Positions 1 through 64,000 of a DNA stretch of 64,000 bases are shown here, piece after piece. Positions within the stretch are counted from its first letter, which is position 1; each line of letters starts with the position of its first letter. Where the stretch lies: positions 11,074-75,073 of the IMG/VR virus record IMGVR_UViG_3300005844_000001; one strand, written 5' to 3'. A program made the position numbers and the translations under genes. The notes below the pieces were generated by a model, which worked only from the letters and a program-made list of their open reading frames with translations, had not been told where the DNA came from and searched no databases. This stretch comes from a virus (lineage: Duplodnaviria > Caudoviricetes).

Positions 1-200
1 CGCGGAGCCCGAGACTTCCAGCTCAAGTTCCTTGCTGCAATTGGATTCTTAGACGCTCCAACAGACGCAGCGTGGCTAAAGAAGTGTCGGGAACTGAACA
101 TCGAACCAGACCAGGGAAAACTCGATGACCGAAAAGCACGATAAAGATTGCGAGCTGGGAGATAACTACAAAGACTGTCCTGCTTGCCGAGAGAACAATT

Positions 201-446
201 ATGAGCAACGAAATTACAGAAGAGAAATACCGCAAGCTAAAACAAGAAGTAGAGAATACAAAAGCCGAAGCAGACCGGGCGCAAGGAGCCCTGGACCAGC
301 TGCTCACCCGGCTGAAGGAGGAGTTTGATTGCTCTAGCTTGAAGGAAGCAAAAGCCAAGCTGGCCGAGCTGGAAGCAAAGAAAAAGAAAGCGGAGTCCGT
401 GTTTGAAAAAGTGCTGGCCGACTACGAGGAGAAATGGAAGCAATGA
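201..446 (+). CDS. Small coiled-coil protein, probably part of a split SbcC/Rad50-like complex
   Basis: Heptad-rich E/K/A/L sequence; ATGA overlap with the next gene. Confidence 0.6.
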   Translation: MSNEITEEKYRKLKQEVENTKAEADRAQGALDQLLTRLKEEFDCSSLKEAKAKLAELEAKKKKAESVFEKVLADYEEKWKQ

Positions 447-1072
447 GACCCTGCCCGCCCGATAGAGACCCTATGTTTTGGAGGGAAGATGAGGAGAATA
501 GAATGACGGACCTTGCTGCCGAAGAAAAAGAAATAGTCGAGCTGGCGCTCCGTTTGTCTCATTTGAAAGGGGCGGTCGAGGACGAGACCGACGCGCTAAA
601 GAAAGCGGAGCGCACCTTGCAGCGCACGCAGGACGCCCAAGAGATACTTCAACTCATCGCCCAAGCCGTCCAGCAGCAAGCTCACGAAAAGATTTCTACT
701 GTAGTTACCAAATGCCTCGAGTCCGTCTTTGAAGACCCTTACGCTTTCAAAATAGAATTTGAACGTAAGCGGGGACGGACCGAGGCAACCTTACGCTTTA
801 TCCGGCGAGAGCTCGACGCGGACCCGCTAAGCTCGACTGGCGGTGGCGTGGTCGATATCGCTGCTTTCGCGTTGCGCGTCGCTTGCTTGATGCTCCATCG
901 CCCTCGCTTGAGCCGAGTCGTTATCCTAGACGAGCCGTTCAAGTTTGTCAGCGCTCAGTATCGGGAGAATGTGCGGACGATGCTGGAAGAGCTGGCTAAA
1001 GATTTGCAGATTCAAATTGTAATGGTTACTCATTCCGAAGAGTATGAAACCGGAAAGATAATCGAGTTATGA
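443..1072 (+). CDS. SbcC/Rad50 (T4 gp46-like) ABC-ATPase, C-terminal half
   Basis: Coiled coil, then signature-like STGGG, Walker B VVILDEPF and H-loop VTHSE; no Walker A. Start is 443 or 503. Confidence 0.85.
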   Translation: MRPCPPDRDPMFWREDEENRMTDLAAEEKEIVELALRLSHLKGAVEDETDALKKAERTLQRTQDAQEILQLIAQAVQQQAHEKISTVVTKCLESVFEDPYAFKIEFERKRGRTEATLRFIRRELDADPLSSTGGGVVDIAAFALRVACLMLHRPRLSRVVILDEPFKFVSAQYRENVRTMLEELAKDLQIQIVMVTHSEEYETGKIIEL

Positions 1073-1266
1073 AGCCGCTAGAAGACTTATCCCCAATGCC
1101 CTTCGGCAAACATAAGGGCGCTCCTATGCAAGACGTGCCAGCTTCTTACCTGCACTGGCTTTGGACCAACGGCCTGAGTAAAGATAAACAAAGCTCCGTC
1201 GCTGACTATATCCGGCGGAACTTGCACGCTTTGAAACAAGACCATCCAGACGGAATTTGGGATTGA
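1069..1266 (+). CDS. DUF3820-like small protein
   Basis: MPFGKHKG..MQDVPASYLHW motif; ATGA overlap. Confidence 0.8.
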   Translation: MKPLEDLSPMPFGKHKGAPMQDVPASYLHWLWTNGLSKDKQSSVADYIRRNLHALKQDHPDGIWD

Positions 1267-1396
1267 TTCGGTAGCCTCTCCCACTGCAAGCTTTGCAGTG
1301 GTGCCCGTTGACTAAACACGAAGCGTCAAAAGCTCTCCCCGTCCCGTAGCAGGCTGCACAAGGAGCCACCTTCTTGTTCTGAGACGTCCCTCTCAT
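1124..1396 (-). CDS. Small protein with DnaJ-type zinc-finger motifs
   Basis: Two CxxCxGxG motifs (CAACYGTG, CKACSGRG); 3' end overlaps the convergent gene. Confidence 0.45.
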   Translation of the reverse strand: MRGTSQNKKVAPCAACYGTGRAFDASCLVNGHHCKACSGRGYRINPKFRLDGLVSKRASSAGYSQRRSFVYLYSGRWSKASAGKKLARLA

Positions 1397-1441
1397 GCCC
1401 GCAAATTAGCAGACTGGGGACTATCTGCAAGAACTTTTTAG

Positions 1442-4400
1442 CTAGGCGGGGTAGGCGGGAATAGTTTGCTGAGCGGTAATATTGACGAAAGCTCCGTCTC
1501 CGTTCGCGTCGAATATGCTCACGCGCCAGTAGTATAGCGCGTGCGCTCCGGCCGAATCCAGCGGGAGGCAGACGATAGTAGACGTCGGAATCTCGCTGGA
1601 TTCCTCGTCAATCAAAGGAGTAACCGTCTCCGGGTCGAAGCTCTCCGTCTCTGACAGCCACAAAATCCAGCCGACCAGATTGCTTACAGAGGGGACTGTC
1701 CAGCTTAGGGTATAGCAGACTTGGTCACTCTCTTCGCTTTGGATAACAGCGCTGAGCGCAGTCGGCGGAGTCGGAACGATAGCGAGGCTGCTAATCTCCA
1801 GCGAGCTGTAAGCCCACTCTCCTTGCCCTTCGTTGACTCCGGCCACGCGCACGTAGAACGTCCCGAGCAGGACTTGCAGCTGAATAGACGTGCGCGTAAG
1901 GACTCCGCGCTCCTGCCAGTTCTCTCCGTCTTCGCTCGTCTGCACGATGTAATACTGAGCGCCATACGCTGGCGGCCAGAGCACTTGCACGAGCGACGCC
2001 ACGCCGCCGATTTGAGTAACCGTTACCGAGTCGACTGTTGGCAACGCCGGAACTTCTGGAGCCGCTGGCGGCAAGTTGAGCACCGGCGCTTCCAGAGAGT
2101 CGAAGGAATAAATCAAGTCATTGCTATTGGCGGCGGAGATTCTAATCCGCTCTCCACCGAGGGGTTCCACCCGAACCACGCGCCAGTAGCGAGTCACTTC
2201 GGCTACTGTGCCGAATACGAATAGCATCGGCTCAGTTTGCCCTCCGAGCAAGAAGTCTATAGCTGTTTCGTCCGACTGGATTTTTACCTGCTTCGGGTCG
2301 CTCGTCTCCCGTGCGATAAAGGGCCCAATTACCTCTCCGGCTCTCCCGCGCAACGCAATTTGATACTCGGCTGTCTCAGCGAAGTCCAGCGGCTCCGATA
2401 CATACAAGTTATACCAGTTGTCGCCCATGTGAACTGCGTTGACGATATATCCAGCCTGCGCCCAATTCGGCACGTCATGGGCGAAAGCAAACAAGTCTCC
2501 GTAAGAAAGAATATGGCCTTCCAATCCAGTCTCAAACGTGATATTGTCCCGAAGGTATTTGTCTACAGCCAGCAAGTAAAGCGCCTCACGGTAAGCACGA
2601 GTCCGGTCCTGGCACCCGATAAACCGGATATTTTGCGGGCGGTCTGTAGAGCCTCCCGGCAACGTGGCGTGAACTTGTTCCTGCTTGTAGCCGGTATCGG
2701 GGTCCGTATATTCCATCAGGATGGAATCAAACTCGCCCAAGTCCCAAAGCTTTATCGACCAATCAAAACTGTCCTTGATGATATTGTCGGGAGTAAATAA
2801 CGTGACTGGAATCTCTGCTGCAGCGTCCCGCTTCATCGAGATAAGCGAGCCGACGAGCATCGGCACAGCTCGGCCAACTCTAGCTACCGCCCGAGCTGCT
2901 TCCCATACTGTAATAGCGTCTCGAAAAGTAAAGTCAAAGTAGTCTCCACGGTCGCTATAAATAGCGTCCAGCGCTTCCAGCGCATCCCAGTCAAAGAACA
3001 CGTCGTCAGTAATCCGAGCGCCGTAAGTACTCCAGAAGATATCAACGAAAGCCCACACAATACTCCGCGTAGCTACCGGAAGGATAATCGTCATCCCGTC
3101 AGAATCCCTACTAATAAGGAGCTTGCGCGTGCAAAGGACGTTGAGTTGCTTTTGGCTTTGAGAATTAAGGTTGTTCGTTGCGCGAATGATTACTGCGAGC
3201 ATCGTCACCGCTCCGAACACCGGGTCTTCGTTCAAGTAAGTCCGCATCCCCGCCCACTCGGCTTCGTGCCCCGAGCGGTAAGAGTCATCGAACGTATCCG
3301 TCCGCCGCATCCGCACTTCGTAGCGAGCTGCCGTAACGCTGGTCCGGTAAGTCTTGCGCTGTGGCGTCGTGGTTGTCCCGGTAATCGTCAGCGCCGTAGT
3401 GGAAGTGGAAATCGTAGTAACAGTCTTGGTTACTCCTTCCCGGTCGGTCGGGTCGTTATCTCCAGCGTCGCTATAGACGGTAGTCACTGTCCCTTCTGGC
3501 GGGTCGCCTCCAACCCACGGAACGTAAGTAGTGGAAGTATGAGCCCAAACCCAGGTAATCGACGGAGCCCCGCGCCAGATAAGCGAGCGAGAAGTAGCGG
3601 TATAAACTTCCACTTGCTTGCCGATAAAGATATCTGCCCAAGCTCCGACCGGGTCGCCAGCGTCGTCGATGGTCCGCGCTTGCACTTGAATAGTAATGGA
3701 ACGCGGAGACAAGCTGCCGTCGTCGTTGGCGTGGTAGAGTCCTTTAGGGAATAGCAAGTCTACTTGCAGCTGCACAGCTTCTGTATTTGCGGGGTTAGCC
3801 ACGAACGGACCAATCCAACCATCTGGCAGAGGGTAGTCCTCTTGAGTAGCCGCAAGAACTTTCTGGCCGCCGGCTTCTGCTGAAGTATAGACGTTGGTCG
3901 GGAAGATAGTCACCTGCCCCGCTGGAGGGATAACTTCATACTGCACTTCCTGAAAGTTAGAGAGTAGCGTATCTCCGATTTTTATTTCCTCTATTTCATA
4001 CTCCCCTTGCCCCAGACAGAACAAGCTAAACTGGTATTGGTCATTGTCGCGGTATTCGTAGTAGGGCCGCGCCGCGTAGGAAGGGTAGACTCGATTTCTC
4101 CCATAGTTGCATTCAATCGGCTCGGCCAGCCGGATGGAATTCGCCTGCCCCTTGATGGTATAAACGGGGTCGCTGGCCGGAGCTTCTCCAGGAGTCGTCG
4201 GGGTCGGCGTCGACATCAGCAGCGTGACTCCGAGCATTACGATGGTAATGACGATGGAGATAATGGCTATCCAGGTGGCGGGGCATCCAGGCAACGTAAG
4301 GAAGTTAACCACGTCGTCCGGCTTGAGCAGGTAATCCCAGCCGGCTCGCAGCAACGGGTCTCCGTTGACGACACAAATAGTCGGGTGGTCAAAGTCCGGA

Positions 4401-4510
4401 GCTCTCAAGAAAGACTTCACCCACTCGCGGACAGATATCCCCGCTTCCACTATATGCTTCTCGGACTTCGCTGGCTCAAAAGCGTTCGGCGTATAGATTA
4501 CGTAGGCCAT
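1442..4510 (-). CDS. Tail tip / host-specificity protein (lambda gpJ-like, with fused gpI-like N-terminus and C-terminal Fn3-like domains)
   Basis: IECNYGRNRVYP, LCLGQGEYEIEEIKIGDT, YEVRMRR motifs; follows the L- and K-like genes; start at MAYVIY. Confidence 0.9.
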   Translation of the reverse strand: MAYVIYTPNAFEPAKSEKHIVEAGISVREWVKSFLRAPDFDHPTICVVNGDPLLRAGWDYLLKPDDVVNFLTLPGCPATWIAIISIVITIVMLGVTLLMSTPTPTTPGEAPASDPVYTIKGQANSIRLAEPIECNYGRNRVYPSYAARPYYEYRDNDQYQFSLFCLGQGEYEIEEIKIGDTLLSNFQEVQYEVIPPAGQVTIFPTNVYTSAEAGGQKVLAATQEDYPLPDGWIGPFVANPANTEAVQLQVDLLFPKGLYHANDDGSLSPRSITIQVQARTIDDAGDPVGAWADIFIGKQVEVYTATSRSLIWRGAPSITWVWAHTSTTYVPWVGGDPPEGTVTTVYSDAGDNDPTDREGVTKTVTTISTSTTALTITGTTTTPQRKTYRTSVTAARYEVRMRRTDTFDDSYRSGHEAEWAGMRTYLNEDPVFGAVTMLAVIIRATNNLNSQSQKQLNVLCTRKLLISRDSDGMTIILPVATRSIVWAFVDIFWSTYGARITDDVFFDWDALEALDAIYSDRGDYFDFTFRDAITVWEAARAVARVGRAVPMLVGSLISMKRDAAAEIPVTLFTPDNIIKDSFDWSIKLWDLGEFDSILMEYTDPDTGYKQEQVHATLPGGSTDRPQNIRFIGCQDRTRAYREALYLLAVDKYLRDNITFETGLEGHILSYGDLFAFAHDVPNWAQAGYIVNAVHMGDNWYNLYVSEPLDFAETAEYQIALRGRAGEVIGPFIARETSDPKQVKIQSDETAIDFLLGGQTEPMLFVFGTVAEVTRYWRVVRVEPLGGERIRISAANSNDLIYSFDSLEAPVLNLPPAAPEVPALPTVDSVTVTQIGGVASLVQVLWPPAYGAQYYIVQTSEDGENWQERGVLTRTSIQLQVLLGTFYVRVAGVNEGQGEWAYSSLEISSLAIVPTPPTALSAVIQSEESDQVCYTLSWTVPSVSNLVGWILWLSETESFDPETVTPLIDEESSEIPTSTIVCLPLDSAGAHALYYWRVSIFDANGDGAFVNITAQQTIPAYPA

Positions 4511-4944
4511 AATTTGTGACGGTAGAATTTGATAACAAAGAACCCCTTCGGCCAAAGCCAATTCAAGGAGACTGCCTCGACATTTTGCGGCTGCAAACAA
4601 TGAACGATTTTGCCACCGTCAGCTACTGCCCAAATACCGACGTGGTGCAGGATGGTATTCTTGCTCATCGCTACTCCGCACCCGTCAATCGGCTTGGCAA
4701 TCTCGGTCCACGAGGCGCTTTCCTGCTCAACGATTTCCCGGAGCATCTTAGCAGCCGGCTTCGTATTCCATGGAAGCCCCGGAACTTCCGGCAGCTCGAT
4801 ACCGAATTCCTCTTTGTAGACGAGTCGCAAGAGTCCCCAGCAATCCACGCCTTGCTTGTCTCGACCGCCCGCTACCCAAGGAATCGACAAATACTTGTAA
4901 ATCCAATGTAACTTGTTCTTTATCAATATGTTGCTTTGACTCAT
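4498..4944 (-). CDS. NlpC/P60-family tail assembly protein (gpK-like)
   Basis: PWVAGGRDKQGVDCWGL and HHVGI catalytic Cys/His motifs. Confidence 0.9.
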   Translation of the reverse strand: MSQSNILIKNKLHWIYKYLSIPWVAGGRDKQGVDCWGLLRLVYKEEFGIELPEVPGLPWNTKPAAKMLREIVEQESASWTEIAKPIDGCGVAMSKNTILHHVGIWAVADGGKIVHCLQPQNVEAVSLNWLWPKGFFVIKFYRHKLWPT

Positions 4945-5068
4945 ACGCTAAAACGCAAGGAATTGAGATTTGCGCTCGCCCGGGAGCTTCGCTAGAGATT
5001 CTTCAACCGAACGCTTGAAAATCGCTCCTAGCGCAAAATCCGTTCGAAATTCGCTTAGATTCATACGC

Positions 5069-5572
5069 TTATCCCAAGCTCGGAAAGCGGTCCCGCGTAT
5101 AGAGCTCCGAGGGGAACTTCTTATTCACTACGTCCATAAACGTCGCTTTCCCCGTTACTTGCAATGTGCTAATTCGGATATCTTTCAGGTAGAGAATCAG
5201 TGGCGGTATCATTTGCGGTCGTGACAAGTCGTCGCTCAAGAAAGGACGATAGACAACTTCCACCGGGACTTGCTCCGACTTGGCAGTCTCTACGAAGTCT
5301 TTCACGCGCCGGCCTACATTGTCGATGGAAATATTGAGGCTCTGGAATCCTTGGTCGTCGGTCGGCGGCAAAGTAAATTGGAATCCGACGGGCTCAAACT
5401 CGCGCACGTTTCCGTCTTCGTCCGTTGCCGTAATAGCTTGATGACTACGGACAATAAAAACAGAGTCCTGCACTCCAGGCTGGCGTATCTCCAACGTATC
5501 GTAAATCACTACGCTCGAAGGGCAGGAAGCGAAAGCTTCCTTGATGGCATCTTGTAGAGAAGTGTTAGGCAT
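5069..5572 (-). CDS. DUF1833-like minor tail protein (gpL position)
   Basis: AIKEAFASCP..TLEI..FQFTLP..ISIDNV..FPSELYT..FPSL pattern; position. Confidence 0.85.
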   Translation of the reverse strand: MPNTSLQDAIKEAFASCPSSVVIYDTLEIRQPGVQDSVFIVRSHQAITATDEDGNVREFEPVGFQFTLPPTDDQGFQSLNISIDNVGRRVKDFVETAKSEQVPVEVVYRPFLSDDLSRPQMIPPLILYLKDIRISTLQVTGKATFMDVVNKKFPSELYTRDRFPSLG

Positions 5573-5573
5573 G

Positions 5574-7280
5574 TTATGGAAGAGCTGAGAGGCGGAAGAA
5601 AGCATCCAAGTCCCCGTCAGCCGAAGTAGGGTCTACGGCTGCGTCCATCGCTTCGTCTACTGCCGCGTTGACAGCATCCGCTGTAGCGCCAGGTCCGCTG
5701 GTGTCGGGAGCTTCAATGATTATCGTCTCTCCGCCATACGTTATTTCCACCGTTCCGTTCATCGGTGGAATATCCCGCAAGACTAAAGCAGAACTGAAAA
5801 TTGTATAACAGTATATCGTCGCCACTGATTCATAAATCGTATAACCGCCTCCCCAGTCGTCGTAGGGCGTAGTGCCGTGGTCCGGCTCCGGAACGCCGGG
5901 AGTAGTCACCGAGCTGCCCCGTTTGTAGCTGCTAAGCGGCACGCAATTTCCAGCGTCTTTAGCCGCTTGCGCTATGGCGAGGAGCGGGGCGATAGAACCC
6001 GGATAGCCTAAAGTTTGGCACGAGTCTCCGGCGTAAGTTGTAGTTTCCACAACATGGTAGCCCAGCGGAGACCCATCAGCTACGGGGAAACGGTGGAAGT
6101 CCGGCCCGCGGCACCCGCCTACAGAAACGGCGGCAGTCCCGAATATCATTCCGCTTTCTATCAAATCCCACGTCCGGTCCAGCGCGATAACGAGGGGCGG
6201 CGACATGCAACCGGTTCCGGTATCAATCGCTGCCGCTCGGTAGACTCCAGAGAAGCTTTCTTCCGAAGGGTCTTGCGGCGTGGTCGGGCTGTCCGCGGTC
6301 GGAGTCGAGTTGTCGCTGGTGACTCTTAATTCCGTGCCGGGCGGCAAGTTAAAAGTCGGCGCTCCTACTCCCGACGCTTCGACGTTCATATCGTATCGCT
6401 CGCCAACCAACAAGTAACTCCCTTCGGGAACAAGCAACGGAGCGTCAGTATGAGTCAACAAGCCCGGCGTCCCGCGGGTAGATACTGAAGCCCCGCTAAA
6501 AGAAGCAACGGTCGGAGCAGCGATATCCGGAGTGGCTACGGCAACCGCATCGGAATCTAGGCTAGTGAAGTCCCCGACTACCCGGTGGGCCCTTATGTTC
6601 CGCCCGCCGTAATCGTTTTCCAAAGTAACCGAATCGACCACCGCTAAATCTTCCGGCTCCAGCAGGAGGAGCGTTTCATAGATGCCCGAGCCGGGCGCCG
6701 TCTCCACTTCTATTTCCAAAGAATCCCCGGGACTCACGTCTCCCCACGCCAGCGTAAGCGTTCGGTTGCACTCGCCCATCGTTAAGTCCAGCACCGGAAT
6801 AAAAGGAATGTGGCCCGTCCCCTCCCAAGGCAAGTCGGAGTCTGCTCCCACCCAAGGAGCAAAGCTGCCCGCCCAGAAACCGGGGTTGAGAATCAGCCTG
6901 GTGGATATATCGCTCGCCAGTACAGTCGCCGTTACTTCAAACTCGTTGTCCCGTCGGCTAAATAAATACTGGCTGTCGAGGAACGCATACTCGCGGATTA
7001 CTTCTGTCAGCAAGCCGGGGTTGACGTTCGGTGTATACGTAGTGGCCTCAAAGGGTAGCGAGCCGTTTTCCAAATCCGTGTGGACATACTCTTCGAAGAT
7101 TTCAAACTGGTCCAAGATAAACGTCCAAGTGACGTCAATCGTCTCTAGCGGGACCAGATATTTGCGACGGTTGCGGAGCCGGCCGGTCTCCATCTGCACG
7201 GCTTCAGAGCGCGGAGCAAACTTGGGCTGCCTGTTAATCCGGAAAACAGGCAGCGTCGAAGGCCAAACAGAAACGCTCAT
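5574..7280 (-). CDS. Minor tail protein: gpM-like N-terminal domain plus ~430 aa acidic, beta-rich extension
   Basis: WPSTLP..METGRLRNRR..VTWTF..QFEIFE..LENGSLPF resembles the 15622-16110 product. Confidence 0.7.
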   Translation of the reverse strand: MSVSVWPSTLPVFRINRQPKFAPRSEAVQMETGRLRNRRKYLVPLETIDVTWTFILDQFEIFEEYVHTDLENGSLPFEATTYTPNVNPGLLTEVIREYAFLDSQYLFSRRDNEFEVTATVLASDISTRLILNPGFWAGSFAPWVGADSDLPWEGTGHIPFIPVLDLTMGECNRTLTLAWGDVSPGDSLEIEVETAPGSGIYETLLLLEPEDLAVVDSVTLENDYGGRNIRAHRVVGDFTSLDSDAVAVATPDIAAPTVASFSGASVSTRGTPGLLTHTDAPLLVPEGSYLLVGERYDMNVEASGVGAPTFNLPPGTELRVTSDNSTPTADSPTTPQDPSEESFSGVYRAAAIDTGTGCMSPPLVIALDRTWDLIESGMIFGTAAVSVGGCRGPDFHRFPVADGSPLGYHVVETTTYAGDSCQTLGYPGSIAPLLAIAQAAKDAGNCVPLSSYKRGSSVTTPGVPEPDHGTTPYDDWGGGYTIYESVATIYCYTIFSSALVLRDIPPMNGTVEITYGGETIIIEAPDTSGPGATADAVNAAVDEAMDAAVDPTSADGDLDAFFRLSALP

Positions 7281-7322
7281 TCCACGAATCTAAATCATCT
7301 GATTGACGATACAAGCAAGAAA

Positions 7323-7946
7323 CTAGGCAGCCTTCTTTCTCTTGTCGGCCATCTGCGTGGCGTGCGCTGCCCACCATGCCGCCGCTACCAGCTTGCGAGC
7401 CGCGCGAGTGCGGATAAGGTAGTCAGTCCGATGCTGACGCTTTAGTTCGGGAGTAAGGCGATACCGGCCGACTCGTCGTTGAGCAAGACAAAGAGCGGAG
7501 CAAGTCGTTCGGCCTTTAGTGCACTGATTGCCGCATACGACGCACAAGCGCAGCTTTACAATGCGCTTAGCTCGTGGAGTCTCTGTAATCCGTTCGGCCT
7601 TGAGCTTGGGCGCGACGGAAGGTAGCTTCGGCGCTGGCTCTTCGTATTTGCGTTCCGGACGGAGATAGGACTTGGGCGTAAGCAAATGAGCTACTCGGTC
7701 GAAAGCCGCGTTGAGATTCTGCGCTTGTTCTATATTGCCGCCCTTGTCGGGATGGTCAGTCTTTATCCGGCTCCACCAAACCGAACGGCAATCGCGCAGC
7801 ACCCAACTTCTTTCTTCCGCGTCCAGGCGGGAAAGCTCCAAACGGTTTCGCTTTATACCGAATAGAGCGAGCAACGAAACCAACGTCATCCGGTCGATAG
7901 TAGACTTCGGCCGGATAGCTAAGCGCCGGGGAGCAGTAAGCGTCAC
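7323..7946 (-). CDS. J-domain (HPD) protein with C-terminal Cys4 zinc finger
   Basis: IKTDHPDKGGNIEQAQNLNAAFD; CVVC..TTCSALC. Confidence 0.6.
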   Translation of the reverse strand: MTLTAPRRLAIRPKSTIDRMTLVSLLALFGIKRNRLELSRLDAEERSWVLRDCRSVWWSRIKTDHPDKGGNIEQAQNLNAAFDRVAHLLTPKSYLRPERKYEEPAPKLPSVAPKLKAERITETPRAKRIVKLRLCVVCGNQCTKGRTTCSALCLAQRRVGRYRLTPELKRQHRTDYLIRTRAARKLVAAAWWAAHATQMADKRKKAA

Positions 7947-9622
7947 AGCTTTTGCGTCTCTACAATCAGAGACTTGATAAAGCCTAACGTCTGCTTGGTT
8001 TGCGGGTCCGTTGTTGCGTTCTGGGCTGCGGTAATTTGAGCGCTGAGCACTTCCAGCGGAGTCTGCGTATTCGGCACAGGCGGAGGCGGAGGAGGCGGAA
8101 GCGGAGCAGCGGCAGTTCGTATCAAAACAAAAGCGCCAAAGTCGGGGAACGTGCTGGGCACAGGCGTAGCCGCGGCACCGTAAGGAATCGAAGTCGGATG
8201 CCCAAACATATTGAGAGCTATCGTTCCGTCAGCTTGCACCGTAGCCGAGCTCACGTCTGAGTAATAGTTCTGGGCGTTACGGATATTCACAACGGTTCCG
8301 GGGAGCCAGCCGAGCGAAGCTACGTTGACAGCTAGCGCTGAAGCTTTGCTCCAGTTGTAAATACAAACATGGGCTCGATTAGCGTCATAAGCATTATTCT
8401 GCACGACGATTTTGGGGCTTGTTGGAGCAGCGCCCACCGTCGAATTCAAATCGTAGCCCGTCTTCGTGCGCCAGGCAGCTAGCGACACCGAACCAGAGCC
8501 CATATCGAACACGGGTGCAGTGGGCGAAGAGAAGACGTAATTATTCCGGTCAAAGCTCCAGGGGATTACTACGCCGTTATTGAGAACAAGCGATACGTTC
8601 CCGTAAGTAACGTCTGCTTCGTCAATCAGAGTGTTGCCGGTAAAAGTAAGAGTTTTCCAGCTACCCAACCCTACTTTGCATTTTACCAAGTAGTTGTTCG
8701 TCACCACCAGGTCTCGATAGGCGTTGGGGTCGGGCTGATAAACGGTATTAAGGTCTGCTCCGTAAAAGCAGTTGTTGGTAATTTGGTTATCGACGACACG
8801 GTCAGCCACCCCGCCAGTGCGAGTCCCAATAAGGACTTCTCCGCGCTGGCCTTGCAGTCCCACGGCAAAGTTTTCATCGAAGCGGAAGTGCGAGCATTCG
8901 GCGATAGAGCTTCCATACATTTGAGCGTTCCGGTCGAAAGGAGAAACGAGCAAGTTGCGCTTGATTATTTTATAGCCGGACCACGTAGCTCCGTGCTGGA
9001 GATACAAATTGTGCCCGTGCTGGTGCGTGCTTCCCTGCCAGCCGTTATTGTAAATCAAACACCCGTAAATTTCAGCTTGCTTGCTCTGCGTCCAGGCGGA
9101 GATTCCCGTGCTCAAGTCGTGCACGACGCAGTTCAGGATTTTTACCCCGCTGCCGTAGATGTTAATTCCGTCGCTGCGGGTAAGGTCGAGTGGGAAACTC
9201 GTATCGTCGGTGGACTGCCGTTTCTCCAAAGAGCTGGAGAATACTTCCAAGTCTTGCAGCGTGACAAAGTTCCCCAGGCTGGCGTCGCTCGGGTCTCCGA
9301 CCTTAATAGTCGGCCGCGCCATAGCGTGATAGCTAAGAGCTCCGCCGCTAAACGCTCCGCCGTCTATCCGAGCCTGTTCGCCCGGATAGCCGCGGAACGT
9401 GATGGGAGCGCCGGAAGAGCCGGACACACTGACGCGGAAAATATAACCCTCGTAATTCAAAGCGACGGCTTGCGGCGTATGAACGTAGACTCCGCCCCGC
9501 AACCAAACCAAATCCCCGGGCTGAACCAGCGGGCTATCGAAAGCCGTCTGCAAGTCCAGCGGGGAACTTATCAAGCCAGAGCCATTGGGAGAGCCATTCG
9601 GAGAAACGTAGAGGGTTTTCAT
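7943..9622 (-). CDS. Right-handed beta-helix (pectin-lyase-like) protein, possible depolymerase
   Basis: YVSPNGS..PGDLVWLRGGVY..PITFRGYPGEQARIDG; Asn-ladder repeats; poly-Pro linker near the C-terminus. Confidence 0.8.
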   Translation of the reverse strand: MKTLYVSPNGSPNGSGLISSPLDLQTAFDSPLVQPGDLVWLRGGVYVHTPQAVALNYEGYIFRVSVSGSSGAPITFRGYPGEQARIDGGAFSGGALSYHAMARPTIKVGDPSDASLGNFVTLQDLEVFSSSLEKRQSTDDTSFPLDLTRSDGINIYGSGVKILNCVVHDLSTGISAWTQSKQAEIYGCLIYNNGWQGSTHQHGHNLYLQHGATWSGYKIIKRNLLVSPFDRNAQMYGSSIAECSHFRFDENFAVGLQGQRGEVLIGTRTGGVADRVVDNQITNNCFYGADLNTVYQPDPNAYRDLVVTNNYLVKCKVGLGSWKTLTFTGNTLIDEADVTYGNVSLVLNNGVVIPWSFDRNNYVFSSPTAPVFDMGSGSVSLAAWRTKTGYDLNSTVGAAPTSPKIVVQNNAYDANRAHVCIYNWSKASALAVNVASLGWLPGTVVNIRNAQNYYSDVSSATVQADGTIALNMFGHPTSIPYGAAATPVPSTFPDFGAFVLIRTAAAPLPPPPPPPVPNTQTPLEVLSAQITAAQNATTDPQTKQTLGFIKSLIVETQKL

Positions 9623-9630
9623 TTAGAGGA

Positions 9631-9661
9631 CTGGCCGGGAGTCTTTCAGTATCCCGGCCAG
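9631..9661. other. GC-rich hairpin just upstream of the beta-helix gene
   Basis: CTGGCCGGGA / TCCCGGCCAG perfect 10-bp inverted repeat. Confidence 0.6.
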
Positions 9662-9726
9662 CATAACCTGCGGCGGAATTAGCATTTAATCTTTTTCATT
9701 TTGGTGCGCCACAGGGTGGAGGAGGG

Positions 9727-9915
9727 TTATGAAATAATACCACGCTGAGCGTCAGTCTTCGCGTATTCCTGTTCCCAAATACCTTTGACGCGATTGCGCT
9801 CAGCTTGAGCTTCTTCAGCTGTCATCTCGCCCTTTGCTTCTGCACTCTTGGTAATCGATATCCACAACTGAACCAAGTGAGTAATGGCAGAGATTATCCA
9901 TTCATAGTTTTTCAT
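9727..9915 (-). CDS. Hypothetical protein
   Basis: ATG starts 1 nt after the upstream stop; amphipathic N-terminus. Confidence 0.6.
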   Translation of the reverse strand: MKNYEWIISAITHLVQLWISITKSAEAKGEMTAEEAQAERNRVKGIWEQEYAKTDAQRGIIS

Positions 9916-9916
9916 A

Positions 9917-10393
9917 TTATTTCTTTTCGTTGGTTTGATAACTCAGCGCAGACGCGATGGCGCTTTGCAGCACCGCGAGGATTTGCTGCAGGTTAGTTTT
10001 AGCTTCCGGAGCGCCCCGATTGCTTTGGTAAGCGACTTTCGCCTTGTCGAGGTCGTTAATCCAAGTCTCGCCGTGAGCGCGGACTTCTTCAGCGAGCTTG
10101 TGGATAGCTGGCGACTTAGCGGCGAGCGTGGCTTCATTGTTACGTTCAAACTCCATAAACGATTTGAACGTATCGGCGGCCACTTTCCCCGTTTTCTCGG
10201 CGGCCACGACAAGCTTGTCAGCTTGAGCTTGAGTATCGTAGACGCCAGTACTCGGGTTGTAAGTCCCCGTCTGCGTGCCAGCGCAGCCCGAGCAACCGAC
10301 AAGGACCGCCGCCAAAGGCGGCATAAGAAGGAGAGAAGGAGTTGCGAGTGCGAGGGTCCCGGCCAGCATTAGTGAACTTAGAAGTTTCTTCAT
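9917..10393 (-). CDS. Putative lipoprotein / exported helical protein
   Basis: MKK plus a long hydrophobic stretch ending LVGC. Confidence 0.65.
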   Translation of the reverse strand: MKKLLSSLMLAGTLALATPSLLLMPPLAAVLVGCSGCAGTQTGTYNPSTGVYDTQAQADKLVVAAEKTGKVAADTFKSFMEFERNNEATLAAKSPAIHKLAEEVRAHGETWINDLDKAKVAYQSNRGAPEAKTNLQQILAVLQSAIASALSYQTNEKK

Positions 10394-10434
10394 ATTGACA
10401 TAGTAAGTTCCTTATCGACTAGAGACAAGCTAAT

Positions 10435-10472
10435 AAAAAACCCGCCCAGAAGGGCCACTTCCAGACGGGTTT
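10435..10472 (-). terminator. Rho-independent terminator
   Basis: Minus strand CCCGTCTGGAAG-tggcc-CTTCTGGGCGGG followed by TTTTTT. Confidence 0.8.
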
Positions 10473-10486
10473 GAACACCCAGACTT

Positions 10487-10714
10487 TCAGAGCTGTTTTT
10501 TTCTAGTGGCTGGCAGCTCTGTTTGACCAGTCACTAATTTTGAAGCTCTATCGATACGCGGCGGCAGAAGGCGGTCGAGTTTATCCAAAATCTTCCTTAC
10601 GTCCCTAGCTAGCTGGTCGATTGCGTCCAGCATCCGTTGTTCTTCGTTAGCGGTCACGGTTCGAGGAGCCGGAGGAACAGCTGGTTGGAGTTTGTGGGGA
10701 AGCACTCGGCCCAC
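10487..10714 (-). CDS. Hypothetical protein (start uncertain)
   Basis: Short coiled-coil-like ORF filling the gap before the terminator. Confidence 0.4.
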   Translation of the reverse strand: MGRVLPHKLQPAVPPAPRTVTANEEQRMLDAIDQLARDVRKILDKLDRLLPPRIDRASKLVTGQTELPATRKKQL

Positions 10715-11160
10715 TGATAATAAGTAGAGTTGTTAAGCACTTGCCCATCTACCCACGCCACTAAGTCGGTACTCCGTTGCACTCGCCACACGGCCAGCGG
10801 GTCGGCGTTAGTTACCATAACTGAAATGCAGCCGTTGGTCATCGGCTCCAGCACAAGCGCCGTCGGGTCGAAGCGGTGGGCAGTAACCGTAATCACCCCG
10901 CTCCCTCCGGTGTAGGGGACGCTGATAGACGTAGGGGTGATAGTGAATACGCAGTTAGTCGGTAGAGCAGCTGAGCGGAAAGTACGCGTCGGAATCGCTG
11001 GAGCTTGAGCTACCTGAATTGGAATAGCATAAAGCGGAGTATGCGTAGCCGCCAGCATCTCCCGCACCGGCCGAGCCGGAATCCGTAGCTGCGCGACGGC
11101 TTCAAGTATAAACGCAAAGCAGATTATTATTCCGGCCAGTCGAAGTAGGTTATTTTTCAT
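10654..11160 (-). CDS. Exported protein with BACON-like segment and verrucomicrobial-type C-terminal motif
   Basis: Signal peptide; CVFTITPTSISVPYTGGSGVITVTA; WRVQRSTDLVAW...LFLRL at the C-terminus. Confidence 0.6.
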   Translation of the reverse strand: MKNNLLRLAGIIICFAFILEAVAQLRIPARPVREMLAATHTPLYAIPIQVAQAPAIPTRTFRSAALPTNCVFTITPTSISVPYTGGSGVITVTAHRFDPTALVLEPMTNGCISVMVTNADPLAVWRVQRSTDLVAWVDGQVLNNSTYYQWAECFPTNSNQLFLRLLEP

Positions 11161-11549
11161 TTTGTATTTGTATGCACCCAAAAATCCACGATGTGTTTGA
11201 CGGACTTGCTGAACTGAGTAAAGTCAATGGACTTGATTACATAGGCATTAGTTCCGGCCCGATAGCAGTTTTCAATATCCAAGGGACTACTGGACGAAGA
11301 AAATACCACTATCGGCAAGCTGTAATAATCCGAGTTAGCGCGAAGAGCCTTGACCAGCTCCAGCCCGCTTAATTGCGGGAGGTGCAAATCGATAATCACA
11401 ACCGAAGGCAAATTAGAGCACTCGCGCAAGTAACTCACTGCTTGGGGACCGTCGATAACAAATGTAATTCGCTCTTTGTGCTCCCACTGGGACAAGATAG
11501 ATTGGATTAAAAGCCGGTCTCTCGTATTGTCTTCTACGAATAAAATCAT
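11157..11549 (-). CDS. Single-domain response regulator (receiver, Rcp1-like)
   Basis: ILFVEDN, IIDLHLPQLSGLEL (phospho-Asp), PIVVFSSS, CYRAGTNAYVIK. Confidence 0.92.
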   Translation of the reverse strand: MILFVEDNTRDRLLIQSILSQWEHKERITFVIDGPQAVSYLRECSNLPSVVIIDLHLPQLSGLELVKALRANSDYYSLPIVVFSSSSSPLDIENCYRAGTNAYVIKSIDFTQFSKSVKHIVDFWVHTNTK

Positions 11550-12127
11550 GAAACAATACCTTGTTTTAATGCTCTCTCCCTAACTATTCTGACCCGCTCA
11601 TCCGCCCGAGCTTGAGCTTCCATGTGGTCCAAGTAGTCTTTCTCCGCTGCCCGTGCGTTAGCTGCGTCTTCCGGAGTAGCCCCAGGACGTTGAAGAATAG
11701 CTAAAGCAAATTCCCAAGTCTTCTTCTTCTGAGCGCCCATCTTCGAATTCACATCTACGTGAATCTCTTCCATTTTGATTTGCTGGGCTACTGTTGCCTT
11801 AGTGAGCGAGTCTTTTACTTCTTTTGCAGCCCGAGCTGTCTCCAAGTTTTGTGCTTCCAGCTTGTCGCTCAATTCGCGGGACCGCTTTTCCAATTGCTGC
11901 TCGACCTGCTTCGCCACTTCTACTTGAGCGAGCCTCTGCTTCTCTAATTTCTCCGCCGTCTGCAAGCGAGCGAGCTCGGCAGCTTCAGCCACTCGTTTGG
12001 CTTTGTCCGCTTCCACCTTTTGTATTACAATGGAAATGATAATAGCTATCGGCGTGGCTATAGCTCCCCACTCTTTTATCTGTTCCACGAACGTGCCGCC
12101 GGCAGCAAATAAAATTAACTCGTTCAT
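11546..12127 (-). CDS. Membrane-anchored coiled-coil protein (holin- or spanin-like candidate)
   Basis: One N-terminal TM helix (AIATPIAIIISIVI) followed by a long coiled coil. Confidence 0.55.
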   Translation of the reverse strand: MNELILFAAGGTFVEQIKEWGAIATPIAIIISIVIQKVEADKAKRVAEAAELARLQTAEKLEKQRLAQVEVAKQVEQQLEKRSRELSDKLEAQNLETARAAKEVKDSLTKATVAQQIKMEEIHVDVNSKMGAQKKKTWEFALAILQRPGATPEDAANARAAEKDYLDHMEAQARADERVRIVRERALKQGIVS

Positions 12128-12130
12128 TTT

Positions 12131-12325
12131 TCAAAACGGTGGCGAAGAATTCCGGCCGAGTTCCAACAGGAGCTCATGTTCAATCCGGAGCCGCGCCAGC
12201 TCGTATCTTAGCTGGGCTACTTCGTTTGGGCAAGACATAGGCCAGCGTTCCTTCGGCAAGTCCAGCTTGTCGGTGGGCGCTGTCGTGCAGGCCGTGAGCA
12301 GCAAAAGGAAAAGGAAAAGTTTCAT
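12131..12325 (-). CDS. Small lipoprotein (o-spanin-like candidate)
   Basis: MKLFLFLLLLTAC lipobox; Pro-containing mature part. Confidence 0.55.
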   Translation of the reverse strand: MKLFLFLLLLTACTTAPTDKLDLPKERWPMSCPNEVAQLRYELARLRIEHELLLELGRNSSPPF

Positions 12326-13050
12326 TAAGGCAGTCCCCACTTGGCTTTCAAATAATTGGTATAGAGGTTGTCTACTTCAGCGTCTGTGCGGTAAGCAGTA
12401 TAAATAATCGCTTCGGCAATATCGCCGGCAAGCATAGAGAACACTGGGTTAGTGATACCCATACGGTCCAAGGTGAACGTCAGCGAAGTAGCAGTCGGCG
12501 TCCCAGTTCGATTAGTTATATTCTCCCGAAACTTTAGAGCAGTTCCGGTCCGACGCCATCCCATCGCGTGAACCGAACCGTGTGCTGTACTGAACGTCTG
12601 GCTTTGCTGGTCACTAGAACCATCGTAAATACTAATGTTCTCCACGCCGGAACGCCACCGTCGGAATTGCTGGTTAGCCGCGCTATTGCCGAAGAGAATA
12701 GAATCATTGGTTACCAACCCGACTACGATAATAGTAAAGTCGCCTGTTAGTGAAATCGTTGAGGTAAAACTTAGCTTGTCATTGTTCGGGCTCGATGCTC
12801 CATCAAAGCGCACAATTTTTCTACCATTGATGATGTTAGTTTTAACTTGAGGCTGATTCCCGGCAGTCGCCTGGACTAAATGATTGTTATTCCCACTGCG
12901 GTCCGTCCACTTAGCGCTGGCGTTATCGATTGGAGTTGCGTCGGCGTAAGTAAGATAGTCCGCGTCCCACCAGCCAGCAAGATTGCCGTAATCTGTCGGG
13001 GCAACTACCGTCACACTCGGCGCCAAAAAAGGTAAAGTAGAAAAGTTCAA
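12325..13050 (-). CDS. LamG/concanavalin-A-like lectin-fold virion protein
   Basis: LAGWWDAD..WTDRSGNNNHLVQ..VRFDG..GDIAEAIIY..YLKAKWG. Confidence 0.85.
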   Translation of the reverse strand: MNFSTLPFLAPSVTVVAPTDYGNLAGWWDADYLTYADATPIDNASAKWTDRSGNNNHLVQATAGNQPQVKTNIINGRKIVRFDGASSPNNDKLSFTSTISLTGDFTIIVVGLVTNDSILFGNSAANQQFRRWRSGVENISIYDGSSDQQSQTFSTAHGSVHAMGWRRTGTALKFRENITNRTGTPTATSLTFTLDRMGITNPVFSMLAGDIAEAIIYTAYRTDAEVDNLYTNYLKAKWGLP

Positions 13051-15617
13051 GGTTGTGCTTTGTAAGAGTAATAGACTAAAGCTTCAGTGGTCCCTTTGCA
13101 GTGCAGTGCCAGCACGCCTACTTTGTTAGCCGCAAGGCTCGCGTCGATAGCCGAGCCGATAGGAATCCAGCTGGAGTTGACTGCCAAGTTTCGCAGCGTG
13201 CCATCGCTCACAATCCAGATGGTTTTCTTCTTCCCGTCGCCCCGGTTGCTCGTCGTCATGCTAGTAACAGCGGCAGTGAGGGACATCGTCTCCTCCTCCG
13301 CTTCGTCAAAGTCCCAGACCGGCGTTGCGCTCGGTGTCTTGGTCGCGACCGCGGCCACAATGTTCAGCTTGCTTACTAAGTTCTTGCTTCCGTCAGTGGA
13401 GACATGCTGGGATGCGGTAAGGCCCGCAATGTTCACCGTGCCGGTAAAGCTCGGGCTGGCCAGCGGTGCTTTGAGCGCCAAGTCCGTATCTAAGTCGTAG
13501 CTGACTAGGTTCTTGCTACCGTCAGTTTTCACCCAGCGCGACGCAGTTAAGTTAGGAATGTTAGCTACTCCCGCCGTCAAGCTCAGCGCCGTTGACCCGC
13601 TATTCTGCAACAGGATTGTAGAGCCGCGAATCGTTATTGGAACCCACGCTGCCCCGCCCCGGTTGTAGCTGGTGATGTAAGAAATTCCGCCATTGTATTC
13701 CAGTTCAAAGCCGCCCGTGCCGCCGGGAGAAACCATGCTGCCGAGCACCTGGAGCCCGCCGGCCATTGAGTTGTCAATCCCCGTGACGCCAATCTGCAAG
13801 CGGTCGCTGGCGTCCAAGCCGAGAATTGTTTTGACTACTCCAGCAAAAGTCAGCGCGTTCAAGCTCTGCGCGTTAGCCAGCAGCGCGTAGCTAGGGAGCC
13901 AGCGGTATCCGGCAGTGAAGTTATTTATCGCGCTGGAAACAATTCCAGCCACTAGCGCGTAGCCGGTCGCGTTCAAGTGGATGGCGTCGACGTTGTAGTA
14001 GGTCGTGTTCGAGTAGGAGCCATCCGTTCCCAAGTGGGTATTGCTAGCTAAGTCCGCTAGCCCATCGGCGAAGGTCGGCCAGTGCAACCGAATCAAAGCG
14101 TTGAAGGTATTTTTCAGCGAGTCCAGCGTCGCGGCCCCAATACCCGTGCCTGTCCGGGAAATCATCGTGCAGACAATGACGCTCCAGCCCGCTTTGCGAC
14201 GGTAGTTGCAATAAGCAAGCAGCCGGTTGAATACAGTTTCGACGCTCGCTAAGTCTACCGCGAAGTCATTTGTCCCGCCCCAAATCACCACGACGTTCCG
14301 CCGCCCGCAGCGCGTAAATAACGTATCGACTGTATGGAAGGACGCATCCTGCATCATCAACAAAGTGCGGCCGCTCACTGCGGCTTGGGTTGCGGTGAAC
14401 GTCTCCGTAGTAGAGAGCCCCGCTTGATACGTGGCGACGGATAGCGAGTCTCCGTCGGTAACCAACGTGCTCGTTACTACCGCTGTGCCGTTCTTAGCAT
14501 CTTCCAAGCAGCGCCACTTCGTTGATGTATTGTCGTAGACTAAGAGCACTATTTGAGTAGGGATAACAATCAAGTCCTGCGTTAGGGAAAACTGGTTGCC
14601 GGCCGAGCTGGAACTGGAAAGCTTTTTTAGTACCAGGTTGAAGCTGCCCACGTTAGCCAGCGCGATTACCCGGCCCGAAGCTCCACCAGTCAACCCCGTC
14701 AAGTTGCGAGAAGCGTCAGTGCTCACCCGAATAATACTGGCGGCCGACAATCCAGTAGGCGCCCAGTCGTCAGTATCAGCGCTGAGTTGAGTGGGAGTAA
14801 TCACACCCGGTAGCGCGAAGCTTGTGCTCGCTTGCGTAACGACTGGCAAAGCAGCAGTGCCAGCCAAGTCTCCAGCCAGCTTGACCCGGCCCTTGAGTGC
14901 GGTCGTGGCGTCTTCTTCCGTATTGTCGATTTTATCCCATATCGTGCCGTTGAAAACAATCAAGTCCCCTACGTTCCATTCAGCAATACCATCAATCGAC
15001 GTAGTGCCAGCGACGCTTACCTTGTAGTAGAAGCCTTTAGTCCCGACTCCATCGGCCAGAGCCGGGGAATTCGTGCTGGAATTCCAAGTCCCCTGGTAAT
15101 TCAGTCCGCCGACAACTGCCGCCGGAAGGTCAGCTAGAACCAGAGAGCGGTAAGTCGGCGCGGCGTCAGCTCCAGTAGTCGGTCCGGCTTTGATTTTGTT
15201 GGCAGCTTGAGCATTTTCCGTTACCGCAAAACCACCTGCTCCGGTCACTGGCGAGCCGGCAACGCCGAAGTCTGACGGCATAGATAGAGCTACGCTGGTG
15301 ACTGTCCCCGCTCCCGGCGTCGGAATAATTACCCAGCCACGCTGCGTGCTTTCCGGGTCGCTATCTGGAATAATCAAGTCGGGAGAAGATTCCTGGTCGG
15401 TAGTCTCCTGGAGCTGATAGTGGGACAAGACGCCGGCGATGACTACTTTTACCGTAGTCCCCGTAACGATGCCAGTCACGTCGACGCCATCCAGGTTCCC
15501 CGCGCCGCCGCCAGTCAGTCCGGTAATACTCCACAACGGGAACGCCCACCGCGCTTTGTTCACCGCGTCGTCTACGTTGACGCCGGGATGTTCCGAAAGA
15601 TAAGGAGTTAGTGCCAT
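13047..15617 (-). CDS. Tail fibre/spike with internal SGNH (GDSL) esterase domain
   Basis: G/T/A/S-rich fibre segments (YQGTWNSSTNSP); SGNH blocks GDSLS, GGTND, DAIHLN. Confidence 0.85.
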   Translation of the reverse strand: MALTPYLSEHPGVNVDDAVNKARWAFPLWSITGLTGGGAGNLDGVDVTGIVTGTTVKVVIAGVLSHYQLQETTDQESSPDLIIPDSDPESTQRGWVIIPTPGAGTVTSVALSMPSDFGVAGSPVTGAGGFAVTENAQAANKIKAGPTTGADAAPTYRSLVLADLPAAVVGGLNYQGTWNSSTNSPALADGVGTKGFYYKVSVAGTTSIDGIAEWNVGDLIVFNGTIWDKIDNTEEDATTALKGRVKLAGDLAGTAALPVVTQASTSFALPGVITPTQLSADTDDWAPTGLSAASIIRVSTDASRNLTGLTGGASGRVIALANVGSFNLVLKKLSSSSSAGNQFSLTQDLIVIPTQIVLLVYDNTSTKWRCLEDAKNGTAVVTSTLVTDGDSLSVATYQAGLSTTETFTATQAAVSGRTLLMMQDASFHTVDTLFTRCGRRNVVVIWGGTNDFAVDLASVETVFNRLLAYCNYRRKAGWSVIVCTMISRTGTGIGAATLDSLKNTFNALIRLHWPTFADGLADLASNTHLGTDGSYSNTTYYNVDAIHLNATGYALVAGIVSSAINNFTAGYRWLPSYALLANAQSLNALTFAGVVKTILGLDASDRLQIGVTGIDNSMAGGLQVLGSMVSPGGTGGFELEYNGGISYITSYNRGGAAWVPITIRGSTILLQNSGSTALSLTAGVANIPNLTASRWVKTDGSKNLVSYDLDTDLALKAPLASPSFTGTVNIAGLTASQHVSTDGSKNLVSKLNIVAAVATKTPSATPVWDFDEAEEETMSLTAAVTSMTTSNRGDGKKKTIWIVSDGTLRNLAVNSSWIPIGSAIDASLAANKVGVLALHCKGTTEALVYYSYKAQP

Positions 15618-15621
15618 AAGC

Positions 15622-16110
15622 TTATTCTATAACCCAAAATTCAAAGCCGTCCGAAGTAATAAAGAGCACGTGGTCTGGACCGCTCTCTACTTCAAATGGA
15701 CCGTAGCCAACCAGCTCAGCTTCCGCGTCTATTTCCGACTTGTCAATCAAATCAATGCGAGCGGTTACCGACCATATTCCCTCCAGATACTCGCAAGCAT
15801 AGCCGCCGATAAATCTTACCATCCAAACAGTCAGCTCTGTATTCTTCGGATAGCGAAGCTCAAGCGAGAAAGCAGCGGCTCCATTGCCGAGAGTATCAGC
15901 AAAGAAAGTTTGGAAAGCAGCATACTGGGTTTCGTTCAAGCGCCAGCTGACCGAAGCGGGGACATAGAACTTGTCGAACCGAGAGCGGCGCACAATCGGC
16001 CCGTCGTCAAACGAGCTGGAGATGGTAGCGTTGCGGTTCGCGCCCGCGTAGTCGATAAAGGGCAACGGGAGCTCAGTGGGCCAAACAATATCGATGGTAA
16101 GGACGCTCAT
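15622..16110 (-). CDS. Distal tail / gpM-like minor tail protein
   Basis: Directly after the tape measure; WPTELPLP..RRSRF..VSWRL..LGNGAAAF. Confidence 0.75.
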   Translation of the reverse strand: MSVLTIDIVWPTELPLPFIDYAGANRNATISSSFDDGPIVRRSRFDKFYVPASVSWRLNETQYAAFQTFFADTLGNGAAAFSLELRYPKNTELTVWMVRFIGGYACEYLEGIWSVTARIDLIDKSEIDAEAELVGYGPFEVESGPDHVLFITSDGFEFWVIE

Positions 16111-18656
16111 TTGCCCCTCCGGCGCAAGTCGAAGGACTTCTCCATCGCAGTCGGCACCACGCCAGAACCGTTCCGGATATCTCCACTGATTTCATTCTTT
16201 ACCCGGCGAATCATTACCTCGATGACCCGCTCTGAGTCGTCGTTCTTTTCAGTTACTCGCGGCTGGACGTCCGTATAGTTGTTCACAACGACGCGCACCG
16301 GCTGGCTTCCGCCGAGCTTGTGGTTTGGAATAATCGTCCCCGACTGCGAAGGGGCGAAGAGCTCCGGCCCTCTTTCTCCGACGAGGAACGTGGAGCCAGG
16401 CGATACAGAACCGCCCATAGCTTTGCCACCAGCGAAAGTAAGCTTGACCGCCATCATACTGGAAAGAATCCCAGCCGTCTGCGAAGCAATAATAGCGACG
16501 GCGGCCAGCTTCTCCCAAATCGTTGTCCCCTGGGCAAACCCATCAGAGATAGCTTTCTGGATATTGAGCATGGCCGAAGCAATCGAGAAAGCTTTCTGCA
16601 TCGCGAACATGGCTTGATAGGCAACAGATTGCTTCCCTGCAGACTGCTCGACTATGGAAGCCAGCGTGCCAAACGTCGACTCGCCAGAAGCCAGAGCTAT
16701 CTGCTGCTGAGCTTGCGTCAGCTCTCTTACCTTGTTGTAATAATCAGTCAAGAGAGCCTTGCGCTTATCGTTGTGCTCTTTGTCGAGGCTCAACTCCAAA
16801 TCGTGGAATGACTTCAGCTTTTCTATTTCTCCTTTGTAAAAAGCAATCTCAGAACCCGGTCTTCTCCCCGATAGGCCCATCTTATCGATAGCCGCTGAAG
16901 CTTCTTCTACGCGCTTCTGGTGCGCCAGCGAGGCCGCGTTAGAAACCGCTACCGTCTTCTTGACACTCTTTTCTATCTCTTCGTTGTAGCCCTTAACGTG
17001 CGCGGTCGCTCCAGTAACTATCTTGCTGTATTCAGCGAGCAGTTTGTCGGAGAACTTGCCCTCTGTGACAATCTTCCCCAAGTATACAGAAGCCGCTGCA
17101 GCGTCTTTAACGAGCTTGTCTGCCAGCTTGTCTGCGTCGGAAGCGTCGATATTCAGTTTGAACTTGAGCTCATCGATATGCTTGCCACTCTTAGAGCCCA
17201 TCCAGTCCGGCAGCTTGTCCGTAATGGCGTTGATGGTCCGGATGGCCAAATTCGCTCCAGCGACAATTCCATTAATCGCGCCTTCTATTCCCCAAGTTAT
17301 TCCCTTGACTACTGCTCCAACAACTTTTAGCAGCCCCGCCAGCGCCAGCTCAATAGCAATCTCCACGCCGAGAAACCCGACTTTGAAATACATCCAAGCG
17401 TCGCCGACTGCCCCGATAGCCGTAATAAACGTATCGCGGAAAAGCTCAGCAGCATGCTCCGCCGTCTCGGCAAAGTGAGTCGTGTCGTCCGTCGCTTTCA
17501 GCATCCACTTGGCGCCCATTTGCAAGATGGGCATAATCGCCAGCCCAATGCCGAGCAGGAAGTCTTTTACCCGATTCCAAATCGTCGTCATCTGCTTGCC
17601 GAAAGTCTCGTAGGAAAGCTCCGCCGACTTAGCCAGAGCTTCGTGATGCTCCCATTCATGAGCTGACATGCCCATCGCTTTGGCAAAGAGCGCGGTATTG
17701 CCGGCGGCTTTGAGCAGGACTACATCAATCTGCGCGCCGCTTAACCCCAAATTTTCCAAGATACCAAGAACGTCCCCGCCACGCTTCTGCACTTGGTTCA
17801 GCCCATCCATAAAAGAAAGGATGGCTCCGGCCGCGTCTTCTTTGAAAGCTTTGGTAAAAGCGTCGCCAGTCATTCCAGCCGTCGCGGCAAACCGCTGGAG
17901 ATTCGCGTCCTGAGCCGCGACGGACTTCGTCATATCTCCGAGCATCTTGTTGAAAGCCATCCCTCCACGTCCGGCGTCGACTCCAGCCGAAGTCAGACCA
18001 GCCGACAAGCCCATAATCTGAGGCGCAGTCAGCCCGGCAGCTTTGCCCATAGCTCCGATTTTAGCGGTCATGTCCAGCACTTCTCCAGCCGAAGTAGAGA
18101 GACGAGCGCCAAGCTTGACTGCGCTGGAAGCAACTCGTTCCAGTTCATTCTGCGGAATTTCCAGTAGCTGCCCAAACCGGATAATCTGCTTGGAAGATTC
18201 CTCTACCGATTCGTGAGTTACCGTTCCGAAGTCTACCATCGTCTTGGTAAACTCGACTATGTTCTCTTTAGAGACTCCAAGCCTCAGCGCTGCGCTGGCT
18301 ACCTTGTTGATTTCATTTACGTTGACCGGAATCGCCCGGGAAAGTTCCCGAAATGCTTCCTCCAGCCGATGAGTATCGTAGTAGTTTCCTTGCATCCGTT
18401 TGGAGATAGCGAGGAAAGACTCTTCAAACTCGTCGGCCAGGTGGACTGCCGCCAGACCTACGGCAGTAAAAGCCGCTGCGGTAGTCGCCGCCAAGCCAGC
18501 AACTGCTTTAACCATCTTGTCAGAGCCCTTGCTGACCGCGACTACCGCGTGCTCCATCCCTTTGACGAGCTCGGTAGAGTCAGCAGTAAGTTTGAGAAGC
18601 AGAGTCCCCAAACTCCCCGCGCCGAGAGCTTCTAAGATATGGGCGGCTTCAGACAT
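16107..18656 (-). CDS. Tail tape measure protein (TP901-like core)
   Basis: Ala-rich helical protein; C-terminal FAGGKAMGGSV..VGERGPELF motif. Confidence 0.95.
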   Translation of the reverse strand: MSEAAHILEALGAGSLGTLLLKLTADSTELVKGMEHAVVAVSKGSDKMVKAVAGLAATTAAAFTAVGLAAVHLADEFEESFLAISKRMQGNYYDTHRLEEAFRELSRAIPVNVNEINKVASAALRLGVSKENIVEFTKTMVDFGTVTHESVEESSKQIIRFGQLLEIPQNELERVASSAVKLGARLSTSAGEVLDMTAKIGAMGKAAGLTAPQIMGLSAGLTSAGVDAGRGGMAFNKMLGDMTKSVAAQDANLQRFAATAGMTGDAFTKAFKEDAAGAILSFMDGLNQVQKRGGDVLGILENLGLSGAQIDVVLLKAAGNTALFAKAMGMSAHEWEHHEALAKSAELSYETFGKQMTTIWNRVKDFLLGIGLAIMPILQMGAKWMLKATDDTTHFAETAEHAAELFRDTFITAIGAVGDAWMYFKVGFLGVEIAIELALAGLLKVVGAVVKGITWGIEGAINGIVAGANLAIRTINAITDKLPDWMGSKSGKHIDELKFKLNIDASDADKLADKLVKDAAAASVYLGKIVTEGKFSDKLLAEYSKIVTGATAHVKGYNEEIEKSVKKTVAVSNAASLAHQKRVEEASAAIDKMGLSGRRPGSEIAFYKGEIEKLKSFHDLELSLDKEHNDKRKALLTDYYNKVRELTQAQQQIALASGESTFGTLASIVEQSAGKQSVAYQAMFAMQKAFSIASAMLNIQKAISDGFAQGTTIWEKLAAVAIIASQTAGILSSMMAVKLTFAGGKAMGGSVSPGSTFLVGERGPELFAPSQSGTIIPNHKLGGSQPVRVVVNNYTDVQPRVTEKNDDSERVIEVMIRRVKNEISGDIRNGSGVVPTAMEKSFDLRRRGK

Positions 18657-18665
18657 AATTTAGTT

Positions 18666-18988
18666 TCAGTTTTTCTTGCTAACGTCCAGCTGGAGGAACG
18701 CGGCCCAAGCCGCTTTAGATTTCTGCATCTTTTCTTTAGCTTCTTCGACTACTTCCGTTGTGCCAAGCAAGAAGTCCATCAGCTTGACTTTGTTCGGGTC
18801 AGCGACGAAAGAGCGCCGGACTTCGGAAGCGATTTGCGCCAGATACCAATCCTGCTTAGTCGTAACCCGCTGCTCCTGCTTCAAGTATTCCAGCCACTCG
18901 AGGAATTCGCTGAACGGCATTCGCTCGCGGAGCTCGTTGACTGGAATTCTTAAGTGAGAAGCAACGTCGAACCAGCCATACCGCTCGC
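18666..18988 (-). CDS. Tail assembly chaperone, frameshifted T portion (gpGT C-terminus)
   Basis: The -1 frame is open from the slippery site through RLSERYGWFDVASHLRIPVNELRERMPFSEFLEW. Confidence 0.85.
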
Positions 18989-19354
18989 TTAATCTTTTTT
19001 TGTGCCGTCGGCCGCTTCCTCTTTAGTCCCAGTGAGCAGGTTGATACGCTGCGCTTCGTCGAACAAGCTCGATACAGTTCCCGAAGGCCAGCTTTGAATC
19101 TCTTCCTTCTTTACGAGTATGCCCTCAACAGTATAAAGGCAGGAAGCGAGTAGCGCTGTTTGGAGCCCGTCGAACTTCTTTACCCCGGCCACCTTCCCCT
19201 TCTCGTCGAGCTTCATTCGCTCCCCCAGCTGGTCCAGATACTTGTCGCGCTGGCTGGCCGACATCTCCCGCAGCTCGTAGTGGACTTCTTTGCCGTCTAG
19301 CCCGGTGAGTATTACCGGCTCGGTCCGGGCCAGCAGAGTAAAGTTCAAACTCAT
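18989..19354 (-). CDS. Tail assembly chaperone (gpG-like)
   Basis: Between tail tube and tape measure; ends TKKD over an A7 run. Confidence 0.85.
   Translation of the reverse strand: MSLNFTLLARTEPVILTGLDGKEVHYELREMSASQRDKYLDQLGERMKLDEKGKVAGVKKFDGLQTALLASCLYTVEGILVKKEEIQSWPSGTVSSLFDEAQRINLLTGTKEEAADGTKKD
18994..19001 (-). other. Programmed -1 ribosomal frameshift site A AAA AAA G
   Basis: ACA AAA AAA GAT TAA; a -1 slip joins the 18666-18920 frame. Confidence 0.85.
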
Positions 19355-19361
19355 AAGACTC

Positions 19362-19808
19362 TTAAGATTCGCCTTCGGCCGCGTAAGCCGGAGCCACTTC
19401 CGCTCCAGACTCGTTAGTCAGGCTGGGATGGAATACCAACGAAGCTGTAGGCTGGTCTCCTTCCTTGTGCTGGCTCGGAGTAAACGAATCAATCCAGCCC
19501 CAAAACTCGATGGTCGAATCGTCGGGGAAAGTAACAGTGATTGGTTGGTTGACTTGAACCTGAGCCACGATTTGTTCGAACGCTTCCGTGGCGTAAGCGC
19601 ACGTGGCCGAGACTTGCCCGAACGTCTTCAGCTGCTTCGGAGCGGCTGTGCGCCAGCCTAAGCTCCGCATGTTGGTAATATCAATCGGCCCGCCCCCAGA
19701 GACCGGAGGCGGAGTAACTTCCTTCTCGTAAAGCTTAACGGTCGGAATATTAGCGAGCGTGATGATGGTCCGGAAACCATCTTTGAGCATGATTGCATTG
19801 GATGACAT
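19362..19808 (-). CDS. Major tail tube protein
   Basis: IDITNM..WRTAAPKQL..ITVTFPD..FWGWI..FTP; position. Confidence 0.8.
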   Translation of the reverse strand: MSSNAIMLKDGFRTIITLANIPTVKLYEKEVTPPPVSGGGPIDITNMRSLGWRTAAPKQLKTFGQVSATCAYATEAFEQIVAQVQVNQPITVTFPDDSTIEFWGWIDSFTPSQHKEGDQPTASLVFHPSLTNESGAEVAPAYAAEGES

Positions 19809-19813
19809 AAGTT

Positions 19814-20233
19814 TTATTCTAAGGTAACTACTGCGTTGATTGTGAAGTGCTGGCGGCGACGTCCGCCCTCTTCCTCAATCCCTACCGGAATAATATCACC
19901 GGTCCGAGACACGTTGAGGAGAGAATATACTTCCGTACTTGAAATAGCAACGATAACTCTGCCTAGGGAATCCAGTTCGGTAGCGATAGCATTAGCCTTC
20001 TCCCAGACGTCTGGATACGAGAGGCCACGCACTCTGATTTGAATCCCCGGATGCGTTACTTGCAAGCCGGTCGCCATTACTCGTCCGTCTATCTTTCCTG
20101 CGGTATCATAGACGCAAATGGCATTGTCTGGCGACTCTGGAAGGAAAGAAACAAAAGCCGTCCAGCTCCCACTGGTTGCTGCCAGCCCCAGGTCGAGCAG
20201 GAGCTGGCGGATAATATCAGCAGGAGAGCTCAT
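19814..20233 (-). CDS. Tail terminator / head-tail joining protein
   Basis: PESPDNAICVYDTAG..PGIQIRVRG; position. Confidence 0.8.
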   Translation of the reverse strand: MSSPADIIRQLLLDLGLAATSGSWTAFVSFLPESPDNAICVYDTAGKIDGRVMATGLQVTHPGIQIRVRGLSYPDVWEKANAIATELDSLGRVIVAISSTEVYSLLNVSRTGDIIPVGIEEEGGRRRQHFTINAVVTLE

Positions 20234-20236
20234 AGT

Positions 20237-20680
20237 TTAATGGGCAGAATGGCCGCCAGAGTGGGAACCAGCCATTTCGTCGGCGACAATCTTCCTTATC
20301 TCTGGCTGAAGCCGGCGTGCTGGCTCTTCGAGGAACTTGGCTTGACCCTGGCCTTGTGGGTCCCAATAGCTCCCGTGCGCGCCCTTACCAGTGCGCGGGA
20401 GTCCTTTTAGTTTCATCCCTACAGCTTCGTGCACATAAAGAGCATACCCGGCGGTATAGCCGACTTCCACTACCGTCTTCATACCTTCTCCGCGATGCCT
20501 GGTAAAAGCCGAAGCTTTCAAGTTCCCCAAGTCGACCGGCACAAGCTTCTGAGACTCGCGCTGGAGCATGAGCCCCGCTTTCTTCAGCCCTCGCTCACAG
20601 CCCTTGCCAAGATTCTCCTGCTTCTCTTTGAATTTTTTCAGAACTTCGGCCAGACCCGATAGTTCGTTCATGTTTGCCAT
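20237..20680 (-). CDS. HK97 gp10-like tail completion protein
   Basis: SQKLVPVDLGNLKAS, YALYVHE, QAKFLEEP. Confidence 0.85.
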   Translation of the reverse strand: MANMNELSGLAEVLKKFKEKQENLGKGCERGLKKAGLMLQRESQKLVPVDLGNLKASAFTRHRGEGMKTVVEVGYTAGYALYVHEAVGMKLKGLPRTGKGAHGSYWDPQGQGQAKFLEEPARRLQPEIRKIVADEMAGSHSGGHSAH

Positions 20681-20684
20681 AATT

Positions 20685-20720
20685 AAAAGTCCACGCACTC
20701 TGTGGAGGGAGTGCGTGGAC
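20685..20720 (-). terminator. Terminator-like hairpin inside the late operon
   Basis: Perfect 12-bp stem GTCCACGCACTC / GAGTGCGTGGAC followed by TTTT on the minus strand. Confidence 0.6.
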
Positions 20721-20738
20721 GCACAGAGCCCTGTATAA

Positions 20739-21164
20739 TTACCTTCGTCGAGCGCCTTCTGCGGGCGGGTCTTCAGTTACGTCCGGAATCGTATCATCGA
20801 ACGCCTGGAGCTCGGCTTTGAAGTCGGTGATGCTCGTCTCCACTGCTGCCGGGAGCTCGACATTTTCCAAACTGGCTTTGAGCTTGTCAAACTCGATGAC
20901 CAAGTTGTCATACTTCTTTTGTTGCTCGCCCCAAATCTTTTTGACTTCGGCGCGGATGCCCGACACTTCGTTGCCTAGTTCGCTTAGTTTTATTGCCATA
21001 CGTTCTATCCATTCATGTAGGTCTTGTTTCGTTGCGAGTGCGGAGTGCGACCTGTTACGCTCCCACTCTTGCTTGCTTGCTTCCGTGAAGTCCCTCACCG
21101 CGTCGGTGAGACACGAAATTGAATGAGCGATGCCGGAATGTTGTTCTCCCATACCTTGTTTCAT
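20739..21164 (-). CDS. Hypothetical coiled-coil protein (start 21164 or 20999)
   Basis: ORF fills the gap between connector genes. Confidence 0.55.
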   Translation of the reverse strand: MKQGMGEQHSGIAHSISCLTDAVRDFTEASKQEWERNRSHSALATKQDLHEWIERMAIKLSELGNEVSGIRAEVKKIWGEQQKKYDNLVIEFDKLKASLENVELPAAVETSITDFKAELQAFDDTIPDVTEDPPAEGARRR

Positions 21165-21165
21165 T

Positions 21166-21507
21166 TTAGAGGTAAGCCGTATATAAATTCTCCGTATTCC
21201 GGAGATTAGGAAGGACGTCAAATCTTTCCACCAAGTAAGAGCCTGCATGGTTAATAGGGTCGTCCGGCGTATCGCTATCCATCGGGCCCTGGGCCAGCCG
21301 GTCTCCCATAGCCATCTTGCGGTCCACGTAGACGATGGCGCGGGAGAGCTGCTTCTCCCCTTGAGCGCTGAGATACTCCTGGCCGACTTCTTCCCAGCGG
21401 CAAGCCACTTCCACCGGAGCGTCGAAAGAGTCCGTTCCGTATTGGTCGGTCGCTCCTTTCTTCCACCAGATAGCCGTCTGCCGGCGCATGCTTTTAATCA
21501 AGCTCAT
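21166..21507 (-). CDS. Head closure / head-tail adaptor protein
   Basis: QTAIWW..DQYG..PVEVACRWE..SRAIVY; position. Confidence 0.75.
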   Translation of the reverse strand: MSLIKSMRRQTAIWWKKGATDQYGTDSFDAPVEVACRWEEVGQEYLSAQGEKQLSRAIVYVDRKMAMGDRLAQGPMDSDTPDDPINHAGSYLVERFDVLPNLRNTENLYTAYL

Positions 21508-22151
21508 GCAGCCACCTCCGCCGGAGCTAAAATCACATCCAGTTGCTCGAACGTCATCGCCGGAAATACCATCAGCTTGGAACCGCCGTCGGTCACGTTG
21601 AGCACTTGCACGTCCGGGCGGAGCGAAGCGAGGCTGGCCGCCAGGCACTTGAACCCTTTTTGGAACCGGACGAAAGACACGTTATCCGTAGGCTTGCTCC
21701 GGTGCTTGTGCCAGTGACTCTTGCCGCCCGTGCAAGCCATATCAAACCCCAGCAGGAAGATGCGGGCAGCGCCGAGCCGGACAGCCAGATTAATCGCCGC
21801 CGCTCCAGTGGAATAGTTCCAAGCCAAAGACGTCCCCGATTCCTGGAGACCATCTCTGACTCGATTCATCCGGTAAAGCCACGGAGAACCTAAATTGATA
21901 AGCGAAGGAGCGCACGAGAGCACTCGCCCGCGAAACTTCTCCAGCTCCCACTTGGTCCGGTGGAACCAGCTGGCGTCCCCGAACAAGCAGACGCGGACTA
22001 CTTCCGCGCCGAGCCGAAAAGCATCATTGCAGCCGATGGTATTTCTTCCCTTGAGCTTGTTCCAGGCAAAGTTCTCCAACGAAGAGCCGCCGCCGATAAT
22101 AAAAGCGTCCGACTCTTTCCATTCTTCAATTGGAGACCATAGTGGCATCAT
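21504..22151 (-). CDS. Maf/DUF115-like glycosyltransferase-type protein
   Basis: AFIIGGGSSL, TIGCNDA, STGAAAINLA..GAARIFLLGFDM. Confidence 0.7.
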   Translation of the reverse strand: MMPLWSPIEEWKESDAFIIGGGSSLENFAWNKLKGRNTIGCNDAFRLGAEVVRVCLFGDASWFHRTKWELEKFRGRVLSCAPSLINLGSPWLYRMNRVRDGLQESGTSLAWNYSTGAAAINLAVRLGAARIFLLGFDMACTGGKSHWHKHRSKPTDNVSFVRFQKGFKCLAASLASLRPDVQVLNVTDGGSKLMVFPAMTFEQLDVILAPAEVAA

Positions 22152-22537
22152 TCGTCAACCGTGCCGACCCAAGTAACCGACGCAACCCGGCTTCCGCCGC
22201 CAGCCAGTGACCGGTTGAGCGCCGTCAGCCCGCCTTGTGTATCGAGCACCATCGCCTGCTGGCCGTAGCGGGTAAGAGCAAGGTTTAAGTCCACCTTCGA
22301 CTCGAAAGAAGCGCCGACGCTGCCGGCTTTCTCGTTCGTTGTGCGCGGGTCCCGTATCGCGTAGAAGTGAGCAGCCAGCCAGCGCTCGATTAGCTCCAGC
22401 CGCTCGATAGAATATCCGGCAATCGCGCAGACTTCAGTAACGAGCTCCGACGCGGTAAAAATAAAAGGGTCGAGGTCGATTGTAACATCAACCTCGATGA
22501 TTCCAGCGACAAGCGCCGGAGTAGTGCGAATAGCCAT
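22148..22537 (-). CDS. Head-tail connector (DUF4054-like)
   Basis: ERWLAAHF..TRYGQQAMVLD; position after the capsid. Confidence 0.75.
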   Translation of the reverse strand: MAIRTTPALVAGIIEVDVTIDLDPFIFTASELVTEVCAIAGYSIERLELIERWLAAHFYAIRDPRTTNEKAGSVGASFESKVDLNLALTRYGQQAMVLDTQGGLTALNRSLAGGGSRVASVTWVGTVDE

Positions 22538-22566
22538 AAGACTTTCTCTTTGCTAACACGTCCTAA

Positions 22567-22632
22567 CCGTCAGGATTTGACTTATAGGACGTGTTTATTG
22601 CTTTTGAGTGTCTACGTAGCGGTAGCTAATGG
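22567..22632 (+). repeat. Dispersed ~65-bp intergenic repeat, copy 1
   Basis: CCGTCAGGAT..TAGGAC..TTTGAGTGTC.AC.TAGCGG, shared with 44204, 53885 and 63516. Confidence 0.75.
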
Positions 22633-22633
22633 C

Positions 22634-22942
22634 TTACTTGTCTCGCATCGTTTGACGCGCAGCTGTGTGCTTGTGCGCTACGGCGGGCTTCTCTTCGTCT
22701 TCTTCCAGAAGCTGCGACCGGCGAGAGCCACCGACGCGAAGCTCTTCAGCCTTCTCTCCTTCGTCCCAATCGCCCGCGGTCGAAGCGCCGCTGACTCGCT
22801 CAAACTTTTGCGGGAAGAGCTTTATCAAATCGTGCGGAGAGTCGACGATTTGGCCCTTGGTATACCGCTTGTTTCCCTCTATGTGAATCCCGGTTACCAC
22901 GCGGAACTTGTTTCCCTCGGTTTTCGTTTCTTCTTTAGCCAT
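22634..22942 (-). CDS. Small virion-associated hypothetical protein
   Basis: Directly downstream of the major capsid gene; A-rich leader. Confidence 0.65.
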   Translation of the reverse strand: MAKEETKTEGNKFRVVTGIHIEGNKRYTKGQIVDSPHDLIKLFPQKFERVSGASTAGDWDEGEKAEELRVGGSRRSQLLEEDEEKPAVAHKHTAARQTMRDK

Positions 22943-22976
22943 AATTTTTATTGGTGAACTTTTGTTGTTTTCGAGT

Positions 22977-24032
22977 TTACGGAGCCACGCTGTGGATGAT
23001 ACCCGAGTTGCCGTTGTAGTCAGAGCGCAGTTGCGGAACCATGATGCACATGACTTTGAAGTTGAGCCTCATCCCGCCGAGAGTCTCCCACTGCACCGTT
23101 GTGATATCCATGCCGATAACCAAACGGATAACGTCGCTGGTCATTTGCACGAGCACCGCCTGCGTTCCGGTAAGGTAATCCGCCGTCCGGATATCCGTGA
23201 TACCGTTAATCTGCATGAGGCGTTGCCGCACGCTATTGTCTCCCTTGAGCGGGCTGTAATCGTTGTCGAGGAACAAGTCCCACGCGGGCGATACGTAGAG
23301 CACCCACGGACCGTGATGGAAGTTGTCCACCGAGTCCTGCCGGAGCGCCAGGATTTCTCCGAGCAATACTGCTGGAGTCCAGCCGCTTGCAGTCGGAGCT
23401 GTCAGTACTCGCGTCACCCGTCCGGGAAAGTTAGTCATCCCGTAAACTGTCCCGCCGCCGTAAGTAAACGTCGGCGCGATTCCGAGCACCAGCTTCTCGG
23501 CTTCCTCTGCCACCCGACGGGCAGCAAGCTGCGCCGTTGCAGTATCAATCGAAGAGCCAAGGTTGCGCGATACAGCGATTTGACGAGCCGAGAAAAAGAA
23601 GTCCTTGTGAATCACCGGCAAGGGCAAGTTCACGAGGTCGAATTCCGGCCGGTCCGACTCGCTCTGGCGAATCGGGTCCATGCTGATGGTTGCCGGCGTG
23701 ATATCACCCATCGTCTCGCTTTCCAGCACCGTTCGGCTCATGCCGTTCGGGATATTGAGGACAAGTCCCGCAGAGCGCAAGTCAGCGACTACCCGGAGGC
23801 GCTCTTTCGCTGCTACAGAAATCGAGTCGTCAATCAACTTCCACTCTTCCCGGCGGAGCGAAGCCGTATTGTTAGTCGGAACCGCCACCATCTTGCCGTC
23901 GCCTTGGTTGCGAGCAATGTAGCTCCGCCCGTCCTTGCCCTGCCACGGGCGCAGTGCAGCAATGTCGAACCCACTGTGAAGTAATTGGGTGGCGACGTTA
24001 CCGTTCGCCTGCCCGTTTAGAATAAAGTCCAT
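22977..24032 (-). CDS. Major capsid protein (HK97 fold)
   Basis: LRREEWKLIDD, LPLPVIHKDF, YGMTNFP; follows the protease and decoration genes. Confidence 0.9.
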   Translation of the reverse strand: MDFILNGQANGNVATQLLHSGFDIAALRPWQGKDGRSYIARNQGDGKMVAVPTNNTASLRREEWKLIDDSISVAAKERLRVVADLRSAGLVLNIPNGMSRTVLESETMGDITPATISMDPIRQSESDRPEFDLVNLPLPVIHKDFFFSARQIAVSRNLGSSIDTATAQLAARRVAEEAEKLVLGIAPTFTYGGGTVYGMTNFPGRVTRVLTAPTASGWTPAVLLGEILALRQDSVDNFHHGPWVLYVSPAWDLFLDNDYSPLKGDNSVRQRLMQINGITDIRTADYLTGTQAVLVQMTSDVIRLVIGMDITTVQWETLGGMRLNFKVMCIMVPQLRSDYNGNSGIIHSVAP

Positions 24033-24064
24033 ATTGATTTTTTCTGTCTTTTGTTTTTGGTTGT

Positions 24065-24547
24065 TTAGAGAATACGGACTTTGATACGTGAATCAGTGTC
24101 GTCCGAATTGCTTTGGTCCACTGCTTCTACCGCTACAGCGATACGAGATTGTCCCGCTTCGCTGCCCGCTTCCACTTGGAGCGTTCCGTCCCCGTTGGAG
24201 ATTAGATAATCTCCCACGTTGGTAGCTTCGCCGCCAGACAACCACGCTTGCACTACGTCGCCCTTGTTGGCGATAACGTAGAATACCCGCTCGCCGACTG
24301 CATAAGCGTCGTCAATCGTCCGGCCCTGAAGGGCGTCTTCGGTAGCGAAAGCGGCTTCACACGGACCACCGACTTCGTTGTGCTTGATAGCCCGGCGGTC
24401 GTAACCACTATCCGTCGGAGGGATGATAATCCCCGCCGAAGTGATTTTGATTAAGTGTCCCGGCTTGATAATCCCCGCGGCGGTCGCTTCCTCATAACGA
24501 CCATCGCCGATGAGGTGAATCTTTGAAGGTCTGCCAGCTGCATTCAT
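24065..24547 (-). CDS. Capsid decoration / cement protein
   Basis: IKPGHLI..LQGRTIDDAY..VGDYLISNGDGTL..AVAVEA; position. Confidence 0.75.
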   Translation of the reverse strand: MNAAGRPSKIHLIGDGRYEEATAAGIIKPGHLIKITSAGIIIPPTDSGYDRRAIKHNEVGGPCEAAFATEDALQGRTIDDAYAVGERVFYVIANKGDVVQAWLSGGEATNVGDYLISNGDGTLQVEAGSEAGQSRIAVAVEAVDQSNSDDTDSRIKVRIL

Positions 24548-24574
24548 ATTGTATTTTTCTTTGAGTTGACCGAA

Positions 24575-26110
24575 TTACGCCGCTTTCTCCGTTTTGGAAA
24601 AGTTCATCGTCGGGAGCGCCAGCACTTCTTCTGCCTCTGTGTTTGTCGAGGGCACGGGAGCTTGTCCGCTATAGTTCGCCGGACGTTGCGCCACTTCTGC
24701 ACCACCAGCCAGCCGCGCCAGACTCTTCAGTTCGCCGAGCGGACGGTTGTTCAAGTCTTCCTTCGAAAAGGAATTGTTCTTGTTGGCAGTAATGATATCC
24801 ACGAGCCGTTGCTTCTCCTCGTTGTGGAGCGCCATGCTGTTGGTCAGCACGTCGCGCAATGCTTTGGGAGCATTCTGAATATACTCTTCAGCCGTTACCG
24901 GAACGGGCGGCTCCTTTGTGGGGGCCGTTGTGGGCTGAGATGTGTTACCCGTAGGAGCCGCCGCTGGAATCGTTGCCGCGCCCGTTGTAGTTGCCGCAGG
25001 CATCGGGACAATGGTCTCTTTTGCCGGAAGCTTGATTTTCTCCAAAGACTTTAGGGGAAGCGCCTGGAGCGTGGCGCGGTCCTCTTCTACCCAACCCGCG
25101 TTGCCGATTAGGGCGTCGACGAGTGCTTTCTTTTGTTCTGCTTCAGTCATAACTGTTTTCGTTTCTTGTTTGTTTTGGTTCCCGACAAAGGCCCCTGCTA
25201 CGCTGCGGTATTCAGTGACCCTTTTTACTTCTGTCGGCTCTCCTTTATCCAACGACACACCTCCATCGTCGTCGGTAGTATAGCCGAGTCTCCAAAGTTT
25301 CCCGTCTTTGGAGAAGATAAAAAAATTCGAATAGACGTCCTGCACCCAAGGCCCCGAGATTTCGCCGGACTTGGAAGCAGTAGAGAATCTGGCGCGCAGC
25401 AACTCGCCAAGCGTGGAAGAGATATTGCCGAACGAAGACTCGTTGAGCGAGACGTCCTTGTGAACTTCGTTGCGAAGGAAGCCGGCGCCATCAGCAATAC
25501 TGCACGCGCCGACTTTGTCTGGCAGCAAAGCAAGGTGGTCCGGACGATAGTTGCGAGCAATCGCCACGTAGTCTTCTTTTTGCCACTTGCCGGGAGTCTT
25601 GTCTTCGTCGACAAAGACGCCGGTAGACAGCTCCATCATCTCGTTGGCTTTGACCGCCGCCATTATCCGCTCGTCGATTATATCGGCTCGGGACTTTTCA
25701 ATCCACGCTTCCGACTTCAGCCGCCCCTTTTCATACTTGGTATTGAGCATAACGCCCACTTTGCGATTGTTGATAATCGTGGGGTCGCATGCAGAGATAC
25801 CTTGCCCGTTGAGCTCGGGATGATAGACGACTACTGGCTTGTGATTCCAAGCTGCCGGCGTCTTGCTAAGCTCTTCCTTCGGATATAAAAGTGGCCCGTC
25901 GCTTCCGGCGTGCACTCCCTCGGTAAGTATCACCATGGGGACAACCAAGTGCTCCCGTCCTTCCAGCGTCTCGTAGCGGCACTGATTCGGCAGCAGGTTG
26001 CAAGTGAAACTTTGAAGGTGCCCCGGACTGTTCTCGTTTCGGACTAACTTTGACTTTCTGGTTTTATTCAGCACATTGCGGAGACTATCTTCTCCCAATG
26101 CATAAGTCAA
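24575..26110 (-). CDS. DUF2213-like prohead protease/scaffold (start uncertain)
   Basis: WNHKPVVVYHP, MELSTG, PDHLALLP..GACS. Confidence 0.85.
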   Translation of the reverse strand: MTYALGEDSLRNVLNKTRKSKLVRNENSPGHLQSFTCNLLPNQCRYETLEGREHLVVPMVILTEGVHAGSDGPLLYPKEELSKTPAAWNHKPVVVYHPELNGQGISACDPTIINNRKVGVMLNTKYEKGRLKSEAWIEKSRADIIDERIMAAVKANEMMELSTGVFVDEDKTPGKWQKEDYVAIARNYRPDHLALLPDKVGACSIADGAGFLRNEVHKDVSLNESSFGNISSTLGELLRARFSTASKSGEISGPWVQDVYSNFFIFSKDGKLWRLGYTTDDDGGVSLDKGEPTEVKRVTEYRSVAGAFVGNQNKQETKTVMTEAEQKKALVDALIGNAGWVEEDRATLQALPLKSLEKIKLPAKETIVPMPAATTTGAATIPAAAPTGNTSQPTTAPTKEPPVPVTAEEYIQNAPKALRDVLTNSMALHNEEKQRLVDIITANKNNSFSKEDLNNRPLGELKSLARLAGGAEVAQRPANYSGQAPVPSTNTEAEEVLALPTMNFSKTEKAA

Positions 26111-26338
26111 CTATTCCATTTTCCGCATCTTTTTGATGGCACTACGCGGAATGGTGAGCTGGTCCATATAGCGATGCCGCTGGCTTACGCTAGTGGAAAT
26201 AGTTACCGAATGTTTGCCTTCGTGAACGAGCAATCCCACAGAGAGGATATAGTGGCGGCCGTCTCGTTGCGGGTTGTCCCAGCCGGGGCTGGTAAACGAG
26301 TCCTCCCACTTAATCTGAACTGCTTTAAGCTTTTTCAC
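26111..26338 (-). CDS. Small hypothetical phage protein
   Basis: VQIKWEDS..SVGLL..TIPRSAI pattern. Confidence 0.6.
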   Translation of the reverse strand: MKKLKAVQIKWEDSFTSPGWDNPQRDGRHYILSVGLLVHEGKHSVTISTSVSQRHRYMDQLTIPRSAIKKMRKME

Positions 26339-27140
26339 GCTTCTGTATGTGGTCGAGCAATACTCGACGGTTCGCGTCCATGTGCGTGCGGTAAGCGTTA
26401 GCGACGGAACGAGCGTGCCAACGGTGCATCAAGCAGAGCCACTTGTTGCGCTGAAATAATTCCCAAGCTTTGACTCGGCTAATCTCGTCCCGGCAGCGCC
26501 ACGTCACGTTCGTAATATCCAACCGGCCAGATAGCGGACAAGCTCCACGCTGGTGGCGCTCCAGCATATAGATTTGCTGGTAGTCTTCCCAGCCGTAGCC
26601 GGCAAAGCGTTCATCACACCCGCCTAAGTCCAAGTATTCCTGGCGCCGGCAAATGAAGTTAGTCCCGGCCGGGCGCAAGTAGGAATTGGCCGAGTAAAAG
26701 CCGGGGTTCTCCATAATCTCCGTATAGTTGCGCTCAGTAAGGTCTTTTGTATCCAGCAGAGTAGAAGCTTTGCGGTTCAAGTAAAGCATTCCGCCATTGA
26801 ACCACTCCCGCGGAGTTGCCCAAACTAGAATTGGCAGAAGCTCTTTGAAATAGCGGGGATTGGGAAGCGTGTCTATGTCGAGCTTCATTATCCACTCCGA
26901 CGTGGACATCTTCGCTCCTTCGTTGTGGTAATAGCCGATGGAACGTCCCTCTTTGAAATGGATTCCGATAACGTCAACGGCCCACAAGTCCGTAAAGTCT
27001 AGCTCTTTGCGCGGAGCTACTTCTCCAATAAAAAACAGGAGGTGATTTACTTCGGGGTGAGCAGCGGCCCGAATTGCTTTCAGCCATACCTTCAGCGCGT
27101 CCGGCCGGTTCCAAACCGGGGTGATAGTTGTGAGAGTCAC
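26325..27140 (-). CDS. Glycosyltransferase, GT2/GT-A fold
   Basis: TITPVWNR, DID motif, LGGCDERFAGYGWED, HRWH. Confidence 0.85.
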   Translation of the reverse strand: MTLTTITPVWNRPDALKVWLKAIRAAAHPEVNHLLFFIGEVAPRKELDFTDLWAVDVIGIHFKEGRSIGYYHNEGAKMSTSEWIMKLDIDTLPNPRYFKELLPILVWATPREWFNGGMLYLNRKASTLLDTKDLTERNYTEIMENPGFYSANSYLRPAGTNFICRRQEYLDLGGCDERFAGYGWEDYQQIYMLERHQRGACPLSGRLDITNVTWRCRDEISRVKAWELFQRNKWLCLMHRWHARSVANAYRTHMDANRRVLLDHIQKREKA

Positions 27141-27832
27141 CGGGAACCGTCGGTTGGGTGTCTTTGTTCCCTATCTCCTAAATCTCGGCGGCTCGGAGAC
27201 TTGTCGACTTTTTGAATCTCTAACTTGTGCTTAAGGCAATCGGGGCAGTCTACTTCGTCCCAATACGCTGACCACAAGTGGCCAGACGGCCAGACTTTCG
27301 GGACGCCTTGGATTCCACAAGGAGCTTGTCCGGCATGAAGGTGATGGACGACAGCTACTTTTCGAATCTGCGTCACTGTCTTGTCCGTTCCCGGCTTTGC
27401 TTTGTCCCAGCCGGCGGGCGTCATTGCGTCTACCCTTGCCGCCTCCTGCTCCACTTCCCGCGCTGAAGCGCCCACGCCAGCCAGTGCTTTGTCAGCCCGC
27501 TCCGCTGCTTTCTTGTCGGAGTATTTCAGTTCGTTGTAGCGTTTGGTCAGCTTGAGAATGTTAGCATCCAGCGTCTCTTGCCGCGAGATATCCATCGCTT
27601 GCCGGAGCCCTTCCATATAGAATTCCAAATCGCCGAGCTCTTCGATAACGTTGGCGCGGTCGAGCGGCTTGCGGTAGATAACCGGGCGCTTAATCGCGTC
27701 GAATAGCTCTCCGGCTTCGCTACAAATACAAGACGACATGTGCCAAATACTGCAGTCCCAAGGAGTCAGCTCGTTCAAGATATCTTCTCCAGGCTTGGTC
27801 AGCTTCGCTACTAATTCAGGGTGAGTAATCAT
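27137..27832 (-). CDS. MazG-like NTP pyrophosphohydrolase with C-terminal Cys/His domain
   Basis: SEAGELFDAIK, EELGDLEFY, NILKLTKRY; later H..C..CPDC. Confidence 0.85.
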   Translation of the reverse strand: MITHPELVAKLTKPGEDILNELTPWDCSIWHMSSCICSEAGELFDAIKRPVIYRKPLDRANVIEELGDLEFYMEGLRQAMDISRQETLDANILKLTKRYNELKYSDKKAAERADKALAGVGASAREVEQEAARVDAMTPAGWDKAKPGTDKTVTQIRKVAVVHHLHAGQAPCGIQGVPKVWPSGHLWSAYWDEVDCPDCLKHKLEIQKVDKSPSRRDLGDREQRHPTDGSR

Positions 27833-28074
27833 TGTGAGTTGTGGTTTTTAGTTATCCGTTTAATTTCTCGGTCAATATAGTATCTGGCCTTCTGCAAGTC
27901 CTGTAGCGCGTCCCCTTTCTCTCCAGCCCTCCAAATATATTTCATCGCATTGCCTAAACAAAAGTTCATATGCTCGACCACTTCAATACATTCAATCCCC
28001 GAAGGAGAGACGTTATAGTGCTTGGCGCGATTTACCGGATGGAAAGGCTCGATAGCTGGAGCTTTAGTTTTCAT
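27829..28074 (-). CDS. DUF3310 protein
   Basis: VNRAKHY..GIECIE..FCLGNAMKYIWRAG.K..DLQKARYY. Confidence 0.9.
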   Translation of the reverse strand: MKTKAPAIEPFHPVNRAKHYNVSPSGIECIEVVEHMNFCLGNAMKYIWRAGEKGDALQDLQKARYYIDREIKRITKNHNSQ

Positions 28075-28277
28075 AGTTCAGCTTCGCGCAGCGCTGCGAG
28101 CAGCGCGTTTGATTTTGCCGCTCCTTCTCCCTGCGGAAGAGACTTGACATAATCGAACCACCGGACGGACATCAGCCGCGGCCGGAACTGCAAAATAAAT
28201 TCGTTCAACACAAAGCCATCCTTCTCCGGGTCTATCCGGTGAGCCACTGGAATCTTAATCATCTGCCCCTCGGTCAT
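28071..28277 (-). CDS. Hypothetical protein
   Basis: ATGA overlaps on both sides. Confidence 0.55.
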   Translation of the reverse strand: MTEGQMIKIPVAHRIDPEKDGFVLNEFILQFRPRLMSVRWFDYVKSLPQGEGAAKSNALLAALREAEL

Positions 28278-28903
28278 ACCCGCAAGTAAAAAGCATCGCC
28301 CCACCCACTGCCGGTCATCTTAATTTCTTTCCGCTCAAAGCCACGATTGCCTAACCAGCTATCAATTTGAGCTGCTGATGGGCATCCTATGTAAAGCTCT
28401 TTTTCGTTCACTTCAATGTAGACCGAATCGAACTGCTTCAGCAAGTCGCCCATCCCGCGCAGCGCCAGCAGCTCGGCTCCTTGCAAGTCGACGTTGAGCA
28501 ACCATCCGGGGCCGACTTCCAGATTGTTTTGCCGGAGCAAAGTATCCACTCGGATAGTTGCCATCCGAATCGTCTTGACGTAGCGGACTGTAGGGTGCGC
28601 TTGCGCGTGCGTCCCGAGCTCAAGAAACGAAGAGCTCTGGCCATCATTAGACGCTACGTGGAAGTCCACTTGTTGATTGTCAACGTCGCTTAAGCACGCT
28701 AATAACGCGACGGAACCGCGTATAGGAGCGATTTTCTGCTTCAGGACGTCAAATACTTGCGGAAGAGCTTCCACCCAGACAACCCGCTCGATTCCTGCAG
28801 CCGCGTAGGCTGGAGCTTCCTGTCCCTCATTTGCTCCTAAGTGGAGAACACCGGGCGGGCGGAGCGAATACTTTTTGCACAAATAGTCAAACGGTATCAG
28901 CAT
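28274..28903 (-). CDS. FkbM-family methyltransferase
   Basis: VLHLGANEGQE, WVEALP, LNVDLQGAELLAL, GWGDAFY. Confidence 0.9.
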   Translation of the reverse strand: MLIPFDYLCKKYSLRPPGVLHLGANEGQEAPAYAAAGIERVVWVEALPQVFDVLKQKIAPIRGSVALLACLSDVDNQQVDFHVASNDGQSSSFLELGTHAQAHPTVRYVKTIRMATIRVDTLLRQNNLEVGPGWLLNVDLQGAELLALRGMGDLLKQFDSVYIEVNEKELYIGCPSAAQIDSWLGNRGFERKEIKMTGSGWGDAFYLRV

Positions 28904-29447
28904 AAGAATGAGCGTAGAACCACGCGCCGGCGTCCTCCGGCTTGTCTTCCGGCAAAGTATTTACCTCGAGAAATCTTTCCTTAGCAAAGTCCAGTACCGC
29001 TTGATGGACTCCGTAGCTCGGGTTCAAGTAATCGTGGAAAGCCATTACTCCTTTCTCAACCAGCTTCGGATACCACGCTCGAATATCGTTCATCACGCCT
29101 TCGTAAGAATGGTCCGCGTCGATGTAAACGAGCCGCAAGCAGCGAGCTGGAATCCGCATCGCCACTTGCACTGAATCTCCTTTAAGAAAAGTGACCGCTG
29201 TCCGTACCGATTTCATTTTCTGCTTGGCTTGAGCGAAGTTGCTATCGTGCCAGGATTGCGGACAAGACGCATCTCCTTTCTGCGTCGGCACGCAAGCCCA
29301 ACGGTCGACGCAGTAAAGCGTGGAGAAGACAATCGGCCAGTCGAGCATCTCCCGGCTAAAGTTTCCCTCTGCTACTCCAATCTCGGCGATACCGCCGGGG
29401 ACGTTCTTGACCAGCTGCCACAAGTCACGTCGATATTGAATACTCAT
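28887..29447 (-). CDS. Class I SAM-dependent methyltransferase (Methyltransf_24-like)
   Basis: AEIGVAEG, VYIDADHSYE, MAFHDY. Confidence 0.9.
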   Translation of the reverse strand: MSIQYRRDLWQLVKNVPGGIAEIGVAEGNFSREMLDWPIVFSTLYCVDRWACVPTQKGDASCPQSWHDSNFAQAKQKMKSVRTAVTFLKGDSVQVAMRIPARCLRLVYIDADHSYEGVMNDIRAWYPKLVEKGVMAFHDYLNPSYGVHQAVLDFAKERFLEVNTLPEDKPEDAGAWFYAHSYADTV

Positions 29448-30388
29448 AAACCAGTCCGGTTGCCAAAAAGGTAATTCAAATAATCATAGCCATCGCCGCC
29501 CGGAGTATATTGGCCCTCGCGGATAATCTTCAACCCCTTTACCGGAAGCTCCAACTCGTAGAGGAGCAAAGAAAATTGAGTCTCCGGAGCGAAAACATAG
29601 TCATTCTTTTGAGCGGTATTGTAAGTATTGTGCTTCCGGTTCGTAATCAAGCCCATCCGATTAAGATTAGGGAACAAGCGCTCAGCTACTTCCCGCCCAG
29701 AGAACCAACAAAAGTCATCAGCCCATTCCATCTCGTCAAATGAGATATTGCCGCGCACGCTCCCGCAAACAAATAGGGCGTTCAAGTCGTCTATGTAGCG
29801 CCGGATATCCCAAGACCAATCTACCACGAAGTCTGGCCGCGCTCGCATAACGTAAGCATAGCGAGCGCCCCGCTGGACTTCGTACCGCTCCATAGCTTCG
29901 TAGCACGTCCGCACACGGTGATACTGGTCAACTACGTAGCCAATCCCGGCGTCTTCCGGCAGCACGTCGTTCCCACTACACGGCGGCGGCAGTCTTCGTA
30001 ATCTATTCTCCGCTTGATAGAGCTTGATTGCTTCAGCCATCTTCCGCCGGTTAAGCGCTACAGTCAGTTGGTCAGATAAGCTCTGGTCCTCAACGAACAA
30101 TATCTGCTTGAGCACTTCCGGCCCGAGCAACTCGGCAATCTCCATTACTTCCGAACTGGTAACCAGACGCTCCTCTCGCACGATAGTCTTGCCTTTCTCG
30201 TGCCAGGTTAAGCGGTTAGCTGAAGAGACAACCAGCGGAGTAGACGGAGCCTTGCGAAGCATATTTTTCCACGACGTCACAATAAAGACGTCCGCTTCAC
30301 TCGGCCGAGCTAAGTTGTCGCGCAAAGAGGGGAGCGAATTACGCCAACTCCCTAGCCGGCCGGATAATAAGATAGCTGTCTGGTTCAC
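29444..30388 (-). CDS. Putative glycosyltransferase-like protein
   Basis: AILLSGRLG, DVFI, YAYVMRARPD, APE; located inside the GT cluster. Confidence 0.55.
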   Translation of the reverse strand: MNQTAILLSGRLGSWRNSLPSLRDNLARPSEADVFIVTSWKNMLRKAPSTPLVVSSANRLTWHEKGKTIVREERLVTSSEVMEIAELLGPEVLKQILFVEDQSLSDQLTVALNRRKMAEAIKLYQAENRLRRLPPPCSGNDVLPEDAGIGYVVDQYHRVRTCYEAMERYEVQRGARYAYVMRARPDFVVDWSWDIRRYIDDLNALFVCGSVRGNISFDEMEWADDFCWFSGREVAERLFPNLNRMGLITNRKHNTYNTAQKNDYVFAPETQFSLLLYELELPVKGLKIIREGQYTPGGDGYDYLNYLFGNRTGL

Positions 30389-30630
30389 GCTCCCCGCTCG
30401 GCCATCGCTTTGTCCAGCTGCGCCACTTTTTCTGGAGTCAGCATGGCAATTACTTTTCGCGCATGCTCCGGCAGTTCCCGAAGGTGTTTGTCGCCGGGCA
30501 GTTTTAATACCCGCGATACGTCGAGCGTCAGCATCGTCATCTCGTTGATTTGGTTTTGCAGCTCGGCTAACTGCCGGCCGGCGTCCGGTTTGAGACTAGG
30601 ACTAGGGTTTGGACTAGGACTTGGATTCAT
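30385..30630 (-). CDS. Hypothetical protein with N-terminal PS repeats
   Basis: MNPSPSPNPSPS; ATGA overlaps. Confidence 0.55.
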   Translation of the reverse strand: MNPSPSPNPSPSLKPDAGRQLAELQNQINEMTMLTLDVSRVLKLPGDKHLRELPEHARKVIAMLTPEKVAQLDKAMAERGA

Positions 30631-31394
30631 AATTTTCCTTTGTTTTGGTTTGCTTCGTGCCATTCAAATTTCGTCGGGTCAAAGTCTTCCATACGTTGCG
30701 CGAACCAATATGGGCCGAGCTTGCTAAAGCCAGAGAAGATAGTCATCCCCTTGCCGATATCCGACTTGTTGTCTCGTTGAATAACGCTACCGGGGACGAA
30801 AGCGAAAGTTTGCAGCTGCGGTTGGATTTGAATCATTGCCCAGTCTATTCCCATACTCAAGTCCAGCCACTCGTCCAGCAAGTGCAATACTCGCTCAATA
30901 CTCCGGTCGCGCACGACGTAAGCGTAGGTGCAGAAAGCGCCGTAAGTCCGCATCATCCGCGGGTCGTCCGTAGTCTCTGCGTCCCGACCCAAATCTTTCT
31001 TGTGCCAGTATGGAGGATTGACGTGGAAAGTGGCACCCAGCCACAAGATGTCCCACCAATTGCACTTCGCTAAGAACTGCTCCATATAATGCAACCGCAA
31101 GTGGAAGTCTTTGCAGAATATCAAATCGTCTTCCATTACCCAAGCGTGCTTCTTTTGCTTGAGCGCTTCTTGCATGATTTTGACTTGAGAAAACCAGCAC
31201 CCTATCGCTCCAGGAGTCCGGTTCTGCATAACTTCTACTCGCTTAGAGTTGCCTTTGTATTCGCTAGGGAGCATCCCGCGCACGCGAGTAGCGGGGATAT
31301 GAGCTTCGTCGCAAGCTTTAGTCATCAAGTCCAAGCGGTCCCAACGGCTATCGAGGTTGACGAACCGAATACAGCTTTCTTCGATTAAGTTCAT
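30627..31394 (-). CDS. Glycosyltransferase family 25-like
   Basis: FVNLDSRWDR, GAIGCWFSQ, WVMEDD, WDILWLG, TYAYVV. Confidence 0.88.
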   Translation of the reverse strand: MNLIEESCIRFVNLDSRWDRLDLMTKACDEAHIPATRVRGMLPSEYKGNSKRVEVMQNRTPGAIGCWFSQVKIMQEALKQKKHAWVMEDDLIFCKDFHLRLHYMEQFLAKCNWWDILWLGATFHVNPPYWHKKDLGRDAETTDDPRMMRTYGAFCTYAYVVRDRSIERVLHLLDEWLDLSMGIDWAMIQIQPQLQTFAFVPGSVIQRDNKSDIGKGMTIFSGFSKLGPYWFAQRMEDFDPTKFEWHEANQNKGKL

Positions 31395-31921
31395 AAAGCA
31401 GGCAAGCGAGCGACGAGAATATCACCAATATATTCAGAAGAGTTGACGAAAGAGATTTCAAAGTCTGGATTGATTCTAGCCAGAGCCATCTTTACTTCGT
31501 CCAGCGCGGGGAGCTCTCCACCGAACAAGCGCACGTCATCAATCAGTATCGTATGGTCTTTGATTTCGTGCATACTGATAAGCAGCAGCTCTTCTATCAA
31601 GGGACAATCTTCCATATCTCCGCTACCAGAGCCGCAAGCGTGAGCGTCGAGCCAGAACGTGCAGCGGGTCGTTACTTGTGGAAGCAATTCGCGCAAGAAC
31701 TGGCGAGAATCTGTATTGTAAATATGGACCTTAGTCCCAAATTTCTCAAACCGACAACAGCACCAACCATAGTCAAAGGGGTTGAGCTCTACCGAGTAGA
31801 TGCACTTAAACCCGGCGTCTAGCGCTGCTTGAATTCCATTGCCGCGATGGCTCCCCGTCTCGATAAAGACCTGGTTGCGGTATTCGCTCAAGAAGTGTTT
31901 GGGACGAGGGATTGGCATCAA
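31391..31921 (-). CDS. Putative SAM-dependent methyltransferase
   Basis: FIETGSHRGNG, YSVEL, FWLDAH, ILIDDVRLF. Confidence 0.75.
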   Translation of the reverse strand: MMPIPRPKHFLSEYRNQVFIETGSHRGNGIQAALDAGFKCIYSVELNPFDYGWCCCRFEKFGTKVHIYNTDSRQFLRELLPQVTTRCTFWLDAHACGSGSGDMEDCPLIEELLLISMHEIKDHTILIDDVRLFGGELPALDEVKMALARINPDFEISFVNSSEYIGDILVARLPAL

Positions 31922-32670
31922 TCAAGTCTTTCCCACTCGGGCGGCACGATGTCGCTCGTATCTAAATTCGCCCAGCCGGGAGTTATCCAGTGAGCTGGCA
32001 TAATGATTCTCTTCTCCACGTTCTGGTTCAGCCACGCTCCCCACCAACTGAACGTGCTGGCAGAGCAAATATGGTGCTCGCAACCAGACATCTTTTCCAA
32101 GTCGCTTTCTTCGTCCAATCCCTCCGAGAACCGGCAATCTGAACGAGCGCCAAACGTAGTCTTGCACCACTCGATATCGTCAGAGAAGAAAAGAAACTCA
32201 GCGCCAGGAAACTGTTCCATTGCCCGCTCATACCACTCCTTCGTTACCGGAGGGTGCTTGAACATGGCTCCACGCTTGACGGTCAAGTAGTCTCCACGCC
32301 GCACGTGCACTGATACCGTTCCGAGCAACGGAATCCAGCTGAAACTAAAAGCGTTCAGAATCTGGCGCCGGTAGTCCTTGAAATACTTTTCGCTCTGCCA
32401 GTAGCCGTCGAGGATAATATTCTTGCTGCGCCAATACTCGTCGAAAGCAATTAGCGAGTAGTTGTGCCCCTTTTCTTTCAGCTTCACCCAAGTATTCTTC
32501 GGGTCCCACTTGGGGTTGACCAAGTGCTGGAGATAAATCGGATGGTCAGTAGCGTCCCGAGTCGTGCTCGGTACAGTAAAGTCCAGCGCGTGCTTCCAAG
32601 CGTAAGCCATCGCAGTGGCAGCTTGAAAAAGAAAGTTGCCCATGCGCCCGACGTTGTGGAACGTAACCAT
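31918..32670 (-). CDS. Glycosyltransferase family 11 (alpha-1,2-fucosyltransferase-like)
   Basis: GRMGN.LFQ, GYWQSEKYF, HVRRGDY, FSDDIEWC, STFSWWGAWL. Confidence 0.93.
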   Translation of the reverse strand: MVTFHNVGRMGNFLFQAATAMAYAWKHALDFTVPSTTRDATDHPIYLQHLVNPKWDPKNTWVKLKEKGHNYSLIAFDEYWRSKNIILDGYWQSEKYFKDYRRQILNAFSFSWIPLLGTVSVHVRRGDYLTVKRGAMFKHPPVTKEWYERAMEQFPGAEFLFFSDDIEWCKTTFGARSDCRFSEGLDEESDLEKMSGCEHHICSASTFSWWGAWLNQNVEKRIIMPAHWITPGWANLDTSDIVPPEWERLD

Positions 32671-32743
32671 TATCGATTCTCCGTCCAGATTAAGAAGCCG
32701 ACAGTAGCTAAGAACACGACTGCAACTATTGCATCCGCCCAGT

Positions 32744-33442
32744 TCATCTCATTTCCCTTAGTTTCCGTTCGATTTGTTTTGCCAGATTGCCGGTCTTATG
32801 GCACTCCGTCTTGTAGTGGCTGCCAGCGTGAACCCGATGTTTGTAACATAAACGTGGAACAAAGTAAAGCCGGTTTCCGTCCTTAAGCCAGTTGTAATTT
32901 TGGAACAAGCTATCCGCTGTATGCGGGTCGACTCGCCCATCCCAAACTCTGGAATACTCGTCCCGGCGGAAGAAATAATTAGCCGTATTGAGCGCGGTAA
33001 GGAAGTGCGGACGGTCGAGGCAGCGAGCCACGTTGTGGCGGTCAATCGTCATGCCGGCCAAGTGCCGGTAGTCGAAGCACGGCGCGGCATGAGTCGGCAA
33101 GTAAGCAGTCTGCGGGTCCCACGGCATGATATGAAAGAGCGCATCCAGATAGTCGGGGCCCATCACGTTGTCAGAGTCAAATAGTATTACCCACTCGCCC
33201 GGCGCCCGCTCGACCGCTTCCTTCTTGTTCCGGTAGCAGTCGAGGTTCTGCGCGTTGCGCGACAAGAGCACATTCGGATTGCCAGCGAAGTGAGCGAGCA
33301 GCTTTTCCCAGCTGCCATCAGTACTGGCGTCGTCGGAGATAACAATCTCCCGAATACGCGGGTCGTCTTTGACTTGAGCGATAGCTTCGAGGAGAAAGTC
33401 GAAGCGATTGAAAGTGGTTAAAGCTAAAGTAACCTGCCTCAT
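32744..33442 (-). CDS. Glycosyltransferase family 2
   Basis: LTTFNR, IVISDDASTDGS, LFDSDN, HRVH. Confidence 0.9.
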   Translation of the reverse strand: MRQVTLALTTFNRFDFLLEAIAQVKDDPRIREIVISDDASTDGSWEKLLAHFAGNPNVLLSRNAQNLDCYRNKKEAVERAPGEWVILFDSDNVMGPDYLDALFHIMPWDPQTAYLPTHAAPCFDYRHLAGMTIDRHNVARCLDRPHFLTALNTANYFFRRDEYSRVWDGRVDPHTADSLFQNYNWLKDGNRLYFVPRLCYKHRVHAGSHYKTECHKTGNLAKQIERKLREMR

Positions 33443-33612
33443 TTGCCCATATAAAGTCTTTCAGCTTCTTCTCTCGATACGCCCCGCGCTATCGCTTGCT
33501 TTACCGCCAGCTCGTCTGCAGCCCGCTCGGCGCGAGGATTGTCCAGGATTTCCTCATGGATTTCTTTGTCTTGCTTGACTCCGCCTTCTATATAAAACAT
33601 TTCATCGCCCAT
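33439..33612 (-). CDS. Small helical protein downstream of MuF
   Basis: ATG 7 nt after the MuF stop; ATGA overlap with the GT2 gene. Confidence 0.55.
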   Translation of the reverse strand: MGDEMFYIEGGVKQDKEIHEEILDNPRAERAADELAVKQAIARGVSREEAERLYMGK

Positions 33613-33619
33613 AGTCTTA

Positions 33620-36130
33620 TTATCTCTTCTGCGCGATATACTCCCTAAAAACTTTGTAGTCATCGGCATTAGTTAAGTTCAAAGCGCCATTCCAATTACT
33701 ATTCAACAAAGCGGCTTTACCAACAGGTATCGGCTCTCCCTTTACAAATACTTTCCCGAATCCGAATCCCTTAATCGGGATAACTTCTTCCTTCAACGCG
33801 GCCAGCTCACGAATTGATTTGGGGTCTTTTGACGCGAAGATTCTTTCCAAAGCTGCCGCTGTCTCATCTGATACTGACATCTTGTTCGGTAAATAATTTG
33901 CGTCTCTTCTAATGCTCCTTTCCGCCGCTAACTCACTTTGTGAAATAAACCGAGCTCCAGTATATTTTTTCAATTCCTTCCACTCGAAAGCATCCGGAGT
34001 AAACCCGTATCGCGCCCACGCGTAGCCGCCCACGTCAATATTTGCATTAAGCTCAATTCTTTCCACACCGAGATGGTCCCATATTTTGATTTGATTGCTG
34101 GCAAGAGTTTTAGAGATAGACCCTCCCTGAAGCCCGTCTCCTAGCTTTAGATAAGAATTTTCAACCGTCTTTGTGACGGGGTGGTAATACCGATTGAAGC
34201 TTATGCTTATCTTGCCGATTTCTTCCTCTGTAGCACTTGCCGGAAACATACTTAGCGGCTGGTATCCAGCAAATGACCAACGTTCCCCAGACCGACTTAT
34301 TTGCAATTCAATCCCGTGCTTCTCTACTCCAGCCAGCATAACTTTTTTGAACTTCTCCGGACTCATACTAAAGTCTTTTTGAAACTTCGCTATGTCCTCC
34401 GGCGTGCCGAACTGTATTCCTTTAGCTCCCAAATCCCTTCGTATTATTCCCAACTGGTAATCTGTCTTCCCCTCCGTCACAATCAACTTGTCGGCAGCTT
34501 CCGTGAGGTGCCCTACTCCGTAGCGTTCGAAAGTAGCCGGCGCGGCTTCTTTGACTACTTCTTTCGCTGCGGCAGCTTTAAGCTCGTCCAACGTCTTCAA
34601 CGCTTCTTTAGTAAACTGCGAACCGTCCGCCACCAGCTCTACTTTCACTACCCGAGTAGAAATACCATTAATTACTTGCTGAGACTCGCTGACAATCCGC
34701 ATCCGAGAACCCGGCATCAATACAGCTTCCGGCAAATCGAATACTTTAGCATGAGTCACTACAGAACCCTTAGGGACGATTACTTCAAACACCACGCCGC
34801 GTTCCTCTCCAGACATCGCGTAGATTGACGCTCGCTCGGCGGTCAAACCCATGTGACGCACTCCGCTGAAAACTATCTCTTTTTCCTTTTGTTTGAGCAC
34901 TGCATCCACTCCAGCTTTATCTATCCCAAAGAAATACTTCACGTCTTCTTCGCTTATAAAACGAGGGTCCGAAATAATCTTCGCCATCTCTTCTATCCCG
35001 CGAATTTCAGGAGCTACTCCCCATTCTTTCATCTTAGCTACGCGAACCGGGTCAGCTAAGTCTCCAAAAGGATTTGTCAAACTACCAGGAAGCCCTCCCC
35101 TACTGACTAACTCTAATCCAGCTTCTCCCTCTTTAATAAAATTAGCCGACGCAAGAAAATCTTCCAAGCTAATCGGACTGGCTTCCAGTTGCGCTGGCTC
35201 TTCGGTAACTTTGCTCGCTTCGGCCGGTATCCACGCGCAGCGGCAATTCGGGTGGAGCGGAATTAGCCCGTGAGCGTCTTCCGCATCGAATACTTTTCCT
35301 TCCATACCGGCGCACTCTTCGCATACGCGGTCGTCTCCGGCAGTCGACCATTCCGCTTTGACTCCGAGCTCAGTTACTCCCAGACGCTCGAAAGCATCGA
35401 GCTGCCCCTCGGCGTGGGCGAAGATAGTCTCGGTGCGAGCAATCAATAGCGCCCGGGTATTCGTCAAGTTGTCGATATTGTCCGCCATCTCTTTGGCAAT
35501 CTCTGTAGGACCGCTCCCGTCAATCATCCCTTGCGACAGGATGCGGTTCATATTGCTCCCCATCTGCGCCGTCACGCCTTTCAAGTCTTCGAAAGAGCGA
35601 GTCGCTAGCAGTTCAATCTTCGACCGCGTTTCGGGCTGGTTGAAAGACTGGCGGAGAAACTCAGCTTGGCTTTGGTCGATATGCTTGGGGTCGGTCGAGT
35701 CGAGCGCACTACGGCTGGCGAGATAAGCGTTGAGCTGCCCTTGCTTGTAAGCGCTCGTAACGTAGGGAGTCATCCACGGCTTGTCGGCCGGCGTGCCTGG
35801 AGTCGCAGAAAAGATATCCGCTTTGACTTGTTGCGCGAACCATTCCTGGAATGCGCTTATCTTGCCGGCGTCAGTGCGGAATTGAAACTCCCTAGGGCTG
35901 GCGTGAGTGACAAAGGGGTTTGTCTTTTCTCCGAGCCCTAGCGCGTCCTGCTCCGCGATAAACTCCTTGACGTGCGCTTTGAGCTTGCGAAAGCGCCGAG
36001 CCATCTCAGCTACGAAGCGCTTCCGGACCATCGTAGTCCGCGTAGGGTCTTTCTTGAGCGGATTGGCTCGATTACGGACTAAGCGAGTCCGCAAGTCCAG
36101 TTTCGGCGGCTTAGCAAGAGTTAAAAGCAC
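33620..36130 (-). CDS. MuF / SPP1 gp7-like head protein with C-terminal ART-like and GNAT-like domains
   Basis: IARTET, WSTAGDDRVCEEC, IPLHPNCRC at ~aa 230-300, then ~530 extra aa. Confidence 0.85.
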   Translation of the reverse strand: MLLTLAKPPKLDLRTRLVRNRANPLKKDPTRTTMVRKRFVAEMARRFRKLKAHVKEFIAEQDALGLGEKTNPFVTHASPREFQFRTDAGKISAFQEWFAQQVKADIFSATPGTPADKPWMTPYVTSAYKQGQLNAYLASRSALDSTDPKHIDQSQAEFLRQSFNQPETRSKIELLATRSFEDLKGVTAQMGSNMNRILSQGMIDGSGPTEIAKEMADNIDNLTNTRALLIARTETIFAHAEGQLDAFERLGVTELGVKAEWSTAGDDRVCEECAGMEGKVFDAEDAHGLIPLHPNCRCAWIPAEASKVTEEPAQLEASPISLEDFLASANFIKEGEAGLELVSRGGLPGSLTNPFGDLADPVRVAKMKEWGVAPEIRGIEEMAKIISDPRFISEEDVKYFFGIDKAGVDAVLKQKEKEIVFSGVRHMGLTAERASIYAMSGEERGVVFEVIVPKGSVVTHAKVFDLPEAVLMPGSRMRIVSESQQVINGISTRVVKVELVADGSQFTKEALKTLDELKAAAAKEVVKEAAPATFERYGVGHLTEAADKLIVTEGKTDYQLGIIRRDLGAKGIQFGTPEDIAKFQKDFSMSPEKFKKVMLAGVEKHGIELQISRSGERWSFAGYQPLSMFPASATEEEIGKISISFNRYYHPVTKTVENSYLKLGDGLQGGSISKTLASNQIKIWDHLGVERIELNANIDVGGYAWARYGFTPDAFEWKELKKYTGARFISQSELAAERSIRRDANYLPNKMSVSDETAAALERIFASKDPKSIRELAALKEEVIPIKGFGFGKVFVKGEPIPVGKAALLNSNWNGALNLTNADDYKVFREYIAQKR

Positions 36131-36165
36131 GTAATTTAGCGCAAGGACACGCTTAGGAGCGATGT

Positions 36166-37659
36166 TTAAGCGTCGTTACGAGTAAACGGGGCCGGCTTTG
36201 CTGGCGCTCCGTTAGGCCGGCTTCCTGGCGGCTTCGCTCCAGGCGCCACGATAATCGGAACGGGGTCCGGCTTGCCAGCTTGCTTGAGCGTTCCATCTTC
36301 TTCCAGCGTCTGCTCTTCCGACGCGTCGACCACAGCTTGGGCTTCTTCGTCGCTCATGCCCAGTATCAACGTAAGGTAAAGGAACGGCGGCATCAAAGCG
36401 TCGACTCCGCCCTGCACGTATTTCGCCAGCGCGTTGGTTTGCTTCTCGGTCACATCGGCTTTCTCGGTATCGCTCGGGCTGTTCAAGTCTTTCCAGTCGA
36501 CGCACAGCGTATTTTCTTCCTTGAGCTCCGGCAGGATTCCGACGTTGACCAGCCGCTGGATAAACGGGCGCACGATAAACGGGTTCACGTAGTCTTGCCG
36601 CCGGCGGTTCAAGCGTCGATTCCAAGTCCGCGTATCCTGCCCGCTGGCCAACTGAGCTTGCTCGCTCCCAATCAGCACGCGCCACGGGACTCCGAGCGTA
36701 GCCGAGATAAGCTTGAGATGGACTTCCACGTGCGGACTGGGGTCAGCGATATTGACCGCGAGCGACTTTACTTGCAGCCCCACGGTAGCGATGTAGCGCT
36801 GGAGCCCGTTCATATAGTCTTCCATCTGCTTCTTCGTCGCGGGAATATCGAGCTCAATCTCTTCTCCGTCCTTGCCGGCGTTAGTTTCCAGGCTATAGCC
36901 AGGGAAGCCACCTTTCCAAAACATCTCGCCAGAACCGCCAGCTACTTTCCGCAAGTCGAGCAGGCGATTGAAGACTTTCTCCATGCGAGGCGTTCCATAA
37001 ATCTCCGAGTTGGTCCGGTTGTCTGCGATATGGATAATCCGGCTCCAGTGAACGTCCACCAGCTGCGTCGAAGAAGTCTCGTTAGTAGCCGCTGTATCAG
37101 CAAACTGAATTTGATAAGACGTCGGCAAGCCGTAGCGCGGGTTCGTCGCATCTCCTTGCAACGCTCCGATAGTCACCAGAGACTCGTCGAGCGGGCGCAC
37201 GTAAAGCAACTCCCGCTCCTGATTGCTGACTTTGTCTCCAGCTTCGTCTATTCCATCGACTGGTTGACTTAGCGGAAGCCCATCATCTATCCCTAGCAAA
37301 ATCACTCCGAACCGGCCGATGCCACTTAAGACGTCGGCCCGTTGGAGATAAGACAGGAGTGACATTCGGCCATTCAACTCTTTCCAAGCTGTCTCAAATT
37401 CCGTTTCTTCGGGGTCTTCAGTCTCGTAAATCTCGGGGTCGTCGCTCCACGTCTCTTCCGGAATTACGCTGACGACTCGCGCTGCCAGGTCGCCGCGCTT
37501 CCAGAATTGCACATAGTCAGAAGTAGTCAGAGAAGCGGGGTAGCCACATTCCTTGTCAAGGTCTTTGCGCGGGTCGAGTAGCTTGGCAAGCCACGCTTGG
37601 CGGGAAGTAAAAGTATTGCGAAGTAGTTGGGCGATATTGAACGTCGGTTTCTTAGCCAT
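36166..37659 (-). CDS. Portal protein (DUF1073-like)
   Basis: VHWSRIIH, YGTPRMEKVFN, GSGEMFW, VPWRVLIGSE; position between terminase and MuF. Confidence 0.88.
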   Translation of the reverse strand: MAKKPTFNIAQLLRNTFTSRQAWLAKLLDPRKDLDKECGYPASLTTSDYVQFWKRGDLAARVVSVIPEETWSDDPEIYETEDPEETEFETAWKELNGRMSLLSYLQRADVLSGIGRFGVILLGIDDGLPLSQPVDGIDEAGDKVSNQERELLYVRPLDESLVTIGALQGDATNPRYGLPTSYQIQFADTAATNETSSTQLVDVHWSRIIHIADNRTNSEIYGTPRMEKVFNRLLDLRKVAGGSGEMFWKGGFPGYSLETNAGKDGEEIELDIPATKKQMEDYMNGLQRYIATVGLQVKSLAVNIADPSPHVEVHLKLISATLGVPWRVLIGSEQAQLASGQDTRTWNRRLNRRRQDYVNPFIVRPFIQRLVNVGILPELKEENTLCVDWKDLNSPSDTEKADVTEKQTNALAKYVQGGVDALMPPFLYLTLILGMSDEEAQAVVDASEEQTLEEDGTLKQAGKPDPVPIIVAPGAKPPGSRPNGAPAKPAPFTRNDA

Positions 37660-37678
37660 GGCTGAGAACCCTACTACG

Positions 37679-38041
37679 TCAATTTGAAGTTACAAGCTTT
37701 TTAAGAGCTGCCACTTCTTCGGGGTGCTCGTCCCGCCACTGCTGCCAGCTCTCGTCCGTCAGCTTGAACTTTATCCAGGTAGGGTGGTCCGGTTTGGGAA
37801 CGAAGAGACAGACTCCTTCTTCGCAACATTCGCAGATAGACTTCCCCGATTCAGTTACGTAAAGATGCCCCGAGCAAAAGTAAAGGCCGCACCCAAACTC
37901 CCCGCCGTAGGGCTCGCTCCCGCAGACGTGTGATAGCCCGCGGTCTATCTCGACGTTGCAACCGGGGTAGTCGCAGTAGGCCGGAACGCCGTAGCCGATA
38001 TCCCGCTTCCACTTGCTATCGTATCCGATTGACCAGCCCAT
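37679..38041 (-). CDS. Cys/His-rich hypothetical phage protein
   Basis: GYGVPAYCDYPGC..IDRGLSHVCG..GCGLYFC..H. Confidence 0.75.
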   Translation of the reverse strand: MGWSIGYDSKWKRDIGYGVPAYCDYPGCNVEIDRGLSHVCGSEPYGGEFGCGLYFCSGHLYVTESGKSICECCEEGVCLFVPKPDHPTWIKFKLTDESWQQWRDEHPEEVAALKKLVTSN

Positions 38042-38192
38042 TTCGTATTCTCTTTTTATACGCCGCCTGCTTGCGCAGATGGTCGAGACACATATCGCTT
38101 ATCGCAAAGCTTTTATTGTTGCAGAAGATACACAGCCCCTTCTCCCGTTGCTTCGCTTGCCAGCGCAGCGTATTAGCGAGCCCTTGTCTCAC
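38016..38192 (-). CDS. Small zinc-finger protein (below the ORF-track length cutoff)
   Basis: GTG start overlapping the upstream TGA; GLCIFC..MCLDH. Confidence 0.5.
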   Translation of the reverse strand: MRQGLANTLRWQAKQREKGLCIFCNNKSFAISDMCLDHLRKQAAYKKRIRNGLVNRIR

Positions 38193-38347
38193 GGCCGCCA
38201 GATTTCAGAGTCGTGGTCTCTATACTCTCCATCTGGTGGCTGGTCTCCTTCTTCCTGAGCCAGCCATCGCCCAAGCATCCATCCAGCAATACAAGTTACG
38301 AGCGCTCCAAGAATTGCTCCGACAATAAAGCCGGTCATAAAGTTCAT
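38189..38347 (-). CDS. Small membrane protein
   Basis: FIVGAILGALVTCIAG TM helix. Confidence 0.55.
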   Translation of the reverse strand: MNFMTGFIVGAILGALVTCIAGWMLGRWLAQEEGDQPPDGEYRDHDSEIWRP

Positions 38348-38580
38348 TGCTTTACTTTCTCCTCGATGCGTTGGACGCAACGCTCCAGCGACATTTGAAT
38401 CTCTTCCAGCTCGGCTCGGTTCGGCGTCGTTCCGTTAGCTAAGAGCCGCATTATATACCTCCGAGCTGGACCTAAATCACCGACTAAGAACGCGGCCAGT
38501 CGCGGCGAGCCAAGCTCATCCAGACACTTGAGACAACAGTCGCTCAACGCAGTCCCGCAACGCACGCACTTACGTTTCAT
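38344..38580 (-). CDS. Small Cys-rich hypothetical protein
   Basis: CVRC..CLKC; overlapping start/stop codons. Confidence 0.55.
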   Translation of the reverse strand: MKRKCVRCGTALSDCCLKCLDELGSPRLAAFLVGDLGPARRYIMRLLANGTTPNRAELEEIQMSLERCVQRIEEKVKQ

Positions 38581-38833
38581 TATTCCCTTCTATATTTCTA
38601 GGGTCGTGCTTCATCCAGTTGCTCTTCGTCTTCTCTTGATACGTTATCCACTCTTTGAGCGCGGCAATAGCGCTTTCTCGCGTAGAGTTTGAAGCATAAT
38701 ACATCCGGTCGCTTTCTCCAGTAGGGAACGCGAACACGACAAAAGTATAGTTCTCCGGCAGCTTGTTTTGCACCAGCTCGCACATCTCCTGAATCCATTG
38801 CTGGTCTTTCGGACGAAACTTGTCTTTGCTCAT
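38570..38833 (-). CDS. Hypothetical protein
   Basis: FVVFAFP..MYYASN.TRE; ATGA overlap. Confidence 0.6.
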   Translation of the reverse strand: MSKDKFRPKDQQWIQEMCELVQNKLPENYTFVVFAFPTGESDRMYYASNSTRESAIAALKEWITYQEKTKSNWMKHDPRNIEGNNET

Positions 38834-39039
38834 TCTGGTCTTACCAAGTGCCAAGCTTCCATCAGCGCGTTAGACAAGTCCGTCGCTCCTAACGTGGTGG
38901 AGCTCTTTGTTTTTATCCGGACGACAGAAAACGAACTTCCGTGGTCCACCAGCTCATAGCCCCACTTCTTCAAGTGGACTTCGTAGCCTTCGTCAGTGGA
39001 AGGCTCTACCAGCTTCCGCACCTTAGTTTTCTTTTTCAT
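38830..39039 (-). CDS. Hypothetical protein
   Basis: ORF packed in the operon. Confidence 0.5.
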   Translation of the reverse strand: MKKKTKVRKLVEPSTDEGYEVHLKKWGYELVDHGSSFSVVRIKTKSSTTLGATDLSNALMEAWHLVRPE

Positions 39040-39673
39040 TTTTCCACCCTTCTATTATCTTCGGGTCCGGCTTAAGAAACAAAGACTGGAACGCTCGGCC
39101 GCTCAGCTTCCACCCCTCGGCAATCGGCTCGTAGACTTCTACAGTCTCTGGAGGAGGGTGCAAATCAGCCCTAACGAAAATCAAATTGCACGGCGTGCGG
39201 TAAAGTAGCCCGTATCCCTTGTGCGTTCCCAAGCCGACCAGAGCGCCGAACGAAGCGCCGAAGTAGTCGTCTCCAGCCCAGCGGTGATAAGGGTCATAGA
39301 AAATCGTCTTGTTCCCGGAAAGCGTAGGGTTGAATTCAATTACTACGATACACGGAGCCCAAAGCAACGCTCGCCAGAGCCAGTAATCATTCCCATCCAC
39401 ATCGATGGACAATACTCCACACGCCATCGGCACAACTTGATTGACATTGTCTACAGTAATATTCCGAAGCACTACTGCTAATCCTTTAGGCTCCCAGTCA
39501 TACTGGAAGCCGGTCCAGCCGGCTTCCATAAGTCCCCGAATATTGGACAAGTGGTAGCCGTCGCCAGCGCCGAACTCGACCGCTACGCGCGGAACCACAA
39601 AGCCGCTTCGCTCGAGGAGTTTAACAATTTCGGCAATCAGCTTCGTCTCTCCGTATTGCGAATAGTCTTTCAT
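39023..39673 (-). CDS. FkbM-like methyltransferase
   Basis: YSQYGE, VEFGAGDG..SN, LSIDVDGNDYW, VIEFN, KGY.L..NLIFV. Confidence 0.85.
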   Translation of the reverse strand: MKDYSQYGETKLIAEIVKLLERSGFVVPRVAVEFGAGDGYHLSNIRGLMEAGWTGFQYDWEPKGLAVVLRNITVDNVNQVVPMACGVLSIDVDGNDYWLWRALLWAPCIVVIEFNPTLSGNKTIFYDPYHRWAGDDYFGASFGALVGLGTHKGYGLLYRTPCNLIFVRADLHPPPETVEVYEPIAEGWKLSGRAFQSLFLKPDPKIIEGWKNEKEN

Positions 39674-39788
39674 TGTTTTGGGCGAGTTTACCCGAAAGGG
39701 GTAGGCTTTCTTCCATTTGTCGATACTCGCTGAGATTTACTCGCTACCTCTCAGTTCATCCGGGAGCTACCCGGCACGCTCTTATTAT

Positions 39789-41213
39789 CTACACTCCACC
39801 TACTCTAACTTTCTTGCGAGCGAGGCGATTGAACGCCCCGCCGCTAGCGTCGACCTGGTCAGTATAGCGAGAGTGCGGAAAGAAACGCAACTCATCCAAA
39901 TACTCTTTCGTCCACTCCCTATTCAAGCACTTTACGTTGCCGCCGCCGACTTGCGAAGCGAAGGGATACGCGCGGCTGATTTTGTCTCCAGTAGGATGGT
40001 AGGCAAATACGATAAAGCCAGCGAGCATCCGGACGGTATTCTCCCCGGACTCTTTGCCGCCAGAGCCGCCCTCTACTTCCAGCGCGATACGCACGTCCTT
40101 CCCATCCGTCTGCGCGGTTTGTAGTATCATCGCTTCCCGTTGCGTAGCTCCCCACTGCCCGCGCACTACGTCGAGCACCCAATAAACGCTGTGCAGTTCG
40201 TCCACCATCATCTTGACTCCGACGCTCCAGTTGCCACCCTCCTGCGTCCCCGCTTTGTCCCAGCTTCTAATTATCCGCCCGCGCTTGTTCGGCAGCGCGT
40301 CCACCAGTTCAATCTTCGATACTTGAAACATACCGCCGCCCAATGGCACGGGGTCCTGGAGGATTTGAGCTGCGTAGCCATAAGCGCCCAACTCTTGCTT
40401 GAGCTTGTCCAGCACGCCTTGCGGAAGGCGCACCGGGTCCAGCATCCCATCGATATACCTCTCCCCAAGCTCTAACGGCGATACGTTATCAGTCAACTCT
40501 CCCGGCAGGCAGATATGTTTTACCTTGCCGAGCTTTTGCGAAAGCATTTCCCCGCTGGGGTCTGCTTGATGGAGACGTTGCTGGATGAGGATAGTCGGAG
40601 TCACGCGCTTGTCGACTTTGCGCGAGGGGAGCGTATTGGTCATCCAGCGGTTGACGGACTTCAATTCCGCTTCGCTGAAAGACTCTTCGGGGTTGATAGG
40701 GTCGTCGACAATCAGAAAGTGGCCATGGTATCCAGTTACCAGCCCGCCGACGCCAACAGACAAGCGAAACCCCATCTGCGTATTGGTAAACAGCCCCTTG
40801 GTATTCTCGTCCTCGCGCAGCTGGATATTGGGGAAGCAACGCTGGTATCGCTCCGACTGGACGATATCCCGAGTCTTGAGCGAGTCTTTCAGCGCGACTT
40901 GATGCGCGTAGGAGCCACAAATAAACTTGGTGCTCGGCATACGCGCCCAGCACCACGCGGGGAACGCTTGCGAGCAGATGGTTGACTTGGACGAGCCGGG
41001 AGGGACGTTGATTACTACGTCATATTCTTTCGGCCATCCAGCGAATACCAGCTCGGCTACCTCCTGCAACTCGTCGCAGAGATACTTGATGTGCCAGTTA
41101 GCGACGAGCGGCTCGGCTACGATTAAGTCCCAAAACTCTAAGAGGAAACGGTAGAAGCTGCGCTTGCAAAGAGCCGCCAGAACCTTCTCTTCACTTACCT
41201 GAGTGAGCACCAT
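39789..41213 (-). CDS. terL: Terminase large subunit
   Basis: INVPPGSSKST Walker A, LIVDDP, QQRLH, RSWDKA, DQVDA. Confidence 0.95.
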   Translation of the reverse strand: MVLTQVSEEKVLAALCKRSFYRFLLEFWDLIVAEPLVANWHIKYLCDELQEVAELVFAGWPKEYDVVINVPPGSSKSTICSQAFPAWCWARMPSTKFICGSYAHQVALKDSLKTRDIVQSERYQRCFPNIQLREDENTKGLFTNTQMGFRLSVGVGGLVTGYHGHFLIVDDPINPEESFSEAELKSVNRWMTNTLPSRKVDKRVTPTILIQQRLHQADPSGEMLSQKLGKVKHICLPGELTDNVSPLELGERYIDGMLDPVRLPQGVLDKLKQELGAYGYAAQILQDPVPLGGGMFQVSKIELVDALPNKRGRIIRSWDKAGTQEGGNWSVGVKMMVDELHSVYWVLDVVRGQWGATQREAMILQTAQTDGKDVRIALEVEGGSGGKESGENTVRMLAGFIVFAYHPTGDKISRAYPFASQVGGGNVKCLNREWTKEYLDELRFFPHSRYTDQVDASGGAFNRLARKKVRVGGV

Positions 41214-41670
41214 TCTTTTTTCTTATCGCTTCCAAGAGCTTTTCGAGAGTCGGGGTATCCAAGTCCAGCGTCTCGATATCAACCCCAGTAGTTGTTATCT
41301 TCCCCGAGTGCTCCAGCTGAAGTATTTCCAAGCCGAGGATACGGTCCATTTGACGTCTGGCGTTCTGCTTGATTATGTATGGAGCTTTCTTGTCGAGGAT
41401 ATTGCCTTCCCACCAGGCGACAGAGTCTGCACGAAGCTCTTCCTTTGCTCTTTGGATATGGATAAGGAGCCTCTCTCGCGCGCGACTAAGGTAGGTTTCC
41501 GCAGTTGCGTGATTGACGTTGAACTTTTTCTTGACTAATGCCATTATGGTATGCTTCAAGACATGTCCCTGGCGCAAGAGCAGTTCGGTATATTGGATAC
41601 GCTCCTCCATTTGCGCTTCCGTTGGCTTCTGGGGTTTGGGATAATATTTCCCTTTGGGTCCGACTGGCAT
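41191..41670 (-). CDS. terS: Probable terminase small subunit
   Basis: Immediately upstream of terL; helical; ILGLE..LEHSG tail. Confidence 0.7.
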   Translation of the reverse strand: MPVGPKGKYYPKPQKPTEAQMEERIQYTELLLRQGHVLKHTIMALVKKKFNVNHATAETYLSRARERLLIHIQRAKEELRADSVAWWEGNILDKKAPYIIKQNARRQMDRILGLEILQLEHSGKITTTGVDIETLDLDTPTLEKLLEAIRKKNGAHSGK

Positions 41671-41674
41671 AAAT

Positions 41675-42079
41675 TTATTTTCGCAAGTTAGTCGTATCCA
41701 CAAGACTAAGCAAGCTCTTTACAGACTTACAGTTGAAGTCTTCTCCCATCAAGTCTACATATCCCCGCGCATTCAAACTAAAAGCTATTTCTCGAATCGA
41801 ACAAAAACCAACTTTGCGTATCGTTGCTACTACTGGTCGTAATTCGTTTACGTAATCTTCAGTAGCTTTAGCGATTTCTTCCGGAGAAACAATCGGCTCC
41901 CATTCTTTCCAGTCTCCAAAAGTTTTAATATCTATCAGTATCTTTAGAATACTAACGCACGAGCTGCAAAAGTATTGCGGACGATTCCCGTGCTTGATTG
42001 CTACAAATTGAGTCCAGTCATCACTACACATCGTACAGACCCAAGGAGTCTTATTAGTTCTCCCGTATATACTTATCAT
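41675..42079 (-). CDS. Zinc finger plus recombinase-type HTH protein
   Basis: CTMC..CSSC; SIREIAFSLNARGY..F..KSVKSLL. Confidence 0.55.
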   Translation of the reverse strand: MISIYGRTNKTPWVCTMCSDDWTQFVAIKHGNRPQYFCSSCVSILKILIDIKTFGDWKEWEPIVSPEEIAKATEDYVNELRPVVATIRKVGFCSIREIAFSLNARGYVDLMGEDFNCKSVKSLLSLVDTTNLRK

Positions 42080-43131
42080 ACTTTCTTCACCAGGCGGATA
42101 GCAAAGTCGAGCTGCTTGGTAGCATCTGGTTTCAGTATCAATTTGTTTTTGAATACGTGGTAGTTGACGCAATGCTGCCAGCGGCCGAAGCGCTGGATAA
42201 TTCTAACATACCGGGGGTGGCGCTTCTGGAGCGCTTGCGCCATCTTGAGCCGGCCATCGCCTTGATACAGCTCGTCCGTATTGCCTCCTTTCATCGTCAT
42301 CGTCTGTTGCTTGCCGGCGAGGAAAGCATTGAACTGGACCGTGCAAAGTCCGTCGCGAAGGACCCTTAGGGAGAGGTCCGTATCTTCGTTGTATCTACCG
42401 CGCCACCGATAGGGCAAATCGTTCTTGATAAGGATACAGGAGTAGATACGGGTATTCAAGACATAGGGCGGAATAACTTGCTTGTTCTTGGCAAAGAAGT
42501 GGTAGTTCATCCCCGCTAAGCCAACGTTCTGGTAGCGGTCGGCAAAGTCTTCGACCGCGCGGAAGATAGCGCCGTCAGATACCTTTACTTTGGCATTCTT
42601 GTTCCGGCGGAAAAAGTGGCGGATATTGTCGTCGAGAATCCAGTGGCGCTCCGCCCCGGACTTGATGGCGTGCTCCCATATCCAGTTTCTTGCGGGGATT
42701 GACCCCTTGCCGAGATTGGAGAACGGGAGAACCAGTATCTTGTCGCGGTCGATAACCTTCGCGTATTCCTTGCGTTCCTGCGGCTCCACCACGATATAGT
42801 AAGGGACGTGGATTGCTTCCAGGGTCCGGCTGGTTAGACGAGACTTCCAGCGCCCCTTCGATACGATGTAGACGGGGTATCGGGGGACGACTTGAGACTG
42901 GGCTGCGTAGCGCACGCCTTCCACCACGTTCCGTTCCCGCTTCGGGTGCCAAACGTATTGCGTCTTCGGAGTCAATCGTTGCCCGATTAGCTTGGCAAAC
43001 TTCTCCCGGTCCTGCTGGCAGGTAAAGTGGACTTTGAGCGTCTGCCAAGGCATGAGGTTCTCTTGAGCGTATTTGGGCATCCCTTCCCATTCCCGCTCCC
43101 AGTCCAGGGGCATATCGAGCAGCTTAGGCAT
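42076..43131 (-). CDS. TET-associated-type (TAGT/GREB1-like) glycosyltransferase, copy B
   Basis: YPVYIVSKGR, ARNWIWEH, HWILDDNI, WRGRYNEDTDLSL, MKGGNT. Confidence 0.8.
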   Translation of the reverse strand: MPKLLDMPLDWEREWEGMPKYAQENLMPWQTLKVHFTCQQDREKFAKLIGQRLTPKTQYVWHPKRERNVVEGVRYAAQSQVVPRYPVYIVSKGRWKSRLTSRTLEAIHVPYYIVVEPQERKEYAKVIDRDKILVLPFSNLGKGSIPARNWIWEHAIKSGAERHWILDDNIRHFFRRNKNAKVKVSDGAIFRAVEDFADRYQNVGLAGMNYHFFAKNKQVIPPYVLNTRIYSCILIKNDLPYRWRGRYNEDTDLSLRVLRDGLCTVQFNAFLAGKQQTMTMKGGNTDELYQGDGRLKMAQALQKRHPRYVRIIQRFGRWQHCVNYHVFKNKLILKPDATKQLDFAIRLVKKV

Positions 43132-44206
43132 GGCGATTGTTTACGTAGTCAAGTTCCATCCCATAATTATCTCTCTCGCTCGAAATGGAAAGCCCCGATT
43201 TCAGCTTGAGCCGGTTCTTGGCAAAGGGGCGATAGTTGATGGAGTGTTGCCAGCGTCCCCATTTCTTTTTAATCTCCACCAGATTGCCGTGCTGCTTCTG
43301 GAGCGACTTGGCCATCCGCAATCTTCCATCGCCCTGGTAAAGCTCGTCCGTATTGCCGCCGGCCATGGTCATCGTCTGCACTTTGTCTATCAGGAACGTA
43401 TTGAACAAGACCGTGCACAACCCGCCTTTCAATACCCGTAGAGAGAGGTCTGTGTCTTCGTTATACCTTCCCCTCCACCGATAGGGCAAATCGTTGCGGA
43501 TAAGGATACAGGAGTAGATGCGCGTGTTCAAAGTAAACGGATTGATAGACGGGCTCTTTCTTGGGGCAAACATAAAATAATTCATCCCCGCCAGCCCGAC
43601 GTTAGAGTATCTATCGGCGAAGTCTTCAGCGGCTCTGAACGTGCTGCCCGAATTTACTTCCACTTTCAAGTTGTCGTTCAGCCGGTAGAACCCTCGGATA
43701 TTGTCATCGAGAATCCAATGGCGCTCGTCTCCAGATGCTAGCGAATGTTCCCAAATCCAATTGCGAGCGGGGATAGAGCCTTTCCCCAAATTGGAGAACG
43801 GCAGGACCAGAATCTTTTTCCGGTCGATTACCTTTGCATACGCTTTGAGCTCCTGTGGCTCGACCACGATATGATAAGGGACTTTGATTCGCTCCAGAGC
43901 TCTGGCAGTCAAGCGGGATTCCCAACGGCCTTTCGAGACGATGTAAATCGGATATCTCGGGTTGATTTGCAACTGGCTGAAATATCGCTTGTCGACATAT
44001 CGGGTAATCTTCGCTTTGGGGAACCAGATGGACCGCGTGCGGTGCGTTACCGTTTGCCCGACCAGCTGGGCAAATCGCTCTTGGTCTTGAGCGCTAGAGA
44101 AATGGACGATGACTGACTTGAACGGCATCAAGTTGCGTTGCTTGAAATCGGGCATTCCGACCCATTCCCGCTCGCGGTCTTTGGGGATATCCAAGAGAGT
44201 TTTCAT
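43124..44206 (-). CDS. TET-associated-type (TAGT/GREB1-like) glycosyltransferase, copy A
   Basis: Same motifs; full-length paralogue of 42076-43131. Confidence 0.8.
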   Translation of the reverse strand: MKTLLDIPKDREREWVGMPDFKQRNLMPFKSVIVHFSSAQDQERFAQLVGQTVTHRTRSIWFPKAKITRYVDKRYFSQLQINPRYPIYIVSKGRWESRLTARALERIKVPYHIVVEPQELKAYAKVIDRKKILVLPFSNLGKGSIPARNWIWEHSLASGDERHWILDDNIRGFYRLNDNLKVEVNSGSTFRAAEDFADRYSNVGLAGMNYFMFAPRKSPSINPFTLNTRIYSCILIRNDLPYRWRGRYNEDTDLSLRVLKGGLCTVLFNTFLIDKVQTMTMAGGNTDELYQGDGRLRMAKSLQKQHGNLVEIKKKWGRWQHSINYRPFAKNRLKLKSGLSISSERDNYGMELDYVNNRHA

Positions 44207-44268
44207 TAGCTGCCGCTATGTTGACACTCTTTTGCAATAAAAACAGGTCCTAGCGTGCATTCCTGACG
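44204..44268 (-). repeat. Dispersed ~65-bp repeat, copy 2 (inverted)
   Basis: Minus strand CGTCAGGAATGCACGCTAGGACCTGTTTTTATTGCAAAAGAGTGTCAACATAGCGGCAGCTAATG. Confidence 0.8.
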
Positions 44269-44281
44269 ATTCCTGCGTGCT

Positions 44282-44578
44282 CTAGTTCGGGACAAGATGG
44301 TTGTTTTTCTTCCTTCCGCTCAAAATTTGAATAGTGGCGATTACTGCGCGCGGACGTTGCTTGCGAGCTTTGACGATAGCCACTTTGCGCCGATACCCCT
44401 TGACCAGGAAGAGGTCTTCAACCAGAGTCAAGTAAAGCCGGCCGCGAGAACCGCAAGACCGCGTCGGCTCTGGAATCTTCCGATACCCTAAATACTGTCC
44501 GGTCTTCGCGTCAACAAAGTCCTCGACGTAGCCCAAGACTTCTTCGGGGTGGGTTTCGGGGTCCAAGAATTTATTCAT
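44282..44578 (-). CDS. Hypothetical protein
   Basis: ATG ORF overlapping the upstream stop. Confidence 0.55.
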   Translation of the reverse strand: MNKFLDPETHPEEVLGYVEDFVDAKTGQYLGYRKIPEPTRSCGSRGRLYLTLVEDLFLVKGYRRKVAIVKARKQRPRAVIATIQILSGRKKNNHLVPN

Positions 44579-44951
44579 ACTCGTTCCAAACTTTTTTAAT
44601 TTCCCACAAATCTCTTTGCATAAGCGGCCCGAGCTTCTTGATTGGCAGACCGTTCTTTTTCCATTCCCGAAGAAACCTTAGCTCGAACGCATTCCAGCGC
44701 TCGCCCCTTCGGCTTTCCCGATAGACCGTCGGCACATAGTCAATCGGTTTATCGTCTCGACGGTCCGTCTGGAATTCCCAAATCCGTCGATGGACTGAAG
44801 CAAAGCCGCGCTTCGACTTAAACCCTAATTGCCGTTCCGAAGAACTTCCAGCAAAGAGTGGATTCAGTAGCACCTTGTCGGTCTCTTCGTCCGTCCAGTC
44901 TTCTTCGGCTTTTTTATTCTTAATAATACTATCAGGCAACAAACCTTTCAT
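44571..44951 (-). CDS. Myb/HTH-like repeat protein
   Basis: WTDEE..L and RWNAFELRFL repeats; AAGGAG upstream; paralogue of 45758-46369. Confidence 0.55.
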   Translation of the reverse strand: MKGLLPDSIIKNKKAEEDWTDEETDKVLLNPLFAGSSSERQLGFKSKRGFASVHRRIWEFQTDRRDDKPIDYVPTVYRESRRGERWNAFELRFLREWKKNGLPIKKLGPLMQRDLWEIKKVWNEYE

Positions 44952-44959
44952 AACTCCTT

Positions 44960-45511
44960 TTAGCCCTGTGCGTCTATTATCTTTCGGGGCTCGACTTCGG
45001 CTAAGAAAGTCTCTAGTGGAATCCCGACGATAGCTGCCAGCTTCCCTCCGATAATCAAACAGAACAAACCCGAAGGCGGAGGAAATACTGGCATAATCTG
45101 GTTCGCATATTTCCAACTCAAGTAAACTATAGATACGCGCCGGTCCCGGCGGCAAATAAGCATCCACGTCCGGCTCTTCGCTTGCCGGGCGCTCCGTCGA
45201 GCTTGACGCAGCGCCGCCACGAAAGGGTGAGTTTTATTATCCCCTTTAACGTCGAGCAAATCTCCCAAGCAACCGTGCGAGCGCCCGCGCTTGAGCTCGA
45301 TAGTAAAGTAGCGGAGCAGTGGCTCGCCGATAGGGTCCACGGCCGCGATATCTCCGTAGCTGCCATACGTGCGCTGGCCCTTCTTCGCTCGCTGCGTCGC
45401 TCGTCCGCCAGATTGACTGGAGCGCCAGAATACATCGTCACGCTCGTCGCTTGTCCACCACTTGGAAAGCAGCTTGCAAATTTCTCTTTCAAATGCAGAA
45501 CCTTTAGCCAT
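44960..45511 (-). CDS. Holliday junction resolvase (PD-(D/E)XK)
   Basis: KGSAFEREICKLLSKWW, FWRS..SGG, GDI, TIELK. Confidence 0.85.
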   Translation of the reverse strand: MAKGSAFEREICKLLSKWWTSDERDDVFWRSSQSGGRATQRAKKGQRTYGSYGDIAAVDPIGEPLLRYFTIELKRGRSHGCLGDLLDVKGDNKTHPFVAALRQARRSARQAKSRTWMLICRRDRRVSIVYLSWKYANQIMPVFPPPSGLFCLIIGGKLAAIVGIPLETFLAEVEPRKIIDAQG

Positions 45512-45761
45512 TAGACTTCGGCAGTTCGACAAAGCACTTGTCAAATTCCTCGTTCGTTAGAACGATACACGTCCCCTCGCTGACGCATACTATCCAATCC
45601 GTCAGCTTGACTTTCGCCCCACTCCGGTGAGTAAGGTGCTGCCCGCCGCCTAAATCATGGAACGCTCGAAATACCCAAACCGGACGCGGCGAGTCTTTCA
45701 GAAACTGCCAGGCAGTTACGTCTTCGTGCGTCCCGTTGCGCAGCTGGTGAGTGGGTTTCAT
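45504..45761 (-). CDS. Hypothetical protein
   Basis: VTAWQF..DWIV..EEF pattern. Confidence 0.6.
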   Translation of the reverse strand: MKPTHQLRNGTHEDVTAWQFLKDSPRPVWVFRAFHDLGGGQHLTHRSGAKVKLTDWIVCVSEGTCIVLTNEEFDKCFVELPKSNG

Positions 45762-46369
45762 TTCCGGTAAGGAACTTTTACTTTCTCTGGCGGCTTCCCG
45801 TACTCGTCTTCGTATCGCTCGACCAAGTAAAGCGCCAACGTCTTGATTCGCTTGGGTCCCCAGAAGCCGTCCTTAGTTAACCCGAGCGCCCGGCCACCGC
45901 CGCCATACTCAACTTCCTCTTTGAACAAATCGTCATAAGCTTTGTTGGAAATAATCGGAGTCTTGTAGACGTGGTAAATATAACGGTGCGCCATTACCAC
46001 GTCGAGCGTCGGAGCGAAGACGGCGAGCGACTTTGCTTCCGGAATTTGCTTCCAGTCCTCGTTGATTTCCGAGACCGGCCGCTGCAAGAGATTAGCCGTC
46101 GCTTCCAGCGGCACTTTGCGCTGCTTGTGCTCCGCGAGAATCGCGCCTTCTCTGGCGTTGAGCCGCTTCCCCTTCCGACTGGTCCGATGGAACGGCTCGT
46201 AGCGGATAGCTAAGTCGCGTTCGTTGCGCGTCAGCTGCTGGACGCGCAGCTTGATTTCCGCGACGCTCCGCCGCGGCAGAGCGTCAGCGATACTCTTTAG
46301 CTCCGCTCCAGACAAGTAGAGATTCCAGAGCTTGCCAGACTCGCTCTTCTTCCACGGTCCGCCGCTCAT
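45758..46369 (-). CDS. Myb/HTH-like repeats fused to an NAD-ligase subdomain Ia-like motif
   Basis: AHRYIYHVYKTPIISNKAYDDL resembles LigA Ia H..YY..D.P.ISD..YD.L. Confidence 0.6.
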   Translation of the reverse strand: MSGGPWKKSESGKLWNLYLSGAELKSIADALPRRSVAEIKLRVQQLTRNERDLAIRYEPFHRTSRKGKRLNAREGAILAEHKQRKVPLEATANLLQRPVSEINEDWKQIPEAKSLAVFAPTLDVVMAHRYIYHVYKTPIISNKAYDDLFKEEVEYGGGGRALGLTKDGFWGPKRIKTLALYLVERYEDEYGKPPEKVKVPYRK

Positions 46370-46382
46370 AAGCGGCTCCCGG

Positions 46383-46553
46383 TTACTTGATAGCTGGTCC
46401 GAACGACTGCCAGCCCAACAAGCCGAGCAAGATAAAAAGCATGGCGTTGAAGCCGAGCGGCCGATACGTGCCTCCGCCCGAAGGCCAAAAGGCCCACAAG
46501 CCGAAGAGCAACCATACTATCATAATCACCCAGAACAAAGTTCCCTTTGACAT
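46383..46553 (-). CDS. Small two-TM membrane protein
   Basis: LFWVIMIVWLLFGLW..LFILLGLLGW..FGP. Confidence 0.65.
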   Translation of the reverse strand: MSKGTLFWVIMIVWLLFGLWAFWPSGGGTYRPLGFNAMLFILLGLLGWQSFGPAIK

Positions 46554-46756
46554 AGGGGCGGAGAGTAACAAGACGGACTGGAGATAGCAAGTTCATTGTT
46601 CGGTCTTCCGCCAGCCTGGCGGAACCGGGAAAGGGTGCCATTCGGGTTTGCCTTCATACGACTCTTCTAGCTGCCATATCGTCCCGTCGTCGCAGAGCGC
46701 CAAGACAAAGTATTTACCGACGGGGTCAATCGTCATAGAGATTTGAATTACTTTTC

Positions 46757-47113
46757 TTATAGTAACCCCTTGCCAGTAAAAGATTCATAAGTCTTCACTT
46801 TGCGCTCGAGGTCTGCTACTTCAGCTTTGAGCTGCGTATTTTCTTCCTGCAATGTTATCACGTCCACTACCGTGCCATCGACTAGCGGACGGAAGGAAGC
46901 GACGAGCAAGCCGGGTCGTAGCACGTTGCTAGCCGCGCCGGCGCAGAAGTTGACGCAGCGGACTACCCGCTCCGTATTAGCGCGGGCTTCAATCAAGTTG
47001 CGCCCGCGCCCGCCGGCCGTCGAGACGTAAGCCAGCATCCCTTCTGGCCCGCTGGCGATTTCAGTTCCGGACCCTTCGGGCATTACAAACCATGGCTCTT
47101 TCGTATGCGTCAT
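46757..47113 (-). CDS. Hypothetical protein
   Basis: HTKEPW..ANTERVVRCVN pattern common in small phage ORFs. Confidence 0.6.
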   Translation of the reverse strand: MTHTKEPWFVMPEGSGTEIASGPEGMLAYVSTAGGRGRNLIEARANTERVVRCVNFCAGAASNVLRPGLLVASFRPLVDGTVVDVITLQEENTQLKAEVADLERKVKTYESFTGKGLL

Positions 47114-48174
47114 ATGTATCTCCGCTTTCTTTCTGGCAGGCATTCATTTTCAATTTGTTTCCAAACCATCTCCGTCAGCTCCACTACTTTTTGCTCCAGC
47201 CCCTCTTCCTCGATATGAGCGATAACTGCACCACGCGAACCGGTAAACAGAATATCCTTTGCGTCAATCTCCTTGTTTTCGTTCTTTTTCCAGTGCTTCT
47301 CAGCCACCAGAAAATCGACGCACGAACCCACATCGTCAATCCCTAGACCGTAGTAAATCGGTATCTGCACCGCACGGTCTTTGCCCACTTTACCCGTCAC
47401 CCTATTCTTCTTTACCTCGGCCAGGCAACGAGCCCCCACCGTGCGCGGCTTTCCTCTCACCGTTCGCAAAATCTTCCCGACTACGCTCGTCCATATTTCC
47501 AAGTTAGCGTAGAAGCGCAACGCCCGGCCGCCGGCTCTGGTTCGCGTCTCGAACCCGAACTTGAGATTGTCGCGGGTCTGCCCGATAACCAGGAGGATGG
47601 ATTTGGTCCGCCGCAGCCCCGCGAGGACGTGGCGCAAGTTCTCGCTATGGTATTTGGCTTTGCTGTCTCCATACGAACCCTTGGAATCCTCTCCCTCTTC
47701 AGCGGCTTTCTTCTGGATGGCAAACTTCTTAGCCGCCGCCTTAGACGTCAGCGCATCTTGAGAATCGAGGACGTAGATAAACGGCCGGCGAGCTTTAATC
47801 AAGTCAGCCATGCGGTAGTAGAAAGATTCAATCGTGCTGGACTGGACCCACTTCATCCGCTTGGCCATATCCTTCCCAAAGTAGTGCGCGACATCCATCA
47901 AAGCTCCGCCCTCCACGTCGTCGTAAATCAGCTCGTAATTCTTGAAAGCTGGCGAGCGACACGCTTCCGCGAAGCAGGACAAGCTTAGCCACGTCTTGCC
48001 GGAGACGCTATCCCCGACCAGATAGTAGTAGGCTCCTTTGAGATACCCGCAATCCGCACGGTCCGTACAAGCTAAATTGAGGAGGGTGCTCCCCGTCGAG
48101 AGAGCACCCTCCTTGGACAATACCGACTTCTCACGCGGCGCCAGCAATGCTTTCTTGTCCGCCGCAGTATTCAT
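47110..48174 (-). CDS. recA: RecA/UvsX-like recombinase
   Basis: LSTGSTLLNLA, GDSVSGKT, YVLDS, IGQTRD, GGRALRFYA, VKKNRV. Confidence 0.92.
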   Translation of the reverse strand: MNTAADKKALLAPREKSVLSKEGALSTGSTLLNLACTDRADCGYLKGAYYYLVGDSVSGKTWLSLSCFAEACRSPAFKNYELIYDDVEGGALMDVAHYFGKDMAKRMKWVQSSTIESFYYRMADLIKARRPFIYVLDSQDALTSKAAAKKFAIQKKAAEEGEDSKGSYGDSKAKYHSENLRHVLAGLRRTKSILLVIGQTRDNLKFGFETRTRAGGRALRFYANLEIWTSVVGKILRTVRGKPRTVGARCLAEVKKNRVTGKVGKDRAVQIPIYYGLGIDDVGSCVDFLVAEKHWKKNENKEIDAKDILFTGSRGAVIAHIEEEGLEQKVVELTEMVWKQIENECLPERKRRYI

Positions 48175-49421
48175 TACTTCTTCTTTTTCTTCGGCGCGGG
48201 CTCTTCGTCCCAATCGTCTTCGTCGTCTTCTTCTTCCTCATCTTCGTCTTTAGCCGGCTTCTTTTTCTTGGGCGTAAGCTCTTCGTCTTCTTCGTCGTCT
48301 ACTGCTGCCGGTTTCTTTTTCTTAGGAGCCGCTTCTTCTTCTTCATCTTCCTCGTCATCCTCGTTAGCGTCCCAGCCCTTGTCATCTTTTTGGGAAGCAA
48401 AGCGATTTTTCTTTTTAGGTCTGGATTCATCTTCGTCTTCGTCGTCGGTATCTTCTTCCTCTTCGTCCTCGTCCTCGTCGTCCTCTATCGGCTTCTTCTT
48501 TTTCTTGGGAGCTTCGTCTTCTTCGTCGTCGTCTACCGGTTTCTTTTTCTTAGGCGTAGGCTCTTCGTCTTCTTCCCAATCGTCCTCGTCCTCTTCCTCT
48601 TCCTCGTCTTCCGGCTCAGCAGCCTTGCGCTTTTTCTTAGGCAGAGTTTCCGTAGTATCTTCTTCCTCGTCTTCTTCTTCGTCCTCTTCATCTTCAGCCG
48701 TCTGGAGAAGGACTTTCTTCAAGTCGTCGTAGGGTTCTTGAACCAGCAACTTGTCCAGGCAGTGAGTCTCTTCCAGAATCTCGTCATCGTATTGCTCCTT
48801 GCGCGGCTTGAAATCGATGGTCTCTGCTTCGACAAACGAATTGCCGGCAAAAGACTTCTCAGTAAAACCGACCTTCAACGTGAACCCATCCTCCAGGAAA
48901 AAGAACTTCTCCCAGCCATCGTCTTCGTCTGAGTCGCGTATCCGCAAGTCCAGCAACCTTCCGAACAAGTGGTAAGAGATATCCCACAACTGAACTCCCT
49001 TGTCCGGCTCTTTGAGATTGATGACGTTGAAGAGCTGGCGCTGCTTCGGAGACAGGTCCTTCGCTGCCGCTTCTTTGTCTTCGTCGCCGTCGGCCGACTT
49101 GAGCAAGCTCAGCCGGTGCTCACAGACGGGGCAGCGCCCCTTGCTGGACATCCGCGCGCACAAGTAGGAATCTTCATTCGCTCCGATGCCGCGATGGGAG
49201 TAATACGTCCGCTCATAATGGAGGTTGCCGGGTTCCGCCCACGGGTTGCCTTTGCCGACGATATACGGGATAATATCCAGCAACATCACTCCAGCTTTCG
49301 CTTTGAATAGCGTGACCTTATCTGGCAACTTCAGGTAAGGAGCGGAGTAACCCGTCGACTGCTTGTCAGCTCGCTCTCGGGCCGACGTGTATCTGCGTTC
49401 TGATTTATTTGACCTACTCAT
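48174..49421 (-). CDS. Single-stranded DNA-binding protein (gp32-like) with very long charged tail
   Basis: H..C..CPVC zinc site, QRQLFNVI, GVQLWD; D/E/K low-complexity C-terminus; between UvsY-like and RecA-like genes. Confidence 0.8.
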   Translation of the reverse strand: MSRSNKSERRYTSARERADKQSTGYSAPYLKLPDKVTLFKAKAGVMLLDIIPYIVGKGNPWAEPGNLHYERTYYSHRGIGANEDSYLCARMSSKGRCPVCEHRLSLLKSADGDEDKEAAAKDLSPKQRQLFNVINLKEPDKGVQLWDISYHLFGRLLDLRIRDSDEDDGWEKFFFLEDGFTLKVGFTEKSFAGNSFVEAETIDFKPRKEQYDDEILEETHCLDKLLVQEPYDDLKKVLLQTAEDEEDEEEDEEEDTTETLPKKKRKAAEPEDEEEEEDEDDWEEDEEPTPKKKKPVDDDEEDEAPKKKKKPIEDDEDEDEEEEDTDDEDEDESRPKKKNRFASQKDDKGWDANEDDEEDEEEEAAPKKKKPAAVDDEEDEELTPKKKKPAKDEDEEEEDDEDDWDEEPAPKKKKK

Positions 49422-49569
49422 TGTTTCTCTCTTTCATTTTTTTGGTTTTGCTCATCGCGCCTCTTGGCCCGAAAATATCCAGATGCTCCGAACTTGACTA
49501 CCATATAAGCTAGAACCGGCAACACGATGCAAGCCAGACCGCCGTAGAGCAGGATGGTAAGCAAGCTCA

Positions 49570-50040
49570 TCAGTCAGTATGGCGGCGCACTTTGCGTTGC
49601 GTCATCTGCTCGACTGCTTCCCGGCCGCGCTCGGAAACTTTGGGGCTGGAGAAGTAGCCCATTCCGTGCAGCTCGACCAGCAGAGTCAAAGTCCGCTTCT
49701 TCGTCTCCAGCGCCCAGACCACTGCCTGACTCAAGTCAGATTGATAGCGAGCTTCGCGGACCTTCTTAGAAGCAGCCTTGAAAGTTTCCCGAGTCTCGAT
49801 GGCCGCCTTGACTGCCGCTTCGGTAATCTTTTCGATACCGTAGACTTCCGGGTTGACCCGAATCTTCTTAGCCAGCTCGGCTTCGACTACATCCAGCTCT
49901 GCTTCCGCTTCCGCCACGTCCCGCTTAGCGTCGGCTGCCTGGTGGGCATACTTGAGATACTGAGACGGCAGCCGAATACATTCCCGGTCCAGATTATGCT
50001 CGTCAATCTGGACCACTGACTCCGTATTGTTTTCGCTCAT
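49570..50040 (-). CDS. UvsY-like recombination mediator
   Basis: IDEHNLDREC..PSQY..KITEAAVKA helical pattern; context. Confidence 0.6.
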   Translation of the reverse strand: MSENNTESVVQIDEHNLDRECIRLPSQYLKYAHQAADAKRDVAEAEAELDVVEAELAKKIRVNPEVYGIEKITEAAVKAAIETRETFKAASKKVREARYQSDLSQAVVWALETKKRTLTLLVELHGMGYFSSPKVSERGREAVEQMTQRKVRRHTD

Positions 50041-50051
50041 AGTTGTATTAT

Positions 50052-50978
50052 CTACTTCATACAGACTACTTCGTAACAAGCCGCCGCCAGTCCAGCCTGT
50101 TTCGAGTCGTAAAAGTTCTTGGAAAAGATATCAATAATCTTGAAAGCTCGCGGAGCCAGTTGCTGGTTCGCCAGCAACACTGAGCGAGCGTAGCCCAATA
50201 CAAGGTAGCGAAGTCCTTCGGGGTCTTCGTCCTTCAAGTCTTTGAGCAGCGTTGCCACCGGAGCCCATTGCGCCCGGGGGTTGATTAGTCCACGAGCCAA
50301 GTCTATCGCCGCCGACTTGTTGACAGAGCTCGCTTGCACTCCGCGCATCTGCTCAGCGTCTCCTTCCAGACCAGCTACCTGCCCCAATACCACCAGCGCT
50401 TTGCGAGCGGAGCCCTCCGCGCACTCGACAATCCCCTGAATTACGTCTTCCGATACCGCAAGCTTCTCCGCGGCTACCACGTCTTCCAGAAGCCCTTTCA
50501 GTAATTTGTCCGCTAGAGCAACCAGGCGGACTTCCGTGCAGCGCGTATGGATAGCTTTGATAAGCTTGGACGAGTCCGTCGTCAGCAGCATGAAGTAGAC
50601 GTGGCTCGGAGTATCTTCCAGCATCTTGAGCACCGCGTTCTGCGCGTCGTTCGTCAGCTTGTGCGCTTCGTCGAGCACCCAAATCCGGCAAGCGCCTTCC
50701 AGTGGGCAGAGATTCATTCGCTGGCGGATAAGGCGGATTGAATCTACTCCGCGGTCATCGCTAGAATTCACTTCGGTAAAGTCAGTTCCGCTGCAGTCCA
50801 GAGCTCGCCGCAAGATTCGAGCGATGGTTGTCTTGCCGCAGCCAGAAGGTCCAGACAGCAAGAGAGCATGCGGAAGTCCCTTGTCCAGTTGCTTCTGGAG
50901 CGAAGCGATAGCTACTTCCTGCCCGATTACTTTGTCCAGCGTACGCGGACGATAGCGTTTATACAACTCGACGGCCAT
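50052..50978 (-). CDS. dnaX: Clamp loader AAA+ subunit (DnaX/RFC-like)
   Basis: LYKRYRP, GPSGCGKTT, LDEAHKLT, TRC, GSARKA. Confidence 0.92.
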   Translation of the reverse strand: MAVELYKRYRPRTLDKVIGQEVAIASLQKQLDKGLPHALLLSGPSGCGKTTIARILRRALDCSGTDFTEVNSSDDRGVDSIRLIRQRMNLCPLEGACRIWVLDEAHKLTNDAQNAVLKMLEDTPSHVYFMLLTTDSSKLIKAIHTRCTEVRLVALADKLLKGLLEDVVAAEKLAVSEDVIQGIVECAEGSARKALVVLGQVAGLEGDAEQMRGVQASSVNKSAAIDLARGLINPRAQWAPVATLLKDLKDEDPEGLRYLVLGYARSVLLANQQLAPRAFKIIDIFSKNFYDSKQAGLAAACYEVVCMK

Positions 50979-50991
50979 AATTTCCTTTCTA

Positions 50992-52455
50992 TTATCTAAG
51001 TCTTTTTCCTGGCTTAGTATATCCTCTTGCAATTCCTTTTTCAGCAGCCCCATCGTTATCTTTGGGACCAATACCCTCTTCTTTTTGATACCAGTTGCCG
51101 CCCGGCGGAGCTACTGCATATTCGATTTGCGGCGGCACAACGAGGAACGGGTAGTGCTTTGGCAGTCCGACTGATACTACGTGGTCGACAATCTTCATAT
51201 ACTTTTTCAACTCGGTTGTCTTTACGTCGCCGACCAAGCTATCGTGGATTTGCCCTACAATCATACTTTCCATCCCGCGCTTCCGCAAGATTCGATTTAC
51301 TTTAATCAACGTCCACAATAGACAGTGGAACGCCGAGCCCTGAATCGGGTAGTTGCAGACCTGCTTCCGGTTGAATACTCCCGGCACACGGAAGCCAGTT
51401 AGCAAGTCGAAGTAGCCGTTTTCCAAATACTTTTTATACCAGACCCGGCGCCACTCTCCATACTTTTGAAAGCGTCGATTCCAAAAGTCATTCTCCACGT
51501 CCCGGACGTGCTTCTCAAACGTACCTTCTATCGGGTCAATTTCGGGGTCGCACTCGCCGAGCGTTACAATCCCCTTGCGCTTGAGATGCGCGTAAAGCGA
51601 CTCCCCTTCGGGCGTCGTCAACTTCCCGCGCCCAATCCACTCCCAAAGCGAGCGAGCGCAGCTTACGTAGAAGTCTCCGTAGAACTGCGGGAACACAAAC
51701 ATATTCTTGGCTCCGTAGCGAGCTTCTTTACTAACTTCCGCCGGCTTGAGCTTGTAGAGTTGAGCTGCCATATCCCGATGCATATCTTTTCCCGGCGTGG
51801 AAATATACTCGATGAACACGGGGTCTTTGTGGTAAGCAGCAGACAGCGCTACTTCAATCCCTTTGAAGTCATTCTCAACTATCTGATGGCCCTCCGACGC
51901 AATAAACAGCGAGCGGATGATTTTGCTAATCTCTTCATCGCGGACGGGGAAGTTCTGGAAGTTGGGAGAGTCGGAGCTGGAGCGGAACGAGCGAGCGAGA
52001 TGGAGATTGTAGCTCGGGTGGATACGGTCTCCGACAATCTCCCGCTCGATGCCTTTGATAAACGTGCCGAGCGCCTTCTCATACTTGAGGAACTTCGCCA
52101 TCTTTTTCACAAAGGGGTGGTCGACTTTCTGAAGAGCTTCCGCGTCGGTCGACGGCGCTCCGCTCTCCGTCTCCGTGTGGACTTTGAAGCCCATAATTTC
52201 AAAGAGCACGGTCCCCAACTGGCTATGCGAAGTAAAGTTTGCCTTAGCGCCGAATCGCTTGCGCCACATCGCCCACACTTTGTCTTGCTCCATCTCCGTT
52301 TTAAGCGTGCGGATTCTTTCGGCCAGCTTCGCTTTCGTGCGCTCCAGCCGAGCCAAGTCAATCCGAATTCCATTCGCTTCGACGCGAGCGAGCTCAATCA
52401 GCCCGTCGTGGAACAGCTGGTAGCCTTGCTGGCGGATAGCGTGAATCTTTTTCAT
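50992..52455 (-). CDS. polA: DNA polymerase family A, polymerase domain
   Basis: RSSSDSPNFQNFP, motif A NDFKGIE, motif B RYGAK..F..FYG, NYPIQGSA, motif C QIHDS. Confidence 0.95.
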   Translation of the reverse strand: MKKIHAIRQQGYQLFHDGLIELARVEANGIRIDLARLERTKAKLAERIRTLKTEMEQDKVWAMWRKRFGAKANFTSHSQLGTVLFEIMGFKVHTETESGAPSTDAEALQKVDHPFVKKMAKFLKYEKALGTFIKGIEREIVGDRIHPSYNLHLARSFRSSSDSPNFQNFPVRDEEISKIIRSLFIASEGHQIVENDFKGIEVALSAAYHKDPVFIEYISTPGKDMHRDMAAQLYKLKPAEVSKEARYGAKNMFVFPQFYGDFYVSCARSLWEWIGRGKLTTPEGESLYAHLKRKGIVTLGECDPEIDPIEGTFEKHVRDVENDFWNRRFQKYGEWRRVWYKKYLENGYFDLLTGFRVPGVFNRKQVCNYPIQGSAFHCLLWTLIKVNRILRKRGMESMIVGQIHDSLVGDVKTTELKKYMKIVDHVVSVGLPKHYPFLVVPPQIEYAVAPPGGNWYQKEEGIGPKDNDGAAEKGIARGYTKPGKRLR

Positions 52456-52457
52456 TT

Positions 52458-52670
52458 TTACTTCTGTTGATAGAGCGCAATACCTGCATCCTTCCTGCGC
52501 TGGTCGTATTCTTTGCCGATTCCAGCTATCAGCGCATCGTAGCACTCCGACGAACAAACACATGGTTCAGTTGGTTGCCCTTGGCAGCCGCAATCAAATC
52601 CGCTACAACAGTATTTTGGGTCATAATCTACAACAGGTTTTCCGCAGATAAGGCAAGGTTCGTCTTTCAT
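52458..52670 (-). CDS. Small Cys-rich protein between the polymerase halves
   Basis: CLIC..CCSGFDCGC..CVCSSEC; ATGA overlap. Confidence 0.65.
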   Translation of the reverse strand: MKDEPCLICGKPVVDYDPKYCCSGFDCGCQGQPTEPCVCSSECYDALIAGIGKEYDQRRKDAGIALYQQK

Positions 52671-53851
52671 AATCCCATATCTTTCATTTGCACCATCGCC
52701 AGCTCGTATTCCAGCCGCGCGTCCATGCCGTTGTAGAGCAGCAACGCCGGCGGATATATTTCGTCAATCCGATTGTAAGGACTACCCTTATTAGCGCTCG
52801 CTAAGTAGGGCTCCGTTGTCTCGTTGAAAGACGAGACGCCGAGCCGGACTAGCGCCTGGAACTTGAGCGAGCAGATACCCGGGCGGTTATCCAAGCAATG
52901 CGCAGCCAGCATCGTATCCCAGCCCCAGTTTCTAACTCCGTGCCCGAACGTCTTCAACGTCCAGCGCTCTTCCATTTTCAAGTTGCTCGATATCTTCTGG
53001 CTCCGCTTCGACTGGAGCAGCAGCCCCGTAACCAGCGAAGTTTTCTGCGTCCACAAGTAAGCAATCGTCCTCCGTCCGTTAGATAGAGCGCAAGAAATTA
53101 TCTGGCCGTCCGGCCACTCTGGTTTGAGGCAAGTCGTTTCATAGTCGACGGCTATCCAACCGCCCACTTCTTCCATCTCTCTTATCGCGCGGCAAGCCGC
53201 TTCGTCCTCGAGCAAGCATTCAATCCCCTCTTCCCACTTCGGCTGCCGCGGCGGAAGCTCGTCCAGCTCAAACGCGGCTTGCAGATGGTTGAGGAATAAA
53301 CAATCCAGCAAAGCGTCTTTCATCCGTAGCAGGTAAGCCGGATGGTAAGTCGGGCAAATCCAGTGGCGCTCAACCGGCATCCGCCAGCCGGTCCAACGGT
53401 CGAGCGCTCCGATATCTCTCCAGTATCCCTCGAGCACGCTGACCAGCGCCGAGCGCCCGAGCGTCAGGACAACTTGCGGCTCATACTTCCGGATAGCGTT
53501 GAGCAAGTTCGGCCGGCAGTAAGAGATTTGCTTGGCGTCTGGCGTGGCGTTTTTCGGAGGGCGGCAAATCAAAGCGTTAGTCGTCCAAGCGTCTCTATCC
53601 AAGTCCACTCCGATTCGCTTCAACGAAGAGCGAAGGAACAAACCAGACTTACCGACGAAGGGACGCCCTTGCTCGTCTTCTTCCACGCCCGGAGCTTCGC
53701 CGACAACCAAGACTCTCTTTGCGCCCTGGCCATACGGCTTAATCTTCGGACTCTCGCAAGTCTTGTAGAGTCCGCAAGCGCCACACTTCGGGACAAACCC
53801 GAATTCCGGCTTGTCTTTCTGGACTTTAGATGATTCGAAAAACCCGCGCAT
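52667..53851 (-). CDS. Family-4 uracil-DNA glycosylase fused to a 3'-5' exonuclease (N-terminal part of the polymerase)
   Basis: CGACGL, VGEAPG..E..GRPFVG, CRPP, TYHPAYLLR; then VDYET, WDTMLAAH, YNGMDA. Confidence 0.92.
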   Translation of the reverse strand: MRGFFESSKVQKDKPEFGFVPKCGACGLYKTCESPKIKPYGQGAKRVLVVGEAPGVEEDEQGRPFVGKSGLFLRSSLKRIGVDLDRDAWTTNALICRPPKNATPDAKQISYCRPNLLNAIRKYEPQVVLTLGRSALVSVLEGYWRDIGALDRWTGWRMPVERHWICPTYHPAYLLRMKDALLDCLFLNHLQAAFELDELPPRQPKWEEGIECLLEDEAACRAIREMEEVGGWIAVDYETTCLKPEWPDGQIISCALSNGRRTIAYLWTQKTSLVTGLLLQSKRSQKISSNLKMEERWTLKTFGHGVRNWGWDTMLAAHCLDNRPGICSLKFQALVRLGVSSFNETTEPYLASANKGSPYNRIDEIYPPALLLYNGMDARLEYELAMVQMKDMGL

Positions 53852-53884
53852 TGCGCTATAGTATCTCTGGCCAGCGCTCCTATT

Positions 53885-53951
53885 CCGTCAGGATTGCACG
53901 ATAGGACCGGTTTTTATTTGATTTGAGTGTCAACATAGCGGCAACTTAGGG
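53885..53951 (+). repeat. Dispersed ~65-bp repeat, copy 3
   Basis: CCGTCAGGATTGCACGATAGGACCGGTTTTTATTTGATTTGAGTGTCAACATAGCGGCA. Confidence 0.8.
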
Positions 53952-53971
53952 TCATTCGCTAGGAACGAAAC

Positions 53972-54184
53972 CTAGTCTTTTGCGACTACCTGCAAAAGCC
54001 TTTGACCGTGAGCAACGACGCAACCGACTTTGTGGCGAATCTCGGGCGAAATAGCAGCAAAAGCGTCGCAGTAGACGCAACGAAAACCCCGGCCCATCAA
54101 CTCTCCGCTACGAGCCGGCTTGAGCGCCAAGTCTACGAACTGCCCGACCAGCTGAACCATTTCCTTTTGAATTGCTTCAGTCAT
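53972..54184 (-). CDS. Small zinc-binding hypothetical protein
   Basis: CVYC..HKVGC. Confidence 0.55.
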   Translation of the reverse strand: MTEAIQKEMVQLVGQFVDLALKPARSGELMGRGFRCVYCDAFAAISPEIRHKVGCVVAHGQRLLQVVAKD

Positions 54185-55226
54185 TGTCTTTCTCTTCTCC
54201 CCTCTCCGGCTCTTCTTCCTCTTCCTGCTTCTTGCCCAAGACCGTGATGTATTCCCAATGCCCGCCGACCACTTTCAATTTCGTCTCTCCGATTACCGCG
54301 TCATCATAGTTCTCGGAAATATACTTGAGCAAGTCCGGAGCGATGCAGAAGTCCAGCGCTGGTCCCTTGTAGTTGACCTTCTTCGATTCCTTATACCAGC
54401 CGGACAGCCCTTCTCCCCGAACGCGAATCACTCCAGTCGTCAACGATACCGATACCAGCGGGTCTCCAGACTTGTCAGCGGCGAAGATAGCCGCCCGGTC
54501 GGTCGCTTCCATCAGCCCTTTCGGGATGACGATATCGTGGCCGTCAACCTCGATGACTTTGTCCAGCGCGGGGTAGTCTTCGGTATAGCGACGGCAGGAG
54601 AAGATTAGCCCCGCTTGACTCTTGAAATGAATCCAGCACTTAGTCATCGCCACTTCGTCCATCCCGAGCGATACGATATGGCGCAACGAAGTCCCGCGCA
54701 CCAAGACCGAAGACTTGATACCGGTCTTTACTTTTACCCGCATGATTTGCATGTTGTCGCACGCTTCCACATGCTCCGGATGAATGTGGATACAAGTCAG
54801 AAGAAAGCGCGACTCGTCTGTGCTGACGCAATGCTGGACTCGACTCACGGCTTCAGTAAACTCCTTGACGAGCGGGTGCCAATGCTTCGGAGTCTCGACC
54901 CTATCAATCGGGAGAAATATCTCCGCGTCTTTCGTCACGCCGAACCGCTTTTTCTTGCCGCGAAACTCCAGCTCTCCTTTCTCGTTTTCTTCCACCAGCA
55001 ACTCGGGGTCAGTCAGCTTCCCCAAAATCGCCAGCAACGAAGCCGCCTGCACGGCGCCAGTCACTTTGATTCCGACTTTCATCCGGCAAGCCACTTCGTC
55101 GTTGAAAGTCATCACCATCCCGTCCTGGAAAGCGAAGCAACTCGATTGCTCGAGGAATTCTCGCGGAGACAAGCCAGCCTTGACCAGCTCCAAAACATTC
55201 AGAAACTCTTCTCGGTTGATTTTCAT
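54177..55226 (-). CDS. dnaN: Sliding clamp (DnaN beta-like)
   Basis: MKINREEFL.., VSTDESRFLLTCIHI, EDYPAL; ~350 aa; near the clamp loader. Confidence 0.8.
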   Translation of the reverse strand: MKINREEFLNVLELVKAGLSPREFLEQSSCFAFQDGMVMTFNDEVACRMKVGIKVTGAVQAASLLAILGKLTDPELLVEENEKGELEFRGKKKRFGVTKDAEIFLPIDRVETPKHWHPLVKEFTEAVSRVQHCVSTDESRFLLTCIHIHPEHVEACDNMQIMRVKVKTGIKSSVLVRGTSLRHIVSLGMDEVAMTKCWIHFKSQAGLIFSCRRYTEDYPALDKVIEVDGHDIVIPKGLMEATDRAAIFAADKSGDPLVSVSLTTGVIRVRGEGLSGWYKESKKVNYKGPALDFCIAPDLLKYISENYDDAVIGETKLKVVGGHWEYITVLGKKQEEEEEPERGEEKDND

Positions 55227-55249
55227 TCAATCGTATTATCTCAAAGCAA

Positions 55250-55281
55250 ATGAAGAAAGCGTGCAGAGTATTGCACGCTTT
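55250..55281 (-). terminator. Probable terminator hairpin
   Basis: AAAGCGTGCA / TGCACGCTTT inverted repeat after the 55307 stop. Confidence 0.55.
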
Positions 55282-55306
55282 CTTCCGAACTGGCGAGTCT
55301 TTACTT

Positions 55307-55960
55307 TTACTCTTTGGCCGCTTTGGCCAAGCGATACTCGTTCTTGCCATTCTCTTTGCGGACTTCCAGCAAACCGCTCTTGACCTGGTCGGCCAAGTTG
55401 CCGTTGATTTTGCCGGGAGGGACGCCAGACTCTTCTTCAATCTGAGCGATGGTTTTCCACGCTCGGGAAAAGGCCGTATTCGTCTGGGCGCGAATCGTCC
55501 CGAGCCGGCAGCCGTATTTGTCTTTCTCGACCGTCGACTTGCCGCCAGCTTTCTTTGCCTTGGCCGGCTTGCTCTTTTTGACTTTCCGCGCCGGAGTCTT
55601 CGCCAGAAGCTTCTTCAACTTCTCTTTGACGCTAGCAATGGAATCTTTCGCCCGAATCTTGATGTCCAGCTTGCGCTCTTCGATGAAAGCGCGAATAGCC
55701 GCCTTGTCCATCGAGTCGACATCAATCACTTCGTCAACTTCTTCCTCTTCGGCCGGAGCTTCGTCCGCCAGCTGGATATCGCCGTCGGCCGCAATCAACT
55801 CGTTCAACAGGGGGACGAATTGCGCTTTCACGTCGCTCTCGCTGACCTTCGTCGGCACCAGCTGGATTTTCTTGAGCAGCTTGGCGTCGTCCCAATCGGC
55901 GGCGCTCGGAAAGCCCAAATCGACCAACATAGCAACCGCGTCATTTCTCTTGATTTTCAT
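55307..55960 (-). CDS. Multi-domain DNA-binding-like protein (Lys-rich linker, C-terminal winged HTH-like)
   Basis: DSMDKAAIRAFIEE helix pair; KTIAQIEEESGV..INGNL..GLLEV. Confidence 0.6.
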   Translation of the reverse strand: MKIKRNDAVAMLVDLGFPSAADWDDAKLLKKIQLVPTKVSESDVKAQFVPLLNELIAADGDIQLADEAPAEEEEVDEVIDVDSMDKAAIRAFIEERKLDIKIRAKDSIASVKEKLKKLLAKTPARKVKKSKPAKAKKAGGKSTVEKDKYGCRLGTIRAQTNTAFSRAWKTIAQIEEESGVPPGKINGNLADQVKSGLLEVRKENGKNEYRLAKAAKE

Positions 55961-56071
55961 ACTGTTTTCCTTCTTTTGTTTTGAAGCCGTTATGGCCTCG
56001 ATTGTTTTTATTATCTCCTTAGAGCGGAAAGATTCCCCATTTATTTTTGGGAATCTTTTCCACTAGCCAAT

Positions 56072-56099
56072 CTATCGACCGCTTGTGGAAATACTTTAG
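56072..56099 (-). promoter_or_regulatory. sigma28-like promoter
   Basis: CTAAAGTATTTCCACAAGCGGTCGATAG (TAAA-N15-GTCGATAG). Confidence 0.6.
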
Positions 56100-56106
56100 G
56101 GGAAAT

Positions 56107-57513
56107 TTACCACGTGGAAATCATTGCGGGGTTGACGAGCGCCAGAGAGCCGGCGACAGTGACGCACTTCGTCTCGTAATAAACTCCTTCGCGAAGGAGA
56201 ATCCAGTTCAAGCGAAATATCCCCAGCTGCTTTTCCTTCTCCGTTTGATTCAACCCCACCATTCCAGTAACGTGAGAAAGCTTGCGCTTGTCTTCGCTGA
56301 AATTGCTCCGGCGCAAAAGGACGCCGTCGTATGACGCCGCGTCCGATTGAGTAGCCGTCAGAACCAAGCAGTGGTAATCTTGCGACAAGCGACGCAAAGC
56401 TTTCCACGTCTCGTTTGTCTGGTGCCGGAAGTCTTGCCCCTTCAATCCAGCTTCCGGCGCTAAGATATCCGCGTAGTCAACCACCACGACGTCCGGATAC
56501 CAACCCTCGTGGATTTTCGCATCCATACTAACGCGGATATCCGCGACGGTCGTAGTCGAATTCGAAGAGCACTCCAACTCCAGTAGGGAAGAATTTGACG
56601 CGGTCAGTTTTAAGATTGTCTCTTGAGCGAGCTTTGCCTCATTCTCTGACAGTCGAGAGTCGTAACTGGAAGAGCGCCGCTTCACTTTTATTTTCCCATC
56701 CGACCCTAGTTGGATTTTAACGGGGCGCGATACGTCGCCAGCTTCCAGCGGACGGCGCGCAGCGCGGGCGATAAACCGCCGCATCATTTGGTTCTTGGAC
56801 ATATCCCCTACCGAAAAGAACATCGTCCGGCGCTTAGACTTCGCCGCGGCTCTCCACGCCACGTCAATCAACCAAAAAGATTTGCCGCGCTTCTCCGGCG
56901 CGAGGAAAGCGATAAACCCATCCCGGCAGAGATGCTGGCCGAAGAATTCTCCGATATCCCCAGGGTAAAGAACCAGGGACTGGTCTTCATTTATCGTCAG
57001 CGCTTCTCTCCACGCTTCAAAGTTAGTAAAGACAGAAACTCCAGCGCGGGCGTCAAACGATACGGGATTGAATTGCGCCATCTTCTCTTTGACCGTATCC
57101 AAATCTTTCCGCAACAAACTTTCCTCCAGAGAGTCTTTCAAGCGAGTATAACGAATCTCGGAGAAATAGCGGGACGCGGAATCAACCAAATACTCCTCGT
57201 TGAGCTCCTTCGCCAAAGCTTTGTAATCGTCGCTCAGAGAGCCCAAGTATTTTTCAATCAAATCCACTTCCGGAGAGTCTCCGTGCTTGTCCGCGAAGCC
57301 GCTAAACAGAAGTCGGATATTTTCCCGAGGCGCTTTTCCGTATTCGTTGTAGAAGTCCCGGCACCAAACGTAGATTTGATTAGACCACTTCGACCGAAAC
57401 GGCTTCGCTTCCTGCTTGAGCCCAGAAACTACTTTGCCCAATACCCTCGAGTTGACAATTAGCGCAGTCAAGATAGACCGCTCTTCGTCGCTCTGGTATT
57501 TCTGGACTTTCAC
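56107..57513 (-). CDS. dnaB: DnaB-like replicative helicase
   Basis: APEKRGKS Walker A, VVVDYADIL, LTATQS, NFSEDKRK. Confidence 0.88.
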   Translation of the reverse strand: MKVQKYQSDEERSILTALIVNSRVLGKVVSGLKQEAKPFRSKWSNQIYVWCRDFYNEYGKAPRENIRLLFSGFADKHGDSPEVDLIEKYLGSLSDDYKALAKELNEEYLVDSASRYFSEIRYTRLKDSLEESLLRKDLDTVKEKMAQFNPVSFDARAGVSVFTNFEAWREALTINEDQSLVLYPGDIGEFFGQHLCRDGFIAFLAPEKRGKSFWLIDVAWRAAAKSKRRTMFFSVGDMSKNQMMRRFIARAARRPLEAGDVSRPVKIQLGSDGKIKVKRRSSSYDSRLSENEAKLAQETILKLTASNSSLLELECSSNSTTTVADIRVSMDAKIHEGWYPDVVVVDYADILAPEAGLKGQDFRHQTNETWKALRRLSQDYHCLVLTATQSDAASYDGVLLRRSNFSEDKRKLSHVTGMVGLNQTEKEKQLGIFRLNWILLREGVYYETKCVTVAGSLALVNPAMISTW

Positions 57514-58280
57514 TTATACGTCCTTTCTCTGACTATCTCTTCAGCATATTGCGGCGCTCGATAATCCGATTCGGGTTGAGACTCCAGCCACTTTTCAATC
57601 TTGAGGAACTTATTGCGGAACGAGCGAGCGCACTCAACATCCGGTTTCCACTTGTCCGCAGAGATAGAAATATACCCTTGCAAGACTCGCTTCAGTCGGG
57701 GTTTGTCCCCCTGGATGTCTTGCAGCAATAGCCGCATGTCTTCATACCAAGTTTTACGATTGAAGCGCTTGTCTAGTTTCCTTTCGCGTCGCACATAGTC
57801 CTCTAGTTTGTCGCACGCATGCTTTATGAAAGGACTTGTATCTCCATTCAATCCAAAAAAACTCTCTCCAGCGCATCGGAATGCGCTGGAATATGTCTTC
57901 TTATCTTTACGTAGTAAAGACACACGCCACTTTTGGGACTCTCCGTTTTTTGTGGAGTGTCGTGAAAATGGCGTGTGGGTGCGCTGCTGAGGACTTTCGA
58001 AGATTAAATACCGACTTCCGAGCCATTTCCCATCCGACGATTGCAACGGTTGACGAATAGCATACCCGAGTCGTCTCAACTCTCCGAAGACTCTCCCCGC
58101 AACTCTTTTGCTTTTACTAAATCGCTTGCACAAGTGCTCGATTCTAACTTCCCAATCATCGGGAAAAGACAAGATAAATGCGAGGAAGCCAGTAGCTCGG
58201 TCTGATAGTCGGACGTCGCGCAGAGCTTCGTTCGATATTAGGGCAAAATCTCTTTTACGTTTAGCAACTTTACAAATCAT
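57510..58280 (-). CDS. Phage replication initiator-like HTH protein
   Basis: DFALISNEALRDVRLS..ATG..ILSFPDDW..ELRRLGY; upstream of the helicase. Confidence 0.75.
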   Translation of the reverse strand: MICKVAKRKRDFALISNEALRDVRLSDRATGFLAFILSFPDDWEVRIEHLCKRFSKSKRVAGRVFGELRRLGYAIRQPLQSSDGKWLGSRYLIFESPQQRTHTPFSRHSTKNGESQKWRVSLLRKDKKTYSSAFRCAGESFFGLNGDTSPFIKHACDKLEDYVRRERKLDKRFNRKTWYEDMRLLLQDIQGDKPRLKRVLQGYISISADKWKPDVECARSFRNKFLKIEKWLESQPESDYRAPQYAEEIVRERTYK

Positions 58281-58287
58281 AATTTGA

Positions 58288-58447
58288 CAAAAGAAAAGCC
58301 GCCGTTCCAGGGAGGTAAGAATTGGCGGCAGTAGGTCTCTTTCCTCAACTACGAGTGCGCCTGCTCCCCTAAACGACGGCTAAATTCTATTTCAACCCTA
58401 CTGCTCCTTAGGCTTCTTACGGCCTCTTGCAAACTTGTCGCACAGTT
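58288..58447 (-). ncRNA. Structured leader RNA (C4/CI antisense-like) upstream of the initiator
   Basis: Closing stem 58297-58306 / 58372-58381 plus U-run; internal CCTACTGC and TTCTTAC are complementary to upstream GCAGTAGG and GTAAGAA. Confidence 0.5.
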
Positions 58448-58448
58448 T

Positions 58449-58476
58449 ATTATCTCGCTCGAACGAGACAAGTCAA
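58449..58476 (-). promoter_or_regulatory. sigma70-like promoter for the replication operon
   Basis: TTGACT-N16-GATAAT. Confidence 0.5.
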
Positions 58477-58679
58477 AACTTGCTCTTTTTCTTCTCTCAT
58501 ATACGGGGCCGAATTGGTCTTTCTTTCGCGTGCAATACGCTCTAGGACCGTTTGGACTCGCCAGCGAGCGTCAATATAGCGGTTTCAAAGCAAAAGAGCG
58601 GGGCCGCGTATCAGGAGAACAAATCTGGCGCCTGACAAAAAGCGCCAAACAAACCCGATACGGGCCCCGCAAAATCAAA

Positions 58680-58934
58680 TCAACAAGCGAGCCGAGCCGC
58701 TTTCTGTTCTTCCACTACTTTCGCGTGGAGCACGAAGTCTTCGTATTGAGCGACGCAACGACACAGCGGGCATCCATACCAAGGTCCCTTATCGTTGCTT
58801 GTTACCATTACTGGCTGCTTAAAGCGAACGGCAATTCCCGGACAAGGGACGTCGCCGCCGGCCATCTTTGAAGTCTTGTTGCAAGCCATAGATAGCGGAT
58901 AAGCTTCGTCTCCGATTCTTCCTTTTGGATTCAT
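58680..58934 (-). CDS. Small zinc-ribbon protein
   Basis: AC..PC..GCPLC. Confidence 0.5.
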   Translation of the reverse strand: MNPKGRIGDEAYPLSMACNKTSKMAGGDVPCPGIAVRFKQPVMVTSNDKGPWYGCPLCRCVAQYEDFVLHAKVVEEQKAARLAC

Positions 58935-59018
58935 ATTATTTTGATTCAACTATTCATTGCGCGGCTAGCGATGGGCCTAGCACTTACACGCTTGGCCGCG
59001 CAATGAAAGTTGAAAAGC

Positions 59019-59915
59019 TTAGTTGAGCAAGAGTTCATACGCCCGCGTGCGGAGCGTATCGTTGCGGCTCAAGACTGACTCAAACCGATTGATTTCCGGA
59101 GCAGTCAAGTCCGTGTGGCGATGCACGCGGTGGTGCGTCACGTGCTCCGTAACCGCGTTGAGCGCATCCCAGCGGCTGCGCCCTTGATTGCCATCGCCGA
59201 ATATGAAGAGCTCCAGCATATTCTCGCGCTGGTTCTCGGTGCGCGTCGAGTCTCCAGGCATCAGCTTGCCGAGAAACTCCCTGCACTCCGGCAACGACAT
59301 CCGCGCTTGAGCGAGCTTGACGAATTGGCTCTGGACGATATCAATCTGCTCCTTCGCCGACGCCAGAAAGAGAGTCTTCGCAATCGCGTAGCGGATATGC
59401 TGCTTCTCGGTATGCGATACCCACAAGTCGCTCGACAACTCCCTAGTGGTCATCCCGTTCTTGCAAGTCAAGCGCTCCATGAAGAGCTGCGACTTGCGCG
59501 GAGTACCGCCGTCCCACCCGTCGACCGAGTGAATAAAGACGTTCGTAATGTCGCCCTTCTCCCGGATGTTCTTGGGGAAAGAGATATCTTGCTTGAGCTT
59601 GATGAACGCGAAAGCCCTCGAGCGCTCCGGCAGGAAGCCAGCGCGAACCACCGTCCCGTCTATCGACTCTGCAAACTCGTATTGAGATTGCAGGAATTGC
59701 CGGGGGTCGCTTGGCGGGTAATCTTCCCCGACAATCCCCAGCGGCGCTTTCGTATCGCTCCGGTAGAGGAGCTTCTTCCGGAGCGCCTGGATTCCAGTAG
59801 CGGTCCCCGAGATGGTGTCCGCTTCCGGTTGCCAGTCCAAGTCCGCCAGTTTAAGCGTCTCTTCAAAGCTCGACGCCGCCGCTACACCGACCGATTCAAT
59901 AACTGATGTTTTCAT
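59019..59915 (-). CDS. DUF932/DUF945-family protein
   Basis: LADLDW, RSDT..LGIVG..Y, ERLTCKNG, HT, WDALNAVTE..H. Confidence 0.88.
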   Translation of the reverse strand: MKTSVIESVGVAAASSFEETLKLADLDWQPEADTISGTATGIQALRKKLLYRSDTKAPLGIVGEDYPPSDPRQFLQSQYEFAESIDGTVVRAGFLPERSRAFAFIKLKQDISFPKNIREKGDITNVFIHSVDGWDGGTPRKSQLFMERLTCKNGMTTRELSSDLWVSHTEKQHIRYAIAKTLFLASAKEQIDIVQSQFVKLAQARMSLPECREFLGKLMPGDSTRTENQRENMLELFIFGDGNQGRSRWDALNAVTEHVTHHRVHRHTDLTAPEINRFESVLSRNDTLRTRAYELLLN

Positions 59916-59950
59916 ATTCTTATTATCTCGTTTAGGTTAAAGTTTTGCTC

Positions 59951-60541
59951 TCAAGAATACATCCCTGGATACTCGACGCCATCCGCTTCGTCGGCCGCGT
60001 TGGTAACGTCTTCGGCCAGCTGGCGAATCTCGTCCTTCTTGTCGTCATCCAAGACCAGACCCTCGGGCAGCGTCGCTCCTTCTTCCAGCAACTCTTCCAG
60101 GCGCTCGGCCGCTTGACGCAACGCATACGCCGCTTGGCTTCCGCGATGCGCCCGGCTCGTCTCGTCGCTCGGCGCAACGAATACTCTGACCGGCTCCAGA
60201 TACTCTGGCACGTCGAGCGTATTCGCTACGTTATCCAAAGCCGAAATCGCTTCTTGCAACTGGTCTCCCTTATCTCCGTTCTGGAACCCTTCCGGCAAGT
60301 TGTCATACCAGTCCTGGAGCTCGTCCCGTAGCGTCTCAAACTCGGAGATGGCGTCAGGAATTACCGACGTCACCGACGTGGTATACATAGCCGTCAACAT
60401 AGCTTTGAATTCTTCCACCGTCGGCAAGTCGATGACTATTTGATACCAGCCCTTACGAGATAACTTGAGTCGCGCTTGCAATACCCTAAGGGCGTGCGGC
60501 CCGTAGGTCTTGTTCAATTTGATTCTACTGATTTCGTTCAT
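59951..60541 (-). CDS. Acidic helical hypothetical early protein
   Basis: LRDELQDWYDNLPEGFQ..G..LQEAI; D/E-rich. Confidence 0.7.
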   Translation of the reverse strand: MNEISRIKLNKTYGPHALRVLQARLKLSRKGWYQIVIDLPTVEEFKAMLTAMYTTSVTSVIPDAISEFETLRDELQDWYDNLPEGFQNGDKGDQLQEAISALDNVANTLDVPEYLEPVRVFVAPSDETSRAHRGSQAAYALRQAAERLEELLEEGATLPEGLVLDDDKKDEIRQLAEDVTNAADEADGVEYPGMYS

Positions 60542-60576
60542 ACTGTTTTTGTTTGTTTTTTGTTTGCCCTGCGAAA

Positions 60577-61164
60577 TTACTTGGCTGCCGGAATGCGGAC
60601 GAATTGAGCCGGAGTGAACCGGACGTGCTGAGAATCTTTCTTGCCGAACAAGCCGTTGCCGTCGAGGAGCGTATCCAGAGCGTCTTGTTGAGCGAGCGCC
60701 CGATTGTAGGGCAAGCTCGTATAACCGATTGTGCCGCTCGCGGTATGCTTGAGAAAGTAGCGAGTCATCCAGACGCCGCCCTTATACTGGACTTCGATAG
60801 CCGCGCCCACTTTCAAGTCAAACAGGCCGTTCTCGCTGGCGATATTCTGCCGCGCTTGCTTGCGGGCAAATTCGCTTGAGCGACGCTTTTCCTTCAAGTC
60901 CATTGCTTCGACTTGCGCCGCGTGGACCGTTGCGCTTGCGACGTTCCCCAGCACGGTCAACATGCGGAAAGGAACGCTCCAGAGACCCTTCGATTCTCCT
61001 TCCGGCATTACTTCAGCGACTTGATGCTGGATGGAGGGGAGCCCGAACTTGGCGAATTTGCGTCCGCGTTCAATCGTCTTGAGCCGAACCACGACTCCAG
61101 TAACTTGACCGCGACGCCCGTTAAACCGCACTCTTGCACCGACTTTGATTTCGTTTTTTGTCAT
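60577..61164 (-). CDS. Hypothetical early protein (SH3/KOW-like repeats)
   Basis: IKVGARVRF and LKVGAAIEV repeats; promoter motif 6 nt upstream. Confidence 0.75.
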   Translation of the reverse strand: MTKNEIKVGARVRFNGRRGQVTGVVVRLKTIERGRKFAKFGLPSIQHQVAEVMPEGESKGLWSVPFRMLTVLGNVASATVHAAQVEAMDLKEKRRSSEFARKQARQNIASENGLFDLKVGAAIEVQYKGGVWMTRYFLKHTASGTIGYTSLPYNRALAQQDALDTLLDGNGLFGKKDSQHVRFTPAQFVRIPAAK

Positions 61165-61170
61165 ACTAAG

Positions 61171-61198
61171 TTATCGACGCCCTGTGGAAATACTTTAG
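61171..61198 (-). promoter_or_regulatory. sigma28-like promoter
   Basis: CTAAAGTATTTCCACAGGGCGTCGATAA; ATG 6 nt downstream. Confidence 0.7.
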
Positions 61199-61377
61199 TC
61201 CAATTGAAACATATCTTTGATTGCTTCGAGGATATCGCAATCCCGTATCGGCGGCAGGTCGCCGGCGATGTAATGGTCGAAAGCGCCCTTGCGATACCAA
61301 TTGTCAAATTTCTGGCTTTTGAGCGTATCCAGTATCTTCTGAGCCACTTTGTCTTGATTCGATTTGTTTTTATTCAT
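61195..61377 (-). CDS. Hypothetical early protein
   Basis: Flanked by promoter repeats. Confidence 0.7.
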   Translation of the reverse strand: MNKNKSNQDKVAQKILDTLKSQKFDNWYRKGAFDHYIAGDLPPIRDCDILEAIKDMFQLD

Positions 61378-61384
61378 ACCAGTA

Positions 61385-61412
61385 TTATCGACGCCCTGTG
61401 AAAATACTTTAG
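61385..61412 (-). promoter_or_regulatory. sigma28-like promoter
   Basis: CTAAAGTATTTTCACAGGGCGTCGATAA; ATG 7 nt downstream. Confidence 0.7.
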
Positions 61413-61413
61413 C

Positions 61414-61638
61414 TTATTCGCCCATCCATTGTAAGAGCCCCGATTGATAGCGCTTTACAAACCCTTGGTCCACCAGGATTCCGATCATTTTCTCGAAACC
61501 GGCCAAGTCCATTTTGTCCGCCAGTTGAGCGTAGAGATGCCCAGCCGGAACTGTCCCGAGCTCTCGAATCAACCCGGCGACTACCGTCAAGATTTCCAGC
61601 GCCGCTTTTACTTCTTCTTTTGTTACGTTTTTTGTCAT
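61414..61638 (-). CDS. Small winged-helix-like early protein
   Basis: IRELGTVPAGHLYAQL..FEKMIGILVDQGFV; start set by the promoter repeat. Confidence 0.7.
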   Translation of the reverse strand: MTKNVTKEEVKAALEILTVVAGLIRELGTVPAGHLYAQLADKMDLAGFEKMIGILVDQGFVKRYQSGLLQWMGE

Positions 61639-61645
61639 ACCAGTA

Positions 61646-61673
61646 TTATCGTCAGCCCTTAGGGATACTTTAG
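61646..61673 (-). promoter_or_regulatory. sigma28-like promoter
   Basis: CTAAAGTATCCCTAAGGGCTGACGATAA; ATG 7 nt downstream. Confidence 0.7.
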
Positions 61674-62062
61674 CTTTTCTTTTTGCACTCCGGCCCGATA
61701 CCGGACTCGATTGATTCCGGAACCGTGAGCTTGCGGCCGCAGCGGCAACATTTGCCGGCGTGCTGGATTTCAACTTTCCCGGCGAGCTCGTTCAAGTGGG
61801 ACCAGATATAAGCGAAAGCTACCGCGCTAGGAGCGCTTGGAGTAATCGAAGAGCGAGTCCCATGGCGGTAATTCTCTCCGTCGAAAATAGTCCCGAGGAA
61901 CGTGTAGCTCGATTCGTTGTCTGGGCCCGTAAGGACTTTGACGAAGTGGGGCGACTCCGGCTTGGGCTGACGAATCTTGTAAGTAAAGCGAGTCCCGGTC
62001 TTGAGCGACGTAGCGGTGAACGTAGCGTTCCCCGCCAGCGCGAATTCTTTAATATTTATCAT
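61670..62062 (-). CDS. DUF6011-like zinc-finger protein
   Basis: GNATFT..TGTRFTYKI..; CCRCGRKLTVPESIESGIGPEC. Confidence 0.8.
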   Translation of the reverse strand: MINIKEFALAGNATFTATSLKTGTRFTYKIRQPKPESPHFVKVLTGPDNESSYTFLGTIFDGENYRHGTRSSITPSAPSAVAFAYIWSHLNELAGKVEIQHAGKCCRCGRKLTVPESIESGIGPECKKKS

Positions 62063-62068
62063 ACAAGT

Positions 62069-62096
62069 ATATCGTCAGCCCTTAGGGATACTTTAG
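62069..62096 (-). promoter_or_regulatory. sigma28-like promoter
   Basis: CTAAAGTATCCCTAAGGGCTGACGATAT; ATG 6 nt downstream. Confidence 0.7.
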
Positions 62097-62854
62097 CTGA
62101 CTAACTTCATTTCAGAAGGCTTGGTCCCCGGTGCGAATCGGACTTCACTTGCGAAGCTGGCTTTTAGCGCTTTCATCGCTTCAGCTTGCTCTTCGCGCAA
62201 TACGATAACTTTGCTCCATTGGCTAACGGTAAACGTCTCGCCCTTGTAGGTGAGCTTGCCGTTCTCTTCGACGCGAAACCCCTCTGGCGTCGAGTATTCC
62301 GACAACCAGCTCTGCTGAGTGAGTTGCTTGACGAATTCCTTGCTAATAGGGGCGGCGATAAACGTCCGATAGCGAGCTTCCGTTGCCGCTTTGACTTGCT
62401 CGACCGAGCGCTGAGCTTGAGCAACGCCGACGATTTCCCGAATCTTCTCCAGCGCTTTCGCTTTCTGCTTTGCGTCGAGCCCGAGCTCCCGGCCGTTGCC
62501 GATTTTCAGCCACTTAGTATCGCCGTAATCGCCGATAACGAGCTTCCAACCAGTGCAATGCCCACTGGACCACTTGCTTGAGCCCGTATACATATTCTCA
62601 ATTCGAACGCGAACACCGAGCGCTCTTTTCCCGTCCGTAGCCGGGTCGAGTTGCCGCAAGACCGCGAGCTCGGCCGCAGCTTGCTCGATTTGCGCTTGAG
62701 CGCGGGAAGCCAGTTCTTGCTCGTGCTTGACGATACGCTCGGAGGGTTCGATACCGTTCATCATTCCCGCTTCAATCGCGTCTTTGTTGATATCGTTGAA
62801 TTCGGTGCAGAACTGCGTGGACTTTTCGACTTTGATATTTTGATTCGTTGTCAT
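62093..62854 (-). CDS. Hypothetical early protein
   Basis: 253-aa ORF with an A-rich leader between promoter repeats. Confidence 0.75.
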   Translation of the reverse strand: MTTNQNIKVEKSTQFCTEFNDINKDAIEAGMMNGIEPSERIVKHEQELASRAQAQIEQAAAELAVLRQLDPATDGKRALGVRVRIENMYTGSSKWSSGHCTGWKLVIGDYGDTKWLKIGNGRELGLDAKQKAKALEKIREIVGVAQAQRSVEQVKAATEARYRTFIAAPISKEFVKQLTQQSWLSEYSTPEGFRVEENGKLTYKGETFTVSQWSKVIVLREEQAEAMKALKASFASEVRFAPGTKPSEMKLVS

Positions 62855-62887
62855 ATTTTGATTTTGTTTTTTGCCCTTGTAAGAGAG

Positions 62888-62915
62888 TTATCGTCAGAGT
62901 AGGGAAATACTTTAG
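62888..62915 (-). promoter_or_regulatory. sigma28-like promoter
   Basis: CTAAAGTATTTCCCTACTCTGACGATAA. Confidence 0.7.
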
Positions 62916-62916
62916 C

Positions 62917-63114
62917 TCAAACTTTAGAAACTCGAACGAACGCCAGCCCGTAAGAGCTAGAGTCTTGAGCGATATCGTTGTGCTTCGCCCAAGCTCGCAA
63001 AGCTTCCAGCGTAAATAGCGAGCCCGCGTATTGCTTCGACGTTGCTTCGACTACCAGCTCAGTCGTCTCGTATCCAACCGCCGTTACCGTTACTTTGAAT
63101 TTTGATTTGTTCAT
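62917..63114 (-). CDS. Hypothetical early protein
   Basis: Flanked by promoter repeats. Confidence 0.7.
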   Translation of the reverse strand: MNKSKFKVTVTAVGYETTELVVEATSKQYAGSLFTLEALRAWAKHNDIAQDSSSYGLAFVRVSKV

Positions 63115-63121
63115 ATTAGTA

Positions 63122-63149
63122 TTATCGTCAGCCCTTAGGGATACTTTAG
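63122..63149 (-). promoter_or_regulatory. sigma28-like promoter
   Basis: CTAAAGTATCCCTAAGGGCTGACGATAA; ATG 7 nt downstream. Confidence 0.7.
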
Positions 63150-63150
63150 C

Positions 63151-63342
63151 TCAATTAACGAAGGGGTGATTTGTGAGCGTAGCTTTTGCCCCGAAGCGGC
63201 GAGCTTGCAATTCTTCCCGGATAACTCCGGCGCGAAGCTCTAGCTTTGCAAGTTCAGTTTCTAGTTCTCGAAAGCTTAGCGCGTCGAGTTCAGCCCTTGT
63301 TAATACTCCGATTTTTTCGAACTTTGTCATTTTGTTTTTCAT
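63151..63342 (-). CDS. Hypothetical early protein
   Basis: Short helical ORF heading the cassette array. Confidence 0.65.
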   Translation of the reverse strand: MKNKMTKFEKIGVLTRAELDALSFRELETELAKLELRAGVIREELQARRFGAKATLTNHPFVN

Positions 63343-63353
63343 ACTCCCCTAAT

Positions 63354-63369
63354 AGCAAGCTCGATACCA
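63354..63369 (-). promoter_or_regulatory. sigma54-like -24/-12 promoter
   Basis: TGGTATCGAGCTTGCT with GG-N10-GC spacing. Confidence 0.5.
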
Positions 63370-63431
63370 CTATTGGATTATCTCTAAAGCGTTGAGTTTA
63401 GGACAAACCTTTAATCGACTACTTTCCATAG

Positions 63432-63468
63432 TGTCTCAAATCTGGATAGACACTGTCTCAAATTTGGA
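63432..63468. repeat. Direct repeat pair with 22-bp period
   Basis: TGTCTCAAATCTGGA and TGTCTCAAATTTGGA. Confidence 0.65.
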
Positions 63469-63515
63469 CTGGAGCTTCTTTCTCGTAGCGTCTCGCTTCG
63501 AAAAGACGTCTTAAT

Positions 63516-63583
63516 CCGTCAGGATTGCACGCTAGGACCGTTTGGATTTGCTTTTGAGTATCAACGTAGCGATTTGCTATGGG
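63516..63583 (+). repeat. Dispersed ~65-bp repeat, copy 4
   Basis: CCGTCAGGATTGCACGCTAGGACCGTTTGGATTTGCTTTTGAGTATCAACGTAGCG. Confidence 0.8.
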
Positions 63584-63590
63584 CAACGTC

Positions 63591-64000
63591 CTATAACTTA
63601 AAGCTCAAAGCGTAGCGAGTCGCTACTTCGTTCGGCTCGTAGAAGTGTCCCTCGGCTGCGGCTTGCGAGACGTCCTGCCAGAGGAAGTCCGGCGGCTTAG
63701 GGGCGAGCCATTCCATCCCGAGCGTCGAGACGAAAGCCGGGAACGTCCCGGTAGAGAAGTCTACTATCTCGTTCGTATCCGGCAACGCAATCCAGACATG
63801 CATCTCAGGGATTCCTCCAGACGCCATAGCGAGTATTGAGTTGAAGTCCGTCGGGCTCCACTTGAAAGCGAAGTGCGTCCCGCGTACGCCGTCGTCGAGT
63901 TGCTTGGGGACAATCTCCCATTGCATCGTCCCCGCTTGCAAGACGGGGCGATAGAAGCGCGGGTAACGGCTCAAGACTTCCATCCCAATCTTCGCCAGGT
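63591..64000 (-). CDS. Hypothetical protein, probably 5'-truncated by the window edge
   Basis: LQAGT..W..EMHVWI..EIVDFS (transglutaminase-like His/Asp spacing, weak). Confidence 0.6.
   Translation of the reverse strand, partial: LAKIGMEVLSRYPRFYRPVLQAGTMQWEIVPKQLDDGVRGTHFAFKWSPTDFNSILAMASGGIPEMHVWIALPDTNEIVDFSTGTFPAFVSTLGMEWLAPKPPDFLWQDVSQAAAEGHFYEPNEVATRYALSFKL

Follow-up and report, generated by a model that had tools for sequence, protein, structure and literature searches.

The paired genes encoding TAGT-A and TAGT-B are best read as a DNA-directed, two-enzyme glycosylation module whose acceptor would be independent of any 5hmC or 5hmU made by the phage, a reading to which we assign a probability of roughly one half. 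Judged from sequence profiles and a structural model, both products are full-length TAGT-family GT-A glycosyltransferases; their subfamily is fused in relatives to DNA-handling enzymes, and known acceptor-forming families were found neither in the complete genome nor in related virus records. The initial annotation of this DNA had proposed a two-step hypermodification of phage DNA by this pair. Its family assignment and the paralogy are borne out and DNA as the arena of action is better supported than before, whereas its suggestion that the acceptor is made elsewhere in the genome is not.

Results

The window, i.e., the whole 64-kb stretch of DNA that was analysed, is part of a record representing a complete 75,073-bp phage genome with terminal repeats. 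As shown in Table 1, the TAGT genes lie where the replication/recombination module meets the packaging module, and in relatives TAGT is likewise flanked by large-terminase genes. The overlap between the two genes suggests that their translation may be coupled. The terminase neighbourhood described initially was confirmed for terL, whereas the 170-aa ORF then called terS (41191-41703) had no Pfam or PHROG match and is taken as a putative small terminase solely on account of its position, overlapping the terL start. Scanning positions 39000-47500 for promoters and terminators gave no signal above that of shuffled sequences, and NCBIfam provided no model for TAGT-A, TAGT-B, or 10 neighbouring or unassigned ORFs. 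Two plus-strand ORFs (22908-23984 and 55250-55984) were discarded as antisense artefacts, the real genes being 22977-24032 (capsid) and 55307-55960. The phage originates from soil. A sequencing-run search (Logan contigs) located the stretch in 23 rhizosphere-metagenome runs from 20 studies, with no RNA run among those listed; assembled contigs of this kind do not reveal base modification.

Table 1. Features of the TAGT locus, with positions given in the window.
Feature	Position	Strand	Basis
TAGT-A, 360 aa: N-terminal adaptor module, GT-A catalytic domain, and basic C-terminal region finishing in the family NYGMxL motif	43124..44206	-	ORF, Pfam TAGT, AF2 model; pI 9.99
TAGT-B, 351 aa: architecture as TAGT-A, C-terminal tail divergent	42076..43131	-	ORF, Pfam TAGT; pI 9.98
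Adaptor ("N-") module of TAGT-A, residues 12-78	43973..44173	-	Profile of relatives' ParB-plus-module proteins, E 3e-21
Adaptor ("N-") module of TAGT-B, residues 13-78	42898..43095	-	Same profile, E 1e-21
TAGT catalytic domain of TAGT-A, residues 85-284	43355..43954	-	Pfam positions 1-205 of 205; invariant R94, D167-D168-N169, D251, K275, G283-G284-N285
8-nt overlap ATGCCTAA, A stop / B ATG	43124..43131	-	Sequence
Cys-rich ORF, 165 aa, between TAGT-B and the terminase genes	41675..42172	-	ORF; no match in Pfam, PHROG or NCBIfam
Putative small terminase, 170 aa, assigned by position only	41191..41703	-	Overlaps terL start; no match in Pfam or PHROG
Large terminase terL	39789..41213	-	Pfam Terminase_6C

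The TAGT family was reportedly defined by Iyer and colleagues in 2013. When the two proteins were compared with the Pfam TAGT profile PF20691 (curated cut-off 27.5 bits), TAGT-A scored 164.9 bits (residues 85-284) and TAGT-B 169 bits (residues 85-283), both from end to end of the profile, in agreement with the family assignment made initially; PHROG 842 matched at E 2e-47 and 6e-50, respectively. The AF2 model of TAGT-A (pLDDT 92, pTM 0.90) adopted a GT2-like GT-A fold, with matches among solved structures to VIA (9fmv; Z 13.7, 210 residues, rmsd 4.2) and TarP (Z 12.0). Foldseek likewise returned GT-A enzymes (E about 1e-5), and TAGT-domain proteins led the list in a BFVD structure search. Judged by an alignment of 100 sequences, both proteins kept every one of the 20 invariant residues, DDN and EDTD among them; R94, R148, D167-D168, and D251 were invariant, and E250 was present in at least 90% of the sequences. 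Of the 136 columns in which conservation reached at least 85%, TAGT-A keeps 133 and TAGT-B 130. The NYGMxL motif of the family is lost from the C-terminal tail of TAGT-B.

The initial annotation had described two full-length paralogues with long identical blocks, and this description holds. TAGT-A and TAGT-B are identical at 228 of 336 residues (68%; BLASTP E 9e-173), and the blocks KILVLPFSNLGKGSIPARNWIWEH, NDLPYRWRGRYNEDTDLSLRVL, and GGNTDELYQGDGRL are the same in both. The dN/dS between A and B was 0.12, with dS saturated, and the orthologues in a 74-kb sister phage were 94% (A) and 86% (B) identical, with a dN/dS of 0.09. These values rule out a chance resemblance or a decaying duplicate, and purifying selection is equally strong on both copies. 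Two TAGT copies were present in 5 of 13 complete genomes, a tandem pair is annotated in Vibrio phage Kuja (a literature search on vB_VchM_Kuja found nothing on DNA chemistry), and three homologues (P0121, P0122, and P0123) are TAGT-TAGT fusions in a single polypeptide. In addition, the accessible text of PMC13216743 describes a T2/T6 member of the family that adds a second sugar onto the first, extending glucosyl-hmC. On these grounds A and B may be taken to work as a pair, and the joint action proposed initially is supported by the TAGT-TAGT polypeptides.

The N-terminal module (EWxGMP..VHF..GQ..W.P) noted initially in each protein was recovered by a profile built from the separate adaptor proteins of relatives, which matched residues 12-78 of TAGT-A and 13-78 of TAGT-B (E about 1e-21), with no further match in the genome. 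Sequence comparison identifies this module, described here as new, as an adaptor that forms a separate small gene in most relatives and is often fused there to a ParB-like domain. The adaptor was a separate ORF in 80 of 127 related loci, and in 52 of those 80 it carried a ParB-like domain; ParB-adaptor ORFs directly adjoined the TAGT gene in 44 of 53 cases. When Pfam ParB_N was run on 43 non-redundant ParB-adaptor members, it matched 20 at E<=1e-3 and 8 more weakly, and gave no match in 15. The adaptor of TAGT-A is 47% identical to the C-terminal part of one such separate ParB_N protein (locus L053). In this genome, searched in six frames with the ParB-plus-module profile, no ParB part was found and the matches were confined to the adaptor modules of A and B; because the genome is without a ParB-like partner, the argument from ParB is limited to relatives. 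In the AF2 model the adaptor was placed against the catalytic domain in cis at pLDDT 92-97, and when modelled alone it reached pLDDT 80 and pTM 0.48. Its structure matched none of 48,161 solved chains at Z>=2, the ESM Atlas returned just unnamed viral mini-proteins, whose scores of 0.83-0.84 fall short of what can be trusted, and searching PDB sequences with the family profile produced chance matches alone (E>=0.05). Clustered at 50% identity, the adaptor family comprises 3393 groups. According to the accessible text of PMC13229309, experiments have established that phage DNA dioxygenases can have ParB-like activators. In the accessible literature on TAGT, PF20691, and ParB in phage DNA hypermodification, the adaptor module, its ParB fusion, and the polymerase fusions were undescribed, and supplements may list such contigs.

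At least 8000 homologues of the subfamily were obtained at E<=0.001 (8000 of 8000 scored). TAGT was fused to DNA_pol_A in 58 of 120 listed homologues with lengths of 631-2000 aa, and the other partners included PolB, RecT, an SNF2 helicase, a PD-(D/E)XK nuclease, an N6_N4 DNA methylase, and ParB_N; the domain order was checked on 30 of these long proteins. One fusion is encoded without interruption by a 1210-aa ORF, in a virus record of 54.5 kb that is 100% complete. When seven small neighbouring ORFs were compared by BLAST with these 120 long proteins, a weak FkbM match was the sole result. In the 13 complete genomes, TAGT was the sole widely shared family, every other family occurring in at most 5. 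Because the subfamily is fused to replicases (PolA and PolB), RecT, helicase, nuclease, DNA methylase, and ParB, and because A and B have a pI of about 10, DNA is probably the arena of action, a part of the initial proposal that is now better supported.

The polymerase fusions speak for co-localisation with the replisome and are not proof of a DNA acceptor; the sugar could instead go to a protein of the replisome or of packaging. We regard it as unlikely, though a serious contender, that A and B glycosylate a glycan or a protein (of the replisome, of recombination, packaging, or the virion, or of the host), with the fusions only marking where the target is located. Such an activity would have a parallel in GREB1, an animal cytoplasmic protein O-GlcNAc transferase with the same glycosyltransferase domain and, in the accessible text of PMC7968844, no DNA context; it would suit a genome with no known acceptor-forming enzyme, and a phage whose head module already holds a large glycosyltransferase/methyltransferase cluster. 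The homologue of Vibrio phage 1.076.O sits between portal and head-morphogenesis genes, and the adaptor also occurs on another GT-A family (P0258, PF04488), so it could be a protein-docking element. However, the fusion partners are overwhelmingly diverse DNA enzymes whose common denominator is DNA rather than one protein, the carriers are unrelated phage types with no other protein family in common, and, in the accessible parts of the cited literature, every microbial or kinetoplastid member with a characterised activity acts on DNA.

Searches of the complete 75-kb genome in six frames with PF00303 (thymidylate synthase), PF12851 (TET/JBP), and PF00145 (C5-methyltransferase) gave 0 matches at E<=10, and Pfam scans of its ORFs revealed no acceptor-forming family. 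They also revealed no alpha-GT or beta-GT family, i.e., no primary glucosyltransferase for a second-sugar role of the T6 type. The absence of TET/JBP, hydroxymethylase, and C5-methyltransferase that had been noted for the window thus extends to the whole genome, and the suggestion that the acceptor is made elsewhere in the genome finds no support among the known acceptor-forming families. Among related virus records, a thymidylate synthase (TS) or TET homologue was found in 0 of 38, including 0 of 14 that were at least 90% complete. As a control, the PF12851 search recovered Persicivirga phage P12024L. Of four cultured carriers checked, three encode one thymidylate-synthase homologue, ordinary ThyA or otherwise, and Vibrio phage 1.076.O has neither TS nor TET. 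Aeromonas phage Aeh1 and Vibrio phage Kuja have one TS homologue apiece, and PMC13326640 gives 143/169/177 as the ThyA positions by which such homologues can be typed.

Because no acceptor-forming family was found in the genome or in the 38 relatives, the hydroxymethyl-pyrimidine route considered initially is improbable, and the novel acceptor offered beside it survives as an inference. In that route, the enzyme making 5hmC, 5hmU, or 5hoC would have diverged beyond the reach of the profiles used, and A and B would add a first and a second sugar, on the pattern of T2/T6 or of the TET-linked clusters. This is the mode of every characterised TAGT-type enzyme in the accessible literature, several ORFs of the genome are without a family match, and radical-SAM/SPASM-TAGT fusions in relatives (P0210 and P0211) hint at unusual acceptor chemistry somewhere in the family. 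Moreover, the accessible text of PMC13229309 places PF12851 on 83-95% of the dioxygenase contigs found by custom profiles, so a divergent dioxygenase could escape it. Against this stand, besides the empty searches, the larger unassigned real ORFs inspected, none of which has an HxD/E motif, and the 13 complete genomes, in which no second gene family accompanies TAGT. An arabinosyl-5hoC system was rejected, as such systems use GT-B enzymes and a thymidylate-synthase homologue in the accessible part of PMC13326640.

It is very doubtful that A and B supply a single sugar-adding step, either as an obligate heterodimer or because one copy has ceased to catalyse and serves as a regulator or scaffold. 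The close coupling of the genes, the frequency of dimers among GT-A enzymes, and the loss of the NYGMxL motif from B speak for it, but both copies retain the full set of invariant residues under equally strong purifying selection.

Discussion

In the preferred reading, a DNA-directed two-enzyme module, A and B would both be catalytically competent GT-A glycosyltransferases of the inverting type, and each would carry its own adaptor. Coupled translation would yield them from a single unit on the border of the replication/recombination and packaging genes. Phage DNA would most likely be their substrate, while it is being replicated or shortly afterwards and ahead of packaging, with sugar nucleotides drawn from the host. 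The two enzymes may work in series, placing a first sugar on DNA and then extending it, as the T2/T6 member does, or at two different sites. We infer DNA as the acceptor, as we do the acceptor atom, the sugar, and the order of action.

A more specific proposal, which we put forward tentatively and consider possible rather than probable, is that the adaptor and TAGT form an autonomous module placing sugar directly on DNA that is otherwise unmodified, whether at a canonical base, at the backbone, or at an end or repair intermediate, with no hydroxymethyl or hydroxyl pyrimidine precursor. The adaptor, fused or ParB-linked, or a fusion to a replicase would deliver the enzyme, and the second paralogue found here would extend or diversify the mark. 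To our knowledge, in all sugar modifications of phage DNA known so far a dedicated enzyme first supplies a hydroxymethylated or hydroxylated pyrimidine, and we know of no DNA modification in which sugar is added without a prior hydroxymethyl or hydroxyl base. A literature search found no report of glycosylated deoxyadenosine made by a glycosyltransferase in phage virion DNA.

If this proposal is true, thousands of uncultured phages across many bacterial phyla would carry a DNA modification of a new class. The subfamily is joined to replicases, recombinases, and ParB-like proteins, yet is without a precursor enzyme in every complete genome examined. This would mean either an undiscovered class of DNA glycosylation chemistry or a major non-DNA job at the replisome for a DNA-type glycosyltransferase family; both outcomes are relevant to phage evasion of restriction, glycosylase, and CRISPR defences, and to DNA-labelling enzymes. 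The tandem A/B pair and the TAGT-TAGT fusions would offer a natural two-step case.

Comparison with known systems

The beta-glucosyl-HMC-alpha-glucosyltransferase of T2/T6 resembles A and B in belonging to Pfam TAGT PF20691 and PHROG 842 and in its GT-A fold. When the TAGT model was compared in BFVD with the T-even-type member of Klebsiella phage PKO111, the match had E 2e-10 and TM 0.50/0.63, with an identity of just 17% in the structural alignment; the T2/T6 enzyme was not recovered by tblastn at E<=1e-5. Unlike A and B, the T-even enzyme is without the adaptor module (the PHROG profile begins at residue 84), and its partners are a dCMP hydroxymethylase and an alpha-GT; the six-frame TS search and the Pfam scans of ORFs showed neither of them in this genome.

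The GT-A enzymes associated with TET/5mYOX, as in the operon of Persicivirga phage P12024L or among the enzymes of Pyle et al. 2023, belong to the same family as A and B. The P12024L glycosyltransferase is 28% identical over residues 87-335, and at 252 aa it is without the adaptor module that A and B carry. In the accessible descriptions, TET/5mYOX clusters are linked to ParB and terminase, as is TAGT here or in relatives. However, these glycosyltransferases adjoin a TET/JBP dioxygenase making 5hmC or 5hmU, and none was found here or in the 38 relatives. The active-site motif also differs: the accessible text of Pyle et al. quotes R..DDD..EDY/F for the TET-linked enzymes, whereas this subfamily, in the 100 sequences aligned, has invariant DDN and EDT, with N169 at the third position and T252 at the last.

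Among cellular enzymes, the kinetoplastid base-J glucosyltransferase (JGT), a GT-A enzyme likened here by description, is reported in the accessible part of Pyle et al. as the closest structural relative of phage GT-A DNA glycosyltransferases, and it requires 5hmU from JBP1/2. The glycosyltransferase domain of GREB1 is related to TAGT, and the homologue P0230 bears the UniRef name "GREB1-related protein".

A parallel in organisation may be the phage T-dioxygenase pair 5mYOX176/ParB176, in which the dioxygenase depends on ParB and which the accessible text of PMC13229309 describes as a DNA-modifying enzyme with a small ParB-like partner that is without a DNA-binding domain, near terminase genes. 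The adaptor-carrying, ParB-like partner of TAGT in 52 of the 127 loci resembles this arrangement. The catalytic partner in 5mYOX176/ParB176 is a dioxygenase, whereas TAGT is a glycosyltransferase, and the phage studied here has no ParB part, its two enzymes each carrying the adaptor as a fusion.

A tandem TAGT pair between replication and packaging genes

The virus record is 75,073 bp long (the window being its bases 11074-75073), carries 90-bp direct terminal repeats and has a completeness rating of 100%; the whole phage genome was therefore open to examination. A and B, the two genes that the initial annotation had singled out as paralogous TAGT-type glycosyltransferases, occupy exactly the span ascribed to them, and the three long blocks quoted as shared are identical in both proteins. 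The family assignment also proved right: both match Pfam TAGT (PF20691) over all 205 profile positions, scoring 165-169 bits (cut-off 27.5), and PHROG 842 ("beta-glucosyl-HMC-alpha-glucosyltransferase"). The most likely reading, to which we give a probability of about 0.5, is that A and B make up a glycosylation module of two enzymes directed at DNA, with an acceptor other than 5hmC or 5hmU made by the phage.

A and B are 68% identical across 336 residues (E 9e-173), and the stop codon of A overlaps the start codon of B by 8 nt. On the minus strand, genes for a DnaB-like helicase, a processivity factor and a UDG-exonuclease plus PolA (two genes) are followed by UvsY-, gp32- and UvsX/RecA-like genes, small ORFs, a PDDEXK_15 nuclease gene, two small ORFs, and then A and B. 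After B come a 165-aa Cys-rich ORF, a 170-aa ORF (the small terminase, by position only), and the large terminase, portal and MuF genes. By this gene order, the pair lies at the seam between replication/recombination genes and packaging genes.

Coordinates of A, B and other features of the phage (window positions)
Feature	Position	Strand	Description
A	43124-44206	minus	360-aa ORF
B	42076-43131	minus	351-aa ORF
Family-A DNA polymerase	50992-52563 and 52667-53851	minus	two genes, UDG-like + 3'-5' exonuclease and polymerase
gp32-like ssDNA-binding protein	48174-49421	minus	C-terminal tail of ~190 aa, nearly all D/E runs with PKKKK repeats interspersed
216-aa ORF	39023-39673		just downstream of terL; by eye, SAM-binding-like motif VEFGAGDG and motif IDVDGNDYW, recalling FkbM methyltransferases
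Head-module cluster	26325-33442		between MuF and scaffold/capsid genes; GT2, MazG-like pyrophosphatase, DUF3310, FkbM, Methyltransf_24, GT25, GT11 (fucosyltransferase-like), second GT2
Sialyltransferase-like/MptE-like gene	21504-22151		just beyond the capsid gene
Response-regulator receiver domain gene	11157-11549		Pfam Response_reg, E 2e-16; amid tail/host-interaction genes

The head-module cluster looks like virion- or glycan-directed glycosylation, separate from the TAGT pair. The 216-aa ORF had no match in Pfam, PHROG or NCBIfam, and BLAST gave no link to the FkbM domains fused to TAGT in relatives. Window positions 39000-48000 were present in 23 rhizosphere-metagenome runs from 20 studies, at least half of the sampled words being found in 13 of these runs; the phage or its close kin appears to recur in rhizosphere samples.

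An N-terminal module shared by TAGT enzymes and ParB-like proteins

The N-terminal EWxGMP..VHF..GQ..W.P segment, here termed the adaptor module, spans residues 12-78 of A and 13-78 of B. It lies outside the matches to known enzymes, with the PHROG profile beginning at residue 84 and the P12024L alignment at residue 87. Within the full model of A, the module had pLDDT 92-97 and little secondary structure; modelled alone, it reached pLDDT 80 and pTM 0.48, and this isolated model matched no solved fold.

We surveyed 127 loci with a TAGT gene, drawn from 75 viral loci, 66 genome-contig loci and the window. At 52 loci a separate upstream gene, coding for about 190-230 aa, carries the module in the C-terminal part of its product; at 28 the module stands by itself as a mini-protein of about 80-125 aa; at 21 it is fused to the enzyme, as in A and B; and at 26 nothing but a short TAGT ORF was seen. 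The larger upstream ORFs mostly abut the TAGT gene directly (44 of 53, at -43 to +10 nt), and the N-terminal part of their products is, by sequence profile, ParB-like. When 43 non-redundant larger upstream proteins were scanned (13 near-identical members having been dropped), Pfam ParB_N was matched at E<=1e-3 in 20; another 8 gave weaker scores, and the remaining 15 gave none. The upstream protein of locus L053 has ParB_N at residues 2-91 and the module, 47% identical to that of A, at 129-190. Moreover, ParB_N, module and TAGT are joined in single polypeptides in P0039, P0068, P0103 and, with an extra FkbM domain, P0145. We infer that the module may act as a docking arm tying a targeting partner to the enzyme; a profile search found no ParB-like part anywhere in this phage.

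A module-only profile retrieved 3393 clusters at 50% identity (E<=1e-3), and mini-proteins of 80-140 aa made up the majority of the best 150 of these. Among 28 longer module proteins scanned, TAGT was found in 9, a different GT-A family (PF04488) in P0258, LAGLIDADG, a zinc ribbon and a weak ParB_N match in one each, and nothing in 15. Several proteins (P0241-P0246, P0248) have two module copies, and P0248 (979 aa) shows five matched module stretches and two TAGT domains. Standalone module proteins typically end in ...RYVDES. In the Pantoea stewartii ATCC 8199 chromosome (L120) and in Erwinia sp. OLFS4 (L119), a ParB-like-module gene, TAGT and a Terminase_6N gene lie close together; these loci in cultured enterobacterial hosts are probably prophages, and the module therefore also occurs in apparently temperate elements.

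Fusion partners and fold bear on the target

DNA_pol_A was also present in 58 of 120 homologues of 631-2000 aa among the matches listed, and domain order was examined in 30 of the 120. The order was module-TAGT-(exo)-PolA in P0125, P0128 and P0131, and PolB-TAGT in P0124. In P0147 and P0177, TAGT is fused ahead of the same UDG-exo-PolA arrangement that this phage has in two genes, with 25-26% identity to its proteins. Other partners were RecT (P0174), an SNF2 helicase (P0206), a PD-(D/E)XK nuclease (P0229), an N6_N4 methylase (P0196), an FkbM methyltransferase and a GT1 glycosyltransferase. In the related genome G023 (54.5 kb, 100% complete), the TAGT-polymerase fusion is an uninterrupted 1210-aa ORF, and profile searches of that genome gave no TS or TET match. 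Judged by domain content, the fusion partners of this subfamily point to DNA. Large-terminase genes were the other neighbours met most often: an initial clustering placed them at 28 of 74 viral loci, and Pfam confirmed representatives.

AlphaFold2 modelled A with mean pLDDT 92 and pTM 0.90, and the model has a GT2-like GT-A fold. Foldseek matched it to ColGalT1, GnT-I, heparosan synthase, TarP and SunS (E about 1e-5), and VIA-align to BcsA (9fmv; Z 13.7, 210 residues, rmsd 4.2), PcManGT (Z 13.4) and TarP (Z 12.0); a sequence search found no solved TAGT structure. In the viral model library, the top matches were TAGT-domain proteins, the best in BFVD being A0A6G6XN95 (890 aa, 41% identity). P0207, P0212, P0215 and P0218, which are similar to it in size, combine TAGT with DUF5872; one source's name is virophage cysteine protease (Dishui Lake virophage 8), and the TAGT family therefore extends to virophages.

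A target other than DNA, whether protein or something else, is the strongest competing explanation, and we consider it rather unlikely. GREB1 glycosylates a protein (PMC7968844); the polymerase, recombination and helicase fusions are evidence on the side of DNA.

Genes for NAD-dependent sugar epimerases/dehydratases directly adjoin TAGT in about 10 of the 127 loci (e.g., L063:6060-6893 and L007:2142-2987), a hint that some phages tailor their sugar donors; the window has none. Two metagenomic proteins, P0210 and P0211, combine TAGT with radical-SAM/SPASM, a possible lead to unconventional acceptor-forming or sugar-tailoring chemistry.

Searches find no known acceptor-forming enzyme in the genome and no TS or TET match in 38 related records

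Pfam scans of ORFs of the whole genome gave no hit to a thymidylate-synthase-type enzyme, to a C5-methyltransferase, to an alpha- or beta-GT, or to a 2OG dioxygenase, whether TET/JBP or another. When all six frames of the 75-kb genome were searched with the profiles PF00303, PF12851 and PF00145, there was no match even at E<=10. An HxD/E motif was absent from the larger unassigned real ORFs inspected. The lack of TET/JBP, hydroxymethylase and C5-methyltransferase that the initial annotation had reported for the window is thus borne out, and its suggestion of an acceptor made elsewhere fails for known enzyme families, the six-frame searches of the complete genome being blank.

PF00303 or PF12851 was matched in none of 38 IMG/VR records (>=37 kb) with this TAGT subfamily, 14 of which have a completeness rating of 90% or more; the control for the TET search, the dioxygenase of Persicivirga phage P12024L, was found. 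Twelve complete relatives were added, and 1143 ORFs from the 13 genomes were clustered. Only TAGT was widely shared: clustering placed it in 12 genomes and tblastn in all 13; every other family was present in at most 5, and no partner gene travelling with TAGT was found. Of the phages in culture that carry TAGT, Vibrio phage 1.076.O lacks both TS and TET, and henriette 12B8, Aeh1 and Kuja have one thymidylate-synthase homologue each, that of henriette adjoining DHFR and thymidine kinase. With the searches of this genome blank, a cryptic classical route is improbable.

Both copies are intact and anciently paired

All 20 columns invariant in a 100-member alignment (R94, T100, E116, Y123, L135, R148, W164, D167, D168, N169, E194, N202, N227, L235, D251, K275, T278, G283, G284 and N285) are retained in A and in B. 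At least 85% of the other 95 sequences agree at 136 columns; 3 of these columns differ in A and 6 in B, and all the differences lie outside the acidic motifs. Both proteins are strongly basic (pI ~10; family median 8.5). The A-B comparison gave dN/dS 0.12 (dS saturated, ~2.5). In a 74-kb sister phage (L004/G001), each copy has an orthologue (A 94%, B 86% identical; dN/dS 0.09), the A and B clades are sisters (SH-aLRT 95; quick IQ-TREE tree, 100 sequences), and G022, a 78-kb, more distant member of the group, has two adjacent full-length copies with a stop codon between them. The duplication is thus old and retained rather than a recent accident.

Side-by-side catalytic copies occur in 8 of 218 loci and in 5 of the 13 complete genomes, 3 of them from this phage's own group; Vibrio phage Kuja has an annotated TAGT tandem pair, and P0121, P0122 and P0123 are single polypeptides with two TAGT domains. 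On the separate question of the number of sugar-adding steps, a heterodimer or a non-catalytic helper copy, giving one step and not two, is quite improbable, with every invariant residue kept in both copies.

Comparison with known systems

Orphan TAGTs are already on record, since 288 of 753 phage genomes were reported to carry TAGT as a "solitary" enzyme, lacking alpha- and beta-GT (PMC13216743; PMC13390438), and ~65% of roughly 25,000 glycosyltransferase contigs had no neighbouring 5mYOX or ThyS and were regarded as less clearly tied to DNA (Pyle et al., bioRxiv 10.1101/2023.12.21.572611). What this analysis adds is the link between adaptor and ParB, the fusions to replicases and the comparison of 13 genomes. 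In the literature searched, supplements aside, we found no description of the adaptor module, the ParB fusion, the replicase fusions or a whole-genome absence of precursor enzymes. For phage T-dioxygenases, the commonest neighbours are glycosyltransferases, ParBs and terminases, and one subclass requires a ParB-like activator (PMC13229309); Burke et al. refer to a proposal by Aravind in which ParB guides modification machinery during packaging (PMC8256090).

PF20691 includes the T2/T6 enzyme, which adds a second glucose onto alpha-glucosyl-hmC (PMC13216743; PMC13390438). GT-A enzymes beside C5-MTase/5mYOX in phages place varied glycans on 5hmC (Pyle et al.), and arabinosyl-5hoC systems combine GT-B enzymes with a thymidylate-synthase homologue (PMC13326640). 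The T-even-type beta-glucosyl-HMC-alpha-glucosyltransferase of Klebsiella phage PKO111 matches the A model (E 2e-10, TM 0.50/0.63, 17% identity), and the TET-TAGT-methyltransferase operon of Persicivirga phage P12024L represents the classical arrangement. Unlike A and B, the T-even and TET-linked enzymes are without the adaptor module.
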